Shown: piece by piece, positions 1 through 64,000 of the stretch
How positions within the stretch are numbered: position 1 is the first letter of the stretch
How the letters are laid out: each line of letters begins with the position of its first letter
Source of the DNA: Bacteroidales bacterium
GTDB taxonomy: Bacteria > Bacteroidota > Bacteroidia > Bacteroidales > WRLA01
Assembly (NCBI GenBank): GCA_965230045.1
Contig: OZ245940.1
Coordinates: forward strand, 8,058-72,057
Direction: 5' to 3'
DNA: 64,000 bases
Position numbers and translations under genes: made by a program
The notes under the pieces: generated by a model
What the model was told of the DNA's origin: nothing
The model's database searches: none
What the model saw: only the letters and a program-made list of their open reading frames with translations

Positions 1-2
1 AA

Positions 3-2210
3 GTTACCTCAACGGCCTCGGTCATCGGCCCTACCATGCTCAACGATTTCCCCGAAGTAGAAAGTTTTCTCCGCATTAACCCTTGGGGCGAAACGGTAAT
101 TAAAAAAGACGAACGCACCTTTATGGAATCAAGGCTGCTGGAAGTCGATTCAACTTTTTTCGATTTTTTTTCCATTCCGCTGATACATGGAGATTCCAAA
201 ACAGTCCTTAACCGCGAACATTGCGCCGTGCTTTCCGAAAGCCTGGCAAAAAAAATATTTGGTGATGAATATCCCGTTGATCAAATGATCCGTATCGGAA
301 CAGACAGCACCTATTACCTGATTACCGGTGTGATGGCCGATATGCCGGACAATACCCACCTTCGCGGCAATATCCTGACCAGTTTCATGACCAATCCGCG
401 CTCACGCAACCAACACTGGCTCAGCAATAGTTTCGATACTTATGTCCTGCTGCATGAAGGCGCTTCTACCGATGCCATTGACCAGCGCTTTACCGATATG
501 ATCATAAAATATGTGGGGCCGGTAATCAATCAGTATTTTGGTGTTACCATGGATGATTTTCTCTCTCAGGGCAATAAATACCGTATGTATTTGCAACCGC
601 TGACCGACATCCACTTAAACCCGCGCATTGAAAACATGCTGAAACAGCCCAACGACCCAAAATATTTGTGGATTTTTGGCTCTATCGGTTTGTTGATAAT
701 CCTGATTGCCGCAGTGAATTTTATGAACCTCAGCACAGCCCAATCGACCAAAAGGGCCAAAGAAGTGGGCATTAAAAAAGTCAGTGGCTCCTCACGCGGA
801 ATGCTGATTTCGCAATTTCTTATCGAAAGCATTTTGCTGTCTGTAGTGGCTATGTTGCTTGCTGTTCTTTTGGTAGAATTTTGCCTGCCCTATTTCAATG
901 AGCTGCTCAATATTCACCTGCACTTTAATCCATTCGAAAATATCTGGATCATACCGGCTTTGCTTGCATTCTGTATTTTTACAGGAATTTTAGCCGGGAG
1001 CTATCCTGCTTTTTATATTTCCTCCTACAATCCGTATCAGGTTTTAAAAGGCATTCTGCGCAGCGGCCGGCACAACAGCAGCCTACGCAGCTCGCTGGTT
1101 GTGTTGCAGTTTACAATTTCAATAGTCTTAATCGTGGGCACAGGCATTATGTTCCGCCAAATCAATTTTATGCTCAACAAAGATCTCGGTTTTGACAAAG
1201 AACAGGTTTTGGTACTTTCCAATATCAATGCACTGCGCGATCATCAGCAAAGCTTTAAAAAAAATGTGAAAAATATTTCCGGCGTGATGAATGCTGCCAT
1301 ATCAACCGCAGTGCCGGGCCGAAATAACAACAATAATGGATATCGCCTCAAAGGGCGTGAAAAGGAAAGTTTCCTGCTGCAAACCAATTGGGTGGATTGT
1401 GATTTCCTCGACACCTATGGTATTGAGCTGGCCGACGGACGCTTCTTTAGCAAAGAGAGTGCCGCAGACAATGGCGCCTGCATCCTGAATGTTCAGGCTG
1501 CAAAACATTATAATCTGACGGATCCTTTTTCAGAACGGTTTATTGTGAGTGAAAATGATGCAGAAGAAATTGAATATATGCCCATTATCGGCCTGGTAGA
1601 TAATTTCCATTTTGAGTCCCTGCAAAAAGCCATCGGGCCTTATATGATGCGCTTCCGCGATGAGAATTTTCATTGGGGTTATGTCAGCATTCGCCTGAAA
1701 AGTGGTGTTTCAAAAGCGACTATTGAGGAAATTGAAGATGTTTGGAAAGATTATACTGGTAATGAACCCATGCAGTATTTCTTTATGGATCAGCATTTTG
1801 AACGCTTGTACCGGGAAGAAAAAACCAATGCGGAACTCTCTATTATTTTTACCATCCTGGGAATTCTCATTGCCGCATTGGGATTATATGGCCTTACTTC
1901 GTTTACAGTGCAGCAAAGAACCAAAGAAATTGGTGTGCGCAAAACCTTTGGCGCTTCCATTTTCACCATCTGGATGCTGATTAACAAAGAAATTCTCAAA
2001 CTTGTTGGGATTGCAACGCTTATCGCATGGCCTTTGATATACTGGGCTGCATCAAACTGGCTCAACCACTATCACTACCGCATTGACCTGAACCCGATCG
2101 ATTTTTTTATTGGATTTGCCATAGCGGCTTTGATTGCTTTGCTTACAACATCATACCGTGTGGTGCGGGCTGCAAGGATTAATCCTTCGGAGAGTTTACG
2201 GTACGAATAA
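3..2210 (+). CDS. FtsX/MacB-type ABC transporter permease (5' end lies outside the window)
   Basis: The frame is open from the window edge. It is paralogous along its whole length to the ORFs at 5764, 25087, 27465 and 61116. It has two FtsX-like TM modules separated by a large extracytoplasmic region, and a shared C-terminal tail ...RINPSESLRYE. Confidence 0.85.
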   Translation, partial: VTSTASVIGPTMLNDFPEVESFLRINPWGETVIKKDERTFMESRLLEVDSTFFDFFSIPLIHGDSKTVLNREHCAVLSESLAKKIFGDEYPVDQMIRIGTDSTYYLITGVMADMPDNTHLRGNILTSFMTNPRSRNQHWLSNSFDTYVLLHEGASTDAIDQRFTDMIIKYVGPVINQYFGVTMDDFLSQGNKYRMYLQPLTDIHLNPRIENMLKQPNDPKYLWIFGSIGLLIILIAAVNFMNLSTAQSTKRAKEVGIKKVSGSSRGMLISQFLIESILLSVVAMLLAVLLVEFCLPYFNELLNIHLHFNPFENIWIIPALLAFCIFTGILAGSYPAFYISSYNPYQVLKGILRSGRHNSSLRSSLVVLQFTISIVLIVGTGIMFRQINFMLNKDLGFDKEQVLVLSNINALRDHQQSFKKNVKNISGVMNAAISTAVPGRNNNNNGYRLKGREKESFLLQTNWVDCDFLDTYGIELADGRFFSKESAADNGACILNVQAAKHYNLTDPFSERFIVSENDAEEIEYMPIIGLVDNFHFESLQKAIGPYMMRFRDENFHWGYVSIRLKSGVSKATIEEIEDVWKDYTGNEPMQYFFMDQHFERLYREEKTNAELSIIFTILGILIAALGLYGLTSFTVQQRTKEIGVRKTFGASIFTIWMLINKEILKLVGIATLIAWPLIYWAASNWLNHYHYRIDLNPIDFFIGFAIAALIALLTTSYRVVRAARINPSESLRYE

Positions 2211-2212
2211 TC

Positions 2213-2774
2213 AACGTTGGCTGTATTCTAAATAACGGATGATTGTTAAGATTATAAGTTTTATTCAAAAGAACTTATAGATTTCTCAGTCGGCAATGCC
2301 TTTCAGGCATAAACCTCCATCGAAATGACCATCTTAAGGGTTATTTTGCAGGGGGAGGGCAGGTAGCGGGCGTTCCACGCCCGCTACCTGCCCTCCCCCT
2401 GCTTCCTGACAATAAAAAACGGTCATTTCGACCAAAACACAAAGCAAAGCGGAGTGTTGCCGGGAGAAATCTAAACTTCCTTATAAACTTATGTATATAA
2501 GTGGTTTGTATATGAGACGAGTCATGATTCGATGTTCTTAGATTATTTAGAGTTCGTCTATAAAGTCCAACTTCTGCGTTGTTGCTCAAAATCCAAATCC
2601 TCAAATACTTGATTATCCGGTTTGGATTTTTCACACGTACTTCGACGACGCTCAGCATAGCACCTTGAATTTGAACTTTATAGAGCAAACTTCCGACTCT
2701 ATGGACAGACACTATTTAATCCATTGATAATTGCGCTGTGAATCAACCTATATTTAGAATACAGCCTCAACGTT
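2213..2774. repeat. Composite palindromic intergenic element with about 22-bp terminal inverted repeats and an inner nested-hairpin module
   Basis: AACGTTGGCTGTATTCTAAATA (2213-2234) matches the reverse complement of TATTTAGAATACAGCCTCAACGTT (2751-2774). The inner module (about 2285-2475) pairs AGATTTCTC/GAGAAATCT and CGAAATGACC/GGTCATTTCG around a perfect GC-rich hairpin at 2348-2402. Confidence 0.7.
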
Positions 2775-2822
2775 TCAACTTTTCCAAAGCTCAAATGCGT
2801 TGGAAAAGTTGAAACAGTTTTT

Positions 2823-5492
2823 TTATTCCCGTACCAATTTTAAGCAAATTCGTTTGCCTTGGCCAAAGTCGATTTGCACGAAATACAGCCCGGAAGGCAT
2901 TGTTTTTTCCAGAAGATCCAGACGGATCCTGCCGGCTTCTTCATTCATTTCAACCGGCCATTGTTTGCCTGTTAAATCAGTAAGCAGAATGTTTTCGGCT
3001 TTGGTTTTGAATGTTGGGATTTCAATAAAAATTTCGTTTTCGAAAGGATTGGGATAAACCTGTATATCCGAGCGGATGAAATCAATGCCCACGCCGCCGA
3101 TGAGGACATCCAAATTTGCTGTATCGCCATTACAGCCAAATTCAGATGTTTCGTAACAAAATATACGGTCAGTTCCCGGGTTTTCCCACTCAAATCCGGC
3201 TTCATTGGTGCCCTGGCCACTGGCTAAAGTGCCGTTTTCTGCCCACCATGTCCATTCCGACCCTTCATGGAAAAGTACAGAATAATCGTAAGGCTGATCA
3301 TTGAGGACTTCTGTTGGTCCGGTAATTTCGGGCATTTCGGGCAGGGCATGTACGTGCACCCAAACCGTGTCTTTATTGGCGCAGCCCATTTCATCCCGAC
3401 CGGTAACAATGTATTCGCTTGTTGTTTCGGGGCAAACAATGATTGATGCTGCAAATGCTCCGGTATTCCAGGAATAGTTTACGCCTCCTGTGGCAATCAG
3501 TGTATCGCATTCGCCAAAACAAATCTCGCTGTCGGTGCCGGCATCGATTACGGGCGACTCATGAACCACGATATCCATTACAGAACCATCTCCCGCACCG
3601 CAATCGTTGGCAGGAACCACCGATATTTGCCCGCTTTCGGCATTATCGTTTACGATTACCGTAATGGTTGGTGTGGTCGTGCTTGCCGATGCAAATTCAA
3701 AACCAGAGGGCAAAGTCCATTGGTATTCTGTAGCATATTGCACAGGTTCAACAGAATACACCTTATTGCCGCCGCCCTGACATACATCTGTATCGCCAGT
3801 AATTTCGCCTGTGGCAGGCGGGATGCCAATAACTTCCACAGAAACACTTGCCGAACGGATATCTTCGCCATCATCGCAATCTACAAAATAAGTTATGTTT
3901 TCCGTGGGCTGAACCTCAGGGTTTTGCTCATTGGATGTAAAACCAGCCGGCTCTGAAGTCCATGACCATGAGTACGTTCCTGTGCCCCCGGTTGCCGAGG
4001 CACTGAGCTGGCTGCTTCCTCCGGAACAAATTGTCTGTGGATCTGCTGTTGCGTTCACTTCCAGATCGGTAATTGGCCCCAGTTCGCCGTTAAATTGTAC
4101 GTTTTGCGCATAAATATCCCCATCGTCATTACGGTCATCTGCCCATGCGGCAACAATTTGATAATCCTGCGCCATACCGGCCACCACATCGCTCTTGCCA
4201 CTGTTGGCCGATGACATATCGATTCGCTCTGATGCCCAGGCAAAAGAACCTCCCGCATCAACGGCAAAAGCAAAAATGGATTCGTTTGTAGCAGGATAAT
4301 CGGGCTGATCGGTACAAATAGCAATAACATTTCCGTCTTCGGTCAAACGGACTTGCGCCAGTTGTTTTGAGGCTTCCTCAAGCATATAAAACTCGATGCC
4401 TTGAGTTCCCCATAAGCGCTCGCCGCTTTCAAAAGCTATTTTTTGCCCGGCAATGCCTTTATAATTCTGGCTGTAACTTGATGAAGTGGTAAAAGCATAA
4501 AGGGCATTATTTTCATCGTCCCAGGCAATAAAGGGATATGTAAGCATATATGTTGATAAAACACTTATTTCCAGTCCATTTTGCTCATACTTCTGATTTC
4601 CCTCGCCATCAATATATTGTACAAAGGATTGAAATGTGGAACCTGCACGTGCGTCCATCCAGGCAATAAATGCTCCGCCATCGGGGCCTGTGGCTGTCTG
4701 TAAATCGTGATATGATTTGAATACGCTTGTGTTGAGCACAGCCACATGATTATCCCAAACCGCATTACCATCCGCATCATATTTTTGTATATAAATCATT
4801 ACATTTTGGCTGTTGGGTGGCGTATAAGCTGTATAAACGGCAAAGACGGCATCATCGCTGGCAGGCACCAGCCAAATATTATTGTATTCCATGCCGGTAT
4901 TGTCCTGCAAAACAACGCCCTCTCCCCATTGCAAGGCTCCAGCCGGATTGAGTTTTTGTAGTACGATTACAGATTCATCGCCCGAGCGTATCCAGCCGGT
5001 AACAATATTTCCTGCATCAGTAAAAGCAATTTTTGGATCTGCAGTAAAATCTTCATCATCCGAAAGCTGTATGCCATCTTCGCCCCATTCAAATTGTCCG
5101 GAAGGGCTGATTTTATAAATATATGCATTATTAAAGCCGTTACGGATATCCTGAAATGCAATATAAATACGGTTATCCGGACCGGCAATCATACTGTAAT
5201 CTGTAATCCAGCTCATGCTTTCATTATCGGATATCAATAATCCGCCCGATTCCCATTCACGATGTCCGAATACATCGTAACGCTGCATGCGTACATTATA
5301 ATTGCCGTTTTCGGGGCTGAACCAGCTGATGTAGGTGTCGCCATTGGTTTGCGTGGAAACCTTGGGAATGGCCTGCTGCCCGCTGAGTGTGGCAACAGCT
5401 TTGTTGTCAGTGGGAGAACTGCTCCATTGTGCAAAAAGCTGCGGGCAGCTAAAAAGCAGGAGCATACTGATAATGGGTAGGATTTGTTTCAT
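2823..5492 (-). CDS. Large secreted protein with a T9SS C-terminal sorting domain (N-terminal beta-propeller-like repeats, Cys-containing Ig/PKD-like modules)
   Basis: Signal peptide MKQILPIISMLLLFSCPQLFAQ starts at the ATG at 5492. The C-terminus ...VYPNPFENEIFIEIP...LTDLTGKQ...GLYFVQI is typical of a Por_Secre_tail. The repeated ...C.GG...L.A...GG...Y.W modules fit Ig/PKD-like domains. Confidence 0.8.
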   Translation of the reverse strand: MKQILPIISMLLLFSCPQLFAQWSSSPTDNKAVATLSGQQAIPKVSTQTNGDTYISWFSPENGNYNVRMQRYDVFGHREWESGGLLISDNESMSWITDYSMIAGPDNRIYIAFQDIRNGFNNAYIYKISPSGQFEWGEDGIQLSDDEDFTADPKIAFTDAGNIVTGWIRSGDESVIVLQKLNPAGALQWGEGVVLQDNTGMEYNNIWLVPASDDAVFAVYTAYTPPNSQNVMIYIQKYDADGNAVWDNHVAVLNTSVFKSYHDLQTATGPDGGAFIAWMDARAGSTFQSFVQYIDGEGNQKYEQNGLEISVLSTYMLTYPFIAWDDENNALYAFTTSSSYSQNYKGIAGQKIAFESGERLWGTQGIEFYMLEEASKQLAQVRLTEDGNVIAICTDQPDYPATNESIFAFAVDAGGSFAWASERIDMSSANSGKSDVVAGMAQDYQIVAAWADDRNDDGDIYAQNVQFNGELGPITDLEVNATADPQTICSGGSSQLSASATGGTGTYSWSWTSEPAGFTSNEQNPEVQPTENITYFVDCDDGEDIRSASVSVEVIGIPPATGEITGDTDVCQGGGNKVYSVEPVQYATEYQWTLPSGFEFASASTTTPTITVIVNDNAESGQISVVPANDCGAGDGSVMDIVVHESPVIDAGTDSEICFGECDTLIATGGVNYSWNTGAFAASIIVCPETTSEYIVTGRDEMGCANKDTVWVHVHALPEMPEITGPTEVLNDQPYDYSVLFHEGSEWTWWAENGTLASGQGTNEAGFEWENPGTDRIFCYETSEFGCNGDTANLDVLIGGVGIDFIRSDIQVYPNPFENEIFIEIPTFKTKAENILLTDLTGKQWPVEMNEEAGRIRLDLLEKTMPSGLYFVQIDFGQGKRICLKLVRE

Positions 5493-5763
5493 AATTGTTG
5501 ATTTTAAGATAAATGTACGAAAAAATCCATTACAAGGTTTCATTAATGCTAAAATTTGTGTAAATAATTATCTGATAAACCGCTTTGCCCTGCACCAGTT
5601 TTCTCCTTGCAAAGTGTTCGGAATCAGACAGACCGTTTGAAAAAATTACCAATATTTCATGCTTACAGAGCTTGTAAATACATATATTGTTGTAATTCAA
5701 CGCCTTATAAGAATGGCATTAGAATTGAACGTTTGGTCTAACTAACCCCAAAATTTTTTTCTT

Positions 5764-8190
5764 ATGCTCCAGACCTATATCAAACTGTCCGTGCGAAGTT
5801 TTCTGAAGCACAAATTTTTCACCTTCATCAATATTTTTGGACTGGCACTGGGAATTGCTGCCAGTCTTTTGATTTTTCAATATTCATGGCGTGAGCTTTC
5901 TTATGACGACTGGCACGAAAAATCGGATCAGATGTACCGCATCCGGCTCGACCGCTACAGTCAGGGCGAACTCGCCGAAGAAATGGCCACTGCGCCGGCA
6001 GCCTTTCCCTATGAGCTGCAAGACAACTATCCGGAAGTGCTTGATTTTACAGGTTTAAGCAATTTTCAATTGGAAGGATTGCTTGGTAAGGACGAGAAAA
6101 AATACCGCATCGATGGAAAGGCTTTTTACTCCACACCTTCCTTTTTTAAGATGTTCGACCATGAACTGGTAAAAGGAGATGCCGAAAGCTGCCTGAAAGA
6201 GCGCAATGCTGTTGTGCTTTCGGAAGAACTGGCGCAGCGCTTTTTCGGAGATGAAGACCCCATCGGGAAAAGCTTGCTGTGGAATAACCGTATCCCCATG
6301 ATGGTAACCGGTGTTTTCAAAAAAGATGTGCGCCCTTCGCACCTAAATTTTGAACTGCTCTACAGCTGGGAAACCATGGTTGGGATTTATGGCGATGCCA
6401 TGTACCAGCAATGGTTTATGGATGTGCCGCTCTGCTATTTCGTGTTTCAGGAAGGCACAGATATGGAAGGATTTGACAAAAAAATTGACCAGATGATCGA
6501 CAAGCGGCTTGGCGATGAACTGGCCAGGAGGAATGAAGCCATGGAGTTTTTTATCCAGCCTTTGGAGAGCATCCATTTGCATTCCAATTTCCCGGGGGAA
6601 GCAGAGAAAAACGGAAACTATAAATCGGTTTATTTCCTGCTGGTTATCTCGTTAATGATCATGCTCATCGCCTGGTTAAACTACATAAACCTGGCTACAT
6701 CGCGCTCCCTCGAGCGTGCCCGTGAAGTGGGGCTGCGCAAGGTAAGCGGCGCCACACGCCCGCAAATAATGGCTCAGTTTTTAGCCGAATCGTTGATTAT
6801 CAATTTGATTGCTGTAGCGTTGGGCCTGATTCTGGTTGCTGTGCTTTACCCCTGGTTCAATGAGTTTACCGGCCTTGAAGTTACCTTATTGCTCTGGCAG
6901 CAACCCATGTTCTGGCTGATTTTTGCCCTGGTAGTTCTGTGCGGTTCCATTCTTTCCGGGCTGTATCCTGCATTTGTAATCTCATCTTTCGAGCCTTCCA
7001 GCATTTTCCGATTAAAGAAAAAGGCCTCCTCGCGCGGCTTTAGTTTCCGTAAGGTGATGATTGTAATACAATTTGTTATTACCATGGTGCTTATTACCGG
7101 TACAATGACCGTTTACCGCCAGTTGAACTTTATGCGCTCACAGGACCGGGGCATCGAAACCGAACAAACATTGATCGTTAAATCGCCATCGGTCATCGAT
7201 TCCACGTTTTATCGTAAACTTGATGGTTTTCAAAATGAACTGCTCAATGAGAGCGAAGTAGAAAAAATCTGTGGCAGTTTCTTTGTGCCAGGCGATGAGG
7301 TTTGGTTTACGCTGCCTTTTACCAATGTTAAAGATCCGGATCAAAGGGGTTCAAGGACGCTTTGTGCGAATTTCACCAACGATCAGTTTGTGCCCTTTTA
7401 CGATTTAAAACTGCTTGGCGGAAGGAATTTTGACCGGAACATCCAGGAAGACCGTATTGCCTATATGCTCAGCGAAACAGCCATGCGCCTCATGGGACAT
7501 GACAAGCCTGAGGATGTCATCAATACGGAAATCAGGAACGACCTTTGGGATCGCGTTGGGAAATGCGTGGGCGTTTTTGAGGATTATCATCAGGAATCGC
7601 TCAAGGAAGATTACGCTCCCCTTGTTTTGGTGCATTTCCGGCATCCACGTTATGTAAAGAATTATTCAATCAAATTGAAAACCAATGATATGCATGCTTT
7701 GATTGGAATGATTCAGGAAAAATTTGAATCCTTTTTCCCGGGCAACCTCTTTGAGTATTATTTCCTGGATCAACATTATGATGAGCAATATAAAGATGAT
7801 GTACGTTTTGGAAAAACTTTTGGTTTGTTTGCCTTTTTTGCCATCATTGTGGCCAGTTTAGGACTCTTTGCCCTGGCGCTTTATTTTACATTACAGCGTA
7901 CCCGCGAGATTGCCATCCGGAAAGTGCATGGCGCCAGCGAAAGCAAGATTATGCGCCTGCTGAGTTTTGAATACATCAAGCTCTTCCTGCTCTCTGCAAT
8001 TGTTGCCTTCCCCCTGGCTTTCTTTATCATGAACCGCTGGCTGGATAATTTTGCCTATCGCATCAGTTTCGATTTATGGATGGTGCTCCTGCCATCACTC
8101 TTGATGCTGGTAGTGATTTTCCTCGCTATTGGATATCAGGTATATCATTCATCGAGGGCAAAGCCTGTGGATGCATTGAAATATGAGTAA
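5764..8190 (+). CDS. FtsX/MacB-type ABC transporter permease
   Basis: 808 aa. N-terminal TM (FTFINIFGLALGIAASLLIF), a large periplasmic domain, two FtsX 4-TM modules, and the tail ...KPVDALKYE. Confidence 0.9.
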   Translation: MLQTYIKLSVRSFLKHKFFTFINIFGLALGIAASLLIFQYSWRELSYDDWHEKSDQMYRIRLDRYSQGELAEEMATAPAAFPYELQDNYPEVLDFTGLSNFQLEGLLGKDEKKYRIDGKAFYSTPSFFKMFDHELVKGDAESCLKERNAVVLSEELAQRFFGDEDPIGKSLLWNNRIPMMVTGVFKKDVRPSHLNFELLYSWETMVGIYGDAMYQQWFMDVPLCYFVFQEGTDMEGFDKKIDQMIDKRLGDELARRNEAMEFFIQPLESIHLHSNFPGEAEKNGNYKSVYFLLVISLMIMLIAWLNYINLATSRSLERAREVGLRKVSGATRPQIMAQFLAESLIINLIAVALGLILVAVLYPWFNEFTGLEVTLLLWQQPMFWLIFALVVLCGSILSGLYPAFVISSFEPSSIFRLKKKASSRGFSFRKVMIVIQFVITMVLITGTMTVYRQLNFMRSQDRGIETEQTLIVKSPSVIDSTFYRKLDGFQNELLNESEVEKICGSFFVPGDEVWFTLPFTNVKDPDQRGSRTLCANFTNDQFVPFYDLKLLGGRNFDRNIQEDRIAYMLSETAMRLMGHDKPEDVINTEIRNDLWDRVGKCVGVFEDYHQESLKEDYAPLVLVHFRHPRYVKNYSIKLKTNDMHALIGMIQEKFESFFPGNLFEYYFLDQHYDEQYKDDVRFGKTFGLFAFFAIIVASLGLFALALYFTLQRTREIAIRKVHGASESKIMRLLSFEYIKLFLLSAIVAFPLAFFIMNRWLDNFAYRISFDLWMVLLPSLLMLVVIFLAIGYQVYHSSRAKPVDALKYE

Positions 8191-8192
8191 AT

Positions 8193-8317
8193 GGTTTCTG
8201 TCCAGAATGTCCGATCTCAGCGTTATTTCATTTGCTGGAAACAGTCATTTACTCTAGTAAACTCCTTGTTTCCAGCAAATGAAATGCCTCGACCTCGAAC
8301 ATTTTGAACCAGAAACC
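8193..8317. repeat. 125-bp palindromic intergenic element
   Basis: GGTTTCTG...CAGAAACC termini. The inner arms CATTTGCTGGAAACAG / CTTGTTTCCAGCAAATG form a long hairpin. Confidence 0.6.
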
Positions 8318-8385
8318 CGACTCCATGGCCGGACTCTGAATGGTTTTTGTATTCATCCGATGACTGAAAAGTTTACATTTTGATT

Positions 8386-8411
8386 AGCCCGGTTTATTCG
8401 GGCTTTTTTTT
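8386..8411 (+). terminator. Rho-independent terminator downstream of the FtsX gene
   Basis: AGCCCGgtttatTCGGGCT stem-loop followed by a T8 run. Confidence 0.7.
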
Positions 8412-8489
8412 GCTATTCATGCATTGTTTTCTACTTAAAAATTGCATAATTTTTTGTTCATAATTACAAATTGAGTAATTTAGAACAAT

Positions 8490-9527
8490 ATGAAGAAGAG
8501 AAAGCATATAAATCCTTTGCCAATTATTGATTATAGCGGATTTAACCCAAAGCCTGGCTGTATTCCTTTTGCTAAAAAGCATGAATATTTTGTGGTGACC
8601 AATATATCTATCACAGGAGATGCACCAAAGGACTTTATAAGGTACTATCAGTTTAAAAGAGACACTATTGTTCGAAAATCAAATCCTGATACATGGAAAT
8701 TATATTTGGCAAAACACGGTCATAAGCATTACCCAATGGAAGCTATTACAGAGTATTTGCTTAATCAAATCGGAGAAGTATTGGGGTTTAATATGGCTAA
8801 ATCGGGCTTGTTATGGTTAGGGAATCAGATTAGGTTTATATCAGAATATTTTATTGAAAGACAGGATGTTCAGTATTTGGATCATGGAGCTGACTTATAT
8901 GCAGGATATTTGCATGATAGAGAATTTGTTGAAGAAATAGAGAATACCAAACAGTCTGCCACGTTTTTCACAGTACAATTTACTGAAGATACGCTCAAAC
9001 ATTTTTTCCCAAGGAATTATAAAGAGCTAATGGGAGAATTTCTAAAATTATTAATTTTTGACGCTTTAATAGGAAATAATGATAGGCATTATTATAATTG
9101 GGGCATTGTTCGTCATATTGAAGGAACAGATAAGCCCTATTTCTCTCCAATTTATGATACTGCAAGAGGATTGTTCTGGAATGATCATGAAGAAAAAATC
9201 AGGGAGATTACTGGTAACAAAAATCGATTTGAAACGTTTATAAGAAAGTATGCCGAAGGGAGTTGCCCAAAAATTGGATGGGAAGATGCAGGGAGATTAA
9301 ATCATTTTGAATTAGTCGAAAAAATTGCCACCATGCGGGAGTATTCGGAAAATTGCACACAAATTAAGAACATTTGTGATACCAGCATATTAGATCGGTT
9401 AGATAAATTGATAGATGTTGATTTCGGAGACCTTATTAGTACTGAAAGAAAGATTATTATCAAGGAATGCTTAAAGTACAGACATAACAGAATACGAGAA
9501 ATATTTTTAGCTTTGCAACATGATTAA
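8490..9527 (+). CDS. HipA C-terminal-domain-like Ser/Thr kinase (putative toxin)
   Basis: ...LLIFDALIGNNDRHYYNWGIV...FSPIYDTARG matches the HipA-family catalytic D-x-H-x-x-N loop and the downstream YD metal-binding motif. It is 345 aa, about the size of HipT-type kinases that lack the HipA N-subdomain. Confidence 0.7.
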   Translation: MKKRKHINPLPIIDYSGFNPKPGCIPFAKKHEYFVVTNISITGDAPKDFIRYYQFKRDTIVRKSNPDTWKLYLAKHGHKHYPMEAITEYLLNQIGEVLGFNMAKSGLLWLGNQIRFISEYFIERQDVQYLDHGADLYAGYLHDREFVEEIENTKQSATFFTVQFTEDTLKHFFPRNYKELMGEFLKLLIFDALIGNNDRHYYNWGIVRHIEGTDKPYFSPIYDTARGLFWNDHEEKIREITGNKNRFETFIRKYAEGSCPKIGWEDAGRLNHFELVEKIATMREYSENCTQIKNICDTSILDRLDKLIDVDFGDLISTERKIIIKECLKYRHNRIREIFLALQHD

Positions 9528-9906
9528 AAAAAATAAACATAGCATTTGGAATAAAGAAGGACAGGCTTATGAGCCTGATTCATCTGCCATGAAAAGCGTG
9601 TTTTATTTAAAGTACAAAAATAATATTATAGGCACTTTGGTTTATGATAATCAGTGGGTGTTTAAATATTCAGAAAATTTCGTCAATTTTAATATCCAAC
9701 CTATAACGGATTTTCCAAATCCACAAAAAACTTATACCAGCGATGAATTATGGCCTTTTTTCAGGACACGAATTCCTGCTATAAATCAGCCTTTTCAACT
9801 CAAGAAAATTCAAAAAGCAAAGGTGAGTAAAAATGATTCGGTTGGCCTTTTACGGCTTTTTGGATCAGAAACAATTACGAACCCTTTTAAATTGCTGCCG
9901 GCTTAA
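9520..9906 (+). CDS. HipA N-terminal-subdomain-like / HipS-like small protein
   Basis: 128 aa. The pattern ...IIGTLVYDNQWVFKYSENF...ELWPFFRTRIP...NDSVGLLRLFGSETITNPFKL resembles the Couple_hipA N-terminal subdomain. The start overlaps the kinase stop by 8 nt (ATGATTAA). Confidence 0.55.
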   Translation: MIKKNKHSIWNKEGQAYEPDSSAMKSVFYLKYKNNIIGTLVYDNQWVFKYSENFVNFNIQPITDFPNPQKTYTSDELWPFFRTRIPAINQPFQLKKIQKAKVSKNDSVGLLRLFGSETITNPFKLLPA

Positions 9907-9909
9907 GCA

Positions 9910-11166
9910 TTATTTTGTTCTTGCTTTATTCCTTCCAGCCAAATAAAGAGGGCTCAACAGCAACATCAGCCCGGATACAATAATAATGGCTGTACCCGGT
10001 CCCCAGAGGTCGGCAAAAAAACCAATCAATGGCGCCAGCAAAGCAGCAACAACCGTTTCCGTTTGTCCGGCAGCCGATAAGGCCGTAGCCATGATGTCTT
10101 TTTCCAGTTTGTCTGATACATGGCTTATACCCATGGGCTTACGGATGTTTTCCACAATCATGATAATCATATAAACAAAAATTGCAGCCAGTTTAAAACC
10201 GGACAAATACAGAAAACCCGAAATTATGCCTGCACCAAGCCCGGCCAGTATGGAAATATTCAGTGGAATGCCGACATTGCGGAAACGGGAAGCAATTTTG
10301 CCCGAATAAAGCGATGCACGCGAAGTGAGCATATACAAAACGAAATAAGTAATCCCGATAATCGCAGCTGTTTTTTTCCCGGCATCATACCCGGCCAGAA
10401 ATGCTACGGGCGCAGTAATTGCCAGGCTTTTGATCAGCGGTTGCAGATAATCGCGTATCGCTTTATAATAACCTGTATAAACGCTGAGGTTCAGCATGGC
10501 GCGCAGTAGTTCCATGCGTTTAAATGATACGATAAAGTCTTTTCCTACAGCTTTGAATTTCTTTTTCAGGGCGCTAAATTTAAAATTCGTTTTGCCCTCA
10601 TCAAATGCCGGCGGATAAGAATAGAGCAGTATCAGGTCGATGAGATAAGGTATGATGGAAAACAGGAAGATCAAATCATAATTTCCTGTAATAAAAATGA
10701 TAAGTGCTGCAATGAGCGCCGAAAAAGCCGACCCGGCCTGCGACCACGAACGGGTGTGGCCGTAATAACTGATTTTCTGATCTTCCCAGCCTTTCATCTT
10801 CAAATATTGCAGAATCATGGCTTTATGCGTGCCCGAACGGAACGCATCGGCAAAGGCAAAAAGAACCACAGCCGCCGCAAAACCCCAGTAAGATTTTGAA
10901 ATATAATAAACCAGAAAGCTCAGGATATACAAAACAAAAGCCATCAGCATACTCCGCCTTCGTCCTACAGCATCCGCAAAAGCTCCGGCCGGGATTTCAA
11001 AAATGTTTCTCAGGATTTCGCGCAAAGTATAAAGGCTCCCGATTTCTACATAGCTCAAGCCCCGGCCCAGCAAAAAAAGGATATAAAAAGGCTCAAAAAA
11101 CCTCAGGTTCTTAAAAAAGCCATAAAGGCTGAACTTATAATATTGCCTGTCTTTTTGAAAACGCAT
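9910..11166 (-). CDS. MFS-type transporter
   Basis: 418 aa with about 12 predicted hydrophobic helices. The loop motif ...GAFADAVGRRRSM after TM2 is typical of MFS proteins. Confidence 0.75.
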   Translation of the reverse strand: MRFQKDRQYYKFSLYGFFKNLRFFEPFYILFLLGRGLSYVEIGSLYTLREILRNIFEIPAGAFADAVGRRRSMLMAFVLYILSFLVYYISKSYWGFAAAVVLFAFADAFRSGTHKAMILQYLKMKGWEDQKISYYGHTRSWSQAGSAFSALIAALIIFITGNYDLIFLFSIIPYLIDLILLYSYPPAFDEGKTNFKFSALKKKFKAVGKDFIVSFKRMELLRAMLNLSVYTGYYKAIRDYLQPLIKSLAITAPVAFLAGYDAGKKTAAIIGITYFVLYMLTSRASLYSGKIASRFRNVGIPLNISILAGLGAGIISGFLYLSGFKLAAIFVYMIIMIVENIRKPMGISHVSDKLEKDIMATALSAAGQTETVVAALLAPLIGFFADLWGPGTAIIIVSGLMLLLSPLYLAGRNKARTK

Positions 11167-11475
11167 AAGCTAATGGCAAAGATAATTGATTGGTACAGCT
11201 GCAAAAGAACAATATTAATGTTTTTAAGCGGTTATTTTTTGGAGAACAATATGTTTATGCCATTGTTAATTTTATTGGTACTACACGGAATTTTGTGAAA
11301 TGGAAAAATTAGGAATCTGTGAAAGTCTTTGGCTATTTGTTAAAAAGTACTGCAAACTCACTGCATAGCTCTAATAACAATCAAATGTTTTCAAGCTGCC
11401 TGCGAAATGCCGAGTAGAATAATTTCATAAAAAACCGAAACGGAAAAGACATTAAAAACTTTAATACACAAACAT

Positions 11476-12636
11476 ATGAACAACTTCCAGCTTTATAATC
11501 CGGTGCGCCTTGCTTTTGGCAAAGGCCAAATCAGCAATATGGGCAAAATGTTGCCCAAAGGTGCACGCATCCTCATCACCTATGGTGGAGGCAGCATCAA
11601 GCGTAATGGCGTATATGATGCCGTGGTGGAACAACTGAAAGGTTTTGAATATTTTGAATTTGGGGGCATTGAGCCAAATCCGCATTTTGAAACGCTGATG
11701 AAAGCCGTGGAGCTGATTAAAAAAGAAAAGCTCGATTTTATCCTTGCCGTTGGTGGCGGATCGGTAATCGACGGAAGTAAATTTGTAGCACTCGCCGCGA
11801 ATTTTGAAGGTGATGACCCCTGGGATATCCTGAGCAAATCAGCGCCTATAAAATCGGCAATGCCATTGGGCGCTGTGCTGACACTTGCCGCTACAGGTTC
11901 GGAAATGAACGGAAACTTTGTGGTAACTAAAGCCGAAACCCGCGAAAAACTGGCACGGGGCTCTGAACTGGTGTATCCGGTTTTTTCCATTCTCGACCCG
12001 GAATATACCTATACCCTTCCTATGCGACAGGTAGCCAATGGCATTATCGACAGCTATGTGCACACCATGGAACAGTACCTGACTTACAAAAACGGAGCCG
12101 ATCTTCAGGACAGCCTGGCCGAAGGCATTCTGCGCAGCCTGATTGCTGAAGGTCCAAAGGCAATGCAAGCCGATGAACCTGTTTATGAAAACCGGGAAAA
12201 ACTCATGTGGGCAGCAACACTGGCGCTCAACGGACTGCTGAGCTGCGGAACTATTGGCGACTGGGCCACACATATGATCGGACATGAGCTTACAGCACTT
12301 CATGGCCTCGACCATGCCGTAACTTTGGCCATTGTAATGCCGGGTGTACTCGAATTTACCATGAAAAAGCGTAAGGAGAAATTACTGCAATATGCCACAA
12401 CAGTGTGGAATATCACGGATGGTGACGATGAAAGCCGATGCAAACAGGCCATTCAGAAAACCGAAGAGTTTTTCAATGCATTGGGCGTAAAAACCCGTTT
12501 GGGCGATTATGGCATAATGGAAGACACCATTGATGAAATTCTGAAACGTTTCCGCGACCGAGGATTTGAATTTATTGGCGGCGCAGGCGATATCCGCGCA
12601 GAGGATGTGGAAGAAATCCTGAAATCGAGATTGTAA
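11476..12636 (+). CDS. Iron-containing (group III) alcohol dehydrogenase, YqhD/butanol-dehydrogenase-like
   Basis: ...ILITYGGGSIKRNG...AVGGGSVIDGSKF... and His-rich metal-site motifs (...HMIGHELTALHGLDH...). 386 aa. Confidence 0.85.
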   Translation: MNNFQLYNPVRLAFGKGQISNMGKMLPKGARILITYGGGSIKRNGVYDAVVEQLKGFEYFEFGGIEPNPHFETLMKAVELIKKEKLDFILAVGGGSVIDGSKFVALAANFEGDDPWDILSKSAPIKSAMPLGAVLTLAATGSEMNGNFVVTKAETREKLARGSELVYPVFSILDPEYTYTLPMRQVANGIIDSYVHTMEQYLTYKNGADLQDSLAEGILRSLIAEGPKAMQADEPVYENREKLMWAATLALNGLLSCGTIGDWATHMIGHELTALHGLDHAVTLAIVMPGVLEFTMKKRKEKLLQYATTVWNITDGDDESRCKQAIQKTEEFFNALGVKTRLGDYGIMEDTIDEILKRFRDRGFEFIGGAGDIRAEDVEEILKSRL

Positions 12637-12650
12637 GTGATTTTTATTTT

Positions 12651-12986
12651 GGTTCTACTAGGAATTTCGTGGGTAACAATAATGGTTGAAAATAATATGC
12701 AGATATTTATTAATAAACTATTGATCCCTAGCAGATTCCTCCCTTCACAAAGCCTTAATCACTTCGTTTGGCTTTGTTTCGATCGGAATGACGCTGTTTA
12801 TTAGGCGTTTAAGGCAAATGCGGCGAGGACACAATAATATATTTAAAACGCGTCCTCGCCGCATTTGCCTCCTGACTCCATAAAAATGTGTCATTCCGAC
12901 AAAGTTTCCGAAGTATGAGGAAAACTTTGGAGGAATCTGTTTGAAATAGCATTCTAATTTCTTTCCACGAAATTCCATGTAGAACC
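12651..12986 (+). repeat. Nested-palindrome MITE-like element, family 1, copy A
   Basis: Termini GGTTCTACTAGGAATTTCGTGG / CCACGAAATTCCATGTAGAACC. Inner pairs are CAGATTCCTCC/GGAGGAATCTG and CGGAATGACGC/GTGTCATTCCG. The apical hairpin is AGGCAAATGCGGCGAGGACAC...GCGTCCTCGCCGCATTTGCCT. Confidence 0.85.
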
Positions 12987-12998
12987 TGATTTATAAAG

Positions 12999-13033
12999 AA
13001 AGGCGCAGGTTTTCTCCGCGCCTTTTCTTTTTA
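12999..13033. terminator. Bidirectional terminator between convergent genes
   Basis: AAAGGCGC(12999-13006)/GCGCCTTT(13018-13025) stem. It is T-rich on the + strand and flanked by an A-rich tract that reads as a T-rich tail on the - strand. Confidence 0.6.
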
Positions 13034-13050
13034 TTGAATATCATAAAAAC

Positions 13051-14550
13051 CTATCGAACCATTAATTTAGCCGTGGCCCGGTGTTTTTTCCTGATGTTTG
13101 CATCTATGATGTATGTTCCGCTTGGCAAGTCGTTTATATCAAGCATGATACTGCTTTGCGGATGGCTGACAGACCATTCTTTAACCAGCCGCCCCTCTAA
13201 GGAATAAATGGAAATACTTTCAATTTCCCCATCGCTTTCAATGGAAACACTTTGGTTGGCCGGGTTGGGCTTAATGATGAGCTTTTCATTGTTTGTCTTT
13301 AATTGCTGCAAACCTGTTGATGTATTCACAAAAGGCACAAAATTAGTGTATAAAGCCCTCGCTGCCGGATGCCAGACTTTTTTTGCGGTATCGAACTGTA
13401 TTCTGTACAAGCTCTCCAGAGATCCTTTATAATAAGTCCAAACGCAGCTGTCAAGATAATCCAGCACAAGTGGGTCTTCGTGCTTGTCCCGGAAATAGCG
13501 TGTGTACTTACGTTTGTTCCCATCCTCATAATTCTCCAATCGTATCGTAAGATACAGATAGGGAATGGCTACTGTATCCCCTTCATTATAATAGAATGAA
13601 TAATGATAAAGCTCTTCTTCGTTATTATAGTGATAGTAGTTTGAATCAACATATATTGGGTAGTATTTATCCCCAAACCACCAGTTTATATTCCTTGTTT
13701 TTATTCTGTTTTTGTAGTTGTTGATATAAGTATTGAAAGTGTACCACTCATTATTGGTATAATGATAAGTGGGCTTCCAATAATACTGATTGTTGGTGTC
13801 CAATGTCCATGAATACCAATAGCTTTCCTCGGGTTGTCCCTGTTCATTATTAATAAAATTGGCCAGAACTTTGGTCTCCCATTTTTTGGTATAAATATTA
13901 TATTGAAAGTATTTCAGGCTATCAACAACATCATCATCTCCAAAATAATTGACCCATTTGTACGACCATGTGGTATCCCAAATCCCGTCCTTAATTTCAA
14001 AAAGGGTCGATTGCAAATATTCCAATGTATCAACAAATACATCAACACTGGCAACCGAATCGCGCCAATTGTTTAAGGTATTGTCCCATGCCTGAACCAG
14101 CGTTGTGTCCGTATTGCCGAACTGATCAAAAAAGTAAAGACCTCTATACAGCTTTACCCATTTCGAATTAGTTTTATTGTAATTATAATAAGTATCAACA
14201 GTTTTTCGCTGGGATTCGTCATATTCATGCGATAATTTTTGCAGGGAATCTCCTGTGGCATAATCTATATGGATTTGATCTTTCCATAAAGCAACATCAT
14301 TGTATTCGAGCGCAATAACAAGTGGGTCATGACTGAGTTCGCTGCCGTCCCATAACCAGAGGTCGTATTGTTTTGGCAGCCAGATGGTGTCTGACCGTAA
14401 TTTGCATTTTTTTAAATAGTCCTGAATGCTCGGCAGAGCAGAAGAATTATCTATTTGTGCGTTTTTTTGCAAGCCTCCATAGTATTGAGATTGTGCCAGC
14501 AAGGGGATCAAAATGAAAATCAAGGCTGTTGTAATAAATGGGTGTTTCAT
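13051..14550 (-). CDS. Secreted Tyr/Trp/Asn-rich protein with a T9SS C-terminal sorting domain
   Basis: Signal peptide MKHPFITTALIFILIPLLAQSQ. The C-terminus ...IKPNPANQSVSIESDGEIESISIYSLEGRLV...LPSGTYIIDA fits a Por_Secre_tail. Confidence 0.75.
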   Translation of the reverse strand: MKHPFITTALIFILIPLLAQSQYYGGLQKNAQIDNSSALPSIQDYLKKCKLRSDTIWLPKQYDLWLWDGSELSHDPLVIALEYNDVALWKDQIHIDYATGDSLQKLSHEYDESQRKTVDTYYNYNKTNSKWVKLYRGLYFFDQFGNTDTTLVQAWDNTLNNWRDSVASVDVFVDTLEYLQSTLFEIKDGIWDTTWSYKWVNYFGDDDVVDSLKYFQYNIYTKKWETKVLANFINNEQGQPEESYWYSWTLDTNNQYYWKPTYHYTNNEWYTFNTYINNYKNRIKTRNINWWFGDKYYPIYVDSNYYHYNNEEELYHYSFYYNEGDTVAIPYLYLTIRLENYEDGNKRKYTRYFRDKHEDPLVLDYLDSCVWTYYKGSLESLYRIQFDTAKKVWHPAARALYTNFVPFVNTSTGLQQLKTNNEKLIIKPNPANQSVSIESDGEIESISIYSLEGRLVKEWSVSHPQSSIMLDINDLPSGTYIIDANIRKKHRATAKLMVR

Positions 14551-15026
14551 AATCCTGAAATTAAAGTATATGGCCGGTTTTTAAACTTGTTCAAATCAAA
14601 TACTGGCCATATACTGGTTTATAAATAGTTGTTAATCAATCACTGCCGGATTTATATTGGTATAGAACTCCATATAAACGTCAGCTGTCAGGTTGATTTG
14701 ATATCCGATCCATTTGTAAGACCCTATTATATTCGTCATTAATTTAGTGCTTTTGGTTTTATTTCCTTCATTTCAATAAGGATACAAATCTATTATTAAT
14801 TTTAATATTATCAACATTTATTTATAATTAATTTTTCTATTTCGTCTATAATACAGATATACAGTAAGTTATGAATTAGTTTATTTTTTTTTATGTAAGG
14901 ATGTGTAAGTTTAAATATATAGGCTTTGGAAGGCCACAGTTTGTCATAACTGTCCTATAACATCAATATTGACAGGTGTTTATGAAAGGGTATGGAAGGG
15001 ACTTGTTAAGAAGGGCAGCCCGGGTC

Positions 15027-17105
15027 TTAAAACTTCATCCTCAATTGTACTTTCACTTCGCTTTTGTGGTTTCCTTCAATTTCATCTGTGCCGGAACCAA
15101 TGACCTCTTTATCAAAGAATACCGTTTGTGCAAAGCGTAGCCAGCAATCGAGCCAGTCGGTGGCATCCCATTTCAGCATGAAGTAGTAACGGTTGCCTTT
15201 ATCGTAATAAGCAGGAATGCTAAAGGCGTAGAGCACGTCGTTTTCGTAAGCATAAAGGCGCTCATCCCAGCTGTAGGTGTCAAAAATCGCATAGCGGAAA
15301 TAGAAATTCAAGGGAAGTTTATTGCTGCGCCAAACAATATCCTGATAAGCCAAAAATCCGTCGTGTTGTGGCGCTGTGCTTTTTTGGCAGGTCACGTATT
15401 CCACACGGCTTTTCATTTCAATTTCATCCGTTACCTGATAGCTGGCATGGAAGCGGTAGTTCCGTTGTAAAGTAGGATCGACCTGGTAAAAATACTCATT
15501 GTCTCCAAAAGACTGGTTGAGCCGGTTTTCCTTTTCGCGGAATTTCACATACATGGCCAAATTGCGGTTTGGGCTGTAGTTGAGCTGGATGAGGTAGTCG
15601 TGGCTGTTGGAAGGCGCATCCACACGATAGCGGAAAAAGGGAAAACGGACTATATCGGTGTAGGCCAGCAGTTTCCATCCGGCTGCCAAGTCGGCACGCA
15701 GACCGGCATATAAACCTTCTTCATTGCGGTTACCATCGCGGTCGCCAAAGGCATTGCTGAAAAAATTCTGATAATCTTTGTCGTAATGACGGTAAAGCAG
15801 CGAAAATCCAATTTCATCAATGGGCATGGTTTCTGCTCCTGCAAGAAAAGCTTTTCCGCCGTTTTCGCTGGTGGCGGCTTCACCAAAAAGGATCATTTTA
15901 TTGAACACCCAACGGAAATCCATACTGGCATTAGTGTTCTCATCGCCCCTGAAATCATAGAGTTTATATGGAGCAACATTGGGTTGCAGGGATTTATCGA
16001 AAGTGGTTTTAAAAGCCGTTGCGCCAATACTGAACCTTCCTGTATTGAAGGAAAGCCGTCCGCCGTAAACCTGCATGTTGAGGTTGCCTTTCTTGCTGAT
16101 TTCGGTCAATGTGCGGTGCAGTCCGGTTTCGTAAACAGTTGAAGCTTCGGATAAATCGAGGGTGTCCTCTTCCAAAACACTGGCATCCAGGTCACGGGTA
16201 GAGTAAAAACCGGTGATGGTGAATTTTCTTAATTCGAAACTTGCTGCGGCTCCACGCAGGAAACTGTACTCATTTACCGAATTATTGGGCGAAACTTCTT
16301 TTGCTCTTTTGTAAACTCCTGTTGCATCGGCACTTTTTCCAAATCCCAGTCCCGACCACATGCCCAAACCCTGACCAAAACGTAAATGATAGTCACCCAC
16401 AGCAAGCGCTTTAAGTTTCCAGGTGTTTTCTAAGAAAAGATGTGCGCTGTAAAAATCAAATCCTTTATCGTTTATTCCTTTAAAAAAGGGTTCGCCTGCA
16501 TCTTTATCGGCCACGATCCCGGCCTGAAATTTTCCTGGATATGTAAATTTATAGCGCATATAAAGGCGGTTTGGATCTCCTTCGTAATATCTCGATGGAT
16601 GTGCTAGTCGTAAAGAATCAGAAGCATCGGCATAGCCCGCCTGATCTTCCAAAATGCGCTGGTAACGCATCATAAGGCGGTGGCGGCCATAACGGGCAAT
16701 GGTTTTGGCATTTGTTTCTTTTTCTTCCTGTTCCAGGATGATGAAATGACTGATCAACTCAGCCTTCTCGGGTGTAATGCCTTCGATGGCAGCCAGTTCG
16801 TATTTGGAAAGCATCTCGCCATTTTGGTGGATATAGGCAATGATGCGGTTGATTTCCATTTCATTGAGAAAAAACAGCCGTTGAAGTTCTTCCGGATCAG
16901 CAAGATTGAGATTTACCGGGTGTAAAATGAGTTCTTCCACGGCACTGAGCAGGTCGGAATAATCAAGCGCAGCATCGGTTTGCTCGGTCAGGGCTTCAAT
17001 TTTTTCTACGAGCAGTTCGCGTGCCGCTTTATTGTCTTCCTGCGCATAAGATGCAACAAGAAAAAATATAGAAAGGAAAATTGTTATACCGGTTCGTTTC
17101 ATCAT
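15027..17105 (-). CDS. Helix-hairpin-helix (ComEA-like) domain fused to a large predicted outer-membrane beta-barrel
   Basis: Signal peptide, then ...VNLNLADPEELQRLFFLNEMEINRIIAYIHQNGEMLSKYELAAIEGITPEKA (HhH pattern). The remaining about 550 aa show alternating aromatic/hydrophilic beta-strand periodicity and end in ...VQLRMKF. Confidence 0.6.
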   Translation of the reverse strand: MMKRTGITIFLSIFFLVASYAQEDNKAARELLVEKIEALTEQTDAALDYSDLLSAVEELILHPVNLNLADPEELQRLFFLNEMEINRIIAYIHQNGEMLSKYELAAIEGITPEKAELISHFIILEQEEKETNAKTIARYGRHRLMMRYQRILEDQAGYADASDSLRLAHPSRYYEGDPNRLYMRYKFTYPGKFQAGIVADKDAGEPFFKGINDKGFDFYSAHLFLENTWKLKALAVGDYHLRFGQGLGMWSGLGFGKSADATGVYKRAKEVSPNNSVNEYSFLRGAAASFELRKFTITGFYSTRDLDASVLEEDTLDLSEASTVYETGLHRTLTEISKKGNLNMQVYGGRLSFNTGRFSIGATAFKTTFDKSLQPNVAPYKLYDFRGDENTNASMDFRWVFNKMILFGEAATSENGGKAFLAGAETMPIDEIGFSLLYRHYDKDYQNFFSNAFGDRDGNRNEEGLYAGLRADLAAGWKLLAYTDIVRFPFFRYRVDAPSNSHDYLIQLNYSPNRNLAMYVKFREKENRLNQSFGDNEYFYQVDPTLQRNYRFHASYQVTDEIEMKSRVEYVTCQKSTAPQHDGFLAYQDIVWRSNKLPLNFYFRYAIFDTYSWDERLYAYENDVLYAFSIPAYYDKGNRYYFMLKWDATDWLDCWLRFAQTVFFDKEVIGSGTDEIEGNHKSEVKVQLRMKF

Positions 17106-17917
17106 CAGAATGTATAAATAAGTGAAACAGAAGGCGAATACCCGAGTGTGGAATGGATTCCTGTGCCGAAATCAATTTGCAGTTTTTTCAGCATCAGGCC
17201 GAAGCCAAAAGTATATTCTGAAGGGTTTGTGATAAATCCGGCGCGGGCATAAAACCCTTTCCCAAAGAGGTATTCCATTCCAAAATGTGCGCGGGCGCCA
17301 AAATCTTCCTGCTTGCTGACTTCTGCGGCAGCTGTAAAATTGGAGCTGATGGCATAGGATATTCCGAGGCTGTACTCCAAAGGAATGCGTTCGTCGGCAT
17401 AATCGGATATTTTTGTGCGTACCGGATTATAGACTTGTGCGCCGAGTGTAATTTCATTGCTCAGCTTTGCCAGAATACCGGCTTCGAAAGTAATGGCCGA
17501 TTTGCTGCCGTATTCCTGAGCCAGGCTAAACCGCCAGAAATCAAGTTGCAATCCGAAGGAAAACCGCTCGCCAAAACTGCGTGCATAGGCCAGTCCTGCT
17601 TTTATTTCATTGTAGTTTGCATTGCCGAAATGATAAAAACTACCTCCGATTACACCAAATTTTGTTGGAACGGCCAGGCCGATAATCTGGTCGCTCAGGC
17701 TTCCCAGCAGATATCTGTTGGCAAAATGAACTCCCAAAGTAGTTCTTTCTATTCCGGCAAGCCCGGCCTGATTGTTATAAACCGACCAAAGCCCGTTTTG
17801 TGTCACACTGATGCCCCCCATGCCCATAGAGCGGGCGCCGGCAACCACTTTATCCCCGGAAGCAAAGGCCATCGCGGGAAGCAAAACAGACAAAAGAAGG
17901 GTGTAAATATGCTTCAT
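17105..17917 (-). CDS. Small outer-membrane beta-barrel protein (PorQ/PorP-like family is possible)
   Basis: Signal peptide MKHIYTLLLSVLLPAMAFA, the motif GARSMGMGG, beta-strand periodicity, and a terminal ...SVSLIYTF. It overlaps the downstream gene by 1 nt, suggesting an operon. Confidence 0.5.
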   Translation of the reverse strand: MKHIYTLLLSVLLPAMAFASGDKVVAGARSMGMGGISVTQNGLWSVYNNQAGLAGIERTTLGVHFANRYLLGSLSDQIIGLAVPTKFGVIGGSFYHFGNANYNEIKAGLAYARSFGERFSFGLQLDFWRFSLAQEYGSKSAITFEAGILAKLSNEITLGAQVYNPVRTKISDYADERIPLEYSLGISYAISSNFTAAAEVSKQEDFGARAHFGMEYLFGKGFYARAGFITNPSEYTFGFGLMLKKLQIDFGTGIHSTLGYSPSVSLIYTF

Positions 17918-18046
17918 ATTATTGTATTTCAACGTATTGTAATCTTAGTTCATATTAATTTCAAAAAGAACTTCAAAATTTTAGCACTAAATTACAATCT
18001 TTTGGCAAACAGTAAAAATTTACCAACAAAAATTAAAAAGAATTTA

Positions 18047-18387
18047 GGTTCTACTAAAAATTTTGTGAGTAATCATAATATTTGAGATTAAAACCATTCA
18101 GAGATATATTAATAGAATGTTAAAAAAAAACTTGAGTTCCAACAGATTCCTCCCTCCACAAAGCCTTGATCACTTCGTTTGGCTTTGTTTCGATCGGAAT
18201 GACGCTGTTTATTAAGCGTTTAAGGCAAATGCGGCCTGGTCACTGAGCGTAGTCGAAGTGCGCCGCATTTGCCCTCTGACGTTTTAAAACCCGTCATTCC
18301 GACAAAGTTTTCCGAAGCATGAGGAAACTTTGGAGGAATCTGTAGGAGATTTAACTTTTGTCTTTTCCACGAAATTTCAAGTGAACC
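18047..18387 (+). repeat. Nested-palindrome MITE-like element, family 1, copy B (alternative apical module)
   Basis: The basal arms match copy A (CAGATTCCTCC..., CGGAATGACGC...). The apex is replaced by GCGGCCTGGTCACTGAGCGTAGTCGAAGTGCGCCGC. Confidence 0.8.
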
Positions 18388-18477
18388 AGAATTTATTGTA
18401 GCACAGTTTTCCATTGAACAATCATCCTTTTGATTCATTGTGAGATTAGATTATCTTTGAATCAAATTATAGCGATT

Positions 18478-19140
18478 ATGAATACAGGCATTATACTTTC
18501 CTTCCTTAGTGAGCTCAAGCAGCACAACCACCGCGAATGGTTTCAGGAGCACAAAAAAGATTATCAGAAAGCCAGGGCTGAATTTGAAAATCTGATTACA
18601 GAATTGATTCCCGCATTGCAGCAGTTGGATCCTTCAGTGGGCGATATTGATATGAAAAGCAGTATTTTCCGGATTAACCGGGATATTCGGTTTTCGAAAA
18701 ACAAAGATCCGTATAAAACCAATTTTGGTTCGTTTATGGCACGTGGTGGGCGAAAAAGCATATTTGGCGGCTATTATGTGCAAATTGAACCGGATGCTTC
18801 TTTTATAGGTGGTGGTGTGTATTGCCCGCAAGGCCCTGCATTGAAAAAATTACGTACCGAAATTTACTATAATCCTGAAGAATTTAAGCAAATTATTGAA
18901 GAAGGGCAGTTTCAAAAGGTTTTTGGTGGGCTTGCCGAAATGGAAAAACTTAAAAAGGGCCCTGTAGGCTTCGACAAAAATTTTGAACACATGGATTTAT
19001 TGTTGCATAAAAATTATGTCACAATGCGTGCTTTGAGCCGCGACGAATTATTGTCAGAAAATTTAGTCCGGCTTATTTTGGAATCCTTTGCCGCTATGGT
19101 TCCTTTCAATTCTTTCCTGAACCGGGCTTTGGAAGATTAG
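18478..19140 (+). CDS. DUF2461 family protein (TIGR02453-like)
   Basis: ...HNHREWFQEHKKDYQKARAEF...FRINRDIRFSKNKDPYKTNFG...GGYYVQIEP...IGGGVYCP matches the DUF2461 pattern. The start is taken at MNTGIIL. Confidence 0.75.
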   Translation: MNTGIILSFLSELKQHNHREWFQEHKKDYQKARAEFENLITELIPALQQLDPSVGDIDMKSSIFRINRDIRFSKNKDPYKTNFGSFMARGGRKSIFGGYYVQIEPDASFIGGGVYCPQGPALKKLRTEIYYNPEEFKQIIEEGQFQKVFGGLAEMEKLKKGPVGFDKNFEHMDLLLHKNYVTMRALSRDELLSENLVRLILESFAAMVPFNSFLNRALED

Positions 19141-19193
19141 CATAAATGTACCCACCCGATGCGGACAACAAACAGGGCAGATTACAAAAAGAG

Positions 19194-19556
19194 GGTTCTA
19201 CTAGGAATTTCGTGGGTAACAATAATGTTTGAAAATAATATGGAGATATTTATTAATAAACTATTGATCCCTAACAGATTCCTCCCTCCCGATAATTATC
19301 GGGACAAAGCCTTAATCACTTCGTTTGGCTTTGTTTCGATCGGAATGACGCTGTTTATCAGGTGTTTAAGGCAAATGCGGCGAGGACACAATAGTATATC
19401 TTAAAGACGTCCTCGCCGCATTTGCCTCCTGACTTCAAAAAAACGCGTCATTCCGACAAAATTTTCCGAAGAATGAGGAATTCCGATAGCCATCGGAAGG
19501 AGGAATCTGTTTGAAATAGCATTCTAATTTCTTTCCACGAAATTCCGTGTAGAACC
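19194..19556 (+). repeat. Nested-palindrome MITE-like element, family 1, copy C
   Basis: Nearly identical to copy A. It carries an extra pair of short inserts (CCGATAATTATCGGGA / TTCCGATAGCCATCGGAA) placed symmetrically in both arms. Confidence 0.85.
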
Positions 19557-19722
19557 AAAAGAGTTGCATTTGTTTTAAAAAATACCTTATATTTGATAGC
19601 GATTACATTCAGAAAAGGAGCTAATCACAATCGTTTACTTCCATTGGATCAGATATACTGATACGTTCCGGTTTGTATGTAATAGCTCAACAATATGATA
19701 TATTAAACCAAAAAGCAAAATT

Positions 19723-20655
19723 ATGGCTATTGAGTACAAAAAAGCAAATGCAGAAGGCGTTTTAAAGTGTCTGGAATGGGAACCAAAAATCATTGAAACA
19801 AGATTGGGGCCAATTGAATATGCCGACCGTGGCGAAGGACCGGCAGTGCTTTCTGTTCACGGAGGACCGGGAGGTTTTGATCAGGCATTGGGGCTTATCG
19901 AAGTGTTCCGGACATCCGGTTTTCGGGTTATCGCCCCTTCCAGGGCAGGATATTTGGGCACACCTGCCGACAACGGGACAACTTATGAAAAGCAGGCCGA
20001 CATGCATGCTGCACTCCTGGAGGCATTGGAAATTGATCAGGCTACTGTTGTTGGGGTATCTGCAGGTGGGCCGTCATCTTACTGTCTGGCGCAAAATTAT
20101 CCCGAAAAAGTAAAAGCACTGATACCCATCGATGCAGTCTGTATGGAATATACCAAGCTCCAGGAAGTAAATAAAACAGAAGAATTCCTTTACCTCAGCA
20201 AGCCCGGGCTCTGGTTTGTAGATTATTTGATGAAACATTTTCCGGCATCTATGGTGCAAAATTTTCTAAAAACAGAAAGTACGCTTGATAAACATGATGT
20301 CAAAAAACGGATTAAAGAAGTTGTTGGCGACGAAGATCGGTTTGCATTTATGAAACTCATGATGGCAACGGTAACCAAACATTATAAACAACGTAAGCGC
20401 GGCCTTGATATTGATATCGATATTTTAACCAAAATCGATAAAGTTGCTATCGATAAAATATCCTGTCCAACTTTAATCGTTCATGGCAGGGCCGATGGCG
20501 ATGTTCCTCCTCATCAGGCAGAATATGCCCATAATACCATCAAAAATTCAGAATTATTGTGGGTTGAGAAAGGCTCTCATATTGGTTTCTGGCTTGCCGC
20601 CGATGCCTATGATGTACAGAAAAAAACCATTGAATGGCTCAGGGACCAGCATTGA
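19723..20655 (+). CDS. Alpha/beta-fold hydrolase
   Basis: ...VLSVHGGPGG... and the nucleophile elbow GVSAGG. A C-terminal ...HGRADGDVP...GSHIGF supplies the Asp/His of the triad. Confidence 0.75.
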   Translation: MAIEYKKANAEGVLKCLEWEPKIIETRLGPIEYADRGEGPAVLSVHGGPGGFDQALGLIEVFRTSGFRVIAPSRAGYLGTPADNGTTYEKQADMHAALLEALEIDQATVVGVSAGGPSSYCLAQNYPEKVKALIPIDAVCMEYTKLQEVNKTEEFLYLSKPGLWFVDYLMKHFPASMVQNFLKTESTLDKHDVKKRIKEVVGDEDRFAFMKLMMATVTKHYKQRKRGLDIDIDILTKIDKVAIDKISCPTLIVHGRADGDVPPHQAEYAHNTIKNSELLWVEKGSHIGFWLAADAYDVQKKTIEWLRDQH

Positions 20656-20867
20656 GCTGCGTTCCTTTCTCATTCAAAAATCAAAAGAACTAAAATCCAG
20701 GACAAACTTTTTACAGGTAACTTTGAATAAGTTTAACCTCCAATTTGATTACCCAATAAAAAGTCTGCAGTACCTGTTTTTAGTAAGGAAAAGCTTAAAC
20801 CATTATGCTAAAGGTGTTTTTTGGACATCATTAAATCATAACACGACACATAAAGTGCGATAAAAAA

Positions 20868-20891
20868 AGCCCTGCCAGGAATGACAGGGCT
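20868..20891 (-). terminator. Terminator of topA (hairpin also usable from the + strand)
   Basis: AGCCCTG-N10-CAGGGCT. On the - strand it is followed by a T7 run. Confidence 0.65.
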
Positions 20892-20899
20892 TTCAGTAA

Positions 20900-23289
20900 T
20901 TATTTTTTTTCCGCTTTCTTGCGGGTTGTTGTCGTTTTCTTTCGTGCAGTAGCAGCTTTCTTTTTGGCCGGGGCTTTTTTTGTTTTGCCCTTGTCTCCAT
21001 CCTCAATTAATTTCAGGCAATCTTCGTATGTAAGCTTTTCCGGCTCCATGGTTTTTGGGATGCGGTAGTTTTTGCGCCCTTTTGCCACGTATGGACCGTA
21101 GCGCCCAACTTTTACCTTGATGTCCTTATCTTCTTCAAATTCTTTGATCAGGCTTTTGGCATCTTTTTCACGTTTTTCCTGAATGATCACAACGGCACGT
21201 TCACCATCGATAGTGGCAGGATCATCGGTTTTTGCCAGGCTGTAAAATTTGGATTTATGACGCACATATGGGCCAAAACGACCAATAGCAACGCTCATAT
21301 CTGCATCTTCGAACTGACCTACGATGCGTGGAAATTTCAGCAGTTCCAGAGCTTCTTCCAGCGTGATGGTTTCGATACTCTGTGTTTTCTTTAATCCTGC
21401 GAAGCGTGGTTTTTCATCGCTTTCGGGATCTGCTTCGCCCAGTTGGATCATCGCGCCAAAACGGCCAATACGTGCAATTACATTTTTGCCTGTTGCCGGA
21501 TCGGTTCCCAAAATGCGCTCACCTTTTACTTTTTCCGATTTTTCGAGGGTTTCTTCCACATTTTCATGGAATGGGCCATAAAAATCTTTCAGCATATCCT
21601 GCCACACCATTTTCCCTTCGGCAATTTTATCGAACTGAGCCTCCACGCTGGCCGTAAAGTTGTAGTCCATAATCTTGTCGAAATAGCGCACCAGGAATTC
21701 ATTCACAAGTTTACCGATATCTGTCGGGAAAAGTTTGGCTTTTTCGTAGCCGGTTTTTTCCGTTTTGTTTTCTTCGATCAGTTTTCCGCCTTTAGCACGG
21801 AGCATCACATATTGCCGCTCTGTTCCGTCGCGGTCTTCTTTTACCACATATTCCCTTTTCTGAATGGTGGAAATGATCGGTGCATATGTTGAAGGCCTTC
21901 CGATTCCCAGCTCTTCGAGTTTGCGCACCAGACTGGCTTCTGTGAATCGCGGCGGGTGCTGGCTAAAGCGCTGTTGTGCCGTAATTTCATTATTGGCCAG
22001 CTTTTGCCCGGTTTTGAGCGGGGGCAATACGCCTTTTTGTTCTTCGCTGTCATCATCATCGCGCGATTCCAGATAAACCTTCAGGAAACCGTCAAAAGTA
22101 ATGACCTCTCCCTTGGCAACGAAGTTTTCTTTTGCTTTGGAAACATCAATCGTAAAAGTAGTGCGCTCCAGTTCAGCATCTGCCATTTGCGAAGCGATGG
22201 TGCGTTTCCAGATCAGCTCGTAGAGACGCTGCTGGTCTTTGGTGTCGCCTGCAGTATGATTGCTTATATATGTGGGCCTGATGGCTTCGTGTGCTTCCTG
22301 TGCGCCTTTGGCTTTCGTGGCATAACGGCGTGATTTCGAATAGCGTGCGCCATAACTTTCGGTGATTTCCTGCTTGGCTGTATTCACTGCCAGTGAAGAA
22401 AGGTTCACCGAGTCGGTACGCATATAGGTAATTTTTCCCGATTCGTAAAGCTGCTGTGCCACCATCATGGTTTTGGAAACCGAGAAACCCAGTTTACGGC
22501 TGGCTTCCTGCTGCAAAGTTGATGTAGTAAATGGCGGTGCCGGGCTCTTCTTTCCGGGTTTCTTTTCAATATCATTGATGATGAATTCCGATTCCAGACA
22601 TTGCTGCAGGAATGTCTCAGCCTCTTCTTTTTTAGCAAAACGCTGTGGCAGTTCGGCGATAAAGCTGTTGCGTGCATTGGCTACTTCTCCCAAAGGGAAA
22701 AATACACCACTGACTTTGAAAGAAGATATACTTTTGAAGTTTTTGATTTCGCTTTCGCGCTCAACAATCAAACGGACGGCAACCGATTGCACACGCCCGG
22801 CAGAAAGTGAGGGTTTTACTTTTTTCCAAAGTACCGGCGAAAGTTCAAAACCGACAAGGCGGTCGAGTACACGGCGTGCCTGCTGGGCATTTACCAGATT
22901 GTAGTCAATGCTTCTCGGGCTTTTTACGGCATCGAGTATGGCATTTTTGTAATTTCATGAAAAACAATCCGTTTCGTTGAATCCTGATTCAGGTTCAGCG
23001 CTTCCTGAAGGTGCCAGGCAATGGCTTCTCCTTCGCGGTCTTCATCGGATGCAAGCCAAACCGTTTCGGCCTCCTTAGCTAATTTTTTCAGCTCCCTGAT
23101 AACCTTGGTTTTATCTGCGCTTATTTCGTAATCAGGCACAAAACCCGATTCTATGTCCACACCCAGCTTCTTTTTGGAGAGGTCGCGGATATGCCCGAAA
23201 CTGGATTTAACAAGAAATTCTTTCCCTAAAAAACCTTCAATGGTTTTTGCTTTTGCAGGGGACTCGACAATAACTAAATTTTTTCCCAT
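20900..23289 (-). CDS. topA: DNA topoisomerase I, reading frame interrupted by a 1-nt deletion in a homopolymer
   Basis: The TOPRIM N-terminus [22 protein letters not shown]...[16 protein letters not shown] (22924-23289) runs to ...FHEITK. The canonical continuation [43 protein letters not shown]...[17 protein letters not shown] is in the adjacent frame. The shift maps to the T5 run at 22944-22948. Confidence 0.9.
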
Positions 23290-23542
23290 AAGATCTGAAA
23301 AATACTATTTGGCTTTAAAAACGGCGACAAAGGTATAACATTAAAAGGCTAAAAATCAAATGGCATTTGCAAATTCACATTATTAATGTGTAAGCTTATG
23401 CCGGATTTATCATTAATTTTGCGCCCCGGTTCAGGCTAAACATTTGATTGCGAAGCCTGTTTTATTCCGGCCTCTGTTATTGGCAATAAAGTCGAAACAG
23501 ACCAGATTGTTCATTTCATTTTTGATGTTAAAGAAATTATCC

Positions 23543-24874
23543 ATGGAGAAAAAATCCAGACTTTATATTGAAACTTACGGCTGCCAGATGAATTTTTCCG
23601 ATAGTGAAATCGTGGCCTCTGTATTGGAAAAAGATGATTTTATATTGGTTGATGAAGCCGGTCAGGCCGATCTTATTTTGCTCAACACCTGTTCCATCCG
23701 CGATAAAGCAGAACAGCGCATCTGGAAACGACTGGAGCATCTGCATGCGCTTAAGAAAAAAAATTCCGGACTTAAAATCGGGATTATCGGCTGTATGGCC
23801 GAGCGCCTGAAAGAAGAGCTACTGAGCGGCGAAAAATCTGTTGACCTGATTGCCGGCCCCGACGCCTATCGCGACCTGCCGCAATTGGTGCGCGAGATGG
23901 AATCCGGACAAAAAGCTGCCAATGTGCAGCTTTCGCTCGAAGAAACCTATGACGACATACAGCCGGTGCGCTACCACAGTAATGGCATTTCAGCCTTTGT
24001 TTCCATTATGCGCGGCTGCGAAAATTTCTGCACTTATTGTGTGGTGCCCTTTACCCGCGGAAAAGAACGAAGCCGTTCGGTACAAACCATCATCCACGAA
24101 TGTACTGAGCTGCAAAAAAAAGGATTTAAAGAAGTTACATTGCTCGGGCAAAATGTGAACTCCTACCGGCAAAGCGATGAAAACGGAAATGACATCGGAT
24201 TTGCACAACTCCTGCAAAAAGTCGCCGATGCCGCTCCCGGGATGCGCGTCCGTTTTACAACCTCACACCCAAAAGACCTGCCCGATGAACTATTGCATGT
24301 AATTGCCAACAATAAAAACATCTGCAAAGCCATTCACCTGGCGATGCAATCGGGAAGCAGCGTGGTGCTGGAGCGCATGAACCGTAAATACAGCCGCGAA
24401 TTTTATCTCGAACGCATAGCTTCGGCACGCAGGATTATACCCGATGTCGCCATATCAACGGATATCATTGCCGGATTTTGCGGCGAAACCGAAGAAGATC
24501 ACAAAGAAACACTTTCGGCTATGCGCAAAGCTGCTTTTGAGTATGCTTTTATGTTTAAATATTCGAAAAGGCCGGGCACTATCGCTGCCAAAAAGTTTGA
24601 TGATGATGTAAGCGAAAAAGTGAAAACCCGCCGTTTGGAAGAAATTATCGCCACACAGCAGGTGCTCTCCATGCAAAGCAACCGGCGTGATGTGGGCAAA
24701 ACTTTTGAAGTGCTGGTTGAAGGTGTGAGCAAGAAGTCAAAAACGCAATTATTTGGCCGTAATTCTCAAAATAAAGTGGTCGTTTTCGAGAATAATGGTT
24801 TTAATGCCGGTGATTTTGTCGCAGTGAAAATCACGAATTGTACTTCTGCAACATTGATCGGGGAATTGGTTTAG
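23543..24874 (+). CDS. miaB: tRNA-i6A37 methylthiotransferase MiaB (radical SAM)
   Basis: MEKKSRLYIETYGCQMN..., radical-SAM CENFCTYCVVP, and a C-terminal TRAM-like domain. Confidence 0.9.
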   Translation: MEKKSRLYIETYGCQMNFSDSEIVASVLEKDDFILVDEAGQADLILLNTCSIRDKAEQRIWKRLEHLHALKKKNSGLKIGIIGCMAERLKEELLSGEKSVDLIAGPDAYRDLPQLVREMESGQKAANVQLSLEETYDDIQPVRYHSNGISAFVSIMRGCENFCTYCVVPFTRGKERSRSVQTIIHECTELQKKGFKEVTLLGQNVNSYRQSDENGNDIGFAQLLQKVADAAPGMRVRFTTSHPKDLPDELLHVIANNKNICKAIHLAMQSGSSVVLERMNRKYSREFYLERIASARRIIPDVAISTDIIAGFCGETEEDHKETLSAMRKAAFEYAFMFKYSKRPGTIAAKKFDDDVSEKVKTRRLEEIIATQQVLSMQSNRRDVGKTFEVLVEGVSKKSKTQLFGRNSQNKVVVFENNGFNAGDFVAVKITNCTSATLIGELV

Positions 24875-24875
24875 G

Positions 24876-25083
24876 GTTTGAATACCGGCCTCTCGACTCC
24901 CTTCAGCTTTGCTCAGGGAACACGCTTGAGAACCTTAATTTTTGCAATTATCTACATTCAAGCACTCCGCTCGAGGACCTTAAATTTTGGTTTTAACTCC
25001 ATCAAAGGCCCCTGAGCGGAGCCGAAGGACCGTCTTAATTACTCACTCTGAGGTCCCTGAGCGAAGCCGAAGGGCCGACCATA
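24876..25083. repeat. REP-like palindromic cluster built from the CCTGAGCG(G/A)AGCCGAAGG motif
   Basis: The motif occurs directly at 25009-25031 and 25055-25074, and inverted at 24899-24918 (CCCTTCAGCTTTGCTCAGGG). Confidence 0.6.
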
Positions 25084-25086
25084 ATA

Positions 25087-27453
25087 TTACTCATACTTCA
25101 AAACATCAGCCGGATTGATCCGCCCGGATTTGTAGCCCTGGTGCATTACGCTGATTAAAGCAATTAATGTGCTGATTACAAGTGTTATAATAAAATATTT
25201 AGGACTGAGCGCAATACGGTAATGATATAATTCCAGCCAGTTTTTCATTAAGTACCAGCTCATGGGCAAAGCAATGGCGTTGGCAATAATCACGCGCAAG
25301 AGAAACTGGCGCAAAAAAAGCAAATGCACCTGCCCGCTGCTGGCACCCATTACCCGTCGTATGGCCGATTCGCGCAGGCGCAGCCGGCCAATAAACAATG
25401 CCAGGCCAAACAATCCAATGGCTGCTATAAAAACCGCCAGGCCGGAAAACAAACTCACCAAACGGCTTTGCTGCCGCTCCCTTTGGTATAAATGCTCATT
25501 GAAATCAACAGGACGCATCAGCTCAAAAAGCTCATCGGGAAGAATTTCGTCCCAAAGTTTTTGCAAGTCCTCCTTAATCCTCCGTGGATCGCCCTTATAG
25601 CGCAAACTGATGTACTCAAAAGCCGTTTCGGGATTCCATTCCGGCAAAGGACTGATTATCAATGGCTCAATTTTACTATGCGCCGAAGTATGCACAAAAT
25701 CCTGCAAAACGCCACAAACCCGCATATCCACGCCATTGCGTTTTATGATTTTCCCGATGGGATTGTCCCAGCCAAATTCCTGTGCAGCGGCCTGATTGAT
25801 CAATATGCTTTTGCCATCATTATTATCCGGAAATATCTGCCCGGCTACCAAAGGAACATTTAATGTGTTTATATATTCTTTGTATGCATTGATCACAAAC
25901 ATCATTTGCACATCTTGCACTCCTTCGGGAAAAAATCCATACAAAGAGCCGCCCATACCGGGTACTCCGGAACTGCTGCCTACATGTGTGACGCCACTAA
26001 TGTTTCGCACATTATCGCAAATAATACCGTGCATCTTTTTTGATTCATCATTGCGTAGCTGTAGAATATACATTTGACTACCATCAAAACCTGTATCAAA
26101 ACTTTGCAAAAATCGCAACTGCCCCTGCATGATAAGCGTACAGCAAATCAATACACTGGCGATCAAAAACTGTAAAACAACCAACAAATTCCGAATAGCG
26201 TTATTCCCATTTCCTTTTTGGGTTCTTCCAAAAGCTTCAAGCGGATTGGTGGTTGCTATGAAGCGCGCAGGATACAAACCGCCCAGCAGCCCGGCAATAA
26301 TTGCAATCAAAAATGTCGCAATGATGCTGAGCATGGCCTGATGGCCGTACAAACCAATATTCAGATTGGTCAGGCGGCTGATCCAGGGCTGAAAAAGCTC
26401 GCCCAGAATCAAGGCCAGCGGAAAAGCCAGCAAAGCCATCATCATGGATTCGGTCAAATGTTGCCGCATGAGGTTTCCGTTGTAGGCGCCTAAAACCTTT
26501 CGGATTCCGGCTTCTTTTTTACGTTTCGTAAAAAGTGCAGTGCTCAGATTTGTAAAATTAATCACAGCCAGCAGCAATATGCTGAGCGCAATCAGCGAAA
26601 CAATCCATATTTTTTGGTATCCATCGCTTTTATCGGCCAGTTTTCCCAAATGGACATCTTCGAGCGGAATAGGATTCAGGTGCATCTGGATGCCATAATT
26701 GCGGTATTCGGCATTGATATGACGTTCCATAAAATCCGGGAAAGCTTCCGACATTTGCTGCATATCCGCCTCGGGATGCAGGCGCACATAAGTCAAAAAT
26801 CCCCAGCCGCCATTCCAGCCCAAACCCATACGCTTCATCGTTTTCAGGCTTTCAAAGGAAACTACGGCCTGTGGCCTGATGGTGGAATTTGTGGGCGCAT
26901 CGGCCATAATGCCTCTGATCAGAAAGGTGTGCTCATTGTTCAGTTTTATACTTTCTCCTACGATATCGCTTTCATTACGAAAAAGCCGCTTTGCCATGCT
27001 TTCGGATAGCACGATGCTGTAAGGTTCTTTCAGGCATTCTGCCGGATTTCCTTCTTTCAGGTCAAAGCTGAACATCCGGAAAAAGGAGCTATCGGCATAA
27101 GCATAGTCTCCGGTTTCCACCACCTGGTCTCCATGGCTGAACAACTCCCCGCCGGTCATATTCACACGGCACATACATTCTACATCGGGGAATTCATCGG
27201 GCAAAGATGCGCCCAAACCGGAAGAAGCCGTCGGAACCATACTTTCCGAACCTTCGCGTTCCACGATCATATTCATCAGATATGTGCGTTCAGCTCCTTT
27301 ATGGAAACTATCGAAACTGGTTTCCTGCAGCACATACTGGAAAATCAGGCTAAAAGCCGCAAGCCCCAGCGCCAGTCCAAAAAGGTTGATGATGCTGTAG
27401 GTTTTATTTCGTTGAAAAAAACGAATTGCCGTGATTAAATTACTTTTCCACAT
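25087..27453 (-). CDS. FtsX/MacB-type ABC transporter permease
   Basis: 788 aa. Same architecture as the other paralogs, with the tail ...RINPADVLKYE. Confidence 0.9.
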   Translation of the reverse strand: MWKSNLITAIRFFQRNKTYSIINLFGLALGLAAFSLIFQYVLQETSFDSFHKGAERTYLMNMIVEREGSESMVPTASSGLGASLPDEFPDVECMCRVNMTGGELFSHGDQVVETGDYAYADSSFFRMFSFDLKEGNPAECLKEPYSIVLSESMAKRLFRNESDIVGESIKLNNEHTFLIRGIMADAPTNSTIRPQAVVSFESLKTMKRMGLGWNGGWGFLTYVRLHPEADMQQMSEAFPDFMERHINAEYRNYGIQMHLNPIPLEDVHLGKLADKSDGYQKIWIVSLIALSILLLAVINFTNLSTALFTKRKKEAGIRKVLGAYNGNLMRQHLTESMMMALLAFPLALILGELFQPWISRLTNLNIGLYGHQAMLSIIATFLIAIIAGLLGGLYPARFIATTNPLEAFGRTQKGNGNNAIRNLLVVLQFLIASVLICCTLIMQGQLRFLQSFDTGFDGSQMYILQLRNDESKKMHGIICDNVRNISGVTHVGSSSGVPGMGGSLYGFFPEGVQDVQMMFVINAYKEYINTLNVPLVAGQIFPDNNDGKSILINQAAAQEFGWDNPIGKIIKRNGVDMRVCGVLQDFVHTSAHSKIEPLIISPLPEWNPETAFEYISLRYKGDPRRIKEDLQKLWDEILPDELFELMRPVDFNEHLYQRERQQSRLVSLFSGLAVFIAAIGLFGLALFIGRLRLRESAIRRVMGASSGQVHLLFLRQFLLRVIIANAIALPMSWYLMKNWLELYHYRIALSPKYFIITLVISTLIALISVMHQGYKSGRINPADVLKYE

Positions 27454-27464
27454 AATATTTTTGT

Positions 27465-29855
27465 TTATTCAAAACGTAATGCATCGGCAGGGTTGGCCTG
27501 TGCTGCTTTGTATGACTGATAACCAATTGAAAGATAAGTGATGGCAATAGATGCCAAAAGGCTGATCACATAAATGCTCCAGGGAATCGCGATACGGAAT
27601 TCAAAACTTTCCAGCCAGCGCATACTGAAATAGTAGGCGAATGGCCATGCGATCAGATTTGCCAAAACCACCAGCATGATATATTCGCGGGTATAGGTAT
27701 AAATAATCTGGAATACTGATGCGCCAAAGGTTTTGCGGATGCCAATGGAGCGGATCTGCTGTGCCAGGACAAAGCTGATGATGCCATAGATGCCCAGAAT
27801 CGCGATAATTACAGCAACCAGCATAAAACTAAGGATTATGTATTGCATGCGCTGGTCATCCTCATAATAAAGACTGAGGTAGTCTTCCAGAGATTCGGAA
27901 CTTATAATAAAAGCCGGAAACATTTCTTCGAGCAGCTGTGTTACGGATTCATTTACCTGCTTCGCTTGTCCGGGATAATGCTTTACAATAAGCTTGTCGG
28001 CAAAAAAAGGCATGTGAAGAAACGCGATGGGACGTATTTCGGAACGGAGCGAAGAAGAATGAAAATCATTTACAATTCCCACAATCCGTGCTTTAAACAT
28101 ACTGATCCCAATAATTTCGCCAATAGTTTCATCGCCGATGGCCATTCCGGCTTTTTTGAGGAAGGTTTCATTTACCAGCACTTCATGAATACTGTCATCT
28201 TCATGCTGATAATATAACCAACGGCCATGCAGGACCTTCAGGCCAAAAGCATTTTTATAGGCGGTATCGACCAGTTTCAGGTAAATTTGGAAATCATCGT
28301 TTTTTGATTCATCACCCATGTGGAAATGTGTACCCATATTTGTTGAAGAAGAAGGAGCGCCAAGAGAAATGCTGACATTGCGGATCTGAGGGTTTTGCGA
28401 GAGCTCCGCATAAAGATGGTTTTGGTCTTCTGTACTGTTTCCCGGCAATTGAAAAATGAGGGTATTTTCTTTTTCAAAACCCAGATCTTTGGAATGCACA
28501 TAGCTGATTTGCCTGCTTATTGTCAGTACATTGATTACCAAAGCAGTTGTAATAGTAAATTGCATGATGATCAATACTTTACGCAATGTAAAGCGTTTTT
28601 GTCCTCCCGAGCGCAGATTGTTTTTCAGGCAATCGACAGGAGCAAAACGACTAATCATCCAGCCGGGATAAAGGCCGGTGAGCAAACTGGCGACAATCCA
28701 AACGGCCAGCAAAATCAATAGTATCGCCGGATCATCATAAATACTTACTTCTCCCTTTGGCATAATAAGGCGATTAAAAACCGGGAGCAATATCTCCGAA
28801 ATAATAAGCCCAAAAACAATACTGATCAGCACAATTACCGAAGTCTCGCTTATAAAACCGGCGATAATGCCTTTTCTTCCGGAGCCTAAAACCCTGCGCA
28901 TGCCTGCTTCCTTTGAGCGTCGTACCAATTGCGCTGTGCTCAGATTGATAAAATTAAAACAGGCTGCAAGCAGTATCAAAAGCCCAATCCAGATCAGATT
29001 ATTCAAAACAGACCGCTTTACCGCATAATTATTGGGTATGTCCACATATTTCGATTGAAAATGCATTTGCGAAAGCGGCTGAAGCTCATAAGTCATTTCA
29101 TTTCTATGTCTGTGATAGTTTTTATTTACACTGGCCGTAATGGCTTTTGTAATCATTTCTGAATCTATATTTTTGCCCAGCTTGATAAATGTATTCATAC
29201 CGCTCATGGTAAGATCCCATCTTTTAATGGCCATACCGCCCAAACTGTCGGGCAGGGCTTCGAAGGGTAAAATCATGCTGTAAGGCATACTGGAATTCAC
29301 TTTTTGCGTAGCCACTACTCCGCTCACCATCATATTTCTTCCCCGACCCACTTCCAGCCTTTTGCCCAACGGATTTTCGTTTCCAAAATATTTTTGCGCC
29401 AGGCTATCCGTTAATACCACATTTCCAGCTTCATGAAGAGCGGTTTCAGGATTGCCTTGCACCCATTGCAGCGGGAAAAACTCCTCAAACAGGCTGTCCA
29501 CATAAAGCAGGTTCTCTTCCCGGAATGATTTTTCACCAATAAAAACATCTTCGATATAGCGGTTGTAAATCTGCATAATGGGATAATCAGGAAGATCGAG
29601 GCGCAAGGCACGTGCCATGGGAAAAGGCGTACAGGATTCATAATTTTTATTTTGTGCGTGATGTGTTATACCACAAACCCTGTAAATATTCCTATATCCA
29701 GGAACATCACGATCGTAACTCAGCTCGTATCGAACATAAAGGCTTATCAGGATGAAGGCGGCCATTCCAATAGCCATCCCGAAAATATTGATCAGGGTAT
29801 AAGTCTTTTGTCGTTTGGCTTTACGCCAGCTTATGAGAAAAAAATTTCGGAACAT
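27465..29855 (-). CDS. FtsX/MacB-type ABC transporter permease
   Basis: 796 aa paralog, 11 nt upstream of the previous one (tandem operon). Tail ...ANPADALRFE. Confidence 0.9.
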   Translation of the reverse strand: MFRNFFLISWRKAKRQKTYTLINIFGMAIGMAAFILISLYVRYELSYDRDVPGYRNIYRVCGITHHAQNKNYESCTPFPMARALRLDLPDYPIMQIYNRYIEDVFIGEKSFREENLLYVDSLFEEFFPLQWVQGNPETALHEAGNVVLTDSLAQKYFGNENPLGKRLEVGRGRNMMVSGVVATQKVNSSMPYSMILPFEALPDSLGGMAIKRWDLTMSGMNTFIKLGKNIDSEMITKAITASVNKNYHRHRNEMTYELQPLSQMHFQSKYVDIPNNYAVKRSVLNNLIWIGLLILLAACFNFINLSTAQLVRRSKEAGMRRVLGSGRKGIIAGFISETSVIVLISIVFGLIISEILLPVFNRLIMPKGEVSIYDDPAILLILLAVWIVASLLTGLYPGWMISRFAPVDCLKNNLRSGGQKRFTLRKVLIIMQFTITTALVINVLTISRQISYVHSKDLGFEKENTLIFQLPGNSTEDQNHLYAELSQNPQIRNVSISLGAPSSSTNMGTHFHMGDESKNDDFQIYLKLVDTAYKNAFGLKVLHGRWLYYQHEDDSIHEVLVNETFLKKAGMAIGDETIGEIIGISMFKARIVGIVNDFHSSSLRSEIRPIAFLHMPFFADKLIVKHYPGQAKQVNESVTQLLEEMFPAFIISSESLEDYLSLYYEDDQRMQYIILSFMLVAVIIAILGIYGIISFVLAQQIRSIGIRKTFGASVFQIIYTYTREYIMLVVLANLIAWPFAYYFSMRWLESFEFRIAIPWSIYVISLLASIAITYLSIGYQSYKAAQANPADALRFE

Positions 29856-30025
29856 GATATATATTTTGTCAGCAAAATTGAAATAATTGTGCCCACCACA
29901 CTAATGTTCTTAAAATAAAGCCATTATGTTGATAACATTTTAGAATTATTGTTTTTATTGTTCCAATTTGAAACAAAATACTGTTTCATGGCGGAACAAT
30001 TCCGTACCTTAGCAAAAAAAGCACA

Positions 30026-31390
30026 ATGGCAAAAGACGGAAATATCCTCATTATTGATGATGATGAAGGCATACTGGCAACATCGCGCGTTGTATTGCGC
30101 CATCATTTTAAAAAACTGGTTTGCCTTACCCATCCCGATTTGGTTTCAGGGCTCGATGACTTTGCTTCTTTTGATGTGGTGATGCTCGACATGAATTTCC
30201 GTCCGGGCGCTACCAGCGGCTCAGAAGGCATGGAAGCGCTCAGAAAGTTGCTGTCGATAAATCCTGGGGCACATATTGTGATGATCACGGCTTATGCCGA
30301 TATTCACCTCGCAGTGCATGCCATGAAGGAAGGAGCCGTGGATTTTATCGTAAAACCCTGGGACAATGAGCGCTTGCTGGCTACGGTTCGCTCCGTTTTC
30401 CGCCTGAGCAAATCGCGCAGAAAAGTACAGGAACTGGAGCAAAAGCAAAAAAACCTGAACCAGGCCATCAATTATCATGGTGGCAAGCTGATTGGCGATT
30501 CGCCTTGCATGAAGGATTTGAAAAATATGATTGCGCGTGTAGGGCAAACCGATGCCAATATTTTAGTGCTTGGTGAAAACGGAAGTGGGAAAGAGCTTGT
30601 GGCGCGCGAAATCCACCGGCTTTCCCACCGCTCGGAAAAGGCTTTTGTGGCCGTAGATCTGGGCGCCATTCCGGAAAGCCTGTTTGAATCCGAACTTTTT
30701 GGCTATGTAAAAGGCGCTTTCACCGATGCCGCCGAAGATAAAGCCGGACGCTTTGAAATGGCGGATGGGGGCACGCTTTTTCTCGATGAAATCGGCAACC
30801 TGGATTTGAAGCTTCAGTCCAAATTACTGAGTGTTTTGCAAAACAGGGAAGTGTTCCGGCTGGGCAGCAACAAAGCCATTCCCCTGGATGTGCGCCTGCT
30901 TTGTGCCACCAATATGCCTTTGCGCACAATGGTGGGCGATGGCCGTTTCCGCGAAGATTTGCTCTACCGTATCAATACTTTGGAGATTAATGTTCCGCCA
31001 CTGCGCGACCGCATCGAAGATTTACCTCAACTGCTGGATTATTTCATAGCGCAATATGCCACACGATATGCCAAAAATGTGAAAGGTGTTCAGGCTGCTG
31101 CTTTGTCGCGCTTAAAGCGATATCGCTGGCCGGGCAATATCCGCGAACTGCGCCACCTGTCCGAAAGGGCCGTAATCCTGTCCGAAGGAACTATGCTGCA
31201 ATCCACCGATTTTGCCCTGCACGAGGATGTGGTCCATGATGCCCCTCCTGTGCTCAATCTGGAAAAGCTGGAAAAAACCGCCATCGCGGCAGCCATTGAA
31301 AAACATCAGGGCAATTTGAGCAATGCAGCAAAAGAACTGGGTTTGGGACGCACGACCCTCTACCGAAAAATGGAAAAATATGGCCTCTAA
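30026..31390 (+). CDS. Sigma-54-dependent response regulator (NtrC family)
   Basis: Receiver domain (ILIIDDDEGIL...DVVMLDMNF), AAA+ Walker A GENGSGKE, the GAFTGA-type loop KGAFTDA, and a C-terminal Fis-type HTH AAKELGLGRTTLYRKMEKYGL. Confidence 0.9.
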   Translation: MAKDGNILIIDDDEGILATSRVVLRHHFKKLVCLTHPDLVSGLDDFASFDVVMLDMNFRPGATSGSEGMEALRKLLSINPGAHIVMITAYADIHLAVHAMKEGAVDFIVKPWDNERLLATVRSVFRLSKSRRKVQELEQKQKNLNQAINYHGGKLIGDSPCMKDLKNMIARVGQTDANILVLGENGSGKELVAREIHRLSHRSEKAFVAVDLGAIPESLFESELFGYVKGAFTDAAEDKAGRFEMADGGTLFLDEIGNLDLKLQSKLLSVLQNREVFRLGSNKAIPLDVRLLCATNMPLRTMVGDGRFREDLLYRINTLEINVPPLRDRIEDLPQLLDYFIAQYATRYAKNVKGVQAAALSRLKRYRWPGNIRELRHLSERAVILSEGTMLQSTDFALHEDVVHDAPPVLNLEKLEKTAIAAAIEKHQGNLSNAAKELGLGRTTLYRKMEKYGL

Positions 31391-32708
31391 TTCCAACACC
31401 ATACGCATTTATTTGCGCATCAGCCTTATTGCTGTGATGTTGCTGGGCTTTTCGTTCAGCCTGGCCCAGGACAAATGGTATGTGACCAGTGGTGCATTTC
31501 TGCTGGCGGCCATAGTTTTGAGTGTTGAGTTGGCCACTTATACGCGCAAACATCTGCGCGAACTTCAAAACCTGCTCGAGGCCATCAGGCAAAATGCCTA
31601 TAACGACCAATATGTGCCCGAAAGCAATGATCCGCTATACCGTTCGGCTTTTGCCGGAATTTTGGAGGAAATGAAAAACGCACGCATTGAGAAGCAAAGC
31701 CATTACGAATACCTGCAACAGGTGATCAGTCATGCGCGTGTTGCGATGATCTGTTTTGATGAAAAGCAGCAGATCGACCTTTTTAATGCGGAGGCAGAAC
31801 AATTGCTGGGCATGAGCAAGCCCGATAACCTACGCCAGCTGAACCGTGCCGGAAGCGGCCTGGAAGAGCTGATGTTGCGCATTCGCAAAAGCGGGAAAGA
31901 GCATTATCGGCTAAACCGAGGCGGAATGCCCGTGCCGCTGGTGCTCTATGCCGGACGTTTCCGGATTTTGCAAAAGGAATACTGCTTAGTAAGCCTGCAC
32001 GATATTAAATCAGAAATGGAAGCCCAGGAAACCGAATCATGGAAAAAGCTGATCCGTGTGCTGACCCACGAAATCATGAATTCGGTTACGCCCGTAAAAT
32101 CCCTGACCTCCGCCCTGCGGCAAAATATTGAAAAGCATCCGGATATTGTAAAAAATTCGGAAGAAGGGACGGAAATAGCCGAAGGCTTACAGATTATCGA
32201 AGAACGGAGCAATGGGCTTTTGCGTTTTGTGGACCTCTACCGCAGCATCACCCGCCTGCCCGAACCCGAATGGACGGAGTTTAAAGTGCACGACATACTG
32301 AAAAATATTGTGGTGCTGATGAAACCCGGCTTAGAGGCAAGTAATATGGGACTGGAAATCAGTTATGATGCAAAAATCCCCATGCTTGTTGCCGATTACG
32401 ATATGATTCAACAGGTGCTGATCAACCTTTTGCAAAATGCCAGCGAAGCCCTGACCGGACAGGAAAACGCGCAAATAAAACTCCATGCCGGCAGCAGGAA
32501 AGGCCGTGCCTTTATTTCGGTAAGCGACAATGGCCCCGGTGTGCGCAGCGAAGATGAAGAAATGATTTTTATTCCTTTCTTCACCACACGGAAAAAAGGA
32601 AACGGCATTGGCCTGAGCCTCTCCCGCCAGATTATGCAGCTCCACAAAGGAAGCCTTTCTTTTGAAAATTTACCTCAAGCTGGGGCGCACTTTGTGTTGC
32701 AGTTTTAA
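31380..32708 (+). CDS. Sensor histidine kinase
   Basis: The start MASNSNT overlaps the regulator stop by 11 nt. It has two TM segments, the H-box LTHEIMNSVTPV, the N-box NLLQNASEA, and G-boxes DNGPGV / GNGIGLSL. Confidence 0.85.
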   Translation: MASNSNTIRIYLRISLIAVMLLGFSFSLAQDKWYVTSGAFLLAAIVLSVELATYTRKHLRELQNLLEAIRQNAYNDQYVPESNDPLYRSAFAGILEEMKNARIEKQSHYEYLQQVISHARVAMICFDEKQQIDLFNAEAEQLLGMSKPDNLRQLNRAGSGLEELMLRIRKSGKEHYRLNRGGMPVPLVLYAGRFRILQKEYCLVSLHDIKSEMEAQETESWKKLIRVLTHEIMNSVTPVKSLTSALRQNIEKHPDIVKNSEEGTEIAEGLQIIEERSNGLLRFVDLYRSITRLPEPEWTEFKVHDILKNIVVLMKPGLEASNMGLEISYDAKIPMLVADYDMIQQVLINLLQNASEALTGQENAQIKLHAGSRKGRAFISVSDNGPGVRSEDEEMIFIPFFTTRKKGNGIGLSLSRQIMQLHKGSLSFENLPQAGAHFVLQF

Positions 32709-32877
32709 TGAGGCTTCCTTTTATTGTGTCACCCGAAACTCCGCCGACTCCTTGCTTTCAATTTCAAAAGCTTTCAAAAAAATGATTTGATCTTTATTAC
32801 TTTGAATCGATTGGGATCAAAATCATCATGCATTCTTAGTATTTAAAAAAAACATTCTTCGCGATAAAAAAACCTAT

Positions 32878-34729
32878 TATATAGTGCCAGCCAGAAAACT
32901 ATAGGTTTTTAAAATTCACCCAAAAAACAGCGAGTAAAATATGCTCCGAAAGTAGCATCATGCCTAAAAAAATTAAATTTCATAGTAAATATATAGAAAT
33001 ATGATCCGGATTTGCCGGCTTATACAGCCCTGTAGAAACAACAAGGCATAATTCACCCCTGTAAAACACTTAATATACTGTAATTCAATACTTTAAAATT
33101 ATGCCGCATTAAAGCGCCCCTCACCTATGTGTTGATCAGCTACTTGCAGCCGGATCAGCTCAACTCCAATCCTGCGCAAGTTGTAAGCTGATACAGCCAG
33201 GCCAACATAACGTTTAAAATGTCCATACCCTTTGTCGGGACATCTGTCCAGCCCTCTGTGTTCCAATTCGTTTATATTTGATTCTATTGCGCTGTGCCTA
33301 TTGCGTGCCTTTATAAACCAAGGCTGGTGCTCTTGTTGGTATTCCTGCTTGTTGCATTTCCCCTTTTTGGGGAGTACCAAACGTTGGGTGTTTTGTGAGA
33401 GCAGTTCTTTATTTTCTTTTTTCCAATATCCTTTATCAAAGCTCCAACTTGCAATGTCTTTGTAGCGCAAGGATATTCTCTGGGCCAGCTGTGGAACGCA
33501 TTCTGAGTCTGACTGATTTTCTATGATCTGGTAATCGACAATGAGGTTATATTGGTCAGTGGTTATTGCCGCTTTTTTCCCAAGTTCTACATTAGGCCGC
33601 ATTTTGCCTTTTTTTATCCACTCGGTGTAGGTTTCAAAAATGGAAAACATTTTTTCTTCATGGGGGATTTCCTCCCCTTTTATCACCCTTCTTTCCAGCA
33701 GGTCTATATGTTTTTGCAACAGGGCCATATAGTGGGACAGTTCGGTCAAAACGGGATTGCCATCAATAGTGCTGCAGCCGCATTCTTTCCCGAGCTTGGC
33801 GTGAAGTGCTTTCGCTTTTGTGAGGTAGCTTTTAGCGGTTTGCCGAACCCTATCGGCTTTTCTTTTTCCTCCTGAAGCACTTGCCCGCCCCAGTGCACGC
33901 ATCTTGTTTTTGAGGTCTTTGCGCCAATTTTTATTTTTGCGCCACCCTGCCGGCGGTTGGCCGGGATAAAGCCTGGCAACTATATCGAGGCATTTGCGGG
34001 CACAGTCCCACAGCAAGTTATAGTCAGTTGGAAAATGGACATTGCTTTCTACTACAAAACTATCGGTTTTTAAGCACAATGCTTCCTCCCCTTTTTTTTT
34101 AAACACGTAGTGGCCAAAATCAGCGATAATACTGTTTAGCTCCCTGACCGATTCATCGTCCAATAATCCTACATTATCTATAATAGACTGATAACCAAAC
34201 TTATAACTACTCATTCCGTAATCGTTTTCAACACCCATGATTTGGCGCACAAGCCGGTCGTAATTGGCCAGGTAGTGCAGGTCATCGTAGCTTATGTTTT
34301 GGCAAAGGCGTACTTGGGAAAGTACAAAGACATGCCATAGATCCATTCCAGGACGCCCTGTTTTATTATTCTCGGATAGGATTTTGTCCTCAAGGATACT
34401 GAAAACTTTTTCGTTCCACTCTGGGCTTACAAAAATCTCTTTTAATGCTGCACATAGGCCGGGAAGGGCGCCACTGCGCTTTTTTGTCGGTATTACTACA
34501 TCTTGAATCAAAGTACTGCCAATTTTGATCTGCTGTTCGAATCTTTTTCTCATATCTTTCCGTGTTTTGATGTCTGAGGCGCAATAAACGAATCTCAAAC
34601 AGTTAAAGCACCGAATATCAGCAAAATAACTGTTCTACACAAGAAAATACCGCGAAAGATTCAACAAAGTTATTAACAGTAAAATACTGATAAACAAAAT
34701 GATATGAGTATTCTGGCAGGGACTATATA
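32878..34729 (-). mobile_element. IS element (ISNCY-like DDE transposase) with 19-bp imperfect terminal inverted repeats
   Basis: TATATAGTGCCAGCCAGAA (32878-32896) versus the reverse complement of TTCTGGCAGGGACTATATA (34711-34729) gives 17/19 matches. A single transposase ORF lies inside. Confidence 0.7.
33099..34553 (-). CDS. DDE transposase (ISNCY-family-like)
   Basis: The N-terminus MRKRFEQQIKIGS...GRPGMDLWHVFVLSQVRL and the C-terminus ...HSAIESNINELEHRGLDRCPDKGYGHFKRYVGLAVSAYNLRRIG are typical of IS4/IS5-superfamily, ISNCY-annotated transposases, as recalled from memory. Confidence 0.65.
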   Translation of the reverse strand: MRKRFEQQIKIGSTLIQDVVIPTKKRSGALPGLCAALKEIFVSPEWNEKVFSILEDKILSENNKTGRPGMDLWHVFVLSQVRLCQNISYDDLHYLANYDRLVRQIMGVENDYGMSSYKFGYQSIIDNVGLLDDESVRELNSIIADFGHYVFKKKGEEALCLKTDSFVVESNVHFPTDYNLLWDCARKCLDIVARLYPGQPPAGWRKNKNWRKDLKNKMRALGRASASGGKRKADRVRQTAKSYLTKAKALHAKLGKECGCSTIDGNPVLTELSHYMALLQKHIDLLERRVIKGEEIPHEEKMFSIFETYTEWIKKGKMRPNVELGKKAAITTDQYNLIVDYQIIENQSDSECVPQLAQRISLRYKDIASWSFDKGYWKKENKELLSQNTQRLVLPKKGKCNKQEYQQEHQPWFIKARNRHSAIESNINELEHRGLDRCPDKGYGHFKRYVGLAVSAYNLRRIGVELIRLQVADQHIGEGRFNAA

Positions 34730-34869
34730 ACATCTTTTCACCTGGATTTATTCTATATTTGTACCACAAAAGTGAATTTGCAGGTAAAATAGCATGTTAA
34801 TCCTTTTCGCAAATTTTTTAATAAGTTATTGATTTTAGAATTAGGAAATATATAATTAGTTGTTATACA

Positions 34870-35217
34870 ATGGATTATACAAATCAAAAAAGCAGAAGCC
34901 TGTTCTTTAACGAGAAAGGTAAAGTGCATCAGGCATTAGTTGATACAATTATATATATCGAATGTACTGGCAGTATATCCTCTATACACCTCCTTGATCA
35001 AAACAAATGCATTCACTGTTGTGAACCACTAAAAGATATCGAGGAACGTTTAGATGGGCTTAATTTTTATAGGATCAATAGAAATACTTTGCTCAATCTG
35101 AGATATTTCTCAAAATTTGTATCCGGGGAAAAAAGACTTATTCAAATCCTTAATGGTGAAGAATTAAAAGTTTCCAGAAGGCGCTGGCAAGAAATCCGAA
35201 ATATGCTAAAACAATAA
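34870..35217 (+). CDS. Stand-alone LytTR DNA-binding domain regulator
   Basis: 115 aa. ...IIYIECTGSISSIHLLDQNKCIHCCEPLKDIEERLDGLNFYRINRNTLLNLRYF... matches the LytTR pattern. There is no receiver domain. Confidence 0.8.
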   Translation: MDYTNQKSRSLFFNEKGKVHQALVDTIIYIECTGSISSIHLLDQNKCIHCCEPLKDIEERLDGLNFYRINRNTLLNLRYFSKFVSGEKRLIQILNGEELKVSRRRWQEIRNMLKQ

Positions 35218-35318
35218 ACCGCTCATTTATAAAAACGAACCGTTCATCCCTTAAAACATACCGCTTATCAAATAAAACGACCATTTGAATAAAATCTTAA
35301 TATGAATACATATCTTTG
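35217..35318 (+). promoter_or_regulatory. Four phased direct repeats (candidate LytTR sites) plus a Bacteroidetes-type -7 box, cassette 1
   Basis: AACCGCTCAT (35217), AACCGTTCAT (35238), TACCGCTTAT (35259) and GACCATTTGA (35279) are spaced 21/21/20 bp. TATCTTTG (TAnnTTTG) lies at 35311-35318, and a fifth copy AACCATTCAT at 35345. Confidence 0.5.
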
Positions 35319-35719
35319 TTTTTGTATAATTATGCTAAGATATGAACCATTCATTTAGATATAAAGTCCGACAGCTTGTTTTAAAATGGAGTTATGCTTT
35401 CAGGGACAATAGAATGCGTTCCGGTCATTGTGACATTAAATTTATAACGGATCATTGCTTGTCTCCGGACTACCACAATAGACCTATAAGAACAATCTTG
35501 CTCAAAAATGACAGCGGAAATGGATTTATTAAATTTGTCTATTTAATTTCTAAGCATATTTTTATGCTGGGAAAGAATAAGTTCGACTGACTATACCGTT
35601 TCCGGATACATTAGAACCCGACCGGAACGGCATAATGTAGAATATACGTATTAAATGGGCTCTGCAATAACAAGTTACAGTATTAGAAAATTTATGAATT
35701 GGATTAAAAATCTTATAAT

Positions 35720-35929
35720 ATGAAAAAGAAAAAATTAAGTTTAAATAAAGTTAAAGTTGCAAAGCTGCAAGATACCAAGATGAATAATGTTATTGGAGGG
35801 AATTTGGCTGAACCAACCCATACATGTCGTGAAACACAAGTTACGTGTATGCTAACTTGCTTAGATCCTGACTCAATAGTGGCTTGTGAATTATCAAGTC
35901 CTTGTACAACTCTGTTTACTACCAATTAA
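35720..35929 (+). CDS. lanA: Lanthipeptide-type precursor peptide 1 (GG leader)
   Basis: Leader MKKKKLSLNKVKVAKLQDTKMNNVIGG. The 42-aa core has 5 Cys and 12 Ser/Thr. It sits upstream of a LanC gene. Confidence 0.8.
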   Translation: MKKKKLSLNKVKVAKLQDTKMNNVIGGNLAEPTHTCRETQVTCMLTCLDPDSIVACELSSPCTTLFTTN

Positions 35930-35959
35930 TTATTATTTTGAATATTTTCATGATTTTAT

Positions 35960-35984
35960 GGGTGTCCATAAAGGACACCCTTTT
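35960..35984 (+). terminator. Hairpin plus T4 immediately after precursor gene 1 (candidate leaky terminator/attenuator)
   Basis: GGGTGTCC-ataaa-GGACACCC followed by TTTT. Confidence 0.5.
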
Positions 35985-36000
35985 ACAATATCAGCATTAT

Positions 36001-37344
36001 ATGAAAAGATTATATTTATTATTAGTACTACTTTCTACGTATCAATTACTTTTCTCACAAAACAATACCGTTGTGAAAGGAACCGTAATTGAAGAAAATA
36101 CCGGGCAACCATTGCCCAATGTAGCCATCCAGATTTGGCCGGGCAGCAAATTCGGAAGCATAAGCAACAAAGAAGGAAGGTTTAAAATCAACACAGACAA
36201 AGATAGCATAACATTGAAGTTCTCTCACATCTCGTCCGTGCCGAAACTATTAAAAGTCAATGCTAAAGCCGTGTCAGACTCCAACCTCCTTGTTACATTG
36301 AGTCCGTTTTCATACACCCTTGATGCCGTGGAAATCAGCGAAGAGAGATATGAAACGATCTATAAAAAACCCAATCAATCGGTTATTGATTACGAAATTT
36401 ACGATCACCGCATCTACTTCCTGCTGAAAGATTACTCCAATAGGAAATACCAGCTGATTTCGGTTGATGAAAACCTTAGGGACACAATCTTTAGCACTCC
36501 TCCCGGCAAGCCCAGGGGAATTATTATTGATTTTTATGGCAACCTGGATATTGTTTCAAAATCGAATTCTGTTTATCAGATTATTATTGAAAACGGCCAG
36601 ATTAACTATCTGGAACCCTTCAATTATTCAAAACTCGAAAAAGTAAATGAACTATATGATTTCAAAATTGACAGCAATTATTATTTTTCTGAATATAAGA
36701 CAAAAATCAATGATAAAATCTGCTACTACACAATAAACAGGAGCACCAAAAATATTTTTCACACCATTATAGACGATAAGAAAGTTGATTATATTTTTCA
36801 AGAACTACGGTTTTTATTGCCAAAGAAATTTTTTAACTCTGGTGTTCCTCCTGGAGATGAGAGAAGAGCCTTTATTAATAATATGTATGACAATCACGAA
36901 ATTACCTTTGATCTAAATTATCATTACAACAACATATGGAATGTATTCTTCAATATTGAAAATGAAATATATATCATTGATAACATCAAAAACAAGCTAT
37001 TAAAGTTTGATAAAAGAGGCAAGCTCGTCTCAGAGCTCAACATAACACACAGCAATGATGATGAAAAAGCTTTCAGTTTGCTGGAAATGGAAGAAGGGCG
37101 GATATGGAAGGACAAGGCATTGATAGACAACTGCAATAACGGAAAAGCATATTTCTTATGGAAACAGGGCGCCAGAACCGAGCTTTATTCATTAGATCTC
37201 AAGAGCGGCGAGATCTCATTTATTGAAACACTGCCCCATGTTTTCCCCATTAAAATAAAGGTGTATAACAACACCATTTATTATTTATACCAGAAAATTG
37301 GCAACAGCAGGAATTATGGGCTTTATAGAATGTATATAAATTAA
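36001..37344 (+). CDS. Secreted protein X1: CarboxypepD_reg-like N-domain plus an uncharacterised beta-rich (propeller-like) domain
   Basis: Signal peptide MKRLYLLLVLLSTYQLLFSQ. VKGTVIEENTGQPLPNVAIQIWPGSKFGSISNKEGRFKI resembles a carboxypeptidase-regulatory-like fold. Later repeats such as EIYIIDNIKNKLLKFDKRGKLV resemble NHL/6-bladed propeller strands. Confidence 0.6.
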   Translation: MKRLYLLLVLLSTYQLLFSQNNTVVKGTVIEENTGQPLPNVAIQIWPGSKFGSISNKEGRFKINTDKDSITLKFSHISSVPKLLKVNAKAVSDSNLLVTLSPFSYTLDAVEISEERYETIYKKPNQSVIDYEIYDHRIYFLLKDYSNRKYQLISVDENLRDTIFSTPPGKPRGIIIDFYGNLDIVSKSNSVYQIIIENGQINYLEPFNYSKLEKVNELYDFKIDSNYYFSEYKTKINDKICYYTINRSTKNIFHTIIDDKKVDYIFQELRFLLPKKFFNSGVPPGDERRAFINNMYDNHEITFDLNYHYNNIWNVFFNIENEIYIIDNIKNKLLKFDKRGKLVSELNITHSNDDEKAFSLLEMEEGRIWKDKALIDNCNNGKAYFLWKQGARTELYSLDLKSGEISFIETLPHVFPIKIKVYNNTIYYLYQKIGNSRNYGLYRMYIN

Positions 37345-37354
37345 GAATAGATTG

Positions 37355-38527
37355 ATGAATGTGGATTTGCTATTAAAAAAAGTGTACGAATCATTGTCGC
37401 CTGTAAATGAGGTAAGTGTTCATGGATTTTATTCTGATACTTCGGGAATCTCCCTTTTCCTTTTTTATTATTCCTTAATGCTAAATGATGAAAAGTGTTA
37501 CAATAAAGCGGTAATGCTTCTTGAAAAAACTTTGATGTCTTATTACCAAACCAGAATTGCGCCTTCTGACATTGCCAGATTGGGTTGGCTTTTACTAAAT
37601 CTTGATAGTAATGATTTTTTAGAGACTGATATTAATGAATTGATTGAGAAGAGTGTGAATAAAGTTTTATTCGAAAAAGTTTTGGATTATCTAAAAAATG
37701 ACAATTACGACTTCTTGCATGCTGCACTTGGTATCATTCAGTACTTTTTGAGCAAAAATGATATAGAAAGTCGGTTCTATGTTTCAGAATTTGTTGATGA
37801 ATTTGCAGAAAAGGCAGAAAGGGTAAAAGATAATGAGCTGAAATGGCTGTCAACATTAGACATCAGAACAAAAACAAAAGGCTATAATATCAGCATGTCG
37901 CACGGTCTGGCAAGCATTATCACTATGCTGAGCAAGATATACAAACAGGGAATTAACCAGGATAAAACGAAGTACTTACTTGAAGGAGCCGTGAATTATC
38001 TGCTGCAACAAAAATTGCCCAATGGCAAGTATATTTCTGTTTTCCCAAACTTTGCCATAGAAAGCATGAAAAATTTGGCCCCGAGCCGTCTTGCCTGGTG
38101 TTATGGCGATCTTGGCATTTCTGTAGCAATATGGCATGCATCACAGGCGCTTGGGCGAAAAGATTGGGAAGAAAAAGCCATTAACATTCTGCTCCACTCT
38201 GCCCAGCGAAGGGATTTGAAAGAAAACAGCGTAATAGATGCAGGGCTTTGCCATGGTACAGCTGGCATTGCACATATTTATAACCGTATGTATGGCTATA
38301 CGGGTGTTGAAGAACTGAAAGAAGCTTCTGAATACTGGTTCGGCCAAACCCTTAAAATGGCACGCTTTGAGGATGGTTTGGCGGGTTACAAGGCCTGGCA
38401 TGGGCTTGATAAAGGATGGAAAAATGAGACAGGACTGCTGGAAGGAATTGCAGGCATTGGTCTTGCCATGATTTCTGCTGTTTCGGATATAGAGCCTGCA
38501 TGGGACGAATGTTTGTTGTTAAGTTAG
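37355..38527 (+). CDS. lanC: LanC-like lanthipeptide cyclase 1
   Basis: The motifs SMSHGLASI (catalytic His), LAWCYGDLG (WCxG, Zn Cys) and LCHGTAGI (CHG, Zn Cys/His) are at LanC-typical spacing. About 390 aa. Confidence 0.85.
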   Translation: MNVDLLLKKVYESLSPVNEVSVHGFYSDTSGISLFLFYYSLMLNDEKCYNKAVMLLEKTLMSYYQTRIAPSDIARLGWLLLNLDSNDFLETDINELIEKSVNKVLFEKVLDYLKNDNYDFLHAALGIIQYFLSKNDIESRFYVSEFVDEFAEKAERVKDNELKWLSTLDIRTKTKGYNISMSHGLASIITMLSKIYKQGINQDKTKYLLEGAVNYLLQQKLPNGKYISVFPNFAIESMKNLAPSRLAWCYGDLGISVAIWHASQALGRKDWEEKAINILLHSAQRRDLKENSVIDAGLCHGTAGIAHIYNRMYGYTGVEELKEASEYWFGQTLKMARFEDGLAGYKAWHGLDKGWKNETGLLEGIAGIGLAMISAVSDIEPAWDECLLLS

Positions 38528-38578
38528 ATTGAGATGCTGGAGGCACTGAAAAGAACGCCGAAATATGCTAAAACAATA

Positions 38579-38680
38579 AACCGCTCATTTATAAAAATGA
38601 ACCGTTCATCCCTTAAAACATACCGTTTATCAAATAAAACGACCATTTGAATAAAATCTTAATATGAATACATACCTTTG
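38579..38680 (+). promoter_or_regulatory. Phased direct repeats plus -7 box, cassette 2
   Basis: The same four repeats occur at identical spacing, with TACCTTTG at 38673-38680. The block is preceded by a copy of the last about 44 nt of lytTR. Confidence 0.5.
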
Positions 38681-39081
38681 TTTTCGTATTGTTAAGCAAA
38701 GTTATGAACCATTCATTTAGATATAAAGTCCGACAGCTTGTTTTAAAATGGAGTTATGCTTTCAGGGACAATAGAATGCGTTCCGGTCATTGTGACATTA
38801 AATTTATAACGGTTCATTGCTTGTCTCCGGACTACCACAATAGACCTATAAAAACAATCTTGCTCAAAAAAGACAGCGGAAATGGATTTAATAAATTCGT
38901 CTATCTAATTTCTAAGCATATTTTTATGCTGGGAAAGAATAAGTTCGACAGGCTATGCCGTTTCCGGATACATTAGAACCCGACAGGAACGGCATAATGT
39001 AGAATATACGTATTAAATGGGCTCTGCAATAACAAGTTACAGTATTAGAAAATTTAAGAATTGGATTAAATATCTTATAAT

Positions 39082-39282
39082 ATGAAAAAGAAAAAAATAA
39101 AATTGGTTCTTACTAAAAGGACTATATCAAATTTGCAAGATTTTGAAATGAAACGGGTTCTTGGAGGAGAAGAGCCTACGAAAAATGTCACCTGCGCTAC
39201 ATGCATAGAAACTAAATATCCCGCATGTGGATGGTCTGGCTGTTGGGGGCCACGCACTTGTGCAATTACAACTACAGATTAG
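39082..39282 (+). CDS. lanA: Lanthipeptide-type precursor peptide 2 (GG leader, divergent)
   Basis: Leader MKKKKIKLVLTKRTISNLQDFEMKRVLGG. The 37-aa core EEPTKNVTCATCIETKYPACGWSGCWGPRTCAITTTD has 5 Cys and 9 Ser/Thr. Confidence 0.8.
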   Translation: MKKKKIKLVLTKRTISNLQDFEMKRVLGGEEPTKNVTCATCIETKYPACGWSGCWGPRTCAITTTD

Positions 39283-39296
39283 TTATCCTATTTTTG

Positions 39297-39340
39297 ACCT
39301 CCAATTGTGAGTATAATAGTATCACCATTGGAGGTTATTT
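39297..39340 (+). terminator. Hairpin after precursor gene 2
   Basis: ACCTCCAAT...ATTGGAGGT (39297-39335) followed by TATTT. Confidence 0.4.
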
Positions 39341-39393
39341 CTAATGGTGTGATATTGTTTGTGTTTTGATCAATTATATATATTCTAATAGTT

Positions 39394-40758
39394 TTGAAAA
39401 AAAAGATATTTAAATTTTTGTTTACTGCTTTATTAATATCAACAGTACAAGTTGGAGTATTTGGGCAATCTTCTATAATAGTTACAGGTGTTGTTAGAAA
39501 TAATCCTGATGTAAATATCTCAGTTTTAGAAACAAGTTATGGAACTATCACTAATGAAACTGGGCACTACTCTTTGGAGGTTTTTGCAGAAGCTGAGAAA
39601 ACGCAATTACTCTTCTCAAAAATTGGATATAGGGACACAATTGTACAGCTACGAAAAGAAGATATTAATATAGACACAATTTTATTAAATATTACACTAA
39701 ATAAACATTCATACCTCCTTCCGGAATTTAAGGTTAAGTCCAGCCCATATTTTTTCAGTACTTCAAACTCTATTATTCTCGATATTGAATTCATTGATAA
39801 TTTGCTGTTTGTATTAAATCGTAAGCAAAATAGATCCGAGCTTATTTTATTAGACGAAAATGGTAGTGTGCTATCTGTACAGCAGGTTAATAATAAGTAC
39901 AATGAAATTTTTAGAGATTGTTTCGGTAACTATGAATTAATCGGGAATGATTCGTGTTTGCAGTTGCATTATAATTCTTTGGATACGTCATTCAATGCAG
40001 TCGATAAATTTACAACTGCAGCTTTTAATAAAAAAATTAAACCCTTCGTTTTAAACCTTGGTTGTATGTTTCTAACTAAAGATTATTTTGAAAAAAACAG
40101 CGCAATTGTGAGCAAACATCACAACCAGAAAGTTAATTACTATTATATTGACACTTGTAAGCCCGTAAAAAATAAAAAATTACTGGTTAGCTTCTTTGAT
40201 TCTGTGGCTTATAATATTGCTGCCAGTTATTATTCGGATATAATTTCATTGTATTATGCGACAACACCGTCTAGCCAGAATCTTATAGAGTCTGGTGTCT
40301 GGAATGGAAATATTCTAAAGCTTATTAACAATAACCATAGATTGTTTAATTTAATTTCTTGGTACTTGTCAGTAGAAGCCAAGCCTGTTGAAATTGATGT
40401 GTTTGTTGATAACAACGAAATAATTTTTTATAATCATCAGAATTTCACTATCCTCAGATATAATAAATCTTTCGTTCTTATGGATAAAGGGACTGTATTT
40501 ATGCAGAATGGAGTTAAAATAGATAATATTTTGCAAGATGATATAACCGGAACTATATATGCTTCACAACTTAAGAATGGAATTAATTATATTGGTAAAT
40601 TTGATATAAAAAGCGGAAAAGTACGTAAGCAAGTTAAGTCACATACAACTCCATTTCCTAAAATATTCAGAATCCATAATAATGCTGTGTACTGCGTCTA
40701 CTATGATAGTATTAAAAGAAGAAGTACTGTTATCAGAAAGTCACTATATGAAAGATAA
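39394..40758 (+). CDS. Secreted protein X2 (divergent paralog of X1/X3)
   Basis: Same length class and architecture. It has a signal peptide and VTGVVRNNPDVNISVLETSYGTITNETGHYSL (CarboxypepD_reg-like). The C-terminus ...IHNNAVYCVYYDS...VIRKSLYE parallels ...VYNNTIYYLYQKI...LYRMYIN. The start codon is TTG or a nearby alternative. Confidence 0.55.
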   Translation: MKKKIFKFLFTALLISTVQVGVFGQSSIIVTGVVRNNPDVNISVLETSYGTITNETGHYSLEVFAEAEKTQLLFSKIGYRDTIVQLRKEDINIDTILLNITLNKHSYLLPEFKVKSSPYFFSTSNSIILDIEFIDNLLFVLNRKQNRSELILLDENGSVLSVQQVNNKYNEIFRDCFGNYELIGNDSCLQLHYNSLDTSFNAVDKFTTAAFNKKIKPFVLNLGCMFLTKDYFEKNSAIVSKHHNQKVNYYYIDTCKPVKNKKLLVSFFDSVAYNIAASYYSDIISLYYATTPSSQNLIESGVWNGNILKLINNNHRLFNLISWYLSVEAKPVEIDVFVDNNEIIFYNHQNFTILRYNKSFVLMDKGTVFMQNGVKIDNILQDDITGTIYASQLKNGINYIGKFDIKSGKVRKQVKSHTTPFPKIFRIHNNAVYCVYYDSIKRRSTVIRKSLYER

Positions 40759-40765
40759 TAAAATT

Positions 40766-41496
40766 ATGAAAATTCTTTTGGATAAGAAGTTAGATGAAAT
40801 TTCTAGGGTCTTATTGAACTCAAATTTAACAATAACACAATCAGAAAATTTGCTTGGTGACAAATCAGGTATTGCTCTTTTCTTGTTCCAATATAGCCAA
40901 TTTAAAAATGAAGCAAAATATTACGACTTTGCTTATGAAATACTTGAAAGCATTGCCAATGTATATCGCGAAAATCAAATTTTACCAACTTCAATATCAA
41001 AATTTGAATGGTTACTATTGTATCTGGAGAAACAAGGAATTATTGATTTAGATATTGAAAATATTCATGAAGATATCGACTATCATTTATACGAAGTCGC
41101 AAATGCTTGTCTTCAAAAGTATGGTTATGATTTTTTGCACGGAGCTTTAGGTATTGTGCTTTATTTTTTGAAAAAAAATGATGATCTAACCAGTAATTTC
41201 ATATTTAATCTCATTAATACTCTAGAGCTAGTTTCTGATAAGACTCAAAGTAATATTGTTAAATGGCTTTCCGTTATTGATTATAAAACAAGTGAAACGG
41301 CATACAATATCAGCATGTCGCACGGTCTGGCAAGCATTATCGCTATGCTGAGCAAGATATACAAACAGGGAATTAATCAGGATAAAACGAAGTACTTACT
41401 TGAAGGAGCCGTGAATTATCTGCTGCAACAAAAATTGCCCAATGGCAAGTATATTTCTGTTTTCCCAAACTTTGCCATAGAAAGCATGAAAAATTT
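40766..41496 (+). pseudogene. lanC: lanC2, 5' fragment (interrupted by IS66)
   Basis: The N-terminal about 180 codons are divergent. From about 41300 (YNISMSHGLASII...) the sequence is nearly nucleotide-identical to lanC1. The frame is cut after ...ESMKNL by the IS end GTAAGCC. Confidence 0.85.
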
Positions 41497-41565
41497 GTAA
41501 GCCTTCAGCAAAAGGCATATTGCACAAGCTTTTAAAGCTTCCGTTCTTTGCTGCAAAAAAGCAAT

Positions 41566-41853
41566 ATGCAAAAAGAACAAAGAAGAGCAGAGATGAAAAC
41601 ACTGGTGGATCAATGGCATACCAGTGGCCAAAGCAAAAGATCCTTTGCCGAATCACACAAAATCTGCTATCACACTTTCCTTTATTGGTATCATAAATTT
41701 GAACAGGAAGAAAGCTTGCCTGATGGCCATGGGTTCATTGAGCTTTCCGGGACTCCAGCTGCAGGGATTATCATCCGTTATCCCAATGGTATCGAGCTCA
41801 ACCTTCCGGGCAATGTGCCCTTGTCCTATCTCAAATCGCTCACCGGCCAATAA
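41566..41853 (+). CDS. tnpA: IS66 accessory protein TnpA
   Basis: Small HTH-like protein in the first position of the IS66 operon. Its stop overlaps the tnpB start (TAATG). Confidence 0.7.
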   Translation: MQKEQRRAEMKTLVDQWHTSGQSKRSFAESHKICYHTFLYWYHKFEQEESLPDGHGFIELSGTPAAGIIIRYPNGIELNLPGNVPLSYLKSLTGQ

Positions 41854-42218
41854 TGTTCAGCTTAACAGCCAGCCGCTATTACCTGTACCGCCAGCCCACC
41901 GATATGCGCAAGAGCTTTGATGGGCTGTATGGCATTGTGCGCAACAAACTGGACAAAAACCCAATGAGCGGTGATGTTTTCCTGTTCATCAACAAAAAGC
42001 GCGACCGCATAAAACTGCTGCGCTGGGAAAGCGGAGGTTTTGTGCTGTTCTACAAAAGGCTCGAAAAAGGCACTTTTCACCTGCCGGACACATCTGCTGC
42101 GCACGCCTCCCACCAGCTGATCGACTACCCTGAACTTGTAATGATAATCAATGGTATTTCCATGAAAAATGCAAGGAAATACCCACGTTTTTTCCCACAT
42201 GAAAATGTTGGTAAATAG
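41853..42218 (+). CDS. tnpB: IS66 Orf2 (TnpB)
   Basis: ...YLYRQPTDMRKSFDGLYGIV...GDVFLFINKKRDRIKLLRWESGGFVLFYKRLEKGTF is the hallmark IS66 TnpB pattern. Confidence 0.85.
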   Translation: MFSLTASRYYLYRQPTDMRKSFDGLYGIVRNKLDKNPMSGDVFLFINKKRDRIKLLRWESGGFVLFYKRLEKGTFHLPDTSAAHASHQLIDYPELVMIINGISMKNARKYPRFFPHENVGK

Positions 42219-42265
42219 CGCTTAAAATATAGTCAGCCAAGAGGTTACTTCCGTATCTTTGCCTC

Positions 42266-43720
42266 ATGGCAAGTCAGGAAAATATAACTATATCAAAAGC
42301 GGAATATGATGCAATGCAACAGAAAATATTCCTGCTTCAGCATGAACTTGTCCAGTTGAGGCGTGCGATCTATGGAGCCAAAAGCGAACGGCATATCGCG
42401 GCAGACCCCAACCAGGGCGTGCTTTTTGACGTGCCTGCACAGGAGAAAGAGCCGGAAAAGGAGCAGATCAGCTATACGCGCAATAAAAAGCAGTCCAAAA
42501 AACAGCCCGTGCGCTTAGAACTGCCCGCCCACCTGCCGCGCCATGAAATCATCATCGAACCCCAAAACCTGCCCAAAGGCGCCCATAGGGTCAACGTAAA
42601 AATCACCGAAGTACTTGATTATGTGCCCGGGACTTTTCGTGTGATCCGTTATATACGTCCTTATTATGCCGTAGCAGGCCAGGGCGAAAGCACCCAAATG
42701 ATTTGTGCAGAACTACCTTCGCGCGCCTTGTTCAAAAGCAATGCCTCAGAAGGCCTGCTCTCTTATGTGACTGTCAGCAAATTTGTTGACCACCTGCCAT
42801 TCTACCGCCTTGTCAAGATGTTCAAGCGCATGGGGATCGAAATAGCCGAATCAACAATAAACGGCTGGTTTAGCGGGGTTTGCAGATTGCTTGAGCCGCT
42901 TTACGATGCCCTGAAAAAAGAAATCATGAGGACCGATTACCTGATGGCAGACGAAACGCCTATAAAGGTATTGACCAAAGACAAGCCCGGGGCATCGCAC
43001 AAAGGGTATCACTGGGTTTATTACGACCCGCTTAAAAAACTGGCCCTGTTCGATTACCGGAAAGGCCGCGGGCGGGAAGGCCCGGATGAGATGCTGGAAA
43101 ACTATAGTGGATATTTGCAAACCGATGGCTACACCGCTTACGACAACCTAAAAAACAAAGCCGAAATCACCCAATTGGCCTGCATGGCGCATGCACGCAG
43201 GTATTTTGAGAAAGCCAAGGACAATGATGCTGCACGCAGTGAATATGCGCTGGGGCAGATAAGAAAACTGTATGCCATTGAACGTCAGGCAAGTGAGCAA
43301 GAGCTACAGCCGGAGGAGGTCAAAGCATTGCGGCAAAAGGAATCAATGCCCATATTGAACGAAATGGAAAGCTGGCTTAAGGAAGAAGTTTATAAAGTAG
43401 CGCCCAAAAGCGCAATCGGCAAAGCCATAGCTTACAGCCTGAAATTATGGGGGCGCCTGATCCGTTATATTGAAGACGGAAGGCTGCGCATTGACAACAA
43501 CCTGGTTGAAAACAGCATCAGGCCGGTAGCCATAGGGCGCAAGAATTACCTGTTTGCGGGTTCGCACAATGCAGCCCAGCACGCGGCTATGATCTACTCC
43601 TTTTTTGCCAGCTGCAAAATCCAAAATGTCGAACCCTTCGAGTGGCTCAAGCAAACATTAGAAAAAATCCAGGAACACCCAGCCAACAAGCTCCATCAAC
43701 TCCTGCCCGGACAGATTTAA
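42266..43720 (+). CDS. tnpC: IS66-family DDE transposase (TnpC)
   Basis: N-terminal coiled-coil/zipper, ...YLMADETPIKVL...HKGYHWVY...GYLQTDGYTAYD...CMAHARRYF...RIDNNLVENSIRPVAIGRKNYLFAGS. Confidence 0.9.
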   Translation: MASQENITISKAEYDAMQQKIFLLQHELVQLRRAIYGAKSERHIAADPNQGVLFDVPAQEKEPEKEQISYTRNKKQSKKQPVRLELPAHLPRHEIIIEPQNLPKGAHRVNVKITEVLDYVPGTFRVIRYIRPYYAVAGQGESTQMICAELPSRALFKSNASEGLLSYVTVSKFVDHLPFYRLVKMFKRMGIEIAESTINGWFSGVCRLLEPLYDALKKEIMRTDYLMADETPIKVLTKDKPGASHKGYHWVYYDPLKKLALFDYRKGRGREGPDEMLENYSGYLQTDGYTAYDNLKNKAEITQLACMAHARRYFEKAKDNDAARSEYALGQIRKLYAIERQASEQELQPEEVKALRQKESMPILNEMESWLKEEVYKVAPKSAIGKAIAYSLKLWGRLIRYIEDGRLRIDNNLVENSIRPVAIGRKNYLFAGSHNAAQHAAMIYSFFASCKIQNVEPFEWLKQTLEKIQEHPANKLHQLLPGQI

Positions 43721-43771
43721 AACATTATCCGGTTATATGCAAGATGCTGTTCGCCGTAGGCTTACAAAAAT

Positions 43772-44224
43772 TTGGCCCCGAGCCGTCTTGCCTGGTGCTA
43801 TGGAGATCTCGGCATTTCAGTGGCAATTTGGCATGCATCACAGGCGCTTGGGCGAAAAGATTGGGAAGAAGAAGCCATTAACATTCTGCTCCACTCTGCC
43901 CAGCGAAGGGATTTGAAAGAAAACAGCGTAATAGATGCAGGGCTTTGCCATGGTACAGCTGGCATTGCACATATTTATAACCGTATGTATGGCTATACGG
44001 GTGTTGAAGAACTAAAAGAAGCTTCTGAATACTGGTTCGGCCAAACCCTTAAAATGGCACGCTTTGAGGATGGTTTGGCGGGCTACAAGGCCTGGCATGG
44101 GCTTGATAAAGGATGGATAAACGAACCTGGACTGCTGGAAGGAATTGCCGGCATTGGTCTTGCCATGATTTCTGCTGTTTCGGATATAGAGCCTGCATGG
44201 GACGAATGTTTGTTGTTAAGTTAG
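43772..44224 (+). pseudogene. lanC: lanC2, 3' fragment
   Basis: It continues lanC2 in frame after the TSD (APSRLAWCYGDLG...CHGTAGI...ECLLLS). It is nearly identical to the 3' parts of lanC1 and lanC3. Confidence 0.85.
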
Positions 44225-44275
44225 ACTGAGATACTGAAGGCGCTGGCAGGAACTCCGAAATATGCTAAACCAATA

Positions 44276-44377
44276 AACCACTCATTTATAAAAATGAACC
44301 GTTCATCCCATAAAACATACCGTTTATCAAATAAAACGACCATTTGAATAAAAACTTAATATGAATACATACCTTTG
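44276..44377 (+). promoter_or_regulatory. Phased direct repeats plus -7 box, cassette 3
   Basis: AACCACTCAT, AACCGTTCAT, TACCGTTTAT and GACCATTTGA occur at the same spacing, with TACCTTTG at 44370-44377. The block is preceded by a lytTR 3'-end copy (GAAGGCGCTGGCAGGAACTCCGAAATATGCTAAACCAATAA). Confidence 0.5.
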
Positions 44378-44778
44378 TTTTTGTATTATTAAGCTAAGAT
44401 ATGAACCATTCATTTAGATATAAAGTCCGACTGCCTGTACTGAAATGGAATGATGCTTTCAGGAACAATAGAATGTGTTCCGGTCATTATGACATTAAAT
44501 TTATAACGGACCATTGCTTGTCTCCGGACTACCACAATAGACTTATAAGAACAATCTTGCTCAAAAAAGACAGCGGAAATGGATTCAGCGAATTTGTCTA
44601 TCTAATTTCTAACCGTATTTTTATGCTGGGAAAGAATAAGTTCGACAGGCTATGCCGTTTCCGGATACACCAGAACCCGACCGAAACGGCATAATGTAGA
44701 ATAAACGTATTAAATGGGTTCTGCAATAACAAGTTACAGTATTAGAAAATTTAAGAATTGGATTAAAAATCTTATAAT

Positions 44779-45003
44779 ATGAAAAAGAAAAAATTAAGTT
44801 TAAATAAAGTTAAAGTTGCAAAGCTGCAAGATACCAAGATGAATAATGTTATTGGAGGGAATTTGGCTGAACCAACCGATACATGTCGTGAAACAGAGCT
44901 TACCTGTATACTAACTTGTCTAGATCCTAACTCATTGGATGTATGCGAAACATCAAGTCCTTGTTTTACTCATTGGACCGATTGTAATACTTGTTGGTGT
45001 TAA
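44779..45003 (+). CDS. lanA: Lanthipeptide-type precursor peptide 3 (leader identical to peptide 1)
   Basis: The 27-aa leader is identical to peptide 1. The 47-aa core has 8 Cys and 12 Ser/Thr and diverges from peptide 1 mainly in its C-terminal third (...SSPCFTHWTDCNTCWC). Confidence 0.8.
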   Translation: MKKKKLSLNKVKVAKLQDTKMNNVIGGNLAEPTDTCRETELTCILTCLDPNSLDVCETSSPCFTHWTDCNTCWC

Positions 45004-45019
45004 TGAAATATAGTAATTA

Positions 45020-45044
45020 GGGTGTCCATAAAGGGCGCCCTTTT
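45020..45044 (+). terminator. Hairpin plus T4 after precursor gene 3
   Basis: GGGTGTCC-ataaa-GGGCGCCC followed by TTTT. The two A-to-G changes relative to cassette 1 keep pairing only as G-U in plus-strand RNA. Confidence 0.45.
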
Positions 45045-45060
45045 ACAATATCAATATTAG

Positions 45061-46401
45061 ATGAAAAAATTATATTTATTATTAGTAATACTATCTGCGC
45101 ATCAATTACTTTTCTCACAAAACAATTCCGTTGTGAAAGGAACCGTAATTGAAGAAAATACCGGGCAACCACTTGCCAATGTAGCCATCCAGATTTGGCC
45201 GGGCAGCAAATTCGGAAGCATAAGCGACAAAGAAGGAAGGTTTAAAATCAACACAGACAGAGATAGCATAACATTGAAGTTCTCTCACATCTCATCCAAA
45301 CCGAAACTGCTAAAAATCAATATCAAAACCGTTTCAGATTCCAATCTGGTGGTTACATTAATGCCATTTTCATACACCCTTGATGCAGTGGAAATTAGCG
45401 AAGAAAAATATGAAACGATCTATAAAAAACCCAACCAATCGGTTATTGATTATGAAATTTATAATCACCGCATCTACTTCCTGCTGAAAGATTACGCCAA
45501 TATGAAATACCAGCTGATTTCGGTAGATGAAAACCTTAGAGACACAATCTACAGTAGCCCTCCCGGCAAGCCCCGGGGAATTATTATTGATTTTTATGGC
45601 AACCTGGATATTGTTTCAAAATCGAATTCTGTTTATCAGATTATTATTGAAAACGATCAAATAAACTATCTGGAACCCTTCAATTATTCAAAGCTCAAGA
45701 AAGTAAACGAACTGTACGATTTTAAGATTGATAGCAATTATTATTTTTCTGAGTTCCAAACAAAAATAAAAGACATAATTAATTATGGAAAAATTAATAG
45801 AGGAAGTAAGAATATTTTCTATTCACTATTTGATGAGGATAAGATAAACTATTTTTATGATGAGATGAGATTTTTGGGATTGTTTAATAAGTGTTATTCA
45901 GCTCCACCTGGAGAAAAAAGAAGGGATATAGTTACAAAGCTTTATGACAGGCAAGAGATAAACTTCACTGTAAACTTTATGTATAACCACATTTCAAACG
46001 CCTATTTTCATATAAAGGACAGTATATACATTATAGATAATATCAATAACAAGCTATTGAAGTTTGATAAAAACGGCAAGCTCGTCTCAGAGCTCAACAT
46101 AACACACATCCATGACGATGAAAAAGCTTACAAGCTTTTGGAAAGAGAAGAAGGGCGGATATGGAAAGACAAGGCATTGATAGACAATTGCAATAATGAA
46201 AAAGCATATTTTTTATGGAAAGAGGGTGCAAAAACCGATCTATACAGCCTTGACCTTAGCGGTGGAGAGATCTCATTTATTGAAACACTGCCCCATGTTT
46301 TCCCCATTAAAATAAAGGTGTATAACAACACCATTTATTATTTATACCAGAAAATTGGCAACAGCAGGAATTATGGGCTTTATAGAATGTATATAAATTA
46401 A
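45061..46401 (+). CDS. Secreted protein X3 (paralog of X1)
   Basis: It is collinear with X1. The N- and C-terminal thirds are near-identical, and the central segment (about 45790-46050) is strongly divergent. Confidence 0.6.
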   Translation: MKKLYLLLVILSAHQLLFSQNNSVVKGTVIEENTGQPLANVAIQIWPGSKFGSISDKEGRFKINTDRDSITLKFSHISSKPKLLKINIKTVSDSNLVVTLMPFSYTLDAVEISEEKYETIYKKPNQSVIDYEIYNHRIYFLLKDYANMKYQLISVDENLRDTIYSSPPGKPRGIIIDFYGNLDIVSKSNSVYQIIIENDQINYLEPFNYSKLKKVNELYDFKIDSNYYFSEFQTKIKDIINYGKINRGSKNIFYSLFDEDKINYFYDEMRFLGLFNKCYSAPPGEKRRDIVTKLYDRQEINFTVNFMYNHISNAYFHIKDSIYIIDNINNKLLKFDKNGKLVSELNITHIHDDEKAYKLLEREEGRIWKDKALIDNCNNEKAYFLWKEGAKTDLYSLDLSGGEISFIETLPHVFPIKIKVYNNTIYYLYQKIGNSRNYGLYRMYIN

Positions 46402-46411
46402 AAATGAATTG

Positions 46412-47584
46412 ATGAATGTGGATTTGCTATTAAAAAAAGTGTACGAATCATTGTCGTCTGTAAATGAGGTAAGTGTTCATGGATTTTATTCTGATACTTC
46501 GGGAATCTCCCTTTTCCTTTTTTATTATTCCTTAATGCTAAATGATGAAAAGTGTTACAATAAAGCGGTAATGCTTCTTGAAAAAACTTTGATGTCTTAT
46601 TACCAAACCAGAATTGCGCCTTCTGACATTGCCAGATTGGGTTGGCTTTTACTAAATCTTGATAGTAATGATTTTTTAGAGACTGATATTAATGAATTGA
46701 TTGATAAGAGTGTGAATAAAGTTTTATTCGAAAAAGTTTTGGATTATCTAAAAAATGACAATTACGACTTCTTGCATGGTGCACTTGGTATCATTCAGTA
46801 CTTTTTGAGCAAAAATGATATAGAAAGTCGGTTCTATGTTTCAGAATTTGTTGATGAATTTGCAGAAAAGGCAGAAAGGGCAAAAGATAATGAGCTGAAA
46901 TGGCTGTCAACATTAGACATCAGAACAAAAACAAAAGGCTATAATATTAGCATGTCGCACGGTCTGGCAAGCATTATCGCTATGCTGAGCAAGATATACA
47001 AACAGGGAATTAATCAGAATAAAACAAAGTACTTACTTGAAGGAGCCATGAATTATCTGCTGCAACAAAAATTGCCCAATGGCAAGTATATTTCTGTTTT
47101 CCCAAACTTTGCCATAGAAAGCATGAAAAATTTGGCCCCGAGCCGTCTTGCCTGGTGTTATGGCGATCTTGGCATTTCTGTAGCAATATGGCATGCCTCA
47201 CAAGCCCTGGGGCGAAAGGATTGGGAAGAAGAAGCCATTAGAATTCTACTCCATTCTGCCCGTCGAAGGGATTTGAAAGAAAACAGCGTAATAGATGCAG
47301 GGCTTTGCCATGGTACAGCTGGCATTGCACATATTTATAACCGTATGTATGGCTATACGGGTGTTGAAGAACTAAAAGAAGCTTCTGAATACTGGTTCGG
47401 CCAAACCCTTAAAATGGCACGCTTTGAGGATGGTTTGGCGGGTTACAAGGCCTGGCATGGGCTTGATAAAGGATGGAAAAATGAACCGGGACTACTGGAA
47501 GGAATCGCAGGCATTGGTCTTGCCATGATTTCTGCTGTTTCGGATATAGAACCTGCATGGGACGAATGTTTGTTGTTAAGTTAG
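46412..47584 (+). CDS. lanC: LanC-like lanthipeptide cyclase 3
   Basis: Near-identical to lanC1, with the same HG / WCYG / CHG motifs. Confidence 0.85.
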   Translation: MNVDLLLKKVYESLSSVNEVSVHGFYSDTSGISLFLFYYSLMLNDEKCYNKAVMLLEKTLMSYYQTRIAPSDIARLGWLLLNLDSNDFLETDINELIDKSVNKVLFEKVLDYLKNDNYDFLHGALGIIQYFLSKNDIESRFYVSEFVDEFAEKAERAKDNELKWLSTLDIRTKTKGYNISMSHGLASIIAMLSKIYKQGINQNKTKYLLEGAMNYLLQQKLPNGKYISVFPNFAIESMKNLAPSRLAWCYGDLGISVAIWHASQALGRKDWEEEAIRILLHSARRRDLKENSVIDAGLCHGTAGIAHIYNRMYGYTGVEELKEASEYWFGQTLKMARFEDGLAGYKAWHGLDKGWKNEPGLLEGIAGIGLAMISAVSDIEPAWDECLLLS

Positions 47585-47590
47585 ATTTGT

Positions 47591-48490
47591 ATGGATGATA
47601 TCATGCTTTATAAGCCTTTTAATAAGTACATTTTGCGTACCCCCACCTTTCCTTTAAGTTTTGTTTGTGAGTTAACTTCAGGGGATGAAATTAGAGAAGC
47701 AGAGTTAAAACATATTTTTGCTGATCCTCTTGTTCAAGAGGCTGTATTTATCGCCTCACAACCTCTGTATCATGAAATGGAAAAATGGCTACAGGACGAT
47801 ACGGCAAAGGACAGAAAAGGGAAAAGAAAGAATGAAAAACTTAAAGAAAGCCTGCTGCGTTATTTGTTTCGTATGTCCACGCGATGCACTCCTTTTGGCA
47901 TGTTTGCAGGCTTTTCCGCAGGATCTTTTAGTGATATTAGTAAAATCGAGCTTAAATCTAAAATAGATTGTGTTTGTCATACCCGTTTGGATATGAATTA
48001 TTTGTGTGCTTTGGCATTTGATTTATCAAAAAACAGAGATATTAGAAAGCATCTAAAATTTTCACCAAACTCAAGTATATATAAAATCGGCAATCAAATC
48101 AGATATGTCGAGTATTACTATGTAAACAGTCATCGTAAACATCATATTGTTGCTGTCGATAATTCGGAATATATTACTGCTGTATTGCAAAAGGCCATTA
48201 AAGGAGAAAGGATTGACAATCTTTCCGAAATACTGGTGGATGAAGAGATTTCAATGAATGATGCCGTATCATTTGTTAACGAAATGATTGACGAACAACT
48301 CCTGATAAGTGAATTGGAACCACGTGTTACAGGAGCTGATTTTCTTGTTCAAATAATAGAAATCCTTTCCAGGATGCCCCAAGATTCCGGGATTTCTACC
48401 GTACTAAAAAACCTTGTACAAATTTACAAGGAATTAAATCAACTCAAACAGCTACCCCCGTTCCCGCGCGTGTCCTCACGCGTGGCTTAG
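47591..48490 (+). pseudogene. lanB: Lanthipeptide dehydratase LanB, N-terminal about 290 codons only (truncated)
   Basis: ...YKPFNKYILRTPTFPL...LLRYLFRMSTRCTPFGMFAGFSAG...HTRLDMNYL... resembles the start of the Lant_dehydr_N domain. Homology stops where the hairpin element begins (about 48450). Full-length glutamylation domains are several-fold longer. Confidence 0.7.
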
Positions 48491-48842
48491 CAAGTCAGGC
48501 TAAGCAAACCCGTATATTCCGTAAGTCACAAAAGCAGCTTTCTTTTAACAGCTCTTGTTGCCTTGATATTTTAATGCGCATAAAAAAAGTTTTTGATGCG
48601 CATGAAAAATTATTTCTACGCCTGTTATCATCAATTTAAATACTTGAAGTAATAGCAATAAAGTGATTTCACAAAAAATCAGGTACATTCACCAAAATCC
48701 AGTCGAAGAGGGCCTGGTGTTTTATCCTGAGGATTATTTGTACTTAGTGCATTGGATTATGCAGGAAAAAAAGGGATACTCGAAGATGTTATTGTGGTTG
48801 ATATTTAAGCAGTACCGCGCGTGAGGACACGCGCGGTAGCTG
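48449..48842 (+). mobile_element. Remnant of a REP-flanked Y1 (RAYT/IS200-like) transposase: two inverted hairpins around a degraded gene fragment
   Basis: The hairpins CCGCGCGTG-tcct-CACGCGTGG (48464-48485) and CCGCGCGTG-agga-CACGCGCGG (48815-48836) are in inverted orientation. Outer CAGCTACC / GGTAGCTG motifs flank them. Between them, 48651-48808 translates (with one frameshift) to ...VISQKIRYIHQNPVEEGLVFYPEDY / ..LSALDYAGKKGILEDVIVVDI*, which is the typical C-terminus of Y1_Tnp-type transposases. Confidence 0.5.
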
Positions 48843-48857
48843 GGGGAAACACTTTTA

Positions 48858-49355
48858 ATGCAACTCCAAGAATCTATTGAAACTCTTAGAACAGCTATTG
48901 ATGGCTGGGAAAATAAGTATATTTTACGGTCACCTATTGATGGTAGATGCGTTTTCATTCAATACTGGAGGAAGAATCAAATTGTTGCTTCCAATGAAAA
49001 AGTTATGGCAATTGTACCCGTTCATGGTAAAGACATAATTGGCAGTCTTCAAATACCAACGCATGGCTTTGGAAAAGTAAAGCAGGGGCAAGAGGTTATC
49101 ATAAGGCTTAATAATTATCCTTATATGGAATTTGGAGTGCTCAAAGGGTTCATTAAAAATATTTCAACTATTCCAAATAAGGATTTCTATTATGCTGAAG
49201 TTGATTCTCTTGATGGAATGACGACGACATATGGTATTGAAATAGAGTGTTCACAAAGTTTGTCTGGCACTGCAGAAATAATAACAGAGGATACCAGGCT
49301 GCTTTATCGTTTAATACGTCCTGTTAAGTCTTTAGTTGATAGATGGATAGGTTAG
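48858..49355 (+). pseudogene. HlyD-family membrane-fusion protein, C-terminal fragment only
   Basis: ...LRSPIDGRCVFIQYW...VMAIVP...IPTHGFGKVKQGQEVIIRLNNYPYMEFGVLKGFIKNIS...LSGTAEIITEDTRLLYRLIRP is the beta-barrel/C-terminal part of HlyD_3-type proteins. The frame opens only at the TAG inside the right hairpin. Confidence 0.7.
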
Positions 49356-49419
49356 TCATAGTGCTAGTGCAGCATTATATTTTGTAATAAGCTGAGTTAT
49401 TTCCTAATATCTTTGCCCC

Positions 49420-50115
49420 ATGCAAACAAAAATTCTTTTTCAGGACGACCATATTATCGTGGTGCATAAGCCCGCAGGCTTGCCTGTGCACAAAAACCAG
49501 CATATGCCCAAAGATGCGGATTACCTTTTGAAACAGGTAAATCATTTAACAGGCTCGGAGCTGTTTAATGTCCATCGCCTCGACCAGCCTACTTCCGGTT
49601 TGGTGGTTTTGGCGCGCACACAGGATGCGGCACGGCATTTTGCCAAAGAATTTTCCGAAAAGCAGGTGGAAAAAAAGTACCTCACTTTGGTGCATGGAAC
49701 GCTGGATGCGGAGGGTTCATACGATTTTCGAGTGCACGACAAAAGCAAAAAGCGCAAAACAGATGCTTTGACCCATTATCGTTGCATGGGGCAAGGGAAG
49801 ATCCCGCTGGCATTCCGCGATGATGCAGAATTGCAGGTCAGCCTGGCCGAAGTCAGCCCGCAAACGGGACGATGGCACCAAATCCGGCAGCATTTTGGTG
49901 GCACCGGGCATTACATCATTGGAGATAATCAGCACGGCTCGCGCCAGCTCAACCGGGCTTTAAAAGAATTTCTGGAACAGGATCAGTTGGAACTTATGTT
50001 GCATGCTTCATCGCTCTCGTTTCGTCATCCGGAAAATATGGAGCTGATGCATTTTGAAGATGCTGTTCCCGGTTATTTTCAGGAGATGCTGGAAGGGGTT
50101 GGGATAAGGATCTGA
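49420..50115 (+). CDS. RluA-family pseudouridine synthase (TruC/RluA-like)
   Basis: ...IIVVHKPAGLPVH...VHRLDQPTSGLVVLA (catalytic Asp motif) ...GRWHQIRQH.... Confidence 0.85.
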   Translation: MQTKILFQDDHIIVVHKPAGLPVHKNQHMPKDADYLLKQVNHLTGSELFNVHRLDQPTSGLVVLARTQDAARHFAKEFSEKQVEKKYLTLVHGTLDAEGSYDFRVHDKSKKRKTDALTHYRCMGQGKIPLAFRDDAELQVSLAEVSPQTGRWHQIRQHFGGTGHYIIGDNQHGSRQLNRALKEFLEQDQLELMLHASSLSFRHPENMELMHFEDAVPGYFQEMLEGVGIRI

Positions 50116-50196
50116 TCTTTTTTTGAAAAGGAGGAAACCGAAGGCACATAATTCACAAGTTTATTTTCCATAAAGGCCAGGAATTGGCACAAAAAA

Positions 50197-50222
50197 AAGG
50201 GCGCCTGTTGCGGGACGCCCTT
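50197..50222 (-). terminator. Terminator of the decarboxylase operon
   Basis: AAGGGCG-N12-CGCCCTT. On the - strand it is followed by a T8-9 run. Confidence 0.7.
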
Positions 50223-50245
50223 ACACCAAACAATAAACTCACATA

Positions 50246-51583
50246 TTACAACAAAAAGCTCAGCAGGATACCTGCGGCAACAGCGCTACCAATAACACCG
50301 GAAACATTCGGCGCCATAGCGTGCATTAGCAGGTGGTTGGTCGGATCTTCTTTTAAGCCCTCGTTCTGAACAACGCGTGCACTGTCCGGAACGGCCGATA
50401 CGCCCGCTGCACCAACCAGTGGGTTTATCTTATTATCTTTTTTGAGGAATACATTCATAAACTTAGCGAATAAAATCCCTCCTGAAGTAGCAATCATAAA
50501 TGAAAGAGCTCCCAAAATGAAAATCATAATGGATTGTGGCGTCAGGAAAACATCGGCCTGTGTACTGGCCCCAACGGTAAGCCCGAGCAAAATCGTAACG
50601 ATATCGATCAGAGCATTACGTGCTGTATCGGCCAAACGTTTGGTCACGCCGCTTTCCTTCAAAATATTTCCAAAGAACAACATACCCAAAAGAGGCAATG
50701 AACTCGGAGATATAAACGCAGTAAGTATGAGTCCTATTATAGGGAAAATGATTTTTTCTGTTTTGGAAACAGCTCTTGGCGGCCTCATACGGATGACACG
50801 TTCCTTTTTGCTGGTCAGTAATTTCATGATCGGTGGCTGGATAACAGGCACCAGAGCCATATACGAATAAGCAGCAATGGCGATTGGGCCAATCAGGTTT
50901 TGGGTTTGCAGGCCGTTGATAATGCCCCCGTTCGCCAATTTGGATGAAAGGAAAATCGCTGTAGGGCCATCGGCACCACCGATAATACCAATTGAACCGG
51001 CTTCCGGAAGGTTAAAACCGAGGAAAAGCGCACCGATCAGGGTAAGGAAAATACCTACCTGTGCAGCCGCTCCAAGCAGCATCAGGCGTGGATTGGAAAT
51101 CAGGGATGAGAAATCGGTCATCGCCCCAATCCCAAGAAAAATAAGGGGCGGATAAATCCCTTTCACTACGCCGTAGTATAAATAGTTCATTACACTACCT
51201 TCCTGATAGATACCAAGTTGCAGGTTGATATCCGGATCGTTGAAGAAGGGGATGTTACCGATGATAATCCCCGTACCGATCGGAATCAGCAGCAGGGGTT
51301 CATAATCAAAGCGGATAGCGAGGTAGATAAAAAACAGACCTACCAGAATCATGATAAAGTGCCCCCAGGTAATATTCCTGAAACCTGAATAACGATAAAA
51401 TTTGTATAATCCCTGAAAAGTAAGCGATTCATTAAAAGGCTTGGAATTATCGTTTTGCTGAACGACTTCCTGTTGATTATCTGTTTGGGTGGTTTTGCCG
51501 CTCAGGTCATCTGCAAAGACTGCTGTCAGGATACTGAGCACGGCAATAATCCCAAAAATTGTCAAAAACTTTCTAAGTGCCAT
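50246..51583 (-). CDS. Na+-translocating decarboxylase beta subunit (MmdB/OadB family)
   Basis: 445-aa polytopic membrane protein with characteristic ...GIGAMTDFS... and ...GAAGVSAVP... segments. It sits in an operon with carboxyltransferase, biotin carrier and OadG-like genes. Confidence 0.85.
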   Translation of the reverse strand: MALRKFLTIFGIIAVLSILTAVFADDLSGKTTQTDNQQEVVQQNDNSKPFNESLTFQGLYKFYRYSGFRNITWGHFIMILVGLFFIYLAIRFDYEPLLLIPIGTGIIIGNIPFFNDPDINLQLGIYQEGSVMNYLYYGVVKGIYPPLIFLGIGAMTDFSSLISNPRLMLLGAAAQVGIFLTLIGALFLGFNLPEAGSIGIIGGADGPTAIFLSSKLANGGIINGLQTQNLIGPIAIAAYSYMALVPVIQPPIMKLLTSKKERVIRMRPPRAVSKTEKIIFPIIGLILTAFISPSSLPLLGMLFFGNILKESGVTKRLADTARNALIDIVTILLGLTVGASTQADVFLTPQSIMIFILGALSFMIATSGGILFAKFMNVFLKKDNKINPLVGAAGVSAVPDSARVVQNEGLKEDPTNHLLMHAMAPNVSGVIGSAVAAGILLSFLL

Positions 51584-51617
51584 TTTTGTTCGGCTTTTAA
51601 AGGTTCATAAAAAGTGC

Positions 51618-52046
51618 TTACACCAATTCTACCAAAGGAGCTTCCTGAAGGACGTTATCCCCTACGGTGACTTTAATAGAACCCACAGTTCCGTCGCGTT
51701 CGGCCAAAACAACATTCTCCATTTTCATGGCTTCATACATTAAAAGCTTATCGCCTTTTTTTACCTCATCGCCTTCTTTTACAAAGATATTGAGGATCAC
51801 ACCGGGAAGCGGGCATTTAATGATTAAGGGGCCACCGGCAGGCTTTGCATCGGGCAGTTTGTGGCTGCCTTTGGGGTTAACAACAGCCGAACGGACCAAT
51901 GTAGGCGTTTTGCTTGTTTTGATTTCTTTGTGCAACTCCACTTTGTAAGAAGAACCGTTTACATCCATTTTGATGATGTTCTTTTCAAAGCCTTTGATTT
52001 CCACTTCGTACTGGTTGCCACGTACAGTGAATTTATATTTTCTCAT
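51618..52046 (-). CDS. Biotin carboxyl carrier subunit of the decarboxylase
   Basis: C-terminal biotinyl domain with the motif YEAMKMEN. Confidence 0.85.
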   Translation of the reverse strand: MRKYKFTVRGNQYEVEIKGFEKNIIKMDVNGSSYKVELHKEIKTSKTPTLVRSAVVNPKGSHKLPDAKPAGGPLIIKCPLPGVILNIFVKEGDEVKKGDKLLMYEAMKMENVVLAERDGTVGSIKVTVGDNVLQEAPLVELV

Positions 52047-52080
52047 CAGTAATGATCTTTATATGACTGATTAATAAATT

Positions 52081-52446
52081 TTATTGTTGCTTGTTCAGGT
52101 TGCGCATGCCGTATATCTTGGAACTCCATGGTGAGTAGTTCCGCGAAACACGTTTTATGGTCAGGATATTGCTTTCCTCATCGTGCATTTCATTGAAATA
52201 CATAAAGATTGCTGCGCTAATGGCTGCATTCTCTTCTGATGAAACCGATAATTCCTGATTTGCACACTCTTTCCCTTCCTTTTTAAGCTTTTTCCTGATA
52301 TTGATATTCAACACTTTAGGAACATTAGAAAAAACAAAGAACAGAAGTACGAGTGCGCTGAAAACAATTGAATAACCAACCAGGGTAATCACAAGGCCCT
52401 GGTTCAGGTTATGGGTAAGTTCAGCCGACATTTCTAATAAAACCAT
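52081..52446 (-). CDS. OadG-family small membrane subunit
   Basis: 121 aa with a single N-terminal TM (LVITLVGYSIVFSALVLLFFVF), located between the carboxyltransferase and the carrier. Confidence 0.65.
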   Translation of the reverse strand: MVLLEMSAELTHNLNQGLVITLVGYSIVFSALVLLFFVFSNVPKVLNINIRKKLKKEGKECANQELSVSSEENAAISAAIFMYFNEMHDEESNILTIKRVSRNYSPWSSKIYGMRNLNKQQ

Positions 52447-52464
52447 AGTACAATTATTTAATGT

Positions 52465-54024
52465 TTAAAGCGGAATATTGGAATGTTTTTTCGGCGGATT
52501 GGTATCCTTTTTCGTAGCCAGGGTGCGCAATGCGCGGCAAATCCTGAAACGGGTATTCCGTGGTTCAATTACATCATCGATATAGCCGTATTTTGCTGCT
52601 TCGTAGGGGTTGGCAAATTTATCGCGGTATTCTTCCTCTTTCTGAGCAATATATTTGGCTTGTTCTTCCGGATCTTCAATTTCTTTGATTTTCCGTCCTT
52701 CAAGCACTTCAATAGCTCCTTTGGGCCCCATCACGGCAATTTCTGCTGATGGCCATGCATAATTAATATCGCCACGGAGCTGTTTGGAACTCATCACATC
52801 GTGTGCGCCACCATAAGATTTGCGCAGGGTAAGGGTAACTTTTGGCACTGTAGCTTCACCATAGGCAAACATCAGTTTTGCACCGTGTGTAATAATTCCG
52901 CCATATTCCTGCTTGCTGCCGGGAAGGAAACCGGGAACATCAACCAAAGTGATAATGGGCAAATTAAAGGCATCACAGAAACGTACAAAACGTGCTGCTT
53001 TACGCGAGGCTTCTATATCGAGCACACCGGCGAGGAAATTGGGCTGGTTGGCAACAATACCCACGGCAGCGCCATTAAATTTAGCAAAGCCCACCACAAT
53101 GTTTTTGGCATAATGACGGTGGAATTCGAGGAATTCTTCGTGGTCAACGATATGATAAATCACATCTTTGATATCGTAAGGTTTATTTGGATTGTCAGGA
53201 ATAATGTCATTGAGCTCATCGGCCATACGGTCAATCGGGTCAGTACACTCGGTCAATGGCGGTTCTTCGAGGCAGTTTTGAGGGAGGTATTCCAAAGTTT
53301 TGCGAATAAGCATAATACCTTCTTCTTCGGAGTCCGATTTAAAATGTGCCACACCTGATTTGGAAGCGTGTACATTTGCGCCACCAAGATCTTCGGTAGT
53401 GATATCCTCACCGGTAACCGTTTTCGTAACCTTAGGGCCGGTAACGAACATATAACTGGTTTGGTCGTTCATGATGATCACGTCGGTAAGGGCCGGCGAA
53501 TAAACGGCGCCACCAGCGCAGGGGCCAAAAATGGCTGAAATCTGAGGGATTACCCCACTGGCCATAATGTTGCGCTGGAAGATTTCCGCATAACCTGCAA
53601 GGCTGTTTACGCCTTCCTGGATACGTGCACCACCGCTATCGTTGATACCGATTAGGGGAGCACCCACTTTCATGGCCTGATCCATAACTTTACAGATTTT
53701 CTGTGCAAAAGTTTCGGAAAGGGAACCTCCGAAAACGGTGAAATCCTGTGCAAAAACATATACCACGCGTCCGTCGATAGTACCATGACCGGTTACTACG
53801 CCATCGCCGAGGAATTTTTGTTTTTCCAGGCCAAAATTTGTGCAACGGTGCGACATGAACATATCGTACTCTTCAAAACTTCCTTCATCGAGGAGCATTT
53901 CGATACGCTCGCGGGCAGTGTATTTGCCCTTTTTGTGCTGAGAATCGATACGTTTCTGGCCGCCACCGAGTTTCGCTTCTTCACGGAGCTCAATAAGCTG
54001 TTTGATTTTTTCCTGACTGCTCAT
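52465..54024 (-). CDS. Methylmalonyl-CoA decarboxylase alpha subunit / acyl-CoA carboxyltransferase
   Basis: 519 aa. ...[20 protein letters not shown]...GGARIQEGV...[12 protein letters not shown]... is the carboxyl_transferase pattern. Confidence 0.9.
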
Positions 54025-54091
54025 GAATTTTAATACATTTTGCCGTTGACCGGCTAATTAAATTATAGGTTGTTTAAATCCGTTATTTGCG

Positions 54092-54496
54092 CTATTCTTT
54101 GCCACAAAATTCTGTAAGTACTCCATGTGTGGATTTCGGATGGAGAAAACCAATCCTCAGTCCTTCTGCACCATTGCGCGGCTCTTTATCAATCAGGCGC
54201 ACACCTTTTTCTTCTGCTTCTTTTAAGGCTTCACCAACATTCGGCATAGCAAATGCAACGTGGTGCATCCCCGGCCCTTTTTTCTCAACAAATTTGCCAA
54301 TAGGGCCTTCCGGATCAGTCGATTCCAAAAGTTCTATTTTCGTTTGGCCTACCATAAAAAAGGCCGTCTTCACTTTTTGATCTTTTACTTCCTCAATTTC
54401 ATAGCAGGACAGCCCCAATACTCCTTCGTAGTATTTTATGGCTTCATCAAGATTATTTACTGCTATACCAATGTGTTCAATATGAGTAGGTTTCAT
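54092..54496 (-). CDS. Methylmalonyl-CoA epimerase (VOC superfamily)
   Basis: 134 aa. MKPTHIEHIGIAVNNLDEAIKYYEGVLGL...GPGMHHVAF...FLHPKSTHGVLTEF. Confidence 0.85.
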   Translation of the reverse strand: MKPTHIEHIGIAVNNLDEAIKYYEGVLGLSCYEIEEVKDQKVKTAFFMVGQTKIELLESTDPEGPIGKFVEKKGPGMHHVAFAMPNVGEALKEAEEKGVRLIDKEPRNGAEGLRIGFLHPKSTHGVLTEFCGKE

Positions 54497-54935
54497 AGGA
54501 AATTATAATTTTATTTGTTTGCTGATAAACAATGTTAATTGATTCACAAAATTAATTCAAAAAATAGTAAAGCGCGAATTTTAAAAGCTCTTTAAAATGA
54601 GCGCCCCGAATTAACGGCAAAAAGGCATATAACATATTATATACTGAAATACAGATTGTTAAAATCAATTTTTCACTTTTGCAAAGCACATATTATAAAA
54701 CAAATCAGTATTTATCTAAAATTTAGAATTAATCTGTATTAATCTTCTAATTAGGGCTTTATAAAATTTTGGAAACAAAATAATAATACGATACAGTAAT
54801 AAATAACTTTTGTGCTTAATAAACTGATCACATTAATTTTATGGGCAATTTGAATGAAAATCCATGAAAAAAAATACAAAGATTGGCAAGCATACTATTA
54901 TAAAACTTACTTTTGTAAACAGAGCTTAAGAGCCC

Positions 54936-57191
54936 ATGAAAAAATTTATTGCCATAATCTGTTCGCTGCTGTGTGTTTTATTTTTGGATATCCACGCTCA
55001 GGATATCGATAGCATGATATTATCGAACAATACACTTGAAGATGACAGCCTCCGCATAGAAAATTTCCTGAATATCGCTAAAGTACTCAGGAGGCAAAAG
55101 CCCGATTCGGCAATTAGCTTTTATAAAAAGGCCATAGAGCTCAGCAAGGCCAAAGGGTTTCATACAATAACATGCAATACATACGAAAAAATTGCCCTTT
55201 TAGAATATAGCCGTGGGAAATTTGACAAGGCTTCTGAAATGAGCAAGGCAATCATTGCATATGCCGAAAAAAGCAAAAACAGCAAAAAATGCCTGCGCGG
55301 CTATAATCTCTTAAATTTTTTCCTGATACGGCTAAATCAAATGGAAGAGTCATTAATTGTTGCCAATAAAGCCATTCACCTGGCCGACAGCGTAGGCGAC
55401 TCTTCACTTACAGGGAGCTTTTATAACCGATCAGGCGCTGCCTACGAAGCTTTGGCCAATTATCCTCAGGCCCTTTACGCCTATCAGCAATCTCAAAAAA
55501 TTGCCGACGCACGAAAAGACAGCAATTTATTGGCCAGCACTTTAAATAATATTGGAAACATAATGGAAACCCTGGGACAAATCGATAAACAACTCCAGTA
55601 TTATGAACAGGCACTTGAAATCCGAAAGCTCCAAAATGATCCCGGAAAAATCGCTGCACTTCTCGAAAATATTGGCGTTGCCCATCTAAGCCTGAAACAA
55701 TATAATGTTGCCCTGGACTATTTTAACCGCACGCTCACAACACGAAAAGAACTGAATGACCAGGCAGGCCAAAGCCAAACATACATCAATATCGGCAACG
55801 CCCACGAAGGCTTGAACAACCTGAACCAGGCACTCGAAAACTACAATCGGGCCTTGCGCAATCTCGATGGAAATGAAGACGTTAAAGCGAAATGCCTGGC
55901 AAATATTTCGGACATCTACTACAAAAAAGGTTCGTTTGTGAAAGCAGAAAAATATGCACAGCAAAGCCTTGCCATTGCCGATAAATTAAATGACAAGGAA
56001 TTGCAGCGACAGACCTACAAATATCTCGTAAAAATCTACGACACAACCAGTCAATATAAAAAGGCGCTCAATTATTATCGTTTATACTCACAGGTAAAAG
56101 ACAGTATTTCCGGAATTGAAATCAGCAAACAGCTTCAGGAGCTGGAAACCAAATATCAATCCGAAAAAAAAGCACAGGAGAACGCCCTTTTAAACGCCCG
56201 TGTTACTACACAAAACCTTCGCTTAAAACAGCAGGAACTCCAACAATACGGATTGATAAGCGGTATTTTACTGATGTTGCTTATTGCGCTGGTGGTTTGG
56301 CGAAATTATCGTCAGAAAAAACGCGCCAACGAACTACTGGCCCAACAGAAACAGGAAATTGAAAACAAAAACCTCGATCTGGAAACGGCCAACCATGAAA
56401 TCACTGCCCAAAAGAACATCATCGAGGAAAAGAATGTGAAAATCATTGACAGTATCCGCTATGCGCGCCGGATACAGGAAACTATTCTTCCGCCTCAAAG
56501 CATGATCAACCGTTTGCTGCCCGATTCATTTGTCCTCTATCGACCAAAAGATATTGTCAGCGGTGATTTTTACTGGCTCACCGAAACCGACGACAATAAA
56601 GTTCTGGTATCTGCCATTGACTGTACAGGCCATGGTGTGCCGGGCGCTTTTGTATCCATCGTTGGCCATAACAGCATCAACCGTGTTGTGAAAGAATTTG
56701 ACATTACGCAGCCCGCCGCCGTACTCGATAAACTTAATGAGCTGGTTGTAAAAAGCTTCAGCAAGCAACAGGAGCATGAAGTAAAAGACGGAATGGACAT
56801 GGCACTGTGCATGCTCGACCAGGAAAACATGATCCTGGAATATGCCGGCGCAAATAATCCCCTGTACCTGGTACGCAATGGCGAGCTCAGCATAACCAAA
56901 GCCGACAAACAGCCCATCGGCGCCTACGAAAACAGAAAAGCATTTACAAACCACCGCTTTGAATTACAAAAAGGCGATGTAATTTATATTTTTTCCGATG
57001 GCTATATCGATCAGTTTGGTGGCCCCAGAGGCAAAAAATTTATGTCGCGCCGCTTCCGCGAAATGTTGCTCCAAATCCATAATCTTCCGCCAATGGAGCA
57101 AAAAGAATTCCTGAACAAAACCATTGTGGAATGGATGGACAAGGAAGAACAAATTGATGATATACTCGTAATTGGTATCCGGATTTCATAA
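54936..57191 (+). CDS. TPR-repeat sensor fused to a SpoIIE/PP2C phosphatase domain
   Basis: Signal peptide, about 9 TPR-like repeats, a TM segment (LISGILLMLLIALVVW), a coiled coil, and a C-terminal ...SGDFYW...IDCTGHGVPGA...DGMDMAL...SDGYIDQFGG... PP2C-type domain. Confidence 0.8.
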   Translation: MKKFIAIICSLLCVLFLDIHAQDIDSMILSNNTLEDDSLRIENFLNIAKVLRRQKPDSAISFYKKAIELSKAKGFHTITCNTYEKIALLEYSRGKFDKASEMSKAIIAYAEKSKNSKKCLRGYNLLNFFLIRLNQMEESLIVANKAIHLADSVGDSSLTGSFYNRSGAAYEALANYPQALYAYQQSQKIADARKDSNLLASTLNNIGNIMETLGQIDKQLQYYEQALEIRKLQNDPGKIAALLENIGVAHLSLKQYNVALDYFNRTLTTRKELNDQAGQSQTYINIGNAHEGLNNLNQALENYNRALRNLDGNEDVKAKCLANISDIYYKKGSFVKAEKYAQQSLAIADKLNDKELQRQTYKYLVKIYDTTSQYKKALNYYRLYSQVKDSISGIEISKQLQELETKYQSEKKAQENALLNARVTTQNLRLKQQELQQYGLISGILLMLLIALVVWRNYRQKKRANELLAQQKQEIENKNLDLETANHEITAQKNIIEEKNVKIIDSIRYARRIQETILPPQSMINRLLPDSFVLYRPKDIVSGDFYWLTETDDNKVLVSAIDCTGHGVPGAFVSIVGHNSINRVVKEFDITQPAAVLDKLNELVVKSFSKQQEHEVKDGMDMALCMLDQENMILEYAGANNPLYLVRNGELSITKADKQPIGAYENRKAFTNHRFELQKGDVIYIFSDGYIDQFGGPRGKKFMSRRFREMLLQIHNLPPMEQKEFLNKTIVEWMDKEEQIDDILVIGIRIS

Positions 57192-57195
57192 TTTT

Positions 57196-57524
57196 GGTTC
57201 TACACGGAATTTCGTGGAAAGAAATTAGAATGCTATTTCAAACAGATTCCTCCAAAGTTTTCCTCATACTTCGGAAACTTTGTCGGAATGACACATTTTT
57301 ATGGAGTCAGGAGGCAAATGCGGCTTGGTCACTGAGCGGAGTCGAAGTGCGCCGCATTTGCCTTAAACGCCTAATAAACAGCGTCATTCCGACCGGAACA
57401 AAGCCAAACGAAGTGATTAAGGCTTTGTGAAGGGAGGAATCTGTTAGGGATCAATGGTTTATTAATAAATATCTGCATATTATTTTCAAACATTATTGTT
57501 ACCCACGAAAATCTTAGTAGAACC
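57196..57524 (-). repeat. Nested-palindrome MITE-like element, family 1, copy D (inverted; apical module as in copy B)
   Basis: Reverse orientation of copies A-C. The apex is GCGGCTTGGTCACTGAGCGGAGTCGAAGTGCGCCGC. Confidence 0.85.
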
Positions 57525-57536
57525 ATAATTTTTTTT

Positions 57537-57816
57537 AGAGGTCAGTATGTAGGTGCATATTAGTTTTGGCAAATCATAAAAACGATAATGATTTGCTATT
57601 GAGTAACATAGATTTATCTGCCGAAGCTTCGGCATCGAAATGACCTTTTGCTGTGTTCAAGTGGCAAAGGCGGCGAGGACACAATAAAAAATATAAAATG
57701 AGTCCTCGCCGCCTTTGCCCAAACAATTAATAAACAGTCATTTCGACGACCAGCGGGAGGAGAAATCTATTTATTCACGAGCATAAATCATTCTATGTAC
57801 TTATCTACTGACCTCT
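57537..57816. repeat. Nested-palindrome element, family 2 (related to the inner module at 2285-2475)
   Basis: Termini AGAGGTCAGTA / TACTGACCTCT. The arms are CGAAATGACC / GTCATTTCG, and the apex is GGCAAAGGCGGCGAGGACAC...GAGTCCTCGCCGCCTTTGCC. Confidence 0.75.
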
Positions 57817-57901
57817 AATTTTTTTTCATTTCCTATTTTCCCGGCTTCTTAAGCAGAAAGCATTTATTTTTGCATCGCCAATGATTCAATAAAGTTAATC
57901 C

Positions 57902-59719
57902 ATGCGGAAACATCAACAGTATTCTTCACGTAAATTTGTCCTGATTGCCATCCTGACGGTTACTGCATTGATTTATTTGAGCAAACTTGCTTATATTCAA
58001 ATCATTGAGGACAAATACAAAATGCTTTCCTACAGTAATGTACGGCGCACGGTAACTTTATATCCTTCACGTGGCCTGATCTTCGACCGAAACAACAAGC
58101 TTTTGGTTTCCAATGATGTGGCATATGATTTAATGGTAATTCCAAAGCAGGTCAAAAAAATTGACACCCTGCGTTTTTGCCGGCTTGTTGGGATCAGCCC
58201 TGATGATTTCATTGACAAACTCACCAAGGCCCAACAATATTCACGTTATAAGTCATCAGTTTTTGAAGCCCAGATCAGCAAGGAGACTTATGGCTATCTT
58301 CAGGAAAAACTTTTTGAATTTCCCGGCTTTTTTGTGCAGGCACGTGCCATACGCAAATACGATCAGGATGTTGCGGCCCATGTTTTGGGATATGTCAGCG
58401 AAGTGAACCGGCGCGACCTGGAACAAGACGAATATTATAAATCGGGCGACTATATCGGAAAAACCGGTTTGGAAAAATTTTATGAGAAAGAACTTCGCGG
58501 AGAAAAAGGCAAAGCCATAAAAGTTGTAGATGTTTTTAACCGTGAAAAAGGCAGTTTTGAAAGCGGCAAATACGACGAAGAGCCCATTGCCGGAAAAAAC
58601 ATTTATACAAGCATAGACAGGGACTTGCAGGAGTTTGGCGAAGAATTGATGAAAAACAAGCGCGGCAGCATTGTGGCCATAGAGCCTGCAACAGGCGAAA
58701 TACTGGCATTGGTCTCTTCTCCTGCTTTTGACCCAAACCTCCTGATTGGCCGCGAAAGGGGCAAAAACTTTGCGCAACTGAGCCGGGACACGCTCAAGCC
58801 TTTATTTAACCGCACGGTTTCAGCACGTTATCCTCCCGGCTCCACTTTTAAAATGATGAATGCACTTATCGGTTTGCAGGAAGGTACTTTGGATGAACAT
58901 ATGCAATACAGCTGCCAGGGGCCTGAATCATCGCCAATCCGCTGTACGCATTACCATACTTCACCGCTTAATGTGCGGCAGTCGATCGAAATAAGCTGCA
59001 ACCCATTTTACTGGAATGTATTCCGCAGCATCCTCGAAAACCCGAAATACAATAACATTTATGAATCGTACAATAAATGGCGCGACTACGTGCTCAGTTT
59101 TGGCCTGGATGCCCCTTTTGATACAGACATTCTCAGCCAGCGCAAAGCCAGCGTGCCCGCTACGGATTATTTCGACCGTTATTACCGAAAAAACCACTGG
59201 AAAGCAATAACGGTACGCTCGCTGTCGATCGGCCAGGGAGAAATTGAACTCTCGCCCCTGCAGTTGGCCAATTATACCGCAGCTATTGCCAACCGCGGCT
59301 ATTTCTACGAGCCACATCTTGCACGTGCCATTGGTGAAAATAACGATAAAAGCCTGAAGGAAACAAAAAAACGCATCACAAAAATAGATCCCAAAAACTT
59401 TGAAATCATAATTGACGGAATGGAAAACGTTTTCCTCGGAGAAGAAGGGACCGCGCGCTGGTACCAAACCGACAGCCTTTCCATTTGTGGCAAAACCGGC
59501 ACGGCAGAGAACCCTCACGGTAAAGATCACAGTGTTTTTATTGCCTTTGCACCCAGGGAAAGTCCAAAAATTGCTGTAGCCGTTGTTATTGAAAACGGTG
59601 GGTTTGGATCAACCTGGGCCGCGCCTATTGCCACTTTGATGGTAGAAAAATACTTGCGGGGAGAAACAACGGACAGCTGGTTCAAGGAAAAAATGCTTAA
59701 CGAACACCCAATTGACTAA
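57902..59719 (+). CDS. mrdA: Penicillin-binding protein 2 (elongasome transpeptidase)
   Basis: N-terminal TM, motifs STFK (GSTFKM), SxN (SCN) and KTG (GKTGTA), directly upstream of rodA. Confidence 0.9.
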   Translation: MRKHQQYSSRKFVLIAILTVTALIYLSKLAYIQIIEDKYKMLSYSNVRRTVTLYPSRGLIFDRNNKLLVSNDVAYDLMVIPKQVKKIDTLRFCRLVGISPDDFIDKLTKAQQYSRYKSSVFEAQISKETYGYLQEKLFEFPGFFVQARAIRKYDQDVAAHVLGYVSEVNRRDLEQDEYYKSGDYIGKTGLEKFYEKELRGEKGKAIKVVDVFNREKGSFESGKYDEEPIAGKNIYTSIDRDLQEFGEELMKNKRGSIVAIEPATGEILALVSSPAFDPNLLIGRERGKNFAQLSRDTLKPLFNRTVSARYPPGSTFKMMNALIGLQEGTLDEHMQYSCQGPESSPIRCTHYHTSPLNVRQSIEISCNPFYWNVFRSILENPKYNNIYESYNKWRDYVLSFGLDAPFDTDILSQRKASVPATDYFDRYYRKNHWKAITVRSLSIGQGEIELSPLQLANYTAAIANRGYFYEPHLARAIGENNDKSLKETKKRITKIDPKNFEIIIDGMENVFLGEEGTARWYQTDSLSICGKTGTAENPHGKDHSVFIAFAPRESPKIAVAVVIENGGFGSTWAAPIATLMVEKYLRGETTDSWFKEKMLNEHPID

Positions 59720-60978
59720 TGAGAGAACGGCGGCACATATTTCAAAATATTGACTGGGTCTTGGTTTTATTGTACCTGCTGCTTGTTTTTGCAGGCTGGA
59801 TTAATATTTATGCCGCTGTTTACAATCAGGAACACCAAAGCATTCTCGATATCAGCCAGAATTACGGCAAGCAACTCATATGGATCGGGACGTCCGTATT
59901 CCTCGGTTTGGTCATCCTTTTTATCGACAGTAAATTTTATCATGCTTTCTCCTACCCTATTTATTTTCTGGTGCTATTATCGTTGGTCGCTGTCTTGCTG
60001 GTCGGCAAAAAAGTAGCCGGTGCAACAAGCTGGTTTGCAATAGGCTCTTTCAGTATTCAACCTTCAGAATTTGCCAAGATGGCCACAGCTTTGGCTTTGG
60101 CGCACTTTCTCAGCGGAATGGATGTTAATTTAAAGAAATTACGCACAAAAATGATCAGCGGAATCATTATCGGGCTGCCGGCTGTGCTTATCCTGCTGCA
60201 AAACGACACCGGTTCGGCACTGGTTTATTTCTCGCTCATATTGGTGCTCTATCGCGAAGGCATGTCGGGCGATATACTGATCATAGGCTTCATCACGGCG
60301 GTGCTTTTTGTACTGACGCTGCTTATCGACCAATATATTGTTTTGGGTATTTATGCTGCCGGGATTATTGCTTTTGCGGTATTTTTAAAACGCAGCAAAC
60401 GAAACTACCTGATCCTTGCAGCCCTTTTAATTGCTGGCGCCGGGCTTATTTTCAGTGTTCATTATGCCTTTAACAACATTTTGGAAGAACATCAAAAAAC
60501 ACGCATCAACGTACTTTTAGGCAAAGAAAAAGACATTCACGGCGCCGGTTACAATGTGCACCAATCCCTTATTGCAATTGGTTCGGGTGGGTTCAGCGGC
60601 AAAGGCTTCCTTCAGGGAACACAAACCAAATATGATTTTGTTCCGGAACAAAGCACAGATTTTATTTTCTGCACAGTAGGCGAAGAATGGGGCTTTCTGG
60701 GCACAGCCACTACCATCATTCTATTTTGCGCATTGCTGTTTCGGATTGTTTACGTAGCCGAACGCCAGCGCTCGCATTTCAGCCGAATATATGGATATGC
60801 TGTTTTCAGTATTTTATTTTTTCATTTTGCCATAAATATCGGCATGACCATTGGCCTGGTTCCTGTGATTGGGATTCCCCTGCCCTTTTTCAGTTATGGC
60901 GGCAGCTCGCTATGGGGTTTCACAGTTCTGCTTTTTGTGTTTATCCGGATGGATGCCAGCAGGCTTCAATTATTATAA
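59719..60978 (+). CDS. rodA: Rod shape-determining protein RodA (SEDS family)
   Basis: 419-aa polytopic protein with FtsW/RodA/SpoVE motifs ...QPSEFAK... and ...PFFSYGGSS.... The start overlaps the mrdA stop. Confidence 0.9.
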   Translation: MRERRHIFQNIDWVLVLLYLLLVFAGWINIYAAVYNQEHQSILDISQNYGKQLIWIGTSVFLGLVILFIDSKFYHAFSYPIYFLVLLSLVAVLLVGKKVAGATSWFAIGSFSIQPSEFAKMATALALAHFLSGMDVNLKKLRTKMISGIIIGLPAVLILLQNDTGSALVYFSLILVLYREGMSGDILIIGFITAVLFVLTLLIDQYIVLGIYAAGIIAFAVFLKRSKRNYLILAALLIAGAGLIFSVHYAFNNILEEHQKTRINVLLGKEKDIHGAGYNVHQSLIAIGSGGFSGKGFLQGTQTKYDFVPEQSTDFIFCTVGEEWGFLGTATTIILFCALLFRIVYVAERQRSHFSRIYGYAVFSILFFHFAINIGMTIGLVPVIGIPLPFFSYGGSSLWGFTVLLFVFIRMDASRLQLL

Positions 60979-61115
60979 TACAGCAAACTGTCCGTTAGTG
61001 TACGCCCTCTGTACCATATTATACACCCATCCGGCTTTGAACTTTATTTCAAACGATTGATTTCAGGCAGTTTATGTTTTGGCACAATTCATGAATTGAA
61101 GCAGAAAATTAAATT

Positions 61116-63536
61116 ATGCTTTTTGCCAATATAAAACACAGCCTGCGTCGTTTTAATAAAGGACGCACCTATGCTTTATTGAATATAGCAGGGCTCACTG
61201 CCGGAATTTCTGCAGCCCTGATGATTTTCCTATGGATTGCACAAGAAACAAGTTATGACAGGCAATGGCCCGGCGACCCTTTGATTTACCGCGTTTCGGA
61301 AGAAATAAACTACAACAACGGAAATCACGACCGTTTTGCGCTGAGCGGCTTTCCTCTGGCTCCATCATTGCAGGAGCACATCCCCACCATCGATGCGTAT
61401 TGCCGCATTTCATATAGCGGAAACCCTGTTCTGGCTTGGTTGGATGAAGAATCCTTTTCTGTAGATAACTTTCATTATGTTGATACTAATTTCCTGGAAT
61501 TTTTTGAATATCCGGTTTTATACGGCAATCCGAAAACGGCATTAAACAAACCCGAAAAAGCCGTAATTGATAAAGAAACCGCATTACGCCTTTTTAAAAA
61601 GGAGAATGCCTTGGGCGAAAGCATGCGCATAGGCAGCAGAAATTTCATTGTAAGTGCGGTTATCGACACAAAAGCCATCAATTCACACCTCGATCCCCAC
61701 ATCCTGATTCCAAACACCAATTACCCCAACGCCACGGTGGAAGCCTACAACCGCGACTGGACACGCATGGCGAACTACACCTACATTCGCTTTATGCAGC
61801 AACCCGATATGGAGCGGCTTCGTGAGCAAATGAAAGAATGGAACCAAAAAGTAATCGAGGCGTGGATTGAAATGCATGAATTGACCTGGAGCCTCGATTT
61901 TTCGGTTCATCCCATTGATGATGTGCACTTCAGCACAAAATTTCAATACGATTTTGACGGCAACAGCAATGCCCGCCTGATTTATATCTTCGGTACAATA
62001 GCCTTTTTTATCCTGCTGCTGGCGTCCATTAATTACATTAACCTCAGCACGGCACGGGCAATGAAACGGGCGCGCGAAACCGGAATCAGGAAAGCGGTTG
62101 GTGCGAGCCGCAACAGCCTGATGTTTCTGTATATGTCGGAAGCAGTATTTACTACGCTTTTAGCCTTTATTTTTGCACTTGTCATTTCTGAGCTTCTTTT
62201 GCCCTTTTTTGGTCAAATCAGTGGAAGTGAAGAAATCCTGCTCAGCAGTTTCAGTGCCGCTCAATGGGTTTTGGCAATTGTATTTGCCATCCTTATCGGG
62301 ATGTTAAGCGGTTTCTTTCCGGCAGTGGTGTTGTCGTCCTATAAAGCTGTGGACAGCTTGAAGGGCAGTAGTATGCCGGGCAGCAATGGTTCTTCTCAAA
62401 ATTTACAGCTTGTGCTGCGCAAATCCCTTATTGTTTTTCAATTTTTTATCTCCACCAGCCTGATTTTCGGCACATTAGTAGTATATGCCCAGATGAACTT
62501 TATGAAAAACAGCGATACAGGATACGAGCGCGACCATGTTTTGGTTTTTAATATCCCCCGCGATACGCTGATTGACAAAAAACTGCCGGACATGCGCAGC
62601 CGTTTCCTGCAAAACCCCGGTGTTGAGCAGGTTTCTTTAACCCGCCATCTGCCGAGCAAAAAACCCGGGCGGCTGACCTTTTATATTGACCGCGACGGAA
62701 ATTGGGAACAGCAAATGTTGAGCCTTTATACGGTTGACCATCATTTTGCAGATTTATTAAAAATCCCTGTGGTAAAAGGGCGGTTTTTTGATGAAAAAAA
62801 TAAAACCGACCGTGAAACCGCTGTTGTGTTAAATGAAGCTGCCGTTAAAATGCTGGGCTGGGAAGATGATCCGCTCGGTCACAGGCTGGCCAATGGCCTG
62901 GGCGTTGACGGCAAAGTAATCGGTGTGGTGAAAGACTTCCATTTTACAAGCCTGCACAACTCCATTGAACCCATGGCTTTGCAGCTCCTACCCGATCTTA
63001 AAAGCTATATACTACTGAAAATCAATGAAAAAAATCTTAAAACAACCCTTAAAGATATTGAAAGCCAGTGGCAGGAATTTATTGGGAAATACCCTTCCGA
63101 ATATTTTTTCCTTGACGAAGACCTGATGAATGGGTATCAAAAGGATGAGAAGCTTTTTGACTTGTTCTCTGCTTTTAGTATTCTGGGGCTGGCAATTTCT
63201 ATTCTGGGATTGATTGGCCTGGTGGTTTATACTGCTGAACAAAAAACCCGCGAGATTGGCATAAGAAAAACGCTTGGAGCCAATATAAACCAGTTAATGT
63301 TCCATATTTCAAGCAGTTATTTTTATTGGTTGATCGGAGGGATTCTTTTGAGTTGGCCTATATCGTGGTGGGCGATGGAGCAATGGTTGACTGATTTTGC
63401 CTACCGCATAGGCATCCATCCGGCTTTTTATCTACTATCGGGCCTGTTTAGTATTTTGCTTTCCATATTGTCGGTAGGAATAATTACTTACAAGGCTGCC
63501 CGAACCAATCCTGTGGATGCGCTTCGTTATGAATAG
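61116..63536 (+). CDS. FtsX/MacB-type ABC transporter permease
   Basis: 806-aa paralog with the tail ...TNPVDALRYE. Confidence 0.9.
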   Translation: MLFANIKHSLRRFNKGRTYALLNIAGLTAGISAALMIFLWIAQETSYDRQWPGDPLIYRVSEEINYNNGNHDRFALSGFPLAPSLQEHIPTIDAYCRISYSGNPVLAWLDEESFSVDNFHYVDTNFLEFFEYPVLYGNPKTALNKPEKAVIDKETALRLFKKENALGESMRIGSRNFIVSAVIDTKAINSHLDPHILIPNTNYPNATVEAYNRDWTRMANYTYIRFMQQPDMERLREQMKEWNQKVIEAWIEMHELTWSLDFSVHPIDDVHFSTKFQYDFDGNSNARLIYIFGTIAFFILLLASINYINLSTARAMKRARETGIRKAVGASRNSLMFLYMSEAVFTTLLAFIFALVISELLLPFFGQISGSEEILLSSFSAAQWVLAIVFAILIGMLSGFFPAVVLSSYKAVDSLKGSSMPGSNGSSQNLQLVLRKSLIVFQFFISTSLIFGTLVVYAQMNFMKNSDTGYERDHVLVFNIPRDTLIDKKLPDMRSRFLQNPGVEQVSLTRHLPSKKPGRLTFYIDRDGNWEQQMLSLYTVDHHFADLLKIPVVKGRFFDEKNKTDRETAVVLNEAAVKMLGWEDDPLGHRLANGLGVDGKVIGVVKDFHFTSLHNSIEPMALQLLPDLKSYILLKINEKNLKTTLKDIESQWQEFIGKYPSEYFFLDEDLMNGYQKDEKLFDLFSAFSILGLAISILGLIGLVVYTAEQKTREIGIRKTLGANINQLMFHISSSYFYWLIGGILLSWPISWWAMEQWLTDFAYRIGIHPAFYLLSGLFSILLSILSVGIITYKAARTNPVDALRYE

Positions 63537-63538
63537 AG

Positions 63539-64000
63539 CTATTTTTGCCCGGCACGTGGCACAAAGATCGGTTCCGATTCAATGAAATTGCTCTGGTTTA
63601 AAGCACGGTCTAAAATGGAAATACGGTATTTTACCGTATCAAAAGCAGAATTGAAATTATAGGCAAAAACGGTATCATAAATCTCGCCTTTAATGCCTTT
63701 ATAGTTTCCTTCCGGCGTCAAAACCGGTATGCGGCCGTTCATGTTCAGTGTGTCCCACTTAAGGCTTTCGGGATCATACCATCGCAGCACGATTTTCTTC
63801 CAAACCCCGTTTTGCAATTCGTAAAAATCGACCAACAAATTATAATCGTAGGGAGGAATTGTATCTGCACCCGTGAGGCCAATATCGCCATTGCCGTCTT
63901 CATAACTAAAAACCAGAACAGCACGGTCATAAATGCCCAAATCCGGATTAAAAACCAGCTCAGATTGAACAAAAGAAATGTAGGGAACATCCGGCAGGTC
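63539..64000 (-). CDS. Hypothetical protein (N-terminus lies beyond the window end)
   Basis: The frame stays open from 63940 to the window edge (…DLPDVPYISFVQSELVFNPDLGIYD…). I recognise no motif. Confidence 0.5.
   Translation of the reverse strand, partial: DLPDVPYISFVQSELVFNPDLGIYDRAVLVFSYEDGNGDIGLTGADTIPPYDYNLLVDFYELQNGVWKKIVLRWYDPESLKWDTLNMNGRIPVLTPEGNYKGIKGEIYDTVFAYNFNSAFDTVKYRISILDRALNQSNFIESEPIFVPRAGQK

What the first reader, a model, noticed from the sequence alone, without database searches (positions are those of the whole stretch)
35174..47584. Three tandem [0.5-kb leader - GG-leader precursor - 450-aa secreted protein - LanC] cassettes, created by a duplication whose boundary lies inside the lytTR 3' end
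Each cassette contains the same four parts.
- A conserved non-coding leader.
- A 66-74 aa peptide with a Bacteroidetes-style MKKKK...(I/L)GG leader and a Cys/Ser/Thr-rich core.
- An about 450-aa signal-peptide protein.
- A 391-aa LanC with HG, WCYG and CHG motifs.

The last about 44 nt of the LytTR gene (GAAGGCGCTGGCA..AAATATGCTAAAACAATAA, 35174-35217) recurs right after the stop codons of lanC1 (about 38530-38580) and lanC2 (about 44236-44277). The repeat unit therefore runs from inside lytTR to the lanC stop, and only the third cassette is followed by lanB. Class I lanthipeptide loci that I know usually reiterate lanA next to a single lanB/lanC pair. Reiterating the cyclase and an unknown partner with every precursor is unusual. 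It suggests that each peptide needs its own dedicated pair of proteins.
Basis: partly seen in the sequence, partly recalled or inferred. Interest (0 to 1): 0.85.

Follow-up and report, generated by a model that had tools for sequence, protein, structure and literature searches.

The report
Eroded multi-cassette lanthipeptide gene array
Three tandem copies of a module (regulator-binding leader, lanthipeptide precursor, secreted beta-propeller protein, own cyclase) really are present, an uncommon layout that recurs in related Bacteroidales, but here the shared dehydratase and exporter are deleted and one cyclase is split by a mobile element, so the locus is probably dead.

Summary
The repeat is real. 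Three units start 41 nt inside the lytTR 3' end (35177, 38539, 44236) and end at each lanC stop.

- lanC2 is split by a 2269-bp IS66 element (41497-43765, 8-bp target duplication). Removing it restores an intact 393-aa LanC.
- "lanB" is a 289-codon stump. Compared with an orthologous MAG locus, 5.26 kb is replaced by a 387-nt element bounded by inverted repeats. The lost genes are the rest of lanB, the elimination subunit, the C39-ABC exporter and the hlyD 5' part.
- Cassette 2 is a different cassette type, not a copy of cassette 1.

The 0.5-kb leader is non-coding. It opens with 3-4 direct repeats (ACCRYTYAT) at 21-nt phase, as expected for LytTR sites.

Precursor core, the secreted protein X and the N-terminal ~180 aa of LanC co-vary between cassette types. 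The catalytic half of LanC and the leader are homogenised.

The layout (stand-alone LytTR, several [lanA-(accessory)-lanC] units, one split LanB, one exporter) recurs in four other Bacteroidales contigs. X proteins also occur without lan genes. I infer a periplasmic immunity-like role for X, untested.

Verdict: a new variant of class I lanthipeptide clusters, decayed in this genome.

The parts
34870..35217 (+). Stand-alone LytTR DNA-binding protein (115 aa, no receiver domain). Its last 41 nt (35177-35217) are the first 41 nt of the repeat unit.
   Evidence: PF04397, E 4e-14, covers residues 18-113. Stops lie upstream in frame, so there is no sign of truncation. Stand-alone LytTR genes of 119 and 129 aa sit in the same position in L031 and L033.
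35218..35719 (+). Leader 1, non-coding. Direct repeats ACCGCTCAT, ACCGTTCAT and ACCGCTTAT lie at 35218, 35239 and 35260 (21-nt phase), with a degenerate fourth (ACCATTTGA, 35280). Then come TTTG (35284-35287) and TAtcTTTG (35311-35318), a candidate Bacteroidota -33/-7 promoter.
   Evidence: The motif occurs 19 times against 4.5 expected, and 12 of the 19 lie at the same relative positions in the three leaders. These columns are invariant in 7 leader copies from two genomes. The 82-codon ORF inside is not under coding constraint: variable sites by codon position are 10/9/13 and the stop is not conserved. No Rfam match.
35720..35929 (+). lanA1, 69-aa precursor (type A). Leader MKKKKLSLNKVKVAKL...IGG, with a core holding 5 Cys and many Ser/Thr.
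   Evidence: NF038153 lant_leader_L1a, 34.9 bits against a cutoff of 22. Carries the LxLxKx5L motif and GG end described for Bacteroidetes class I LanAs (PMC7268733).
36001..37344 (+). X1, 447-aa secreted protein: signal peptide, CarboxypepD_reg/SusC-NTE-like Ig domain, then a beta-propeller-like domain.
   Evidence: PF13715. AF2 model pLDDT 73.7. Foldseek returns only generic propellers. The N-terminal domain matches SusC residues 15-120.
37352..38527 (+). lanC1, 391-aa lanthionine cyclase, intact.
   Evidence: PF05147, E 2e-34. SHG183, WCYG249, CHG300.
38539..39081 (+). Copy of the lytTR 3' end (38539-38579) plus leader 2, with the same phased repeats at 38580, 38601 and 38622.
   Evidence: 95% identical to 35179-35738.
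39082..39282 (+). lanA2, 66-aa precursor (type B core ...YPACGWSGCWGPRTC...).
   Evidence: NF038153, 31.5 bits. The core is 60% identical to the L006 cassette-a precursor.
39394..40758 (+). X2, 454-aa secreted paralogue of X1 (27% identity).
   Evidence: PF13715, identity matrix. A database protein is 100% identical over 98% of X2 (446 aa), on a 5.14-Mb contig.
40766..41496 (+). lanC2, 5' part (divergent N-terminal module; homogenised from 41295 onward).
   Evidence: PF05147 profile 12-207. Nucleotide identity to lanC1 starts abruptly at 41295 = 37876.
41497..43765 (+). IS66-family insertion sequence inside lanC2. It carries tnpA (41548-41853), tnpB (41853-42218) and the DDE transposase (42266-43720). 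Ends are GTAAGCC...GGCTTAC. The 8-bp target duplication AAAAATTT lies at 41489-41496 and 43766-43773.
   Evidence: PF05717, PF03050, PF13007, PF13817. NF047593. Inverted repeats. Removing the IS and one duplication copy restores an open 393-aa LanC.
43774..44224 (+). lanC2, 3' part (catalytic half, 98% aa identity to LanC1).
   Evidence: PF05147 profile 220-350.
44236..44778 (+). Copy of the lytTR 3' end (44236-44276) plus leader 3, with repeats at 44277, 44298 and 44319.
44779..45003 (+). lanA3, 74-aa precursor (type A, with a different C-terminal tail ...NTCWC).
   Evidence: NF038153, 34.7 bits.
45061..46401 (+). X3, 446 aa (81% identical to X1).
   Evidence: PF13715 and PF13620.
46409..47584 (+). 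lanC3, 391 aa, intact.
   Evidence: PF05147, E 9e-36.
47591..48458 (+). lanB remnant: the first 289 codons of the glutamylation subunit. The ORF runs into the foreign element and stops at 48490.
   Evidence: PF04738 positions 1-242 of 649. 99% identical to residues 1-289 of the 744-aa L006 protein. Collinearity with L002 ends at 48458.
48459..48845 (.). 387-nt element bounded by 31-nt inverted repeats (48455-48485 and 48815-48845). It takes the place of 5.26 kb of the ancestral locus.
   Evidence: No other copy in the window or the fetched loci.
48858..49355 (+). hlyD remnant: C-terminal 165 aa of the membrane-fusion protein of the exporter.
   Evidence: TIGR01843 positions 257-413 of 422. Window 48846-51534 matches L002 18690-21377 at 96%.
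33099..34598 (-). ISNCY-family transposase gene immediately upstream of lytTR (context; another sign of IS activity at this locus).
   Evidence: NF033593, E 1e-113, above the cutoff.

Best explanation
This is a chromosomal, low-GC island carrying a class I lanthipeptide locus of the Bacteroidota GG-leader type, built as an array of self-contained cassettes.

Each cassette has four parts:
- A non-coding leader of about 0.5 kb. It starts with 3-4 direct 9-bp repeats at 21-nt phase, which I infer are binding sites for the stand-alone LytTR protein encoded just upstream. This would give each cassette its own co-regulated promoter.
- A precursor (lanA).
- A signal-peptide protein X, made of an Ig-like CarboxypepD_reg domain and a beta-propeller.
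- Its own cyclase (lanC).

In intact relatives the array is followed by one shared set of genes: a split dehydratase (744-aa glutamylation subunit plus 292-aa elimination subunit), a C39-peptidase ABC exporter and an HlyD adaptor.

Inferred pathway:
1. All precursors share the LxLxKx5L...GG leader and are dehydrated by the shared LanB.
2. Each is cyclised by the LanC of its own cassette. The N-terminal ~180 residues of LanC co-vary with the core peptide.
3. The shared exporter cleaves the leader after GG and exports the peptide.
4. X works outside the cytoplasm. Its most likely role is as a peptide-specific binding or self-protection protein, functionally like LanI. I give this sub-claim about 0.35.

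The conserved flanks (lytTR-3' remnant plus leader, and the 3' catalytic half of lanC) are kept about 94-98% identical by recombination. This allows cassettes to be duplicated, homogenised and swapped.

In this window the system is decayed. A recent IS66 insertion splits lanC2. A 5.26-kb deletion removed most of lanB, the elimination subunit, the exporter and the hlyD 5' part. Unless a second lanB and exporter exist elsewhere in the genome, no lanthipeptide can be made. lanA1-3, X1-3, lanC1 and lanC3 remain intact.
For: Shown by tool results:
- Repeat structure and the boundary inside lytTR.
- LanC identity and Zn/acid-base motifs.
- Precursor leader family.
- IS66 anatomy and clean restoration of lanC2.
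- The deletion, defined against the orthologous locus. That locus has the same downstream pseudouridine synthase and decarboxylase beta-subunit genes and is 94-96% identical at nucleotide level.
- The intact relative carries at least 5 LanC copies, then Lant_dehydr_N, Lant_dehydr_C, C39-ABC and HlyD.
- A single-cassette form lanA-X-lanC-lanBN-lanBC exists in a Draconibacterium MAG.
- Cassette types co-vary. Within type A, lanA cores are 60-93% identical, X 81-94% and the LanC N-part 92-98%. Between types, X is 26-31% and the LanC N-part 28-43%. Yet the LanC C-part of cassette 2 is 98% identical to that of cassette 1.
- The same mosaic appears in an independent genome: in L032 the lanC 3' half plus leader is 93% identical between cassettes while the centre is divergent.
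- Purifying selection: differences by codon position are 6/4/19 for lanC and 17/10/36 for X.
- Phased repeats: 19 motif matches against 4.5 expected, invariant across 7 leaders. Different 21-nt-phased repeats lie downstream of the lytTR genes of L031 and L033.
- Multi-LanC layouts with a stand-alone LytTR occur in L031 and L033; L032 repeats the X-LanC unit.
- GC is 31-36% in the island against 43% in the flanks.

For X as extracytoplasmic and immunity-like:
- It has an N-terminal signal peptide (read by inspection).
- It always lies directly after lanA.
- It co-diversifies with the core peptide.
- lanA-X pairs occur alone (L003).
- Orphan X arrays occur without lan genes.
- X genes stay intact here although the production genes are lost.
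Against: - No experiment exists. Nothing here shows transcription, LytTR binding, dehydration, cyclisation or any activity of X.
- LanC enzymes are generally regarded as substrate-tolerant (my own knowledge). Dedicated cyclases may therefore not be strictly needed, and co-variation could partly reflect linkage within a cassette.
- X has no similarity to known LanI/NisI/SpaI proteins. The only family hit is the generic PF13715.
- Most X-family members (846 clusters at 50% identity with E<=1e-10) appear unlinked to lan genes. Some lie in conserved positions next to housekeeping genes, which fits a general envelope function better than immunity.
- The candidate -33/-7 promoter has a 23-nt spacer. 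From my own knowledge the usual spacing is 19-21 nt.
- Only 64 kb of the genome was seen, so trans-complementing lanB and lanT genes cannot be excluded.
Confidence: 0.7

Rival explanations
1. Neutral segmental amplification. The cassettes are accidental tandem duplications from one illegitimate junction between the lanC 3' end and the lytTR 3' end. lanC and X are merely carried along with lanA. No peptide needs its own cyclase or X, and the array is now decaying.
For: The boundary lies inside a gene, which looks accidental. Cassettes 1 and 3 are about 90% identical. The locus is visibly eroding, with an IS66 in lanC2, a deletion and an ISNCY next door. L031 shows a plain 88% tandem duplication of lanA-lanC.
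Against: Cassette types have diverged to 26-31% (X) and 28-43% (LanC N-part), yet keep open reading frames, catalytic motifs and third-position bias. The multi-cassette state is kept in several genomes and contig lineages. Type C is shared between L006 and a Draconibacterium MAG. Redundant cyclases would be expected to be lost over such divergence.
Confidence: 0.2
2. X is not an immunity protein. It is a periplasmic maturation, export or sensing factor for the peptide. Examples are a chaperone that hands the exported peptide across the outer membrane, a scaffold for N-terminal trimming, or the sensor that feeds back to the receiver-less LytTR regulator.
For: X has a signal peptide and a SusC-NTE-like domain plus a propeller, resembling periplasmic or outer-membrane-associated scaffolds such as BamB. 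X-like pairs lie next to ECF sigma/anti-sigma and outer-membrane beta-barrel genes in L015. The LytTR protein has no receiver domain, so some other input is required. In L033 and L032 an S41 peptidase accompanies the cassettes.
Against: X has no protease or other catalytic domain, and the Asp residues invariant across the family could simply be structural propeller positions. L031 cassettes lack X altogether, so X is not required for making or exporting such peptides. Orphan X arrays without any lan gene are easier to explain as protection or a general envelope function.
Confidence: 0.3
3. The peptides are not lanthipeptides. They are substrates of another RiPP pathway that uses the same Bacteroidota GG leader, for example the radical-SAM-modified TIGR04149 family.
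For: lanA1 and lanA3 also pass TIGR04149 (26.8 and 25.9 bits against a cutoff of 25). L032 carries a radical SAM gene downstream of its cassettes.
Against: NF038153 (class I lanthipeptide leader) scores higher, at 34.9 and 34.7 bits. Each peptide is followed by a LanC with an intact Zn site, and in relatives by a split LanB. The cores are rich in Cys, Ser and Thr. No radical SAM gene lies in the locus, and the nearest radical SAM gene found in the window is the tRNA-modifying miaB.
Confidence: 0.04

Closest known systems
Pinensin-type Bacteroidota class I lanthipeptide clusters (split LanB, LanC, GG-leader LanA, C39-ABC exporter)
   Same: Precursors with the LxLxKx5L...GG leader and a C39 exporter (PMC7268733). 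Split LanB as in pinensin (PMC7268733). LanC of the Bacteroidota clade. NF038153 hit.
   Different: Here the precursor is reiterated together with its own LanC and a secreted protein X, each unit behind its own LytTR-box leader. The papers I could read describe reiterated lanA next to a single LanB/LanC. I could not read the two Pedobacter lusitanus papers.
Two-component class II lantibiotics (haloduracin, lichenicidin: LanM1/LanM2, one synthetase per peptide) - from my own knowledge
   Same: One dedicated cyclising enzyme per precursor within one locus, with a shared exporter.
   Different: Class II uses bifunctional LanM enzymes and exactly two peptides. Here dehydration is shared by one split LanB and only the cyclase is reiterated, up to at least 5 times in L006.
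LytTR-controlled bacteriocin loci of Gram-positives (pneumococcal blp, L. plantarum pln, S. mutans HdrR/BrsR stand-alone LytTR regulators) - from my own knowledge
   Same: LytTR regulator and phased direct repeats (9 bp + 12 bp) ahead of several bacteriocin operons. Mosaic peptide-plus-partner cassettes between conserved flanks. Natural variants that lost the exporter but keep the other genes.
   Different: Those peptides are unmodified class II bacteriocins in Firmicutes with small membrane immunity proteins. Here the peptides are Bacteroidota lanthipeptides with a 450-aa periplasmic propeller protein and a cyclase in each cassette.
Class I cluster with two LanC genes in Frankia sp. EAN1pec (Marsh et al. 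2010, PMC3091789)
   Same: More than one LanC in a class I cluster has been noted before.
   Different: That was a single remark on two LanCs in an actinobacterium. It involves no tandem precursor-linked cassette, no X protein and no LytTR boxes.
LanI immunity lipoproteins (NisI, SpaI) - from my own knowledge
   Same: Proposed functional analogy for X: an extracytoplasmic, peptide-specific protein encoded next to the precursor.
   Different: No sequence or fold similarity. X is not a lipoprotein (no Cys at the cleavage site) and has an Ig-like domain plus a beta-propeller.

Membership tests
Class I lanthipeptide biosynthetic locus | Stand-alone LanC cyclase with Zn-ligand and acid/base motifs | tested here: met
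   PF05147 for LanC1, LanC3 and both halves of LanC2. SHG, WCYG and CHG are present in all eight LanCs compared.
Class I lanthipeptide biosynthetic locus | Complete LanB dehydratase (glutamylation plus elimination domains) in the locus | tested here: not met
   The window holds only Lant_dehydr_N positions 1-242 of 649. tblastn finds no other LanB, LanB-C or LanT segment in the 64 kb. The complete set is present in the orthologous locus L002/L006.
Class I lanthipeptide biosynthetic locus | Precursor with a class I leader and a Cys/Ser/Thr-rich core | tested here: met
   NF038153 above its cutoff for all three peptides. LxLxKx5L and GG are read directly from the sequences.
Class I lanthipeptide biosynthetic locus | Dehydration and thioether rings in the product | not testable with these tools
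   Needs expression and mass spectrometry.
Double-glycine leader export (PCAT with HlyD adaptor) | C39-peptidase ABC transporter in the locus | tested here: not met
   Deleted in the window; only the HlyD C-terminal 165 aa remain. A 737-aa C39-ABC protein is present in L002.
LytTR-regulated promoter | LytTR-domain protein encoded at the locus | tested here: met
   PF04397, E 4e-14.
LytTR-regulated promoter | Direct 9-bp repeats spaced about 12 bp apart, upstream of the controlled genes | tested here: met
   ACCRYTYAT at 35218, 35239 and 35260, with matching sets in leaders 2 and 3. 19 matches against 4.5 expected. Invariant in 7 leaders.
LytTR-regulated promoter | Binding by the regulator and dependence of transcription on it | not testable with these tools
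   Needs EMSA or footprinting and a reporter assay.
IS66-family insertion sequence | tnpA, tnpB and DDE transposase genes, terminal inverted repeats, 8-bp target duplication | tested here: met
   PF05717, PF03050, PF13007, PF13817. NF047593. Inverted repeats and AAAAATTT duplication. Excision restores the lanC2 frame.
LanI-type lantibiotic immunity proteins (as a home for X) | Sequence or fold similarity to known LanI proteins | tested here: not met
   Pfam and NCBIfam give only PF13715 and a partial BamP N-terminal match far below its cutoff. Foldseek against the PDB returns only generic propellers.
LanI-type lantibiotic immunity proteins (as a home for X) | Confers protection against the cognate peptide | not testable with these tools
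   Needs a protection assay.

The most novel reading that the evidence does not exclude
A plug-and-play lanthipeptide array. Each cassette would carry a substrate-matched cyclase whose N-terminal ~180 residues form an exchangeable specificity module fused to a conserved catalytic half. It would also carry a new kind of periplasmic beta-propeller immunity protein. The conserved flanks (LytTR-box leader and lanC 3' half) would act as recombination handles that let strains shuffle peptide-immunity-cyclase modules behind one shared dehydratase and exporter. Genomes that lose the production genes would keep X genes as protection.
Probability: 0.25. Interest if true: 0.75.

Novelty: new variant of a known kind. 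Interest (0 to 1): 0.55.

Why it matters
Class I lanthipeptide enzymes are used as tolerant tools for making cyclic peptides. A natural system with one shared dehydratase and a separate cyclase for each core peptide would point to where LanC reads its substrate. The divergence is confined to the N-terminal ~180 residues. This makes a clean chimera experiment possible.

The X family comprises several hundred clusters of uncharacterised secreted Bacteroidota proteins. It has no assigned function, and its link to precursor genes gives a first handle on it.

The conserved-flank, variable-centre pattern suggests how Gram-negative bacteria diversify peptide arsenals.

For this genome the practical message is the opposite. 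The locus is a decayed remnant and should not be counted as a producing cluster.

Tried and rejected
- **82-codon ORF in each leader (35342-35590), called as a gene in L002.** Rejected as coding. Variable sites by codon position are 10/9/13, the stop is not conserved, and the frame is lost in the most divergent leader copy.
- **Structured RNA in the leader.** No Rfam hit at E<=1 or at gathering score. RNAalifold shows essentially no covariation because the copies are too similar. The hairpin at 35595-35633 is not better than shuffles (z = -1.1).
- **lytTR truncated by the upstream ISNCY element.** No support. Stops lie in frame upstream, and stand-alone LytTR genes of similar size sit at the same place in L031 and L033.
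- **X as a very rare family.** The word-indexed searches found only 10 and 17 relatives. The exhaustive profile search found 846 clusters at E<=1e-10.
- **First AF2 model of X.** Poor (pLDDT 55). A deeper alignment raised it to 73.7, but fold searches still gave only generic propellers.
- **PDB sequence search.** Recognised only the SusC-like N-terminal domain.
- **The two 499-aa ORFs (13051-14550 and 33099-34598).** They are unrelated: one is a T9SS-sorted protein, the other an ISNCY transposase.
- **The 387-nt IR element.** No further copies in the window or the fetched loci.
- **Literature.** The two Pedobacter lusitanus lanthipeptide papers (Caetano 2020, Bothwell 2021) are not held. I cannot exclude that a similar layout is mentioned there.
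- **Source contig.** An exact look-up of the source contig through X2 failed.

Full report

Yes in outline. Direct-repeat analysis gives three families whose copies start at 35177, 38539 and 44236. A self-BLAST shows 35177-38530 matching 44236-47587 at 89.7% over 3370 nt, and 35179-35738 matching 38541-39100 at 95%. The unit begins 41 nt before the stop of a 115-aa LytTR-domain gene (34870-35217; PF04397). In cassettes 2 and 3 the same 41 nt follow the lanC stop after about 12 unrelated nt (alignment A3).

Each unit holds three genes:
- A 66-74-aa peptide that passes NCBIfam NF038153, class I lanthipeptide leader.
- A 446-454-aa protein with a signal peptide and a CarbopepD_reg_2 domain.
- A LanC (PF05147) with SHG, WCYG and CHG motifs.

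**2.

- *lanC2 is not a 391-aa gene.* It is split by a 2269-bp IS66-family element (41497-43765). The element carries tnpA, tnpB and a DDE transposase, has GTAAGCC/GGCTTAC ends and an 8-bp target duplication AAAAATTT. Removing the element and one duplication copy restores an open 393-aa LanC, so the insertion is recent.
- *The 'lanB' after cassette 3 is a stump.* It covers Lant_dehydr_N positions 1-242 of 649.
- *A large deletion follows it.* An orthologous locus was found in a Bacteroidales MAG (contig CAXXOX010000002.1, fetched as L002 and L006; same downstream pseudouridine synthase and decarboxylase beta-subunit genes). Window 43766-48458 aligns to L002 8739-13434 at 94%, and window 48846-51534 to L002 18690-21377 at 96%. 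The 5.26 kb between these points in L002 holds the rest of lanB, the 292-aa elimination subunit, a 737-aa C39-ABC exporter and the 5' part of hlyD. In the window they are replaced by a 387-nt element bounded by 31-nt inverted repeats. What follows is only the C-terminal 165 aa of HlyD.
- *No other copy in the window.* tblastn finds no other LanB, LanB-C or exporter segment in the 64 kb.
- *More IS activity nearby.* An ISNCY transposase gene sits directly upstream of lytTR.

As far as the window shows, the locus cannot dehydrate or export anything.

**3. The leader**

The 0.5-kb leader is non-coding. The 82-codon ORF inside it shows no third-position bias (10/9/13) and its stop is not conserved. 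By contrast lanC (6/4/19) and X (17/10/36) do show the bias. There is no Rfam match and no covariation support for a structured RNA.

Its first 70 nt are the informative part. Immediately after the lytTR stop lie ACCGCTCAT, ACCGTTCAT and ACCGCTTAT at 35218, 35239 and 35260, plus a degenerate fourth repeat at 35280. This is a 9-bp repeat at 21-nt phase. The motif occurs 19 times in the window against 4.5 expected, and 12 of the 19 lie at equivalent leader positions. These columns are invariant in seven leader copies from two genomes, including the most divergent one.

From general knowledge of AgrA, ComE, PlnC and BlpR, this is the canonical LytTR site layout. The fourth repeat overlaps a TTTG, which is followed 23 nt later by TAtcTTTG. 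That is a plausible but slightly long-spaced Bacteroidota -33/-7 promoter. Different 21-nt-phased repeats lie downstream of the stand-alone lytTR genes of two unrelated loci (L031, L033). Binding itself is inferred, not shown.

**4. The cassettes are of different types**

I compared eight cassettes: three from the window, four from L006 and one from a Draconibacterium MAG (L014). The lanA core, X and the first ~180 residues of LanC co-vary.

| Comparison | lanA core | X | LanC N-part |
|---|---|---|---|
| Within type A (window 1, 3; L006 c, d) | 60-93% | 81-94% | 92-98% |
| Type C (L006 b vs L014) | 67% | 47% | 47% |
| Type B (window 2 vs L006 a) | 60% | 31% | 43% |
| Between types | not tabulated | 26-31% | 28-43% |

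The catalytic C-part of LanC is 63-77% identical between types in general. Between window cassettes 2 and 1 it is 98% identical, with an abrupt onset of nucleotide identity at 41295 = 37876.

The array therefore has conserved flanks and variable centres. The flanks are the lytTR-3' remnant plus leader on one side and the lanC 3' half on the other. The same mosaic occurs in an independent genome: in L032 the lanC 3' half plus leader is 93% identical between cassettes while the centre is divergent.

Cassette 2 of the window has no nucleotide counterpart in L006, where the equivalents of cassettes 1 and 3 are adjacent. Cassettes are therefore gained or lost between close relatives. The lytTR-derived junction is present at the cassette junctions aligned from L006, so it is old and not a recent accident.

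**5. How general is the layout?**

- L006/L002: at least five LanC copies, then split LanB, C39-ABC and HlyD.
- L014: one cassette, lanA-X-lanC-lanBN-lanBC.
- L021: lanA-X, then a second lanA followed by a secreted erythromycin-esterase-like protein, then LanC.
- L003: lanA-X only, followed by transposase remnants.
- L031: lytTR (119 aa), two lanA-lanC units and an extra lanA, then lanB, with no X.
- L032: X-LanC, then leader-lanA-X-LanC.
- L033: lytTR (129 aa), three LanCs with other accessory genes, split LanB, C39-ABC and HlyD.

The design 'stand-alone LytTR, several precursor-linked cyclases, one shared dehydratase and exporter' recurs in this LanC clade, which has 2581 homologues at E<=1e-40.

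On the literature side:
- Walker et al. describe the LxLxKx5L/GG leaders, the C39 proteases and split LanB (PMC7268733).
- A Bacteroidales survey found no LanB in 1136 genomes (PMC10352776).
- Marsh et al. noted one actinobacterial cluster with two LanCs (PMC3091789).

I found no description of this cassette design.

**6. Protein X**

X has a typical signal peptide (MKRLYLLLVLLSTYQLLFSQ..., read by inspection; no lipobox Cys). It therefore acts outside the cytoplasm, whereas LanB and LanC act inside.

The second AlphaFold model (pLDDT 73.7) shows an Ig-like N-terminal domain. That domain matches the N-terminal extension of SusC transporters by sequence. It is followed by a beta-propeller with helical inserts. 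Foldseek returns only generic propellers such as NHL, BamB, SMP30 and WD40 at low TM scores. No catalytic domain was detected, and the Asp residues invariant across the family alignment could simply be structural propeller positions.

The family is larger than the first searches suggested: 846 clusters at E<=1e-10. Most members lie in loci without lan genes, often as tandem pairs or triples of divergent paralogues.

My preferred reading is a peptide-specific periplasmic binding or self-protection protein. It rests on five points:
- X sits directly after lanA.
- X co-diversifies with the core peptide.
- lanA-X pairs occur alone.
- Orphan X arrays exist.
- X genes survive in this otherwise decayed locus.

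It is an inference at about 0.35. A maturation, export or sensing role is about equally possible.

**7. Mechanism, with status of each step**

- Shown: gene content, repeat anatomy, mobile-element damage, co-variation, and conservation in other genomes.
- Inferred from family knowledge: LytTR activates each cassette promoter. The shared split LanB dehydrates all precursors through the common leader. Each cassette's LanC cyclises its own core. The C39-ABC/HlyD exporter cleaves after GG and exports.
- Speculative: the role of X, the LanC N-terminal part as a specificity module, and the conserved flanks as recombination handles.

**8. Verdict**

This is a real and moderately unusual variant of a known system. 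In this genome it is a pseudogenised remnant. The island is low in GC (31-36% against 43% in the flanks), consistent with horizontal origin.

Interest is 0.55. The layout gives a testable handle on LanC substrate selection and on an uncharacterised protein family. However, it is an elaboration of class I lanthipeptide biosynthesis, not a new kind of system, and nothing here has been tested functionally.

Noticed in passing
window 12646-12986, 18042-18387, 19194-19556, 57196-57529: A repeated non-coding element of about 340 nt is present in four copies (75-91% identity, one inverted). It looks like a MITE or another dispersed repeat.
   Followed up: partly
window 48459-48845: A 387-nt element bounded by 31-nt inverted repeats (CCGCGCGTGTCCTCACGCG...) sits exactly at the 5.26-kb deletion. 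It has no transposase and no other copy in the window or the fetched loci. It may be a MITE or the remnant of an IS that caused the deletion.
   Followed up: partly
window 20900-22792 (- strand): The topA-like ORF (630 aa, GTG start) matches topoisomerase I models only from about position 172 onward. The N-terminal part may be missing or lie in another frame, which could mean a frameshift, a pseudogene or a sequencing error.
   Followed up: no
window 35177-49355 versus flanks: The lan island has 31-36% GC against about 43% in the flanking chromosome, and the IS66 element has 47.8%. This suggests horizontal acquisition of the island and a foreign origin for the IS.
   Followed up: partly
L001 8621-12737 (same arrangement in L007 and L008): Three X paralogues lie in tandem with no lanA, lanC or lanB nearby. 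They sit next to HTH regulators, a type I restriction-modification fusion gene and an IS21 element. Two of them are 78-92% identical to window X1.
   Followed up: partly
L017 7132-11362, L019 57-4453, L022-L027: Distant X-like proteins (21-31% identity) usually occur as a pair of divergent paralogues flanking a variable insert, such as an erythromycin-esterase-like gene or a DUF6088/AbiEii pair. In L017-L019 they lie next to a GatB_N-domain gene (with a GatD-like gene in L019). This conserved chromosomal position hints at a general envelope function.
   Followed up: no
L033 5134-8944: One multi-LanC cluster contains a 650-aa LanC-domain protein, far longer than the usual ~400 aa, and two tandem DUF6734 genes upstream of it. 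Their function is unknown.
   Followed up: no
L006 1152-2303: The relative's array begins with a LanC whose first ~46 residues are unrelated sequence. The match to LanC1 starts at residue 55, suggesting another rearrangement or insertion at the upstream end of that array. The lanC of its cassette a is also split into two ORFs (4601-5065 and 5025-5795).
   Followed up: no
window 30026-32708: ORFs for a sigma-54-dependent response regulator (454 aa) and a histidine kinase (461 aa) overlap by 68 nt. They lie upstream of the ISNCY element. It is unclear whether they were once linked to the lan locus.
   Followed up: no

Follow-up and report, generated by a model that had tools for sequence, protein, structure and literature searches.

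Analysis of a 64-kb stretch of Bacteroidales DNA (the window, meaning the whole stretch analysed) identified a gene for a receiver-less LytTR-domain regulator whose stop codon is followed at once by an array of phased direct repeats and a predicted promoter, P1. The reading considered probable is that LytTR activates P1 through these repeats, that gene and promoter form a cartridge which has been duplicated, and that the resulting lanthipeptide precursor leader is composite, with two transcription starts.

The LytTR gene and its product

The regulator gene and the element upstream of it are as follows.

34754-34761, + strand: candidate -7 box TATATTTG of a putative promoter for lytTR itself, read from the sequence
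34870-35217, + strand: lytTR, encoding a 115-aa receiver-less LytTR-domain transcription factor (Pfam PF04397)

The Pfam PF04397 (LytTR) match spans residues 18-113 of the 115-aa protein (E=4.3e-14, 53 bits against a cut-off of 22.6 bits; profile positions 2-97 of 98 covered), and the Pfam scan of this protein returned no other domain and no Response_reg. Homologues with 42-95% identity are all ~115 aa, the nearest relatives among 1.8 billion representatives are nearly all 110-125 aa, and the close homologues all begin MDY(S/T)NQK. Four cysteines (C32, C47, C50 and C51) are conserved, and redox control through them is a possibility. The fold is assigned from the Pfam profile; an AlphaFold2 model built from a three-sequence alignment had a pLDDT of 38.5, and phmmer returned no match in the PDB. 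The preliminary description of a stand-alone LytTR regulator with neither a receiver nor an adjoining membrane inhibitor was borne out, as the homologues share the short length and no open reading frame for a membrane inhibitor follows lytTR, the repeats beginning at its stop codon. An 82-aa reading frame within the leader (35342-35590) was considered as a coding sequence and as a membrane inhibitor and was rejected: its product would be basic and non-hydrophobic, and its counterparts in L001 and L003 carry many non-synonymous changes and a different C-terminus.

The upstream neighbour of lytTR is an ISNCY transposase in the window and unrelated genes in other loci (FtsX, HK, HipA-like and others), and the sigma-54 two-component system that neighbours it in the window does not accompany lytTR in a distant clade of homologous loci. 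The box TATATTTG also occurs upstream of lytTR in L004. Phased repeats were found neither upstream of lytTR (34600-34870) nor elsewhere in the 64-kb window outside the three blocks described below, and the distant clade shows only a doubtful, degenerate CGCTC periodicity upstream of the gene. Positive autoregulation of lytTR was rejected, there being no LytTR-type repeats 5' of it. A sigma-54 promoter was likewise rejected, since GG-N10-GC was not seen by eye 5' of lytTR or within either of two elements introduced below, the GGGAA motif and the 40-nt element.

Phased repeats and the predicted promoter P1

The array and P1 comprise the following elements.

35217-35268, + strand: R1-R3, predicted LytTR binding sites, 21 bp from start to start, kept in all homologous loci
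35279-35288, + strand: R4 (GACCATTTGA), a weak repeat containing the P1 -33 TTTG (35284-35287)
35311-35318, + strand: P1 -7 box TATCTTTG (TAnnTTTG), with a predicted start at ~35323-35327
35345-35354, + strand: "fifth copy" AACCATTCAT, ~20-30 nt past the transcription start predicted for P1 and of doubtful significance

R1 (AACCGCTCAT, 35217), R2 (AACCGTTCAT, 35238) and R3 (TACCGCTTAT, 35259) conform to a strong-repeat consensus of [A/T]ACCG[C/T]T[C/T]AT, and the spacers between these 9/10-bp repeats carry phased A-tracts. The pattern ACCRYTYR-N13-ACCRYTYR occurs six times in the 64-kb window, each time within one of the three blocks, compared with an expectation of 0.02 from shuffled sequence. 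The published, experimentally proven sites of LytTR regulatory systems (LRS) include ACCACTTAT-12-ACCGCTTAT for BrsR and ACCGCTTGT-12-ACCGCTTAT in S. carnosus (PMC6193735); set against Tables 2 and 3 of that paper, the window array reads ACCGCTCAT-12-ACCGTTCAT-12-ACCGCTTAT. The LytTR-type 21-bp register claimed earlier is therefore upheld by the match of the repeats to published LytTR/LRS sites. LRS repeats are separated by 11-13 bp and lie just 5' of the -35 element, as does the window array, in which R3 ends 15 bp before the -33 TTTG.

The presence of the repeats in homologous loci had been set beforehand as a test, and they were found after the lytTR stop in every locus fetched. R1 begins 0-6 nt after that stop in L001-L011 and in L012-L024, the latter from metagenomes of anaerobic digesters and fermentations. 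The LytTR proteins of these loci are 42-95% identical, and across them the sequence and 21-bp spacing of R1-R3 are kept while the DNA between and around the repeats (lytTR 3' ends, spacers, downstream sequence) diverges. At 42-49% LytTR identity the repeats and their spacing persist in surroundings that are unalignable. The repeats thus have the character of a phylogenetic footprint beside lytTR. Of the four 21-bp-phased repeats originally described, all lie where they had been placed, at spacings of 21/21/20 bp; the fourth, like the fifth copy, is not kept outside close relatives. R4 is retained only in the near clade, its place in the distant clade being taken by the non-repeat-like TTTTTCTTGA(C). 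The fifth copy, confined to type A leaders of close relatives (known mostly from MAGs ~98% identical to the window) and missing from type B and distant-clade promoters, was discarded as a site. Some promoter copies in relatives are without R1 (L003 at 12056, L004 at 15719 and 17409, L005 at 13125).

P1 is predicted from the -33 TTTG and the -7 box, which are separated by a 23-nt spacer and match the Bacteroidetes sigma-A consensus of -33 TTTG / -7 TAnnTTTG as quoted in PMC7366714. The TAnnTTTG box reported at 35311 is present there and keeps a fixed distance from R3, lying 51-52 nt after the R3 start in promoters of type A, of type B and of the distant clade, whose downstream sequences are unrelated. 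In the distant clade a good TTGAC-type -33 element is free of repeats. Intact repeats and a perfect TAnnTTTG accompany each of the three P1 copies in the window and four more in the sister locus L025. A terminator scan found none between P1 and lanA or between lytTR and the repeats; a generic sigma-70 promoter scan is uninformative for a Bacteroidetes genome.

Altogether, ~20 loci with LytTR identity down to 42% share the order of lytTR stop, three phased repeats and -7 box, and the set extends to related gut and digester bacteria, including Bacteroidales and Lentimicrobium MAGs. The cargo varies by locus: some carry lanthipeptide cassettes, others radical-SAM RiPP clusters or lipoproteins, and those of the distant clade have a GG-leader precursor accompanied by rSAM/SPASM, a TonB-like OMP and a PCAT. 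The lytTR-P1 cartridge would accordingly drive differing peptide cargoes across Bacteroidales. A nearly invariant 40-nt element, TAGTAAGTGATAAGGGTGA[C/A]GCCACTATAAATGCAGCCC, was found in type B and distant-clade loci.

Three copied blocks in a decayed lanthipeptide cluster

Downstream of P1 the window contains three lanthipeptide cassettes, each preceded by a copy of the same block.

35177-35719, + strand: block copy 1, running from the final 40 nt of lytTR through the repeats and P1 to the end of the composite leader, just before the lanA1 ATG
35720-35929, + strand: lanA1, class I lanthipeptide precursor with a GG leader (NCBIfam NF038153 lant_leader_L1a, E=1e-8)
35960-35980, + strand: GC-rich hairpin followed by TTTT, 3' of lanA1, a likely attenuator or terminator with a counterpart at 45020-45040
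36003-38527, + strand: remainder of cassette 1, with a CarboxypepD_reg-like secreted protein (probable ATG at 36003) and LanC (37352-38527)
38539-39081, + strand: block copy 2, with a lytTR 3' remnant, R1-R4 at 38579/38600/38621/38641 and the -7 box at 38673
38931 and 38954-38996, + strand: motif and hairpin, respectively, in the proximal part of block copy 2
39082-44224, + strand: cassette 2, with lanA2 (39082-39282), a CarboxypepD_reg-like gene (39394-40758) and a split lanC
44236-44778, + strand: block copy 3, with a lytTR 3' remnant, R1-R4 at 44276/44297/44318/44338 and the -7 box at 44370
44628 and 44651-44693, + strand: motif and hairpin, respectively, in the proximal part of block copy 3
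44779-47584, + strand: cassette 3, with lanA3 (44779-45003), a CarboxypepD_reg-like gene (45061-46401) and LanC (46409-47584)
47591-49355, + strand: decayed end of the cluster, with a LanB N-terminal fragment of 299 aa
48459-48845, + strand: 387-nt element with terminal inverted repeats
48858-49355, + strand: HlyD C-terminal fragment

The hairpin at 35960-35980 went unscored in the terminator scan, which demands at least five T. The block had been reported to recur at 38579 and 44276; R1 does lie at both positions, but the repeated unit begins ~40 nt inside lytTR and not after its stop. This 543-nt unit (35177-35719) is 95% identical to 38541-39081 in copy 2 and 93% identical to 44236-44778 in copy 3. 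Every copy has a lytTR 3' remnant, the identity profile is a mosaic, and the blocks therefore arose by duplication and gene conversion. The 3' 650 nt of lanC and the non-functional 40-nt lytTR remnant are as conserved as the leader, while the cassette bodies are only 30-50% identical; the 93-95% leader identity among the three copies, a gene-conversion mosaic, is for this reason not evidence of function. Tandem duplication with one breakpoint 40 nt inside lytTR placed P1 before the three cassettes, and later gene conversion kept the block copies alike.

A class I lanthipeptide cluster comprises LanA, LanC, a LanB dehydratase and an exporter, and the window falls short of this set. LanA (NF038153) and LanC are each present three times, one lanC being split by an IS66 element at about 41500-43766, LanB is a fragment, HlyD is partial and LanT is lost. 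Because LanB is truncated and LanT lost, the window cluster, judged by its gene content, cannot make a lanthipeptide by itself, and the regulon there may be vestigial. The sister locus L025 is intact, with 5.3 kb at this place encoding LanB, LanB-C, LanT and HlyD.

The composite leader and a probable second start

Three elements were recognised in the proximal part of the lanA1 leader.

35534-35564, + strand: candidate promoter P2, consisting of TTTG (35534-35537), 19 nt and TATTTTTA (35557-35564)
35569-35587, + strand: conserved motif GGGAAAGAATAAGTTCGAC (the GGGAA motif), common to the LytTR-less lanthipeptide loci L026-L033
35592-35634, + strand: hairpin TATACCGTTTCCGG ... CCGGAACGGCATA, an RNA-level element in the lanA 5' region

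A conserved leader of ~400 nt had been proposed. Its identity among the copies stems from duplication and conversion, and a length of ~400 nt would arise only on transcripts from P1. By comparison among loci the leader is composite, with ~100 nt of P1 module joined, at ~35417 in copy 1, to ~300 nt of native lanA upstream region. Block positions 1-240 occur alone before other genes in L001, L003, L004 and L025, and the only blastn homology to the LytTR-less lanthipeptide loci lies at 35556-35590, beyond which just the hairpin is shared. In four of these loci (L026, L029, L031 and L033) a T-rich TATTTTT-type box precedes the GGGAA motif by 3-6 nt, and in the LytTR-less loci the hairpin lies ~25 nt downstream of the promoter-like box. 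Since the hairpin block is shared with these loci behind such a box, a second, proximal start ~150 nt before the lanA ATG is likely. The -7 box of P2 is imperfect, with A where the final G is expected, and is degenerate in one L025 copy, and P2 may not be a promoter. Four more distant loci (L034-L037, LanC 49-53% identical) have neither LytTR, repeats, motif nor hairpin, which restricts the proximal element to a sub-clade.

Covariation was assessed for the hairpin across loci. Six different stem sequences occupy the same offset, and the hairpin covaries, with double changes in 9 of the 12 pairs; 83.8% of cells were paired compared with 31-57% in slid controls, and the covariation score was reached by none of 500 shuffles. 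The G-U pairs point to + strand RNA. The 12-bp hairpin of the preliminary description is thus real as a covarying structure but not perfectly conserved, with an A-C mismatch in copy 1 and another, non-compensated mismatch in copies 2 and 3. Its probable role is in the stability or the processing of the mRNA. A large riboswitch-like fold was rejected: the whole leader (35325-35719, z=-1.47) is not unusually structured, and the proximal leader (35569-35719) gave z=+0.89. Rfam 15 gave no relevant match at E<=1 across 34000-50000, and no meaningful family emerged from a gathering scan of seven related loci or an E-value scan of L008.

It is proposed that lanA probably has two starts, one LytTR-dependent and distal with a ~400-nt leader, the other proximal with a ~150-nt leader that would begin at the motif and hairpin. 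A rather less probable account is that lanA is transcribed essentially from P2 with the ~150-nt leader, P1 being auxiliary or vestigial and the long leader rarely or never made. The T-rich box, GGGAA motif and hairpin are the only leader part common to the LytTR-less and repeat-less loci L026-L033, the TTTG-N19-TA spacing of P2 is near optimal, and Bacteroides 5' UTRs have a median of 32 nt with only 13.5% exceeding 100 nt (PMC7366714), all of which would suit transcription from P2. That the three window copies and four L025 copies of P1 have kept their repeats intact, together with a perfect TAnnTTTG, argues against it, however, as do the imperfect P2 -7 box and the continuity of the sequence from P1 to lanA, where no terminator was detected. 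In L001, L003 and the first L025 cassette, moreover, P1 is the sole recognisable promoter of the downstream gene.

How LytTR may act on P1

Control of P1 by LytTR is a well-supported prediction. LytTR molecules would sit on the repeats two helical turns apart, on one face of the DNA, and the most likely mechanism, we infer, is that repeat-bound LytTR activates sigma-A RNA polymerase at P1. The 23-nt spacer between -33 and -7 is long, which fits an activator-dependent promoter.

Repression is an unlikely alternative, in which LytTR bound to the repeats would act as a roadblock, for example by stopping read-through from lytTR or by occluding the -33 element via R4. R4 does overlap the -33 TTTG, the repeats do begin at the lytTR stop without an intervening terminator, and there is precedent in the repressor PlnD, which recognises the repeats that the activator PlnC also binds (PMC2714321). 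R4 is, however, not kept in the distant clade, where the TTGAC-type -33 is clear of repeats; activators of the LRS, AgrA and Pln systems have their sites directly 5' of -33/-35, and the 23-nt spacer suggests a weak promoter needing help. That the repeats are non-functional, having been copied along with the cassettes (the window arrays all stem from a single duplicated block, useless lytTR remnant included) or being bound by an unrelated factor (R2 of copies 2 and 3 being an inverted repeat, ATGAAC-C-GTTCAT), is very improbable and already disfavoured by the comparative data, given their persistence beside lytTR at 42-49% identity, their match to known LytTR sites and the loss of the palindrome beyond near relatives, including in the distant clade.

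Comparison with known systems

The closest known counterparts are the HdrRM and BrsRM LRS of S. mutans (PMC6193735). Their regulators also consist of a LytTR domain only, without a receiver, and act on bacteriocin genes through 9-bp direct repeats 12 bp apart, just 5' of -35/-33, with nearly the same site sequence (ACCGCTTAT / ACCACTTAT). In contrast to these systems, the window has no co-transcribed membrane inhibitor gene, no repeats 5' of lytTR and no evident positive autoregulation; three or four phased repeats replace the two, the array is placed 3' of the regulator gene, against its stop codon, the host is a member of the Bacteroidales with a -33/-7 sigma-A promoter, and the promoter is multiplied before several cassettes. 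The Firmicutes regulators AgrA, ComE, BlpR and PlnC-PlnD share the LytTR domain, paired direct repeats in a 21-bp register, peptide, bacteriocin or quorum-sensing operons as targets, and multiple regulated promoters per locus. They differ in having an N-terminal receiver phosphorylated by a cognate pheromone-sensing histidine kinase, whereas the window has neither a receiver nor a dedicated kinase.

With respect to cargo, the window resembles the class I lanthipeptide clusters of Bacteroidota (pinensin-type, with split LanB and GG-leader LanA; NF038153) in its lant_leader_L1a LanA and its LanC, and in L025 the likeness extends to LanB glutamylation and elimination proteins, a PCAT LanT and HlyD. 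It differs in that the precursor-accessory-LanC unit is iterated, each with its own copy of a predicted regulator-dependent promoter, and in the loss of LanB, LanT and part of HlyD. LanB was not found in the Bacteroidales isolates of a published survey (PMC10352776).

Implications for peptide clusters in Bacteroidota

How Bacteroidota regulate their RiPP and bacteriocin clusters is essentially uncharted, and the literature searched held no paper tying LytTR regulators to Bacteroidales peptide clusters. The present analysis offers a predicted set of regulator, operator and promoter common to lanthipeptide and radical-SAM RiPP clusters. With it, the receiver-less LRS-type LytTR regulators would reach into a Gram-negative phylum, here lacking the membrane inhibitor, and the question arises what controls a regulator of this kind. 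One speculative answer, to which we give little weight, is that lytTR and its stop-fused site array form a self-contained, horizontally portable cartridge that can be set before any RiPP or secreted-peptide cassette in Bacteroidales and whose input is supplied in cis by conserved 5'-UTR RNA elements. The candidates could be the 40-nt element and the GGGAAAGAATAAGTTCGAC motif with the covarying hairpin of the lanthipeptide leaders, and if this holds both would be undescribed cis-regulatory RNAs; in either case two conserved 5'-leader elements have been exposed. As the window cluster is decayed, the intact L025 is the better experimental subject. Silent clusters might be activated by means of the regulator-promoter set, which could also serve as a compact inducible part in the engineering of Bacteroides.

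The LytTR regulator and its repeats

The ORF at 34870-35217 encodes a 115-aa protein that matches the Pfam LytTR domain across its full length (E=4e-14); no second domain was detected by Pfam search. Among 1.8 billion representatives scanned with HMMER, 38 clusters scored E<1e-10, and almost every one is a stand-alone protein of 110-125 aa. In the window this gene, lytTR, has an ISNCY transposase upstream, and no repeats were found on that side. All elements of the preliminary description (LytTR ORF, phased repeats, -7 box, recurring block) were recovered.

Repeats and -7 boxes of the predicted promoter P1 (window features read from the sequence)
R1, AACCGCTCAT, 35217; its first base is the last base of the lytTR TAA stop
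R2, AACCGTTCAT, 35238
R3, TACCGCTTAT, 35259
R4, GACCATTTGA, 35279
P1 -7 box (predicted), TATCTTTG, 35311
Fifth repeat copy, AACCATTCAT, 35345
Type A -7 box (window), TATCTTTG or TACCTTTG
Type B -7 box (loci L002-L006), TATTTTTG
Distant-clade -7 box (LytTR 42-49% identical), TACTTTTA or TACCTTTA, with a TTGAC-type -33 element upstream

Six matches to the phased degenerate pattern ACCRYTYR-N13-ACCRYTYR were counted in the 64 kb, against 0.02 expected by chance, and all six fall within the three copies of the block, a 543-nt unit of lytTR 3' end, repeats, P1 and leader. Protein-guided and pattern-guided searches gathered approximately 20 loci with LytTR homologues of 42-95% identity, each from a Bacteroidales or Lentimicrobium MAG or a metagenome contig. 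Absence of the repeats from homologous loci had been named as evidence against their role; the array was present in every locus, beginning 0-6 nt past the lytTR stop, as three [A/T]ACCGCTCAT-like 10-mers spaced at exactly 21 bp. Between loci, the end of the lytTR coding sequence, some of the spacer sequence and all downstream DNA vary; the consensus over loci retains an A-tract at a constant offset in the spacers. Judged by this conservation, the repeats are a phylogenetic footprint linked to lytTR. In three sequence contexts unrelated to one another, the -7 box starts 51-52 nt beyond the start of R3; this constant geometry is the best evidence for P1 as a genuine promoter under the control of the repeats. 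R4 is repeat-like in the near clade only, where it also serves as the -33 TTTG, and the fifth copy is restricted to type A leaders. Control by the stand-alone LytTR through 21-bp phased repeats before each cassette, as originally proposed, is therefore well supported by comparative sequence evidence.

Several other features accompany these loci. Type B leaders carry a perfect 10-bp palindrome, ATGACGTCAT, just 3' of the -7 box (e.g. L004, 10455-10466). A metagenome contig (L022, 1950-2050) contains a perfect tandem array of at least five copies of the 21-bp unit GGACCGCTCATTTACTGAAAT, which includes the ACCGCTCAT core of the lytTR-linked repeats; its flanks are GC-rich and no LytTR lies nearby. 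In all near-clade genomes lytTR is flanked by two permease genes of the MacB/FtsX type and by a sigma-54 response regulator/histidine kinase pair (window 25087-32708; L001/L002 1629-9307). This segment runs in one direction in the window and L004 and in the opposite direction in L001/L002. The region 5' of lytTR showed no sigma-54 promoter. In four distant-clade loci (L008, L009, L011, L016) approximately 220 nt 5' of lytTR are conserved while the upstream genes vary, so the portable unit takes in lytTR's own control region. Within that region a CGCTC motif recurs with loose periodicity, perhaps as a weak site for autoregulation.

Comparison with known LytTR sites

HdrR, also a receiver-less LytTR regulator, binds two 9-bp direct repeats by EMSA and reporter assays (Zou et al., PMC6193735). 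Sites listed there include ACCACTTAT-12-ACCGCTTAT for BrsR, ACCGCTTGT-12-ACCGCTTAT for S. carnosus and many ACCACTTAC pairs, mostly approximately 10 bp upstream of -35 (PMC6193735). The window's ACCGCTCAT-12-ACCGTTCAT-12-ACCGCTTAT belongs to this type of site, bearing out the 21-bp register previously noted. Unlike the HdrR/BrsR systems, with two sites, the window family has three, positioned 3' of the regulator gene; it has neither repeats upstream of lytTR nor a co-transcribed membrane inhibitor gene.

Genes behind the predicted promoter

In the distant clade P1 precedes genes for GG-leader precursors; behind these lie radical-SAM/SPASM maturases together with an OMP resembling TonB-dependent receptors and a C39 peptidase ABC exporter. 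Behind P1, near relatives have a secreted, Cys-rich peptide of 62 aa or lipoproteins, or else a CarboxypepD_reg-like gene that remains from a lanthipeptide cassette. One genome (L005/L025) has a single lytTR with at least two type B and four type A promoter copies across approximately 25 kb. In L038, a 37%-identical LytTR lies upstream of several ELESRFEM-leader precursors, 5' of which is a 21-bp-spaced pair, CACGCTTAT/AACGCATAT (assigned by eye).

Downstream of the predicted LytTR-dependent promoter and ahead of the first ATG that follows, loci of type B and of the distant clade carry a near-invariant 40-nt element, TAGTAAGTGATAAGGGTGA[C/A]GCCACTATAAATGCAGCCC (L002 10480-10520; equivalent positions in L003-L011, L013 and L016). 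Its conservation far exceeds that of its flanks and of the LytTR protein (42-49% identity), and it is missing from the window's leader. It had no Rfam match and, because the sequence is invariant, no covariation; it could form a pseudoknot (AGUG/CACU plus GGGU/GCCC).

Cassettes and cluster decay

Each block precedes one of three three-gene cassettes. One gene, lanA, encodes a class I lanthipeptide precursor with an NF038153 leader, a GG cleavage motif and a core rich in Cys, Ser and Thr; the other two encode a secreted CarboxypepD_reg-like protein (446-480 aa) and a LanC cyclase.

Cassette genes and insertions
36003-37344, 39394-40758 and 45061-46401, CarboxypepD_reg-like genes, one per cassette
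40682-41500 and 43772-44224, cassette 2 lanC fragments
41853-42218, IS66 TnpB
42266-43720, IS66 transposase
48459-48845, 387-nt element with terminal inverted repeats (GCGCGTGTCCTCACGCG ...)

An IS66-family element (41500-43766) interrupts the cassette 2 lanC. Downstream of cassette 3 (47591-49355) are a 299-aa N-terminal LanB piece, the 387-nt element and the last 165 aa of HlyD. The sister locus L025, approximately 98% identical in DNA across the LanB and HlyD regions, has at the corresponding place 5.3 kb with genes for full LanB, the protein for LanB elimination, a C39-ABC exporter and HlyD; in the window, the 387-nt element has taken the place of the elimination protein and PCAT exporter together with the greater part of LanB and the N-terminus of HlyD. 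By its gene content, with lanC split, LanB and HlyD truncated, 5.3 kb missing and an ISNCY transposase upstream of lytTR, the window's cluster is decayed and cannot make a lanthipeptide alone.

The CarboxypepD_reg-like proteins have weak N-terminal similarity to BamP, and their divergence parallels that of the precursor; they may be cassette-specific immunity, export or processing partners. Among LytTR-less lanthipeptide loci, the gene is present in L026-L030 and absent from L031-L034. L025, a Bacteroidales MAG, holds a complete class I cluster with split LanB and at least five iterated lanA-accessory-lanC cassettes; a 2023 survey found LanB absent from 1,136 Bacteroidales genomes (PMC10352776).

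Origin of the leader and its proximal motif

Block copies at 38539-39081 and 44236-44778 are 95% and 93% identical to the first. Against cassettes 1 and 3, cassette 2 shows only 30-50% identity in the lanA core, accessory gene and first two thirds of lanC, and 92-99% in the last 650 nt of lanC and the block; the lanA leader-peptide region also belongs to the 92-99% part of this mosaic (window 35177-47600). Every block copy, in the window and L025, opens with the last ~40 nt of lytTR, a remnant with no function. Together these bear the signature of a tandem duplication, one of whose breakpoints fell within lytTR, and of later gene conversion; the high-identity cassette junctions point to gene conversion or module shuffling. 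Leader identity between copies is thus historical and uninformative on function. Block positions 1-240 (to ~35417) stand alone before other genes in L001, L003, L004 and L025, and the remainder is lanA-specific; the leader is a fusion of two modules. A leader ORF was rejected, as it does not behave as coding.

Lanthipeptide loci L026-L033 (LanC only 52-60% identical), in which neither LytTR nor repeats were found, share with the window a T-rich TATTTTT-type box, a motif 3-6 nt on, TGG(G)GAA(A/G)AATAAGTTCGA(C/T), and a hairpin starting ~5-8 nt beyond it. The motif does not extend to L034-L037, whose LanC is more distant. At one common offset, the hairpin stem takes six different sequences, with double compensatory changes in 9 of 12 pairs (MAFFT alignment); 83.8% of cells pair, against 31-57% with slid partners, and none of 500 shuffles reached its covariation score. 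Its G-U pairs indicate RNA on the + strand. The suggested covariance check yielded signal for the hairpin; the whole leader has unremarkable folding stability (z=-1.47) and no Rfam match. Of the proposed ~400-nt RNA control element, the motif and the covarying hairpin stand, and there is no evidence for a large RNA element; within the leader, selection acts on motif and hairpin only.

A near-consensus candidate promoter, P2, is present in the window as TTTG(35534)-N19-TATTTTTA(35557) and would initiate transcription at the GGGAA motif (35569). We infer a proximal start or processing site ~150 nt before the lanA ATG, where the hairpin would serve as a 5' stabiliser or processing determinant; motif and hairpin probably mark a second, LytTR-independent start. 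A GC hairpin with T-run follows lanA at 35960-35980, and again at 45020-45040, resembling the attenuator usual behind lantibiotic structural genes.

Relation to known systems

LytTR regulation of bacteriocin genes is an already known kind of control; no paper was found linking LytTR to RiPP control in Bacteroidales. New here are the Bacteroidales host, the lack of both receiver and membrane partner, an operator that is fused to the stop codon of its regulator and forms a portable cartridge with it, three phased sites, and a promoter multiplied before iterated cassettes.

Follow-up and report, generated by a model that had tools for sequence, protein, structure and literature searches.

Cassettes 1 and 3 of the Bacteroidales genome studied here are old paralogues, each of them a class I lanthipeptide cassette composed of a precursor peptide, a secreted protein that we call X and a LanC cyclase. 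The two copies are similar except in two short patches, one at the tail of the peptide and one inside X, and each patch occurs in two forms, A and B, that are paired in the same way in three genomes. We are highly confident that the patches represent a stable two-form polymorphism that predates the species, and this confidence applies to the whole evolutionary part of our explanation jointly. More generally, what looks like a "hypervariable patch" in a single genome can turn out, on comparison with relatives, to be a two-form polymorphism that is old and stable.

Organization of the cassettes

The window, i.e. the whole 64,000-nt stretch of DNA that was analysed, contains three cassettes, and all features described here are on the forward (+) strand. 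Cassette 1 (35177..38530, from self-BLAST and ORFs) consists of upstream leader DNA, the precursor A1 (ORF at 35720..35929, 69 aa, 5 Cys, short tail ..SSPCTTLFTTN), X1 (36001..37344, 447 aa from MKRLYLL, a row of family alignment A2) and the LanC1 cyclase (ORF at 37352..38527). Cassette 3 (44236..47587, from self-BLAST, MAFFT and ORFs) likewise contains upstream leader DNA, the precursor A3 (ORF at 44779..45003, 74 aa, 8 Cys, long tail ..SSPCFTHWTDCNTCWC), X3 (ORF at 45061..46401, 446 aa) and the LanC3 cyclase (46409..47584). The Pfam match of the cyclases to PF05147 was made on LanC3 and covers its full length (E=9e-36, 123.6 bits). Cassette 2 (38541..44225, from self-BLAST and ORFs) is divergent; it contains A2 (39082-39282), X2 (39394-40758) and a LanC2 that is interrupted by an IS66 element (41548-43720). 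It has sequence in common with cassettes 1 and 3 at its edges only, and X2 is 25% identical to X1 and X3. In every cassette X lies between lanA and lanC, behind a post-peptide hairpin.

A1 has a GG leader with the LxLxKx5L motif, a combination described earlier (PMC7268733). A1 itself has no Pfam match, and the matches to the NCBIfam leader model NF038153 (lant_leader_L1a) are those of its sister peptides A3 (E=1.5e-8) and A2 (E=1.5e-7), both above the 22-bit cut-off.

Divergence between cassettes 1 and 3

Self-BLAST and a MAFFT alignment gave 89.7% identity between cassettes 1 and 3 over 3370 nt, and the differences are distributed very unevenly. The peptide tail with its spacer (35874-35975) differs at 42 of 106 positions (40%), as compared to 316 of 3252 elsewhere (Fisher p=2e-15), and a segment of X (36697-36981) differs at 125 of 285 positions (44%), as compared to 233 of 3073 elsewhere (Fisher p=1e-53). 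With both patches excluded, the background amounts to 191/2967 differences, i.e. 6.4%. An earlier, sequence-only reading of this DNA had proposed two sharply diverged segments within otherwise homogenised duplicates; the strongly non-uniform divergence bears this out, and the uniform sliding-window divergence that the same reading had named as evidence against itself is not what the two cassettes show.

Some details of that reading need to be adjusted. The leaders, described as identical over 27 aa, are in fact identical over 33 aa; the change from 5 to 8 Cys between the peptides was confirmed, and the lanC genes are indeed near-identical (LanC1 and LanC3 differ at 11 of 391 aa). The divergence of the peptides, placed after about residue 35, begins with scattered differences from residue 34, and the sharp break comes at residue 63, after ..SSPC. 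The divergent segment of X, placed at about residues 243-330, is real, although the module extends over aa ~232-326 and starts about 10 residues earlier. The flanks were said to have very few changes, but they are not uniform: they form a mosaic of 100%-identical tracts and tracts of 85-95% identity, with two minor divergent patches (36232-36321 and 37124-37258).

Two forms of each patch

When this genome (G000) was compared with a congener (G004) and a metagenome-assembled genome (MAG), all of the 130 sites with fixed differences between A and B (type-diagnostic sites) were located inside 35837-35975 and 36690-36990. The first patch holds 22 of them and the second one 108, and LanC1 has none. 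In all three genomes the identity of A and B drops to about 50% in these same two windows. Patch 1, delimited in an alignment of six peptide genes, comprises in cassette 1 (35837..35975) codons 40-41 of the peptide core (QV vs EL), the tail and the spacer, and it stops at the conserved post-peptide hairpin; its counterpart in cassette 3, aligned at 44896..45019, holds the long-tail form and the spacer. Patch 2 is the module of X, of type A in cassette 1 (36690..36990, from the type-diagnostic sites) and of type B in cassette 3 (45750..46047, from the alignment and the type-diagnostic sites).

With two further genomes (G001 and G002) included, 12 close genes from five genomes contain exactly two forms of the module, and X modules of the same type are 97-100% identical between genomes. 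Searches of protein and metagenome data brought up no additional close relatives, and two scans of JGI metagenome contigs returned homologues at ≤51% identity only. The word "hypervariable", which the sequence-only reading had used for the patches, does not fit a region with two forms.

Between modules A and B the synonymous sites are saturated (pS ~1.0, pN 0.29); the split must therefore be old, and for the same reason a dN/dS above 1 between the two forms cannot be shown. In the flanks dS is 0.07-0.43 and dN/dS is 0.12-0.27, while within one module type the values between genomes are 0-0.28 and 0-0.6, respectively, and each form is under purifying selection. The amino acid divergence of A and B is 57% in the module vs about 10% in the flanks, and the motifs PPGxxRR and YNxI are retained in both forms. 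In the module tree A and B are separated with 100% support by about 0.94 substitutions per site, and with respect to all outgroups they form a sister pair (SH-aLRT 96). The stem branch of A in the protein tree is long (0.92 vs 0.19), but we claim no acceleration of A, as the relative-rate test gave a weak asymmetry (14-18 vs 7-12 unique residues, p=0.04-0.35).

The short tail has no Cys and the long tail has three extra Cys. Judging from the alignment, the short tail could have arisen from the long one by a 2-nt deletion followed by a stop, with a downstream match of only about 8 out of 15 bases in AT-rich sequence. We offer this direction of change as a suggestion, supported by the fact that all outgroup peptides have Cys in the tail.

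Gene conversion and exchange of the module

There are 46 genome-diagnostic sites at which both copies in G000 have one base and both copies in G004 have another, and all 46 are outside both patches. The trees of the segments are in conflict (AU test, p=1.7e-7 for the flanks and p=5e-5 for the module), the flanks rejecting the monophyly of the types, i.e. of A. Derived states common within a genome and conflicting segment trees are the features of concerted evolution, and the earlier idea that gene conversion homogenises the cassette is supported by both. The same reading had mentioned cassette swapping, and an exchange of this kind was found at a second locus, where the module has been exchanged as one unit between two tandem paralogues, X4 and X5.

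Pairing of tail and module

In 6/6 cassettes of G000, G004 and the MAG, a short tail is accompanied by module A and a long tail by module B; the sample is small and comes from three related, non-independent genomes. Since the genomes are not independent and inter-patch conversion would not break the pairing, this is weak evidence of co-selection. The co-occurrence of tail type and module type nevertheless fits the cognate toxin/immunity or ligand/binder pair that had been suggested from the sequence, and with the same two forms and the same pairing in three genomes it looks like an old matched peptide/binder pair and not like ongoing hypervariation.

Genes of X are also found without peptides. 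At a distance of 810 kb, G000 has an X6-X4-X5 array with no peptide genes, set in a syntenic neighbourhood of housekeeping genes (hisS, histidine ammonia-lyase), and the array is present in G001 and G002 as well, neither of which has a LanC. Each of these arrays contains one A and one B; the modules of the orphan copies are identical in amino acid sequence in the three genomes, with dN/dS <1. Altogether, exactly one A and one B are kept in 6/6 loci examined. Peptide-less arrays of this composition in relatives that lack LanC fit the peptide-specific binder or immunity role that we propose for X. In four further lineages, close relatives of X directly follow peptides with a lanthipeptide leader. 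The distant members of the family (21-27% identity) are in unrelated contexts with no peptides, and peptide binding can therefore not be a trait of the whole family.

Architecture of X

X is predicted to be a periplasmic protein with a signal peptide, a CarboxypepD_reg/NTE domain, a TonB-box-like motif and a beta-propeller. The domain matches, the fold model and the Foldseek results come from X3, which is 81% identical to X1, or from family alignment A2; a single-sequence AF2 model of X1 was unusable (pLDDT 39.4). The N-terminal domain of X3 matches Pfam PF13715, and in PDB sequence matches this region aligns to the NTE and the TonB box of SusC. The TonB-box-like motif is conserved in 149 representatives of the family. 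The AF2 model of X3 (pLDDT 81.6) has about 6 blades, and the top 50 Foldseek matches are predominantly beta-propellers (NHL, BamB, WD40, SMP30, paraoxonase) with probability 1.0 and TM ≤0.33. The repeated four-stranded blades of the model and these structural matches point to a propeller; given a probability of 1.0 and a low TM, the fold class is supported and no subfamily can be assigned. In the model, the module would correspond to strands of blades 3 and 4 plus a two-helix insert. It is the least constrained part of the fold and the one modelled with the lowest confidence (pLDDT 47-75, minimum at aa 295-314), and it overlaps the family-wide maximum of entropy and indels (aa 256-300).

The Pfam and NCBIfam searches with X gave no immunity family, only CarboxypepD_reg and a sub-threshold BamP match, and the N-terminus of X has no Cys lipobox. 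G000 contains exactly six full-length members of the family, all of them in the cassettes or in the peptide-less array. We also considered X as a resistant copy of a housekeeping target and rejected it, as G000 has no separate housekeeping member of the family. The literature searched, which did not extend to the key Pedobacter papers, contained no description of X in lanthipeptide clusters.

Decay of the cluster

The cluster has two of the features of class I lanthipeptide systems, a precursor with a recognised leader and the LanC cyclase. An intact LanB with glutamylation and elimination domains is absent from this genome: the sole LanB match is a stub of 299 aa (47591..48490) that covers Pfam positions 1-242 of 649. 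In the congener G004 the cluster is intact, the C39-ABC exporter included, and relative to it this genome has lost by deletion LanT, the elimination domain and all of LanB but the stub, as well as the 5' part, i.e. most, of HlyD. Searching this genome by tblastn with the LanB, LanB_C and LanT of the congener gave nothing beyond the stub. Since the dehydratase and the exporter are deleted, the cluster cannot make lanthipeptides here and the peptide cannot mature; what is kept are the peptide genes, the cyclases and the putative binders. The X genes of G000 are intact despite the loss of LanB and LanT. As the cluster is non-functional in this genome, any selection on the peptide side must be a thing of the past, or else selection acts on X only. 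Together with the peptide-less arrays of non-producers, the decayed cluster suggests a dynamic of producers, ex-producers and non-producers within one genus.

Proposed role of X and alternative explanations

In the explanation that we favour, gene conversion keeps most of cassettes 1 and 3 similar within each genome, and two short segments escape. X would be exported by Sec to the periplasm, where its SusC-like N-terminal domain and TonB-box-like strand may dock to an envelope partner; the beta-propeller would bind the peptide once it is mature, and the tail of the peptide would be read by the variable helical insert in blade 4. Each X would serve its own peptide only, its most likely task being to sequester that peptide or to give immunity specifically to it; selection would keep one A and one B per locus, and the module would be moved by recombination in one piece. 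Taken as a whole, with its evolutionary and functional parts together, we consider this explanation reasonably probable. As to function, we infer peptide binding by X, a specificity set by the module and a role in immunity; the identification of X as a peptide binder or immunity protein is tentative, and we would place it slightly short of an even chance.

The most serious alternative is that the two patches are neutral islands, i.e. that the tail and the insert are simply the least constrained parts, which have diverged too far for recombination, so that conversion tracts stop at their edges with no cognate specificity involved. The family maximum of entropy and indels coincides with the module, the confidence of the model is lowest at aa 295-314, positive selection is not demonstrable at saturated synonymous sites and the rate asymmetry is weak, all of which agree with neutrality. 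Yet the module is strongly conserved within each form between genomes and loci (dN/dS <1), down to the identical orphan copies; the PPGxxRR and YNxI motifs persist in both forms, and although tracts across the whole module do occur, 6/6 loci hold exactly one A and one B. We therefore regard neutral islands as unlikely. Ongoing diversifying (positive) selection, which the sequence-only reading had invoked for the patches, would account for the 57% divergence of the module against about 10% in the flanks and for the long A stem branch. The saturated synonymous sites speak for an old split, and together with purifying selection on each form they leave ongoing diversification unsupported and support gene conversion; we rejected it on the within-form dN/dS values and on the count of only two forms, and consider it very improbable.

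Even less credible is that one cassette recently acquired a foreign module through recombination with a distant homologue. Sharp boundaries with about 50% identity inside are what an import would leave, but three genomes and a second locus contain the same two forms with the same boundaries, A and B group together to the exclusion of all outgroups, and 0/176 family sequences are closer to module A than B is, so that no donor is at hand and this candidate was rejected. X might otherwise be a helper in the maturation or outer-membrane export of its own peptide, e.g. a TonB-energised periplasmic chaperone whose module handles the tail. The position of X between lanA and lanC behind the post-peptide hairpin and the TonB-box-like motif would suit such a helper, and TonB-dependent outer-membrane secretion in Myxococcus (PMC6434023) is a precedent. 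On the other hand, the peptide-less arrays are under purifying selection in G001 and G002, which lack LanC, and the X genes of G000 are intact even though LanB and LanT are deleted; a helper role thus appears somewhat less likely than the neutral islands.

If the favoured explanation, an old matched pair of peptide and binder, is true, the cassettes are an unusually clean natural experiment on specificity, as near-identical cassettes, cyclase included, differ in a tail and in an insert of about 95 residues that point directly to the residues recognising which peptide. The X family, with its NTE, TonB-box-like strand and propeller, is uncharacterised and regularly accompanies lanthipeptide precursors in uncultured Bacteroidales. 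Little is known of the ways in which Gram-negative producers handle their own lanthipeptides or defend themselves against them, and a mining study of Bacteroidales reported no recognisable immunity genes (PMC10352776).

Comparison with known systems

The cassettes can be compared to bacteriocin systems. The E-type colicin DNase-Im pairs, the S-type pyocins and the CdiA-CT/CdiI pairs of CDI are bacteriocin/immunity specificity pairs with a mosaic evolution. The likeness consists in short diverged specificity segments within near-identical genes, in linked variants of toxin and partner, and in modules moved by recombination. In contrast to these systems, the candidate toxin is here the tail of a ribosomal lanthipeptide, there are two forms instead of many, and the putative partner is a 446-aa periplasmic NTE-propeller protein from an uncharacterised family. 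The immunity lipoproteins of Gram-positive lantibiotic producers (LanI, e.g. NisI and SpaI) are dedicated, peptide-specific, extracytoplasmic and encoded in the cluster, and this is also the role that we propose for X. Unlike LanI, X has neither a match to an immunity family nor a lipobox, its predicted fold is a propeller, and there is one X per precursor; by sequence, fold and signal, X falls outside the LanI type.

Similarities in domain structure are found in Bacteroidota. The NTE of X and an L-D-E-V-V-V-type strand align with high posterior probability to SusC/RagA transporters (PDB 8aa4, 5t3r, 6sli; PMC7782687), but X is a soluble protein of about 430 aa with no plug or 22-strand barrel; only the NTE and the TonB-box-like strand match, the rest being a predicted propeller of about 330 aa, so X is not a transporter of this type. 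BamP is an accessory subunit of the BAM complex of Bacteroidota (PDB 9n2d; PMC12611786), and BamP paralogues shield BamA from the RiPP antibiotic darobactin (PMC12611786). Like X, BamP is periplasmic, and its N-terminal domain is CarboxypepD_reg-like and leads into a linker strand; its paralogues provide a precedent for shielding against a peptide antibiotic by a periplasmic protein with this type of domain. X is not itself a BamP, since it scores 34.7 bits against the BamP profile NF053692 (cut-off 230), covering positions 1-133 of 251 only, and its C-terminal part is a propeller and not the BamP C-domain. One could speculate that X represents an undescribed class of Gram-negative lanthipeptide partners, soluble in the periplasm, that uses its SusC-type NTE domain and TonB-box-like strand to dock on TonB or BAM in the manner of BamP, with the propeller insert capturing one lanthipeptide, immunity acting peptide by peptide and the peptide-less arrays guarding non-producers against the peptides of their neighbours; we consider this bolder version improbable.

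Arrays of partner genes that lack the cognate toxin genes in non-producing relatives are reminiscent of orphan immunity arrays such as those of the Vibrio cholerae T6SS (PMC5361080). They differ in that the immunity role of X is hypothetical and that the X array is in a syntenic housekeeping neighbourhood. Finally, the pinensin family of Bacteroidota class I lanthipeptides (PMC7268733) resembles the present system in the LxLxKx5L leader, the GG site and the separate LanB and LanC, as well as in the C39-ABC exporter of the intact congener cluster; the difference is that the cluster in this genome is decayed and that there is one X and one LanC for each precursor.

Cassette organization and localized divergence

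The window carries an array of three class I lanthipeptide cassettes. In each, roughly 0.5 kb of conserved DNA precedes a precursor gene (66-74 aa, GG leader), followed by genes for a secreted protein of about 450 aa (X) and a LanC cyclase. Cassette 1 (35177-38530) encodes the precursor A1 (35720-35929), X1 (36001-37344) and LanC1 (37352-38527), cassette 3 (44236-47587) encodes A3 (44779-45003), X3 (45061-46401) and LanC3 (46409-47584), and the LanC2 gene of the divergent cassette 2 (38541-44225) is interrupted by an IS66 element. A stand-alone LytTR regulator gene (34870-35217) is found upstream of the array. The precursors match NCBIfam lant_leader_L1a, and their leaders have the LxLxKx5L...GG form known from Bacteroidetes class I precursors (PMC7268733). 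A GC-rich hairpin with Ts behind it (GGGTGTCC....GGACACCC; 35960-35984 and 45020-45044) is conserved directly 3' of the precursor gene. It marks the right edge of the first divergent patch and resembles a partial terminator separating lanA from X-lanC.

Cassettes 1 and 3 are 89.7% identical across an alignment of 3.37 kb. In a 60-nt sliding window, the divergence is strongly patchy: identity is 90-100% nearly throughout and drops to 46-65% in two patches (35874-35961 and 36682-36981). The peptide tail and spacer (35874-35975) differ at 42 of 106 positions as opposed to 316/3252 in the rest of the cassette (Fisher p=2e-15), the X segment (36697-36981) at 125 of 285 as opposed to 233/3073 (p=1e-53), and the background without both patches at 191/2967 (6.4%). 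The sharp divergence that the sequence-only reading had confined to these two segments is thus real and far beyond chance, and only its boundaries need minor correction: the leaders of A1 and A3 do not differ up to residue 33, the cores show scattered differences starting at residue 34, and the sharp break comes at residue 63, beyond ..SSPC, where divergence is total. A1 has 5 Cys and A3 has 8, and 11 of the 391 LanC residues distinguish LanC1 from LanC3. Another patch, X3 aa 78-107 (45292-45381), is divergent solely in the X3 of the source genome (71-77% identity to X1), the two copies being 100% identical in the related genome G004 and in the MAG with contig L023; it is private to X3 and outside the shared dimorphism.

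Related loci and decay of the cluster

Close X copies are found in only five related genomes, not independent of one another; the comparison genomes are Bacteroidales MAGs, and all the organisms, that of the source genome included, are uncultured. The source genome has six full-length X genes, three in the cassettes and three (X6-X4-X5) in a tandem array 810 kb away (G000:C1:862768-866900, minus strand; L010 7771-11884) that is devoid of peptide genes and LanC and adjoins hisS and a histidine ammonia-lyase gene. The array position is syntenic in genomes G001 and G002, which have this array only and lack LanC, and G003 has neither array nor cassettes. The cluster of G004 is intact (L019, G004:C2:1338001-1358000), LanB-type class I with four precursor-X-LanC cassettes, LanB (744 aa), an elimination-domain protein, a C39-ABC exporter and HlyD. 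A 2023 mining study found LanB absent from the Bacteroidales genomes screened there (PMC10352776), as opposed to this intact LanB-type cluster in an uncultured member of the order. A contig of a further MAG (L023) carries two cassettes; its short-tail precursor (13943-14173) has a 21-nt in-frame insertion (QDTCSGT) adding one Cys to the core, which looks like a partial duplication.

Compared to G004, about 5.3 kb (L019 14306-19562) is missing from the source genome in the region 47591-49355. The loss takes in LanB residues 290-744 together with the elimination-domain gene, the C39-ABC exporter and hlyD codons 1-263; homology ends at 48458 and restarts at 48846. A1, A3, X1, X3, LanC1 and LanC3 are all still intact. 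With most of LanB missing, no further LanB in the genome, and the elimination-domain gene and exporter gone, the source genome cannot make the peptides.

Two paired forms, gene conversion and module exchange

Across the 12 close X genes that were aligned, exactly two forms of the central segment (aa ~232-326) occur, type A (YKTKINDKICYYTINRS...) and type B (FQTKIKDKINYGKIN...), and the precursors also have two, a short tail (..SSPC(T/K)TLFTTN) and a long tail (..SSPCxxxWTxCN(T/S)CWC). The short tail is 5' of A and the long tail 5' of B in 6/6 cassettes from three genomes. Sliding windows over these six cassettes give a within-genome A-B identity of about 50% at the same two places in 3/3 genomes, while same-type modules are 97-100% identical between genomes, except for a type B sub-patch (78-80%, source genome and G004). 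What had been read as hypervariability is just two forms, each conserved. The long tail is probably ancestral-like and the short one derived, because the precursors accompanying the outgroup proteins P0006, P0029 and P0031 all have Cys in the tail.

A site-by-site map was decisive for the evolutionary pattern. All 130 sites with A/B differences fixed in every genome are inside 35837-35975 (22) or 36690-36990 (108), LanC having none, while all 46 sites with one base common to both copies of the source genome and another to both copies of G004 are outside the patches, which is the signature of concerted evolution. In the flanks, where copies cluster by locus and the two types are mixed, the AU test rejects type A monophyly (p=1.7e-7); in the module the A/B split is fully supported (~0.94 substitutions per site) and uniting the two copies of the source genome is rejected (p=5e-5). 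The proposed homogenization of the cassettes by gene conversion is borne out by these sites and tests, and swapping, also suggested earlier, is seen at the peptide-less array, where the source genome has B at X4 and A at X5, and G001 and G002 the reverse. The reciprocal swap spans gene nucleotides ~660 to 1110, i.e. the module and the following sub-module; since the exchanged piece has the same left boundary (~660-690) and matches the copy at the other position in the other genome at 98-100% identity, the module does move as a unit. Despite this movement, one A and one B are present at all six loci examined. We regard it as established, with high confidence, that conversion homogenizes the cassettes and that two linked segments have been retained as an old polymorphism common to several species.

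A third, smaller dimorphic patch in the C-terminal part of X (37124-37258 / 46181-46315; ..KQGARTELYSLDLKSGE vs ..KEGAKTDLYSLDLSGGE) assorts independently of the main module, X1 of the source genome (type A) and a type B X of G004 having the same state. The 5' 660 nt of X1 (36061-36660) match the distant orphan X4 at 93-100% identity, more closely than they match X3 of their own array, which suggests that ectopic conversion has acted across the 810 kb separating the two loci. In LanC2, the 3' part of the split gene (41295-41497) is 97.5% identical to LanC1, the remainder of cassette 2 being only distantly related, and is probably another conversion tract.

Architecture of X

Pfam detects only a CarboxypepD_reg-like domain (residues 25-110). 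An AlphaFold2 model from 23 sequences (pLDDT 81.6, pTM 0.66) predicts a signal peptide (1-19), a beta-sandwich (23-100), a poorly ordered linker and a propeller (118-446) of about six blades, with a two-helix insert (259-314) inside blade 4; Foldseek matches it to NHL, BamB, WD40 and SMP30 propellers with low TM. In this model the dimorphic module comprises the last blade 3 strands, the helical insert and two blade 4 strands, and residues 256-300 are the family-wide peak of variability and indels. In a PDB sequence search only the N-terminal part matches, to the SusC/RagA NTE domain and BamP. Directly after the NTE domain, HMMER places the TonB-box-like linker motif L107-D-A-V-E-I112 of X3 on the TonB box of SusC/RagA transporters (X3 aa 106-112, 45376-45396; X1 36316-36336); its family-wide form, L-x-E-V-x-[IV], is conserved across 149 representatives. 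An NTE domain and TonB box on a soluble propeller protein is an unusual architecture. An exhaustive profile search gave 631 X-family representatives (E<1e-30); closer relatives (35-57% identity) sit directly 3' of lanthipeptide-leader peptides, and distant ones (21-27%) are alone in unrelated contexts.

Origin of the two forms and possible role of X

Rival readings of the divergent segments are ongoing diversification, a recent import and a neutral divergence island. Between A and B the module has pS ~1.0 (saturated, so that dN/dS is not computable) and pN 0.29; within one form, across genomes and loci, dS is 0-0.28 and dN/dS 0-0.6, and the flanks have dS 0.07-0.43 and dN/dS 0.12-0.27. Saturation between the forms and low dN/dS within them show that the split is old and each form conserved. 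None of these values points to hypervariability or to diversifying selection that is still under way, so the selection suggested from the sequence is not supported as an ongoing process. In the protein tree with outgroups A and B are sisters (SH-aLRT 96), A having the longer stem, and the A/B relative-rate asymmetry is weak. As to import, none of 176 family sequences is an external donor for either form.

A rival reading makes X an export or maturation helper. We tentatively favor, at somewhat less than even confidence, a periplasmic binder whose insert would read the peptide tail, and which would most likely serve peptide-specific immunity. This reading is preferred because there is one X per peptide, the pairing of tail and module is conserved, LanC has no type-specific change, non-producers have conserved arrays that lack peptide genes and in which A and B each occur once, and the order X6-A-B in G001 and G002 mirrors cassettes II-III-IV of G004 (X6 is 67% identical to the X of cassette II). 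BamP, which has the N-terminal domain type of X, is a precedent by analogy for such protection: this periplasmic protein can protect an envelope machine against a RiPP antibiotic (PMC12611786). X itself is not a BamP.
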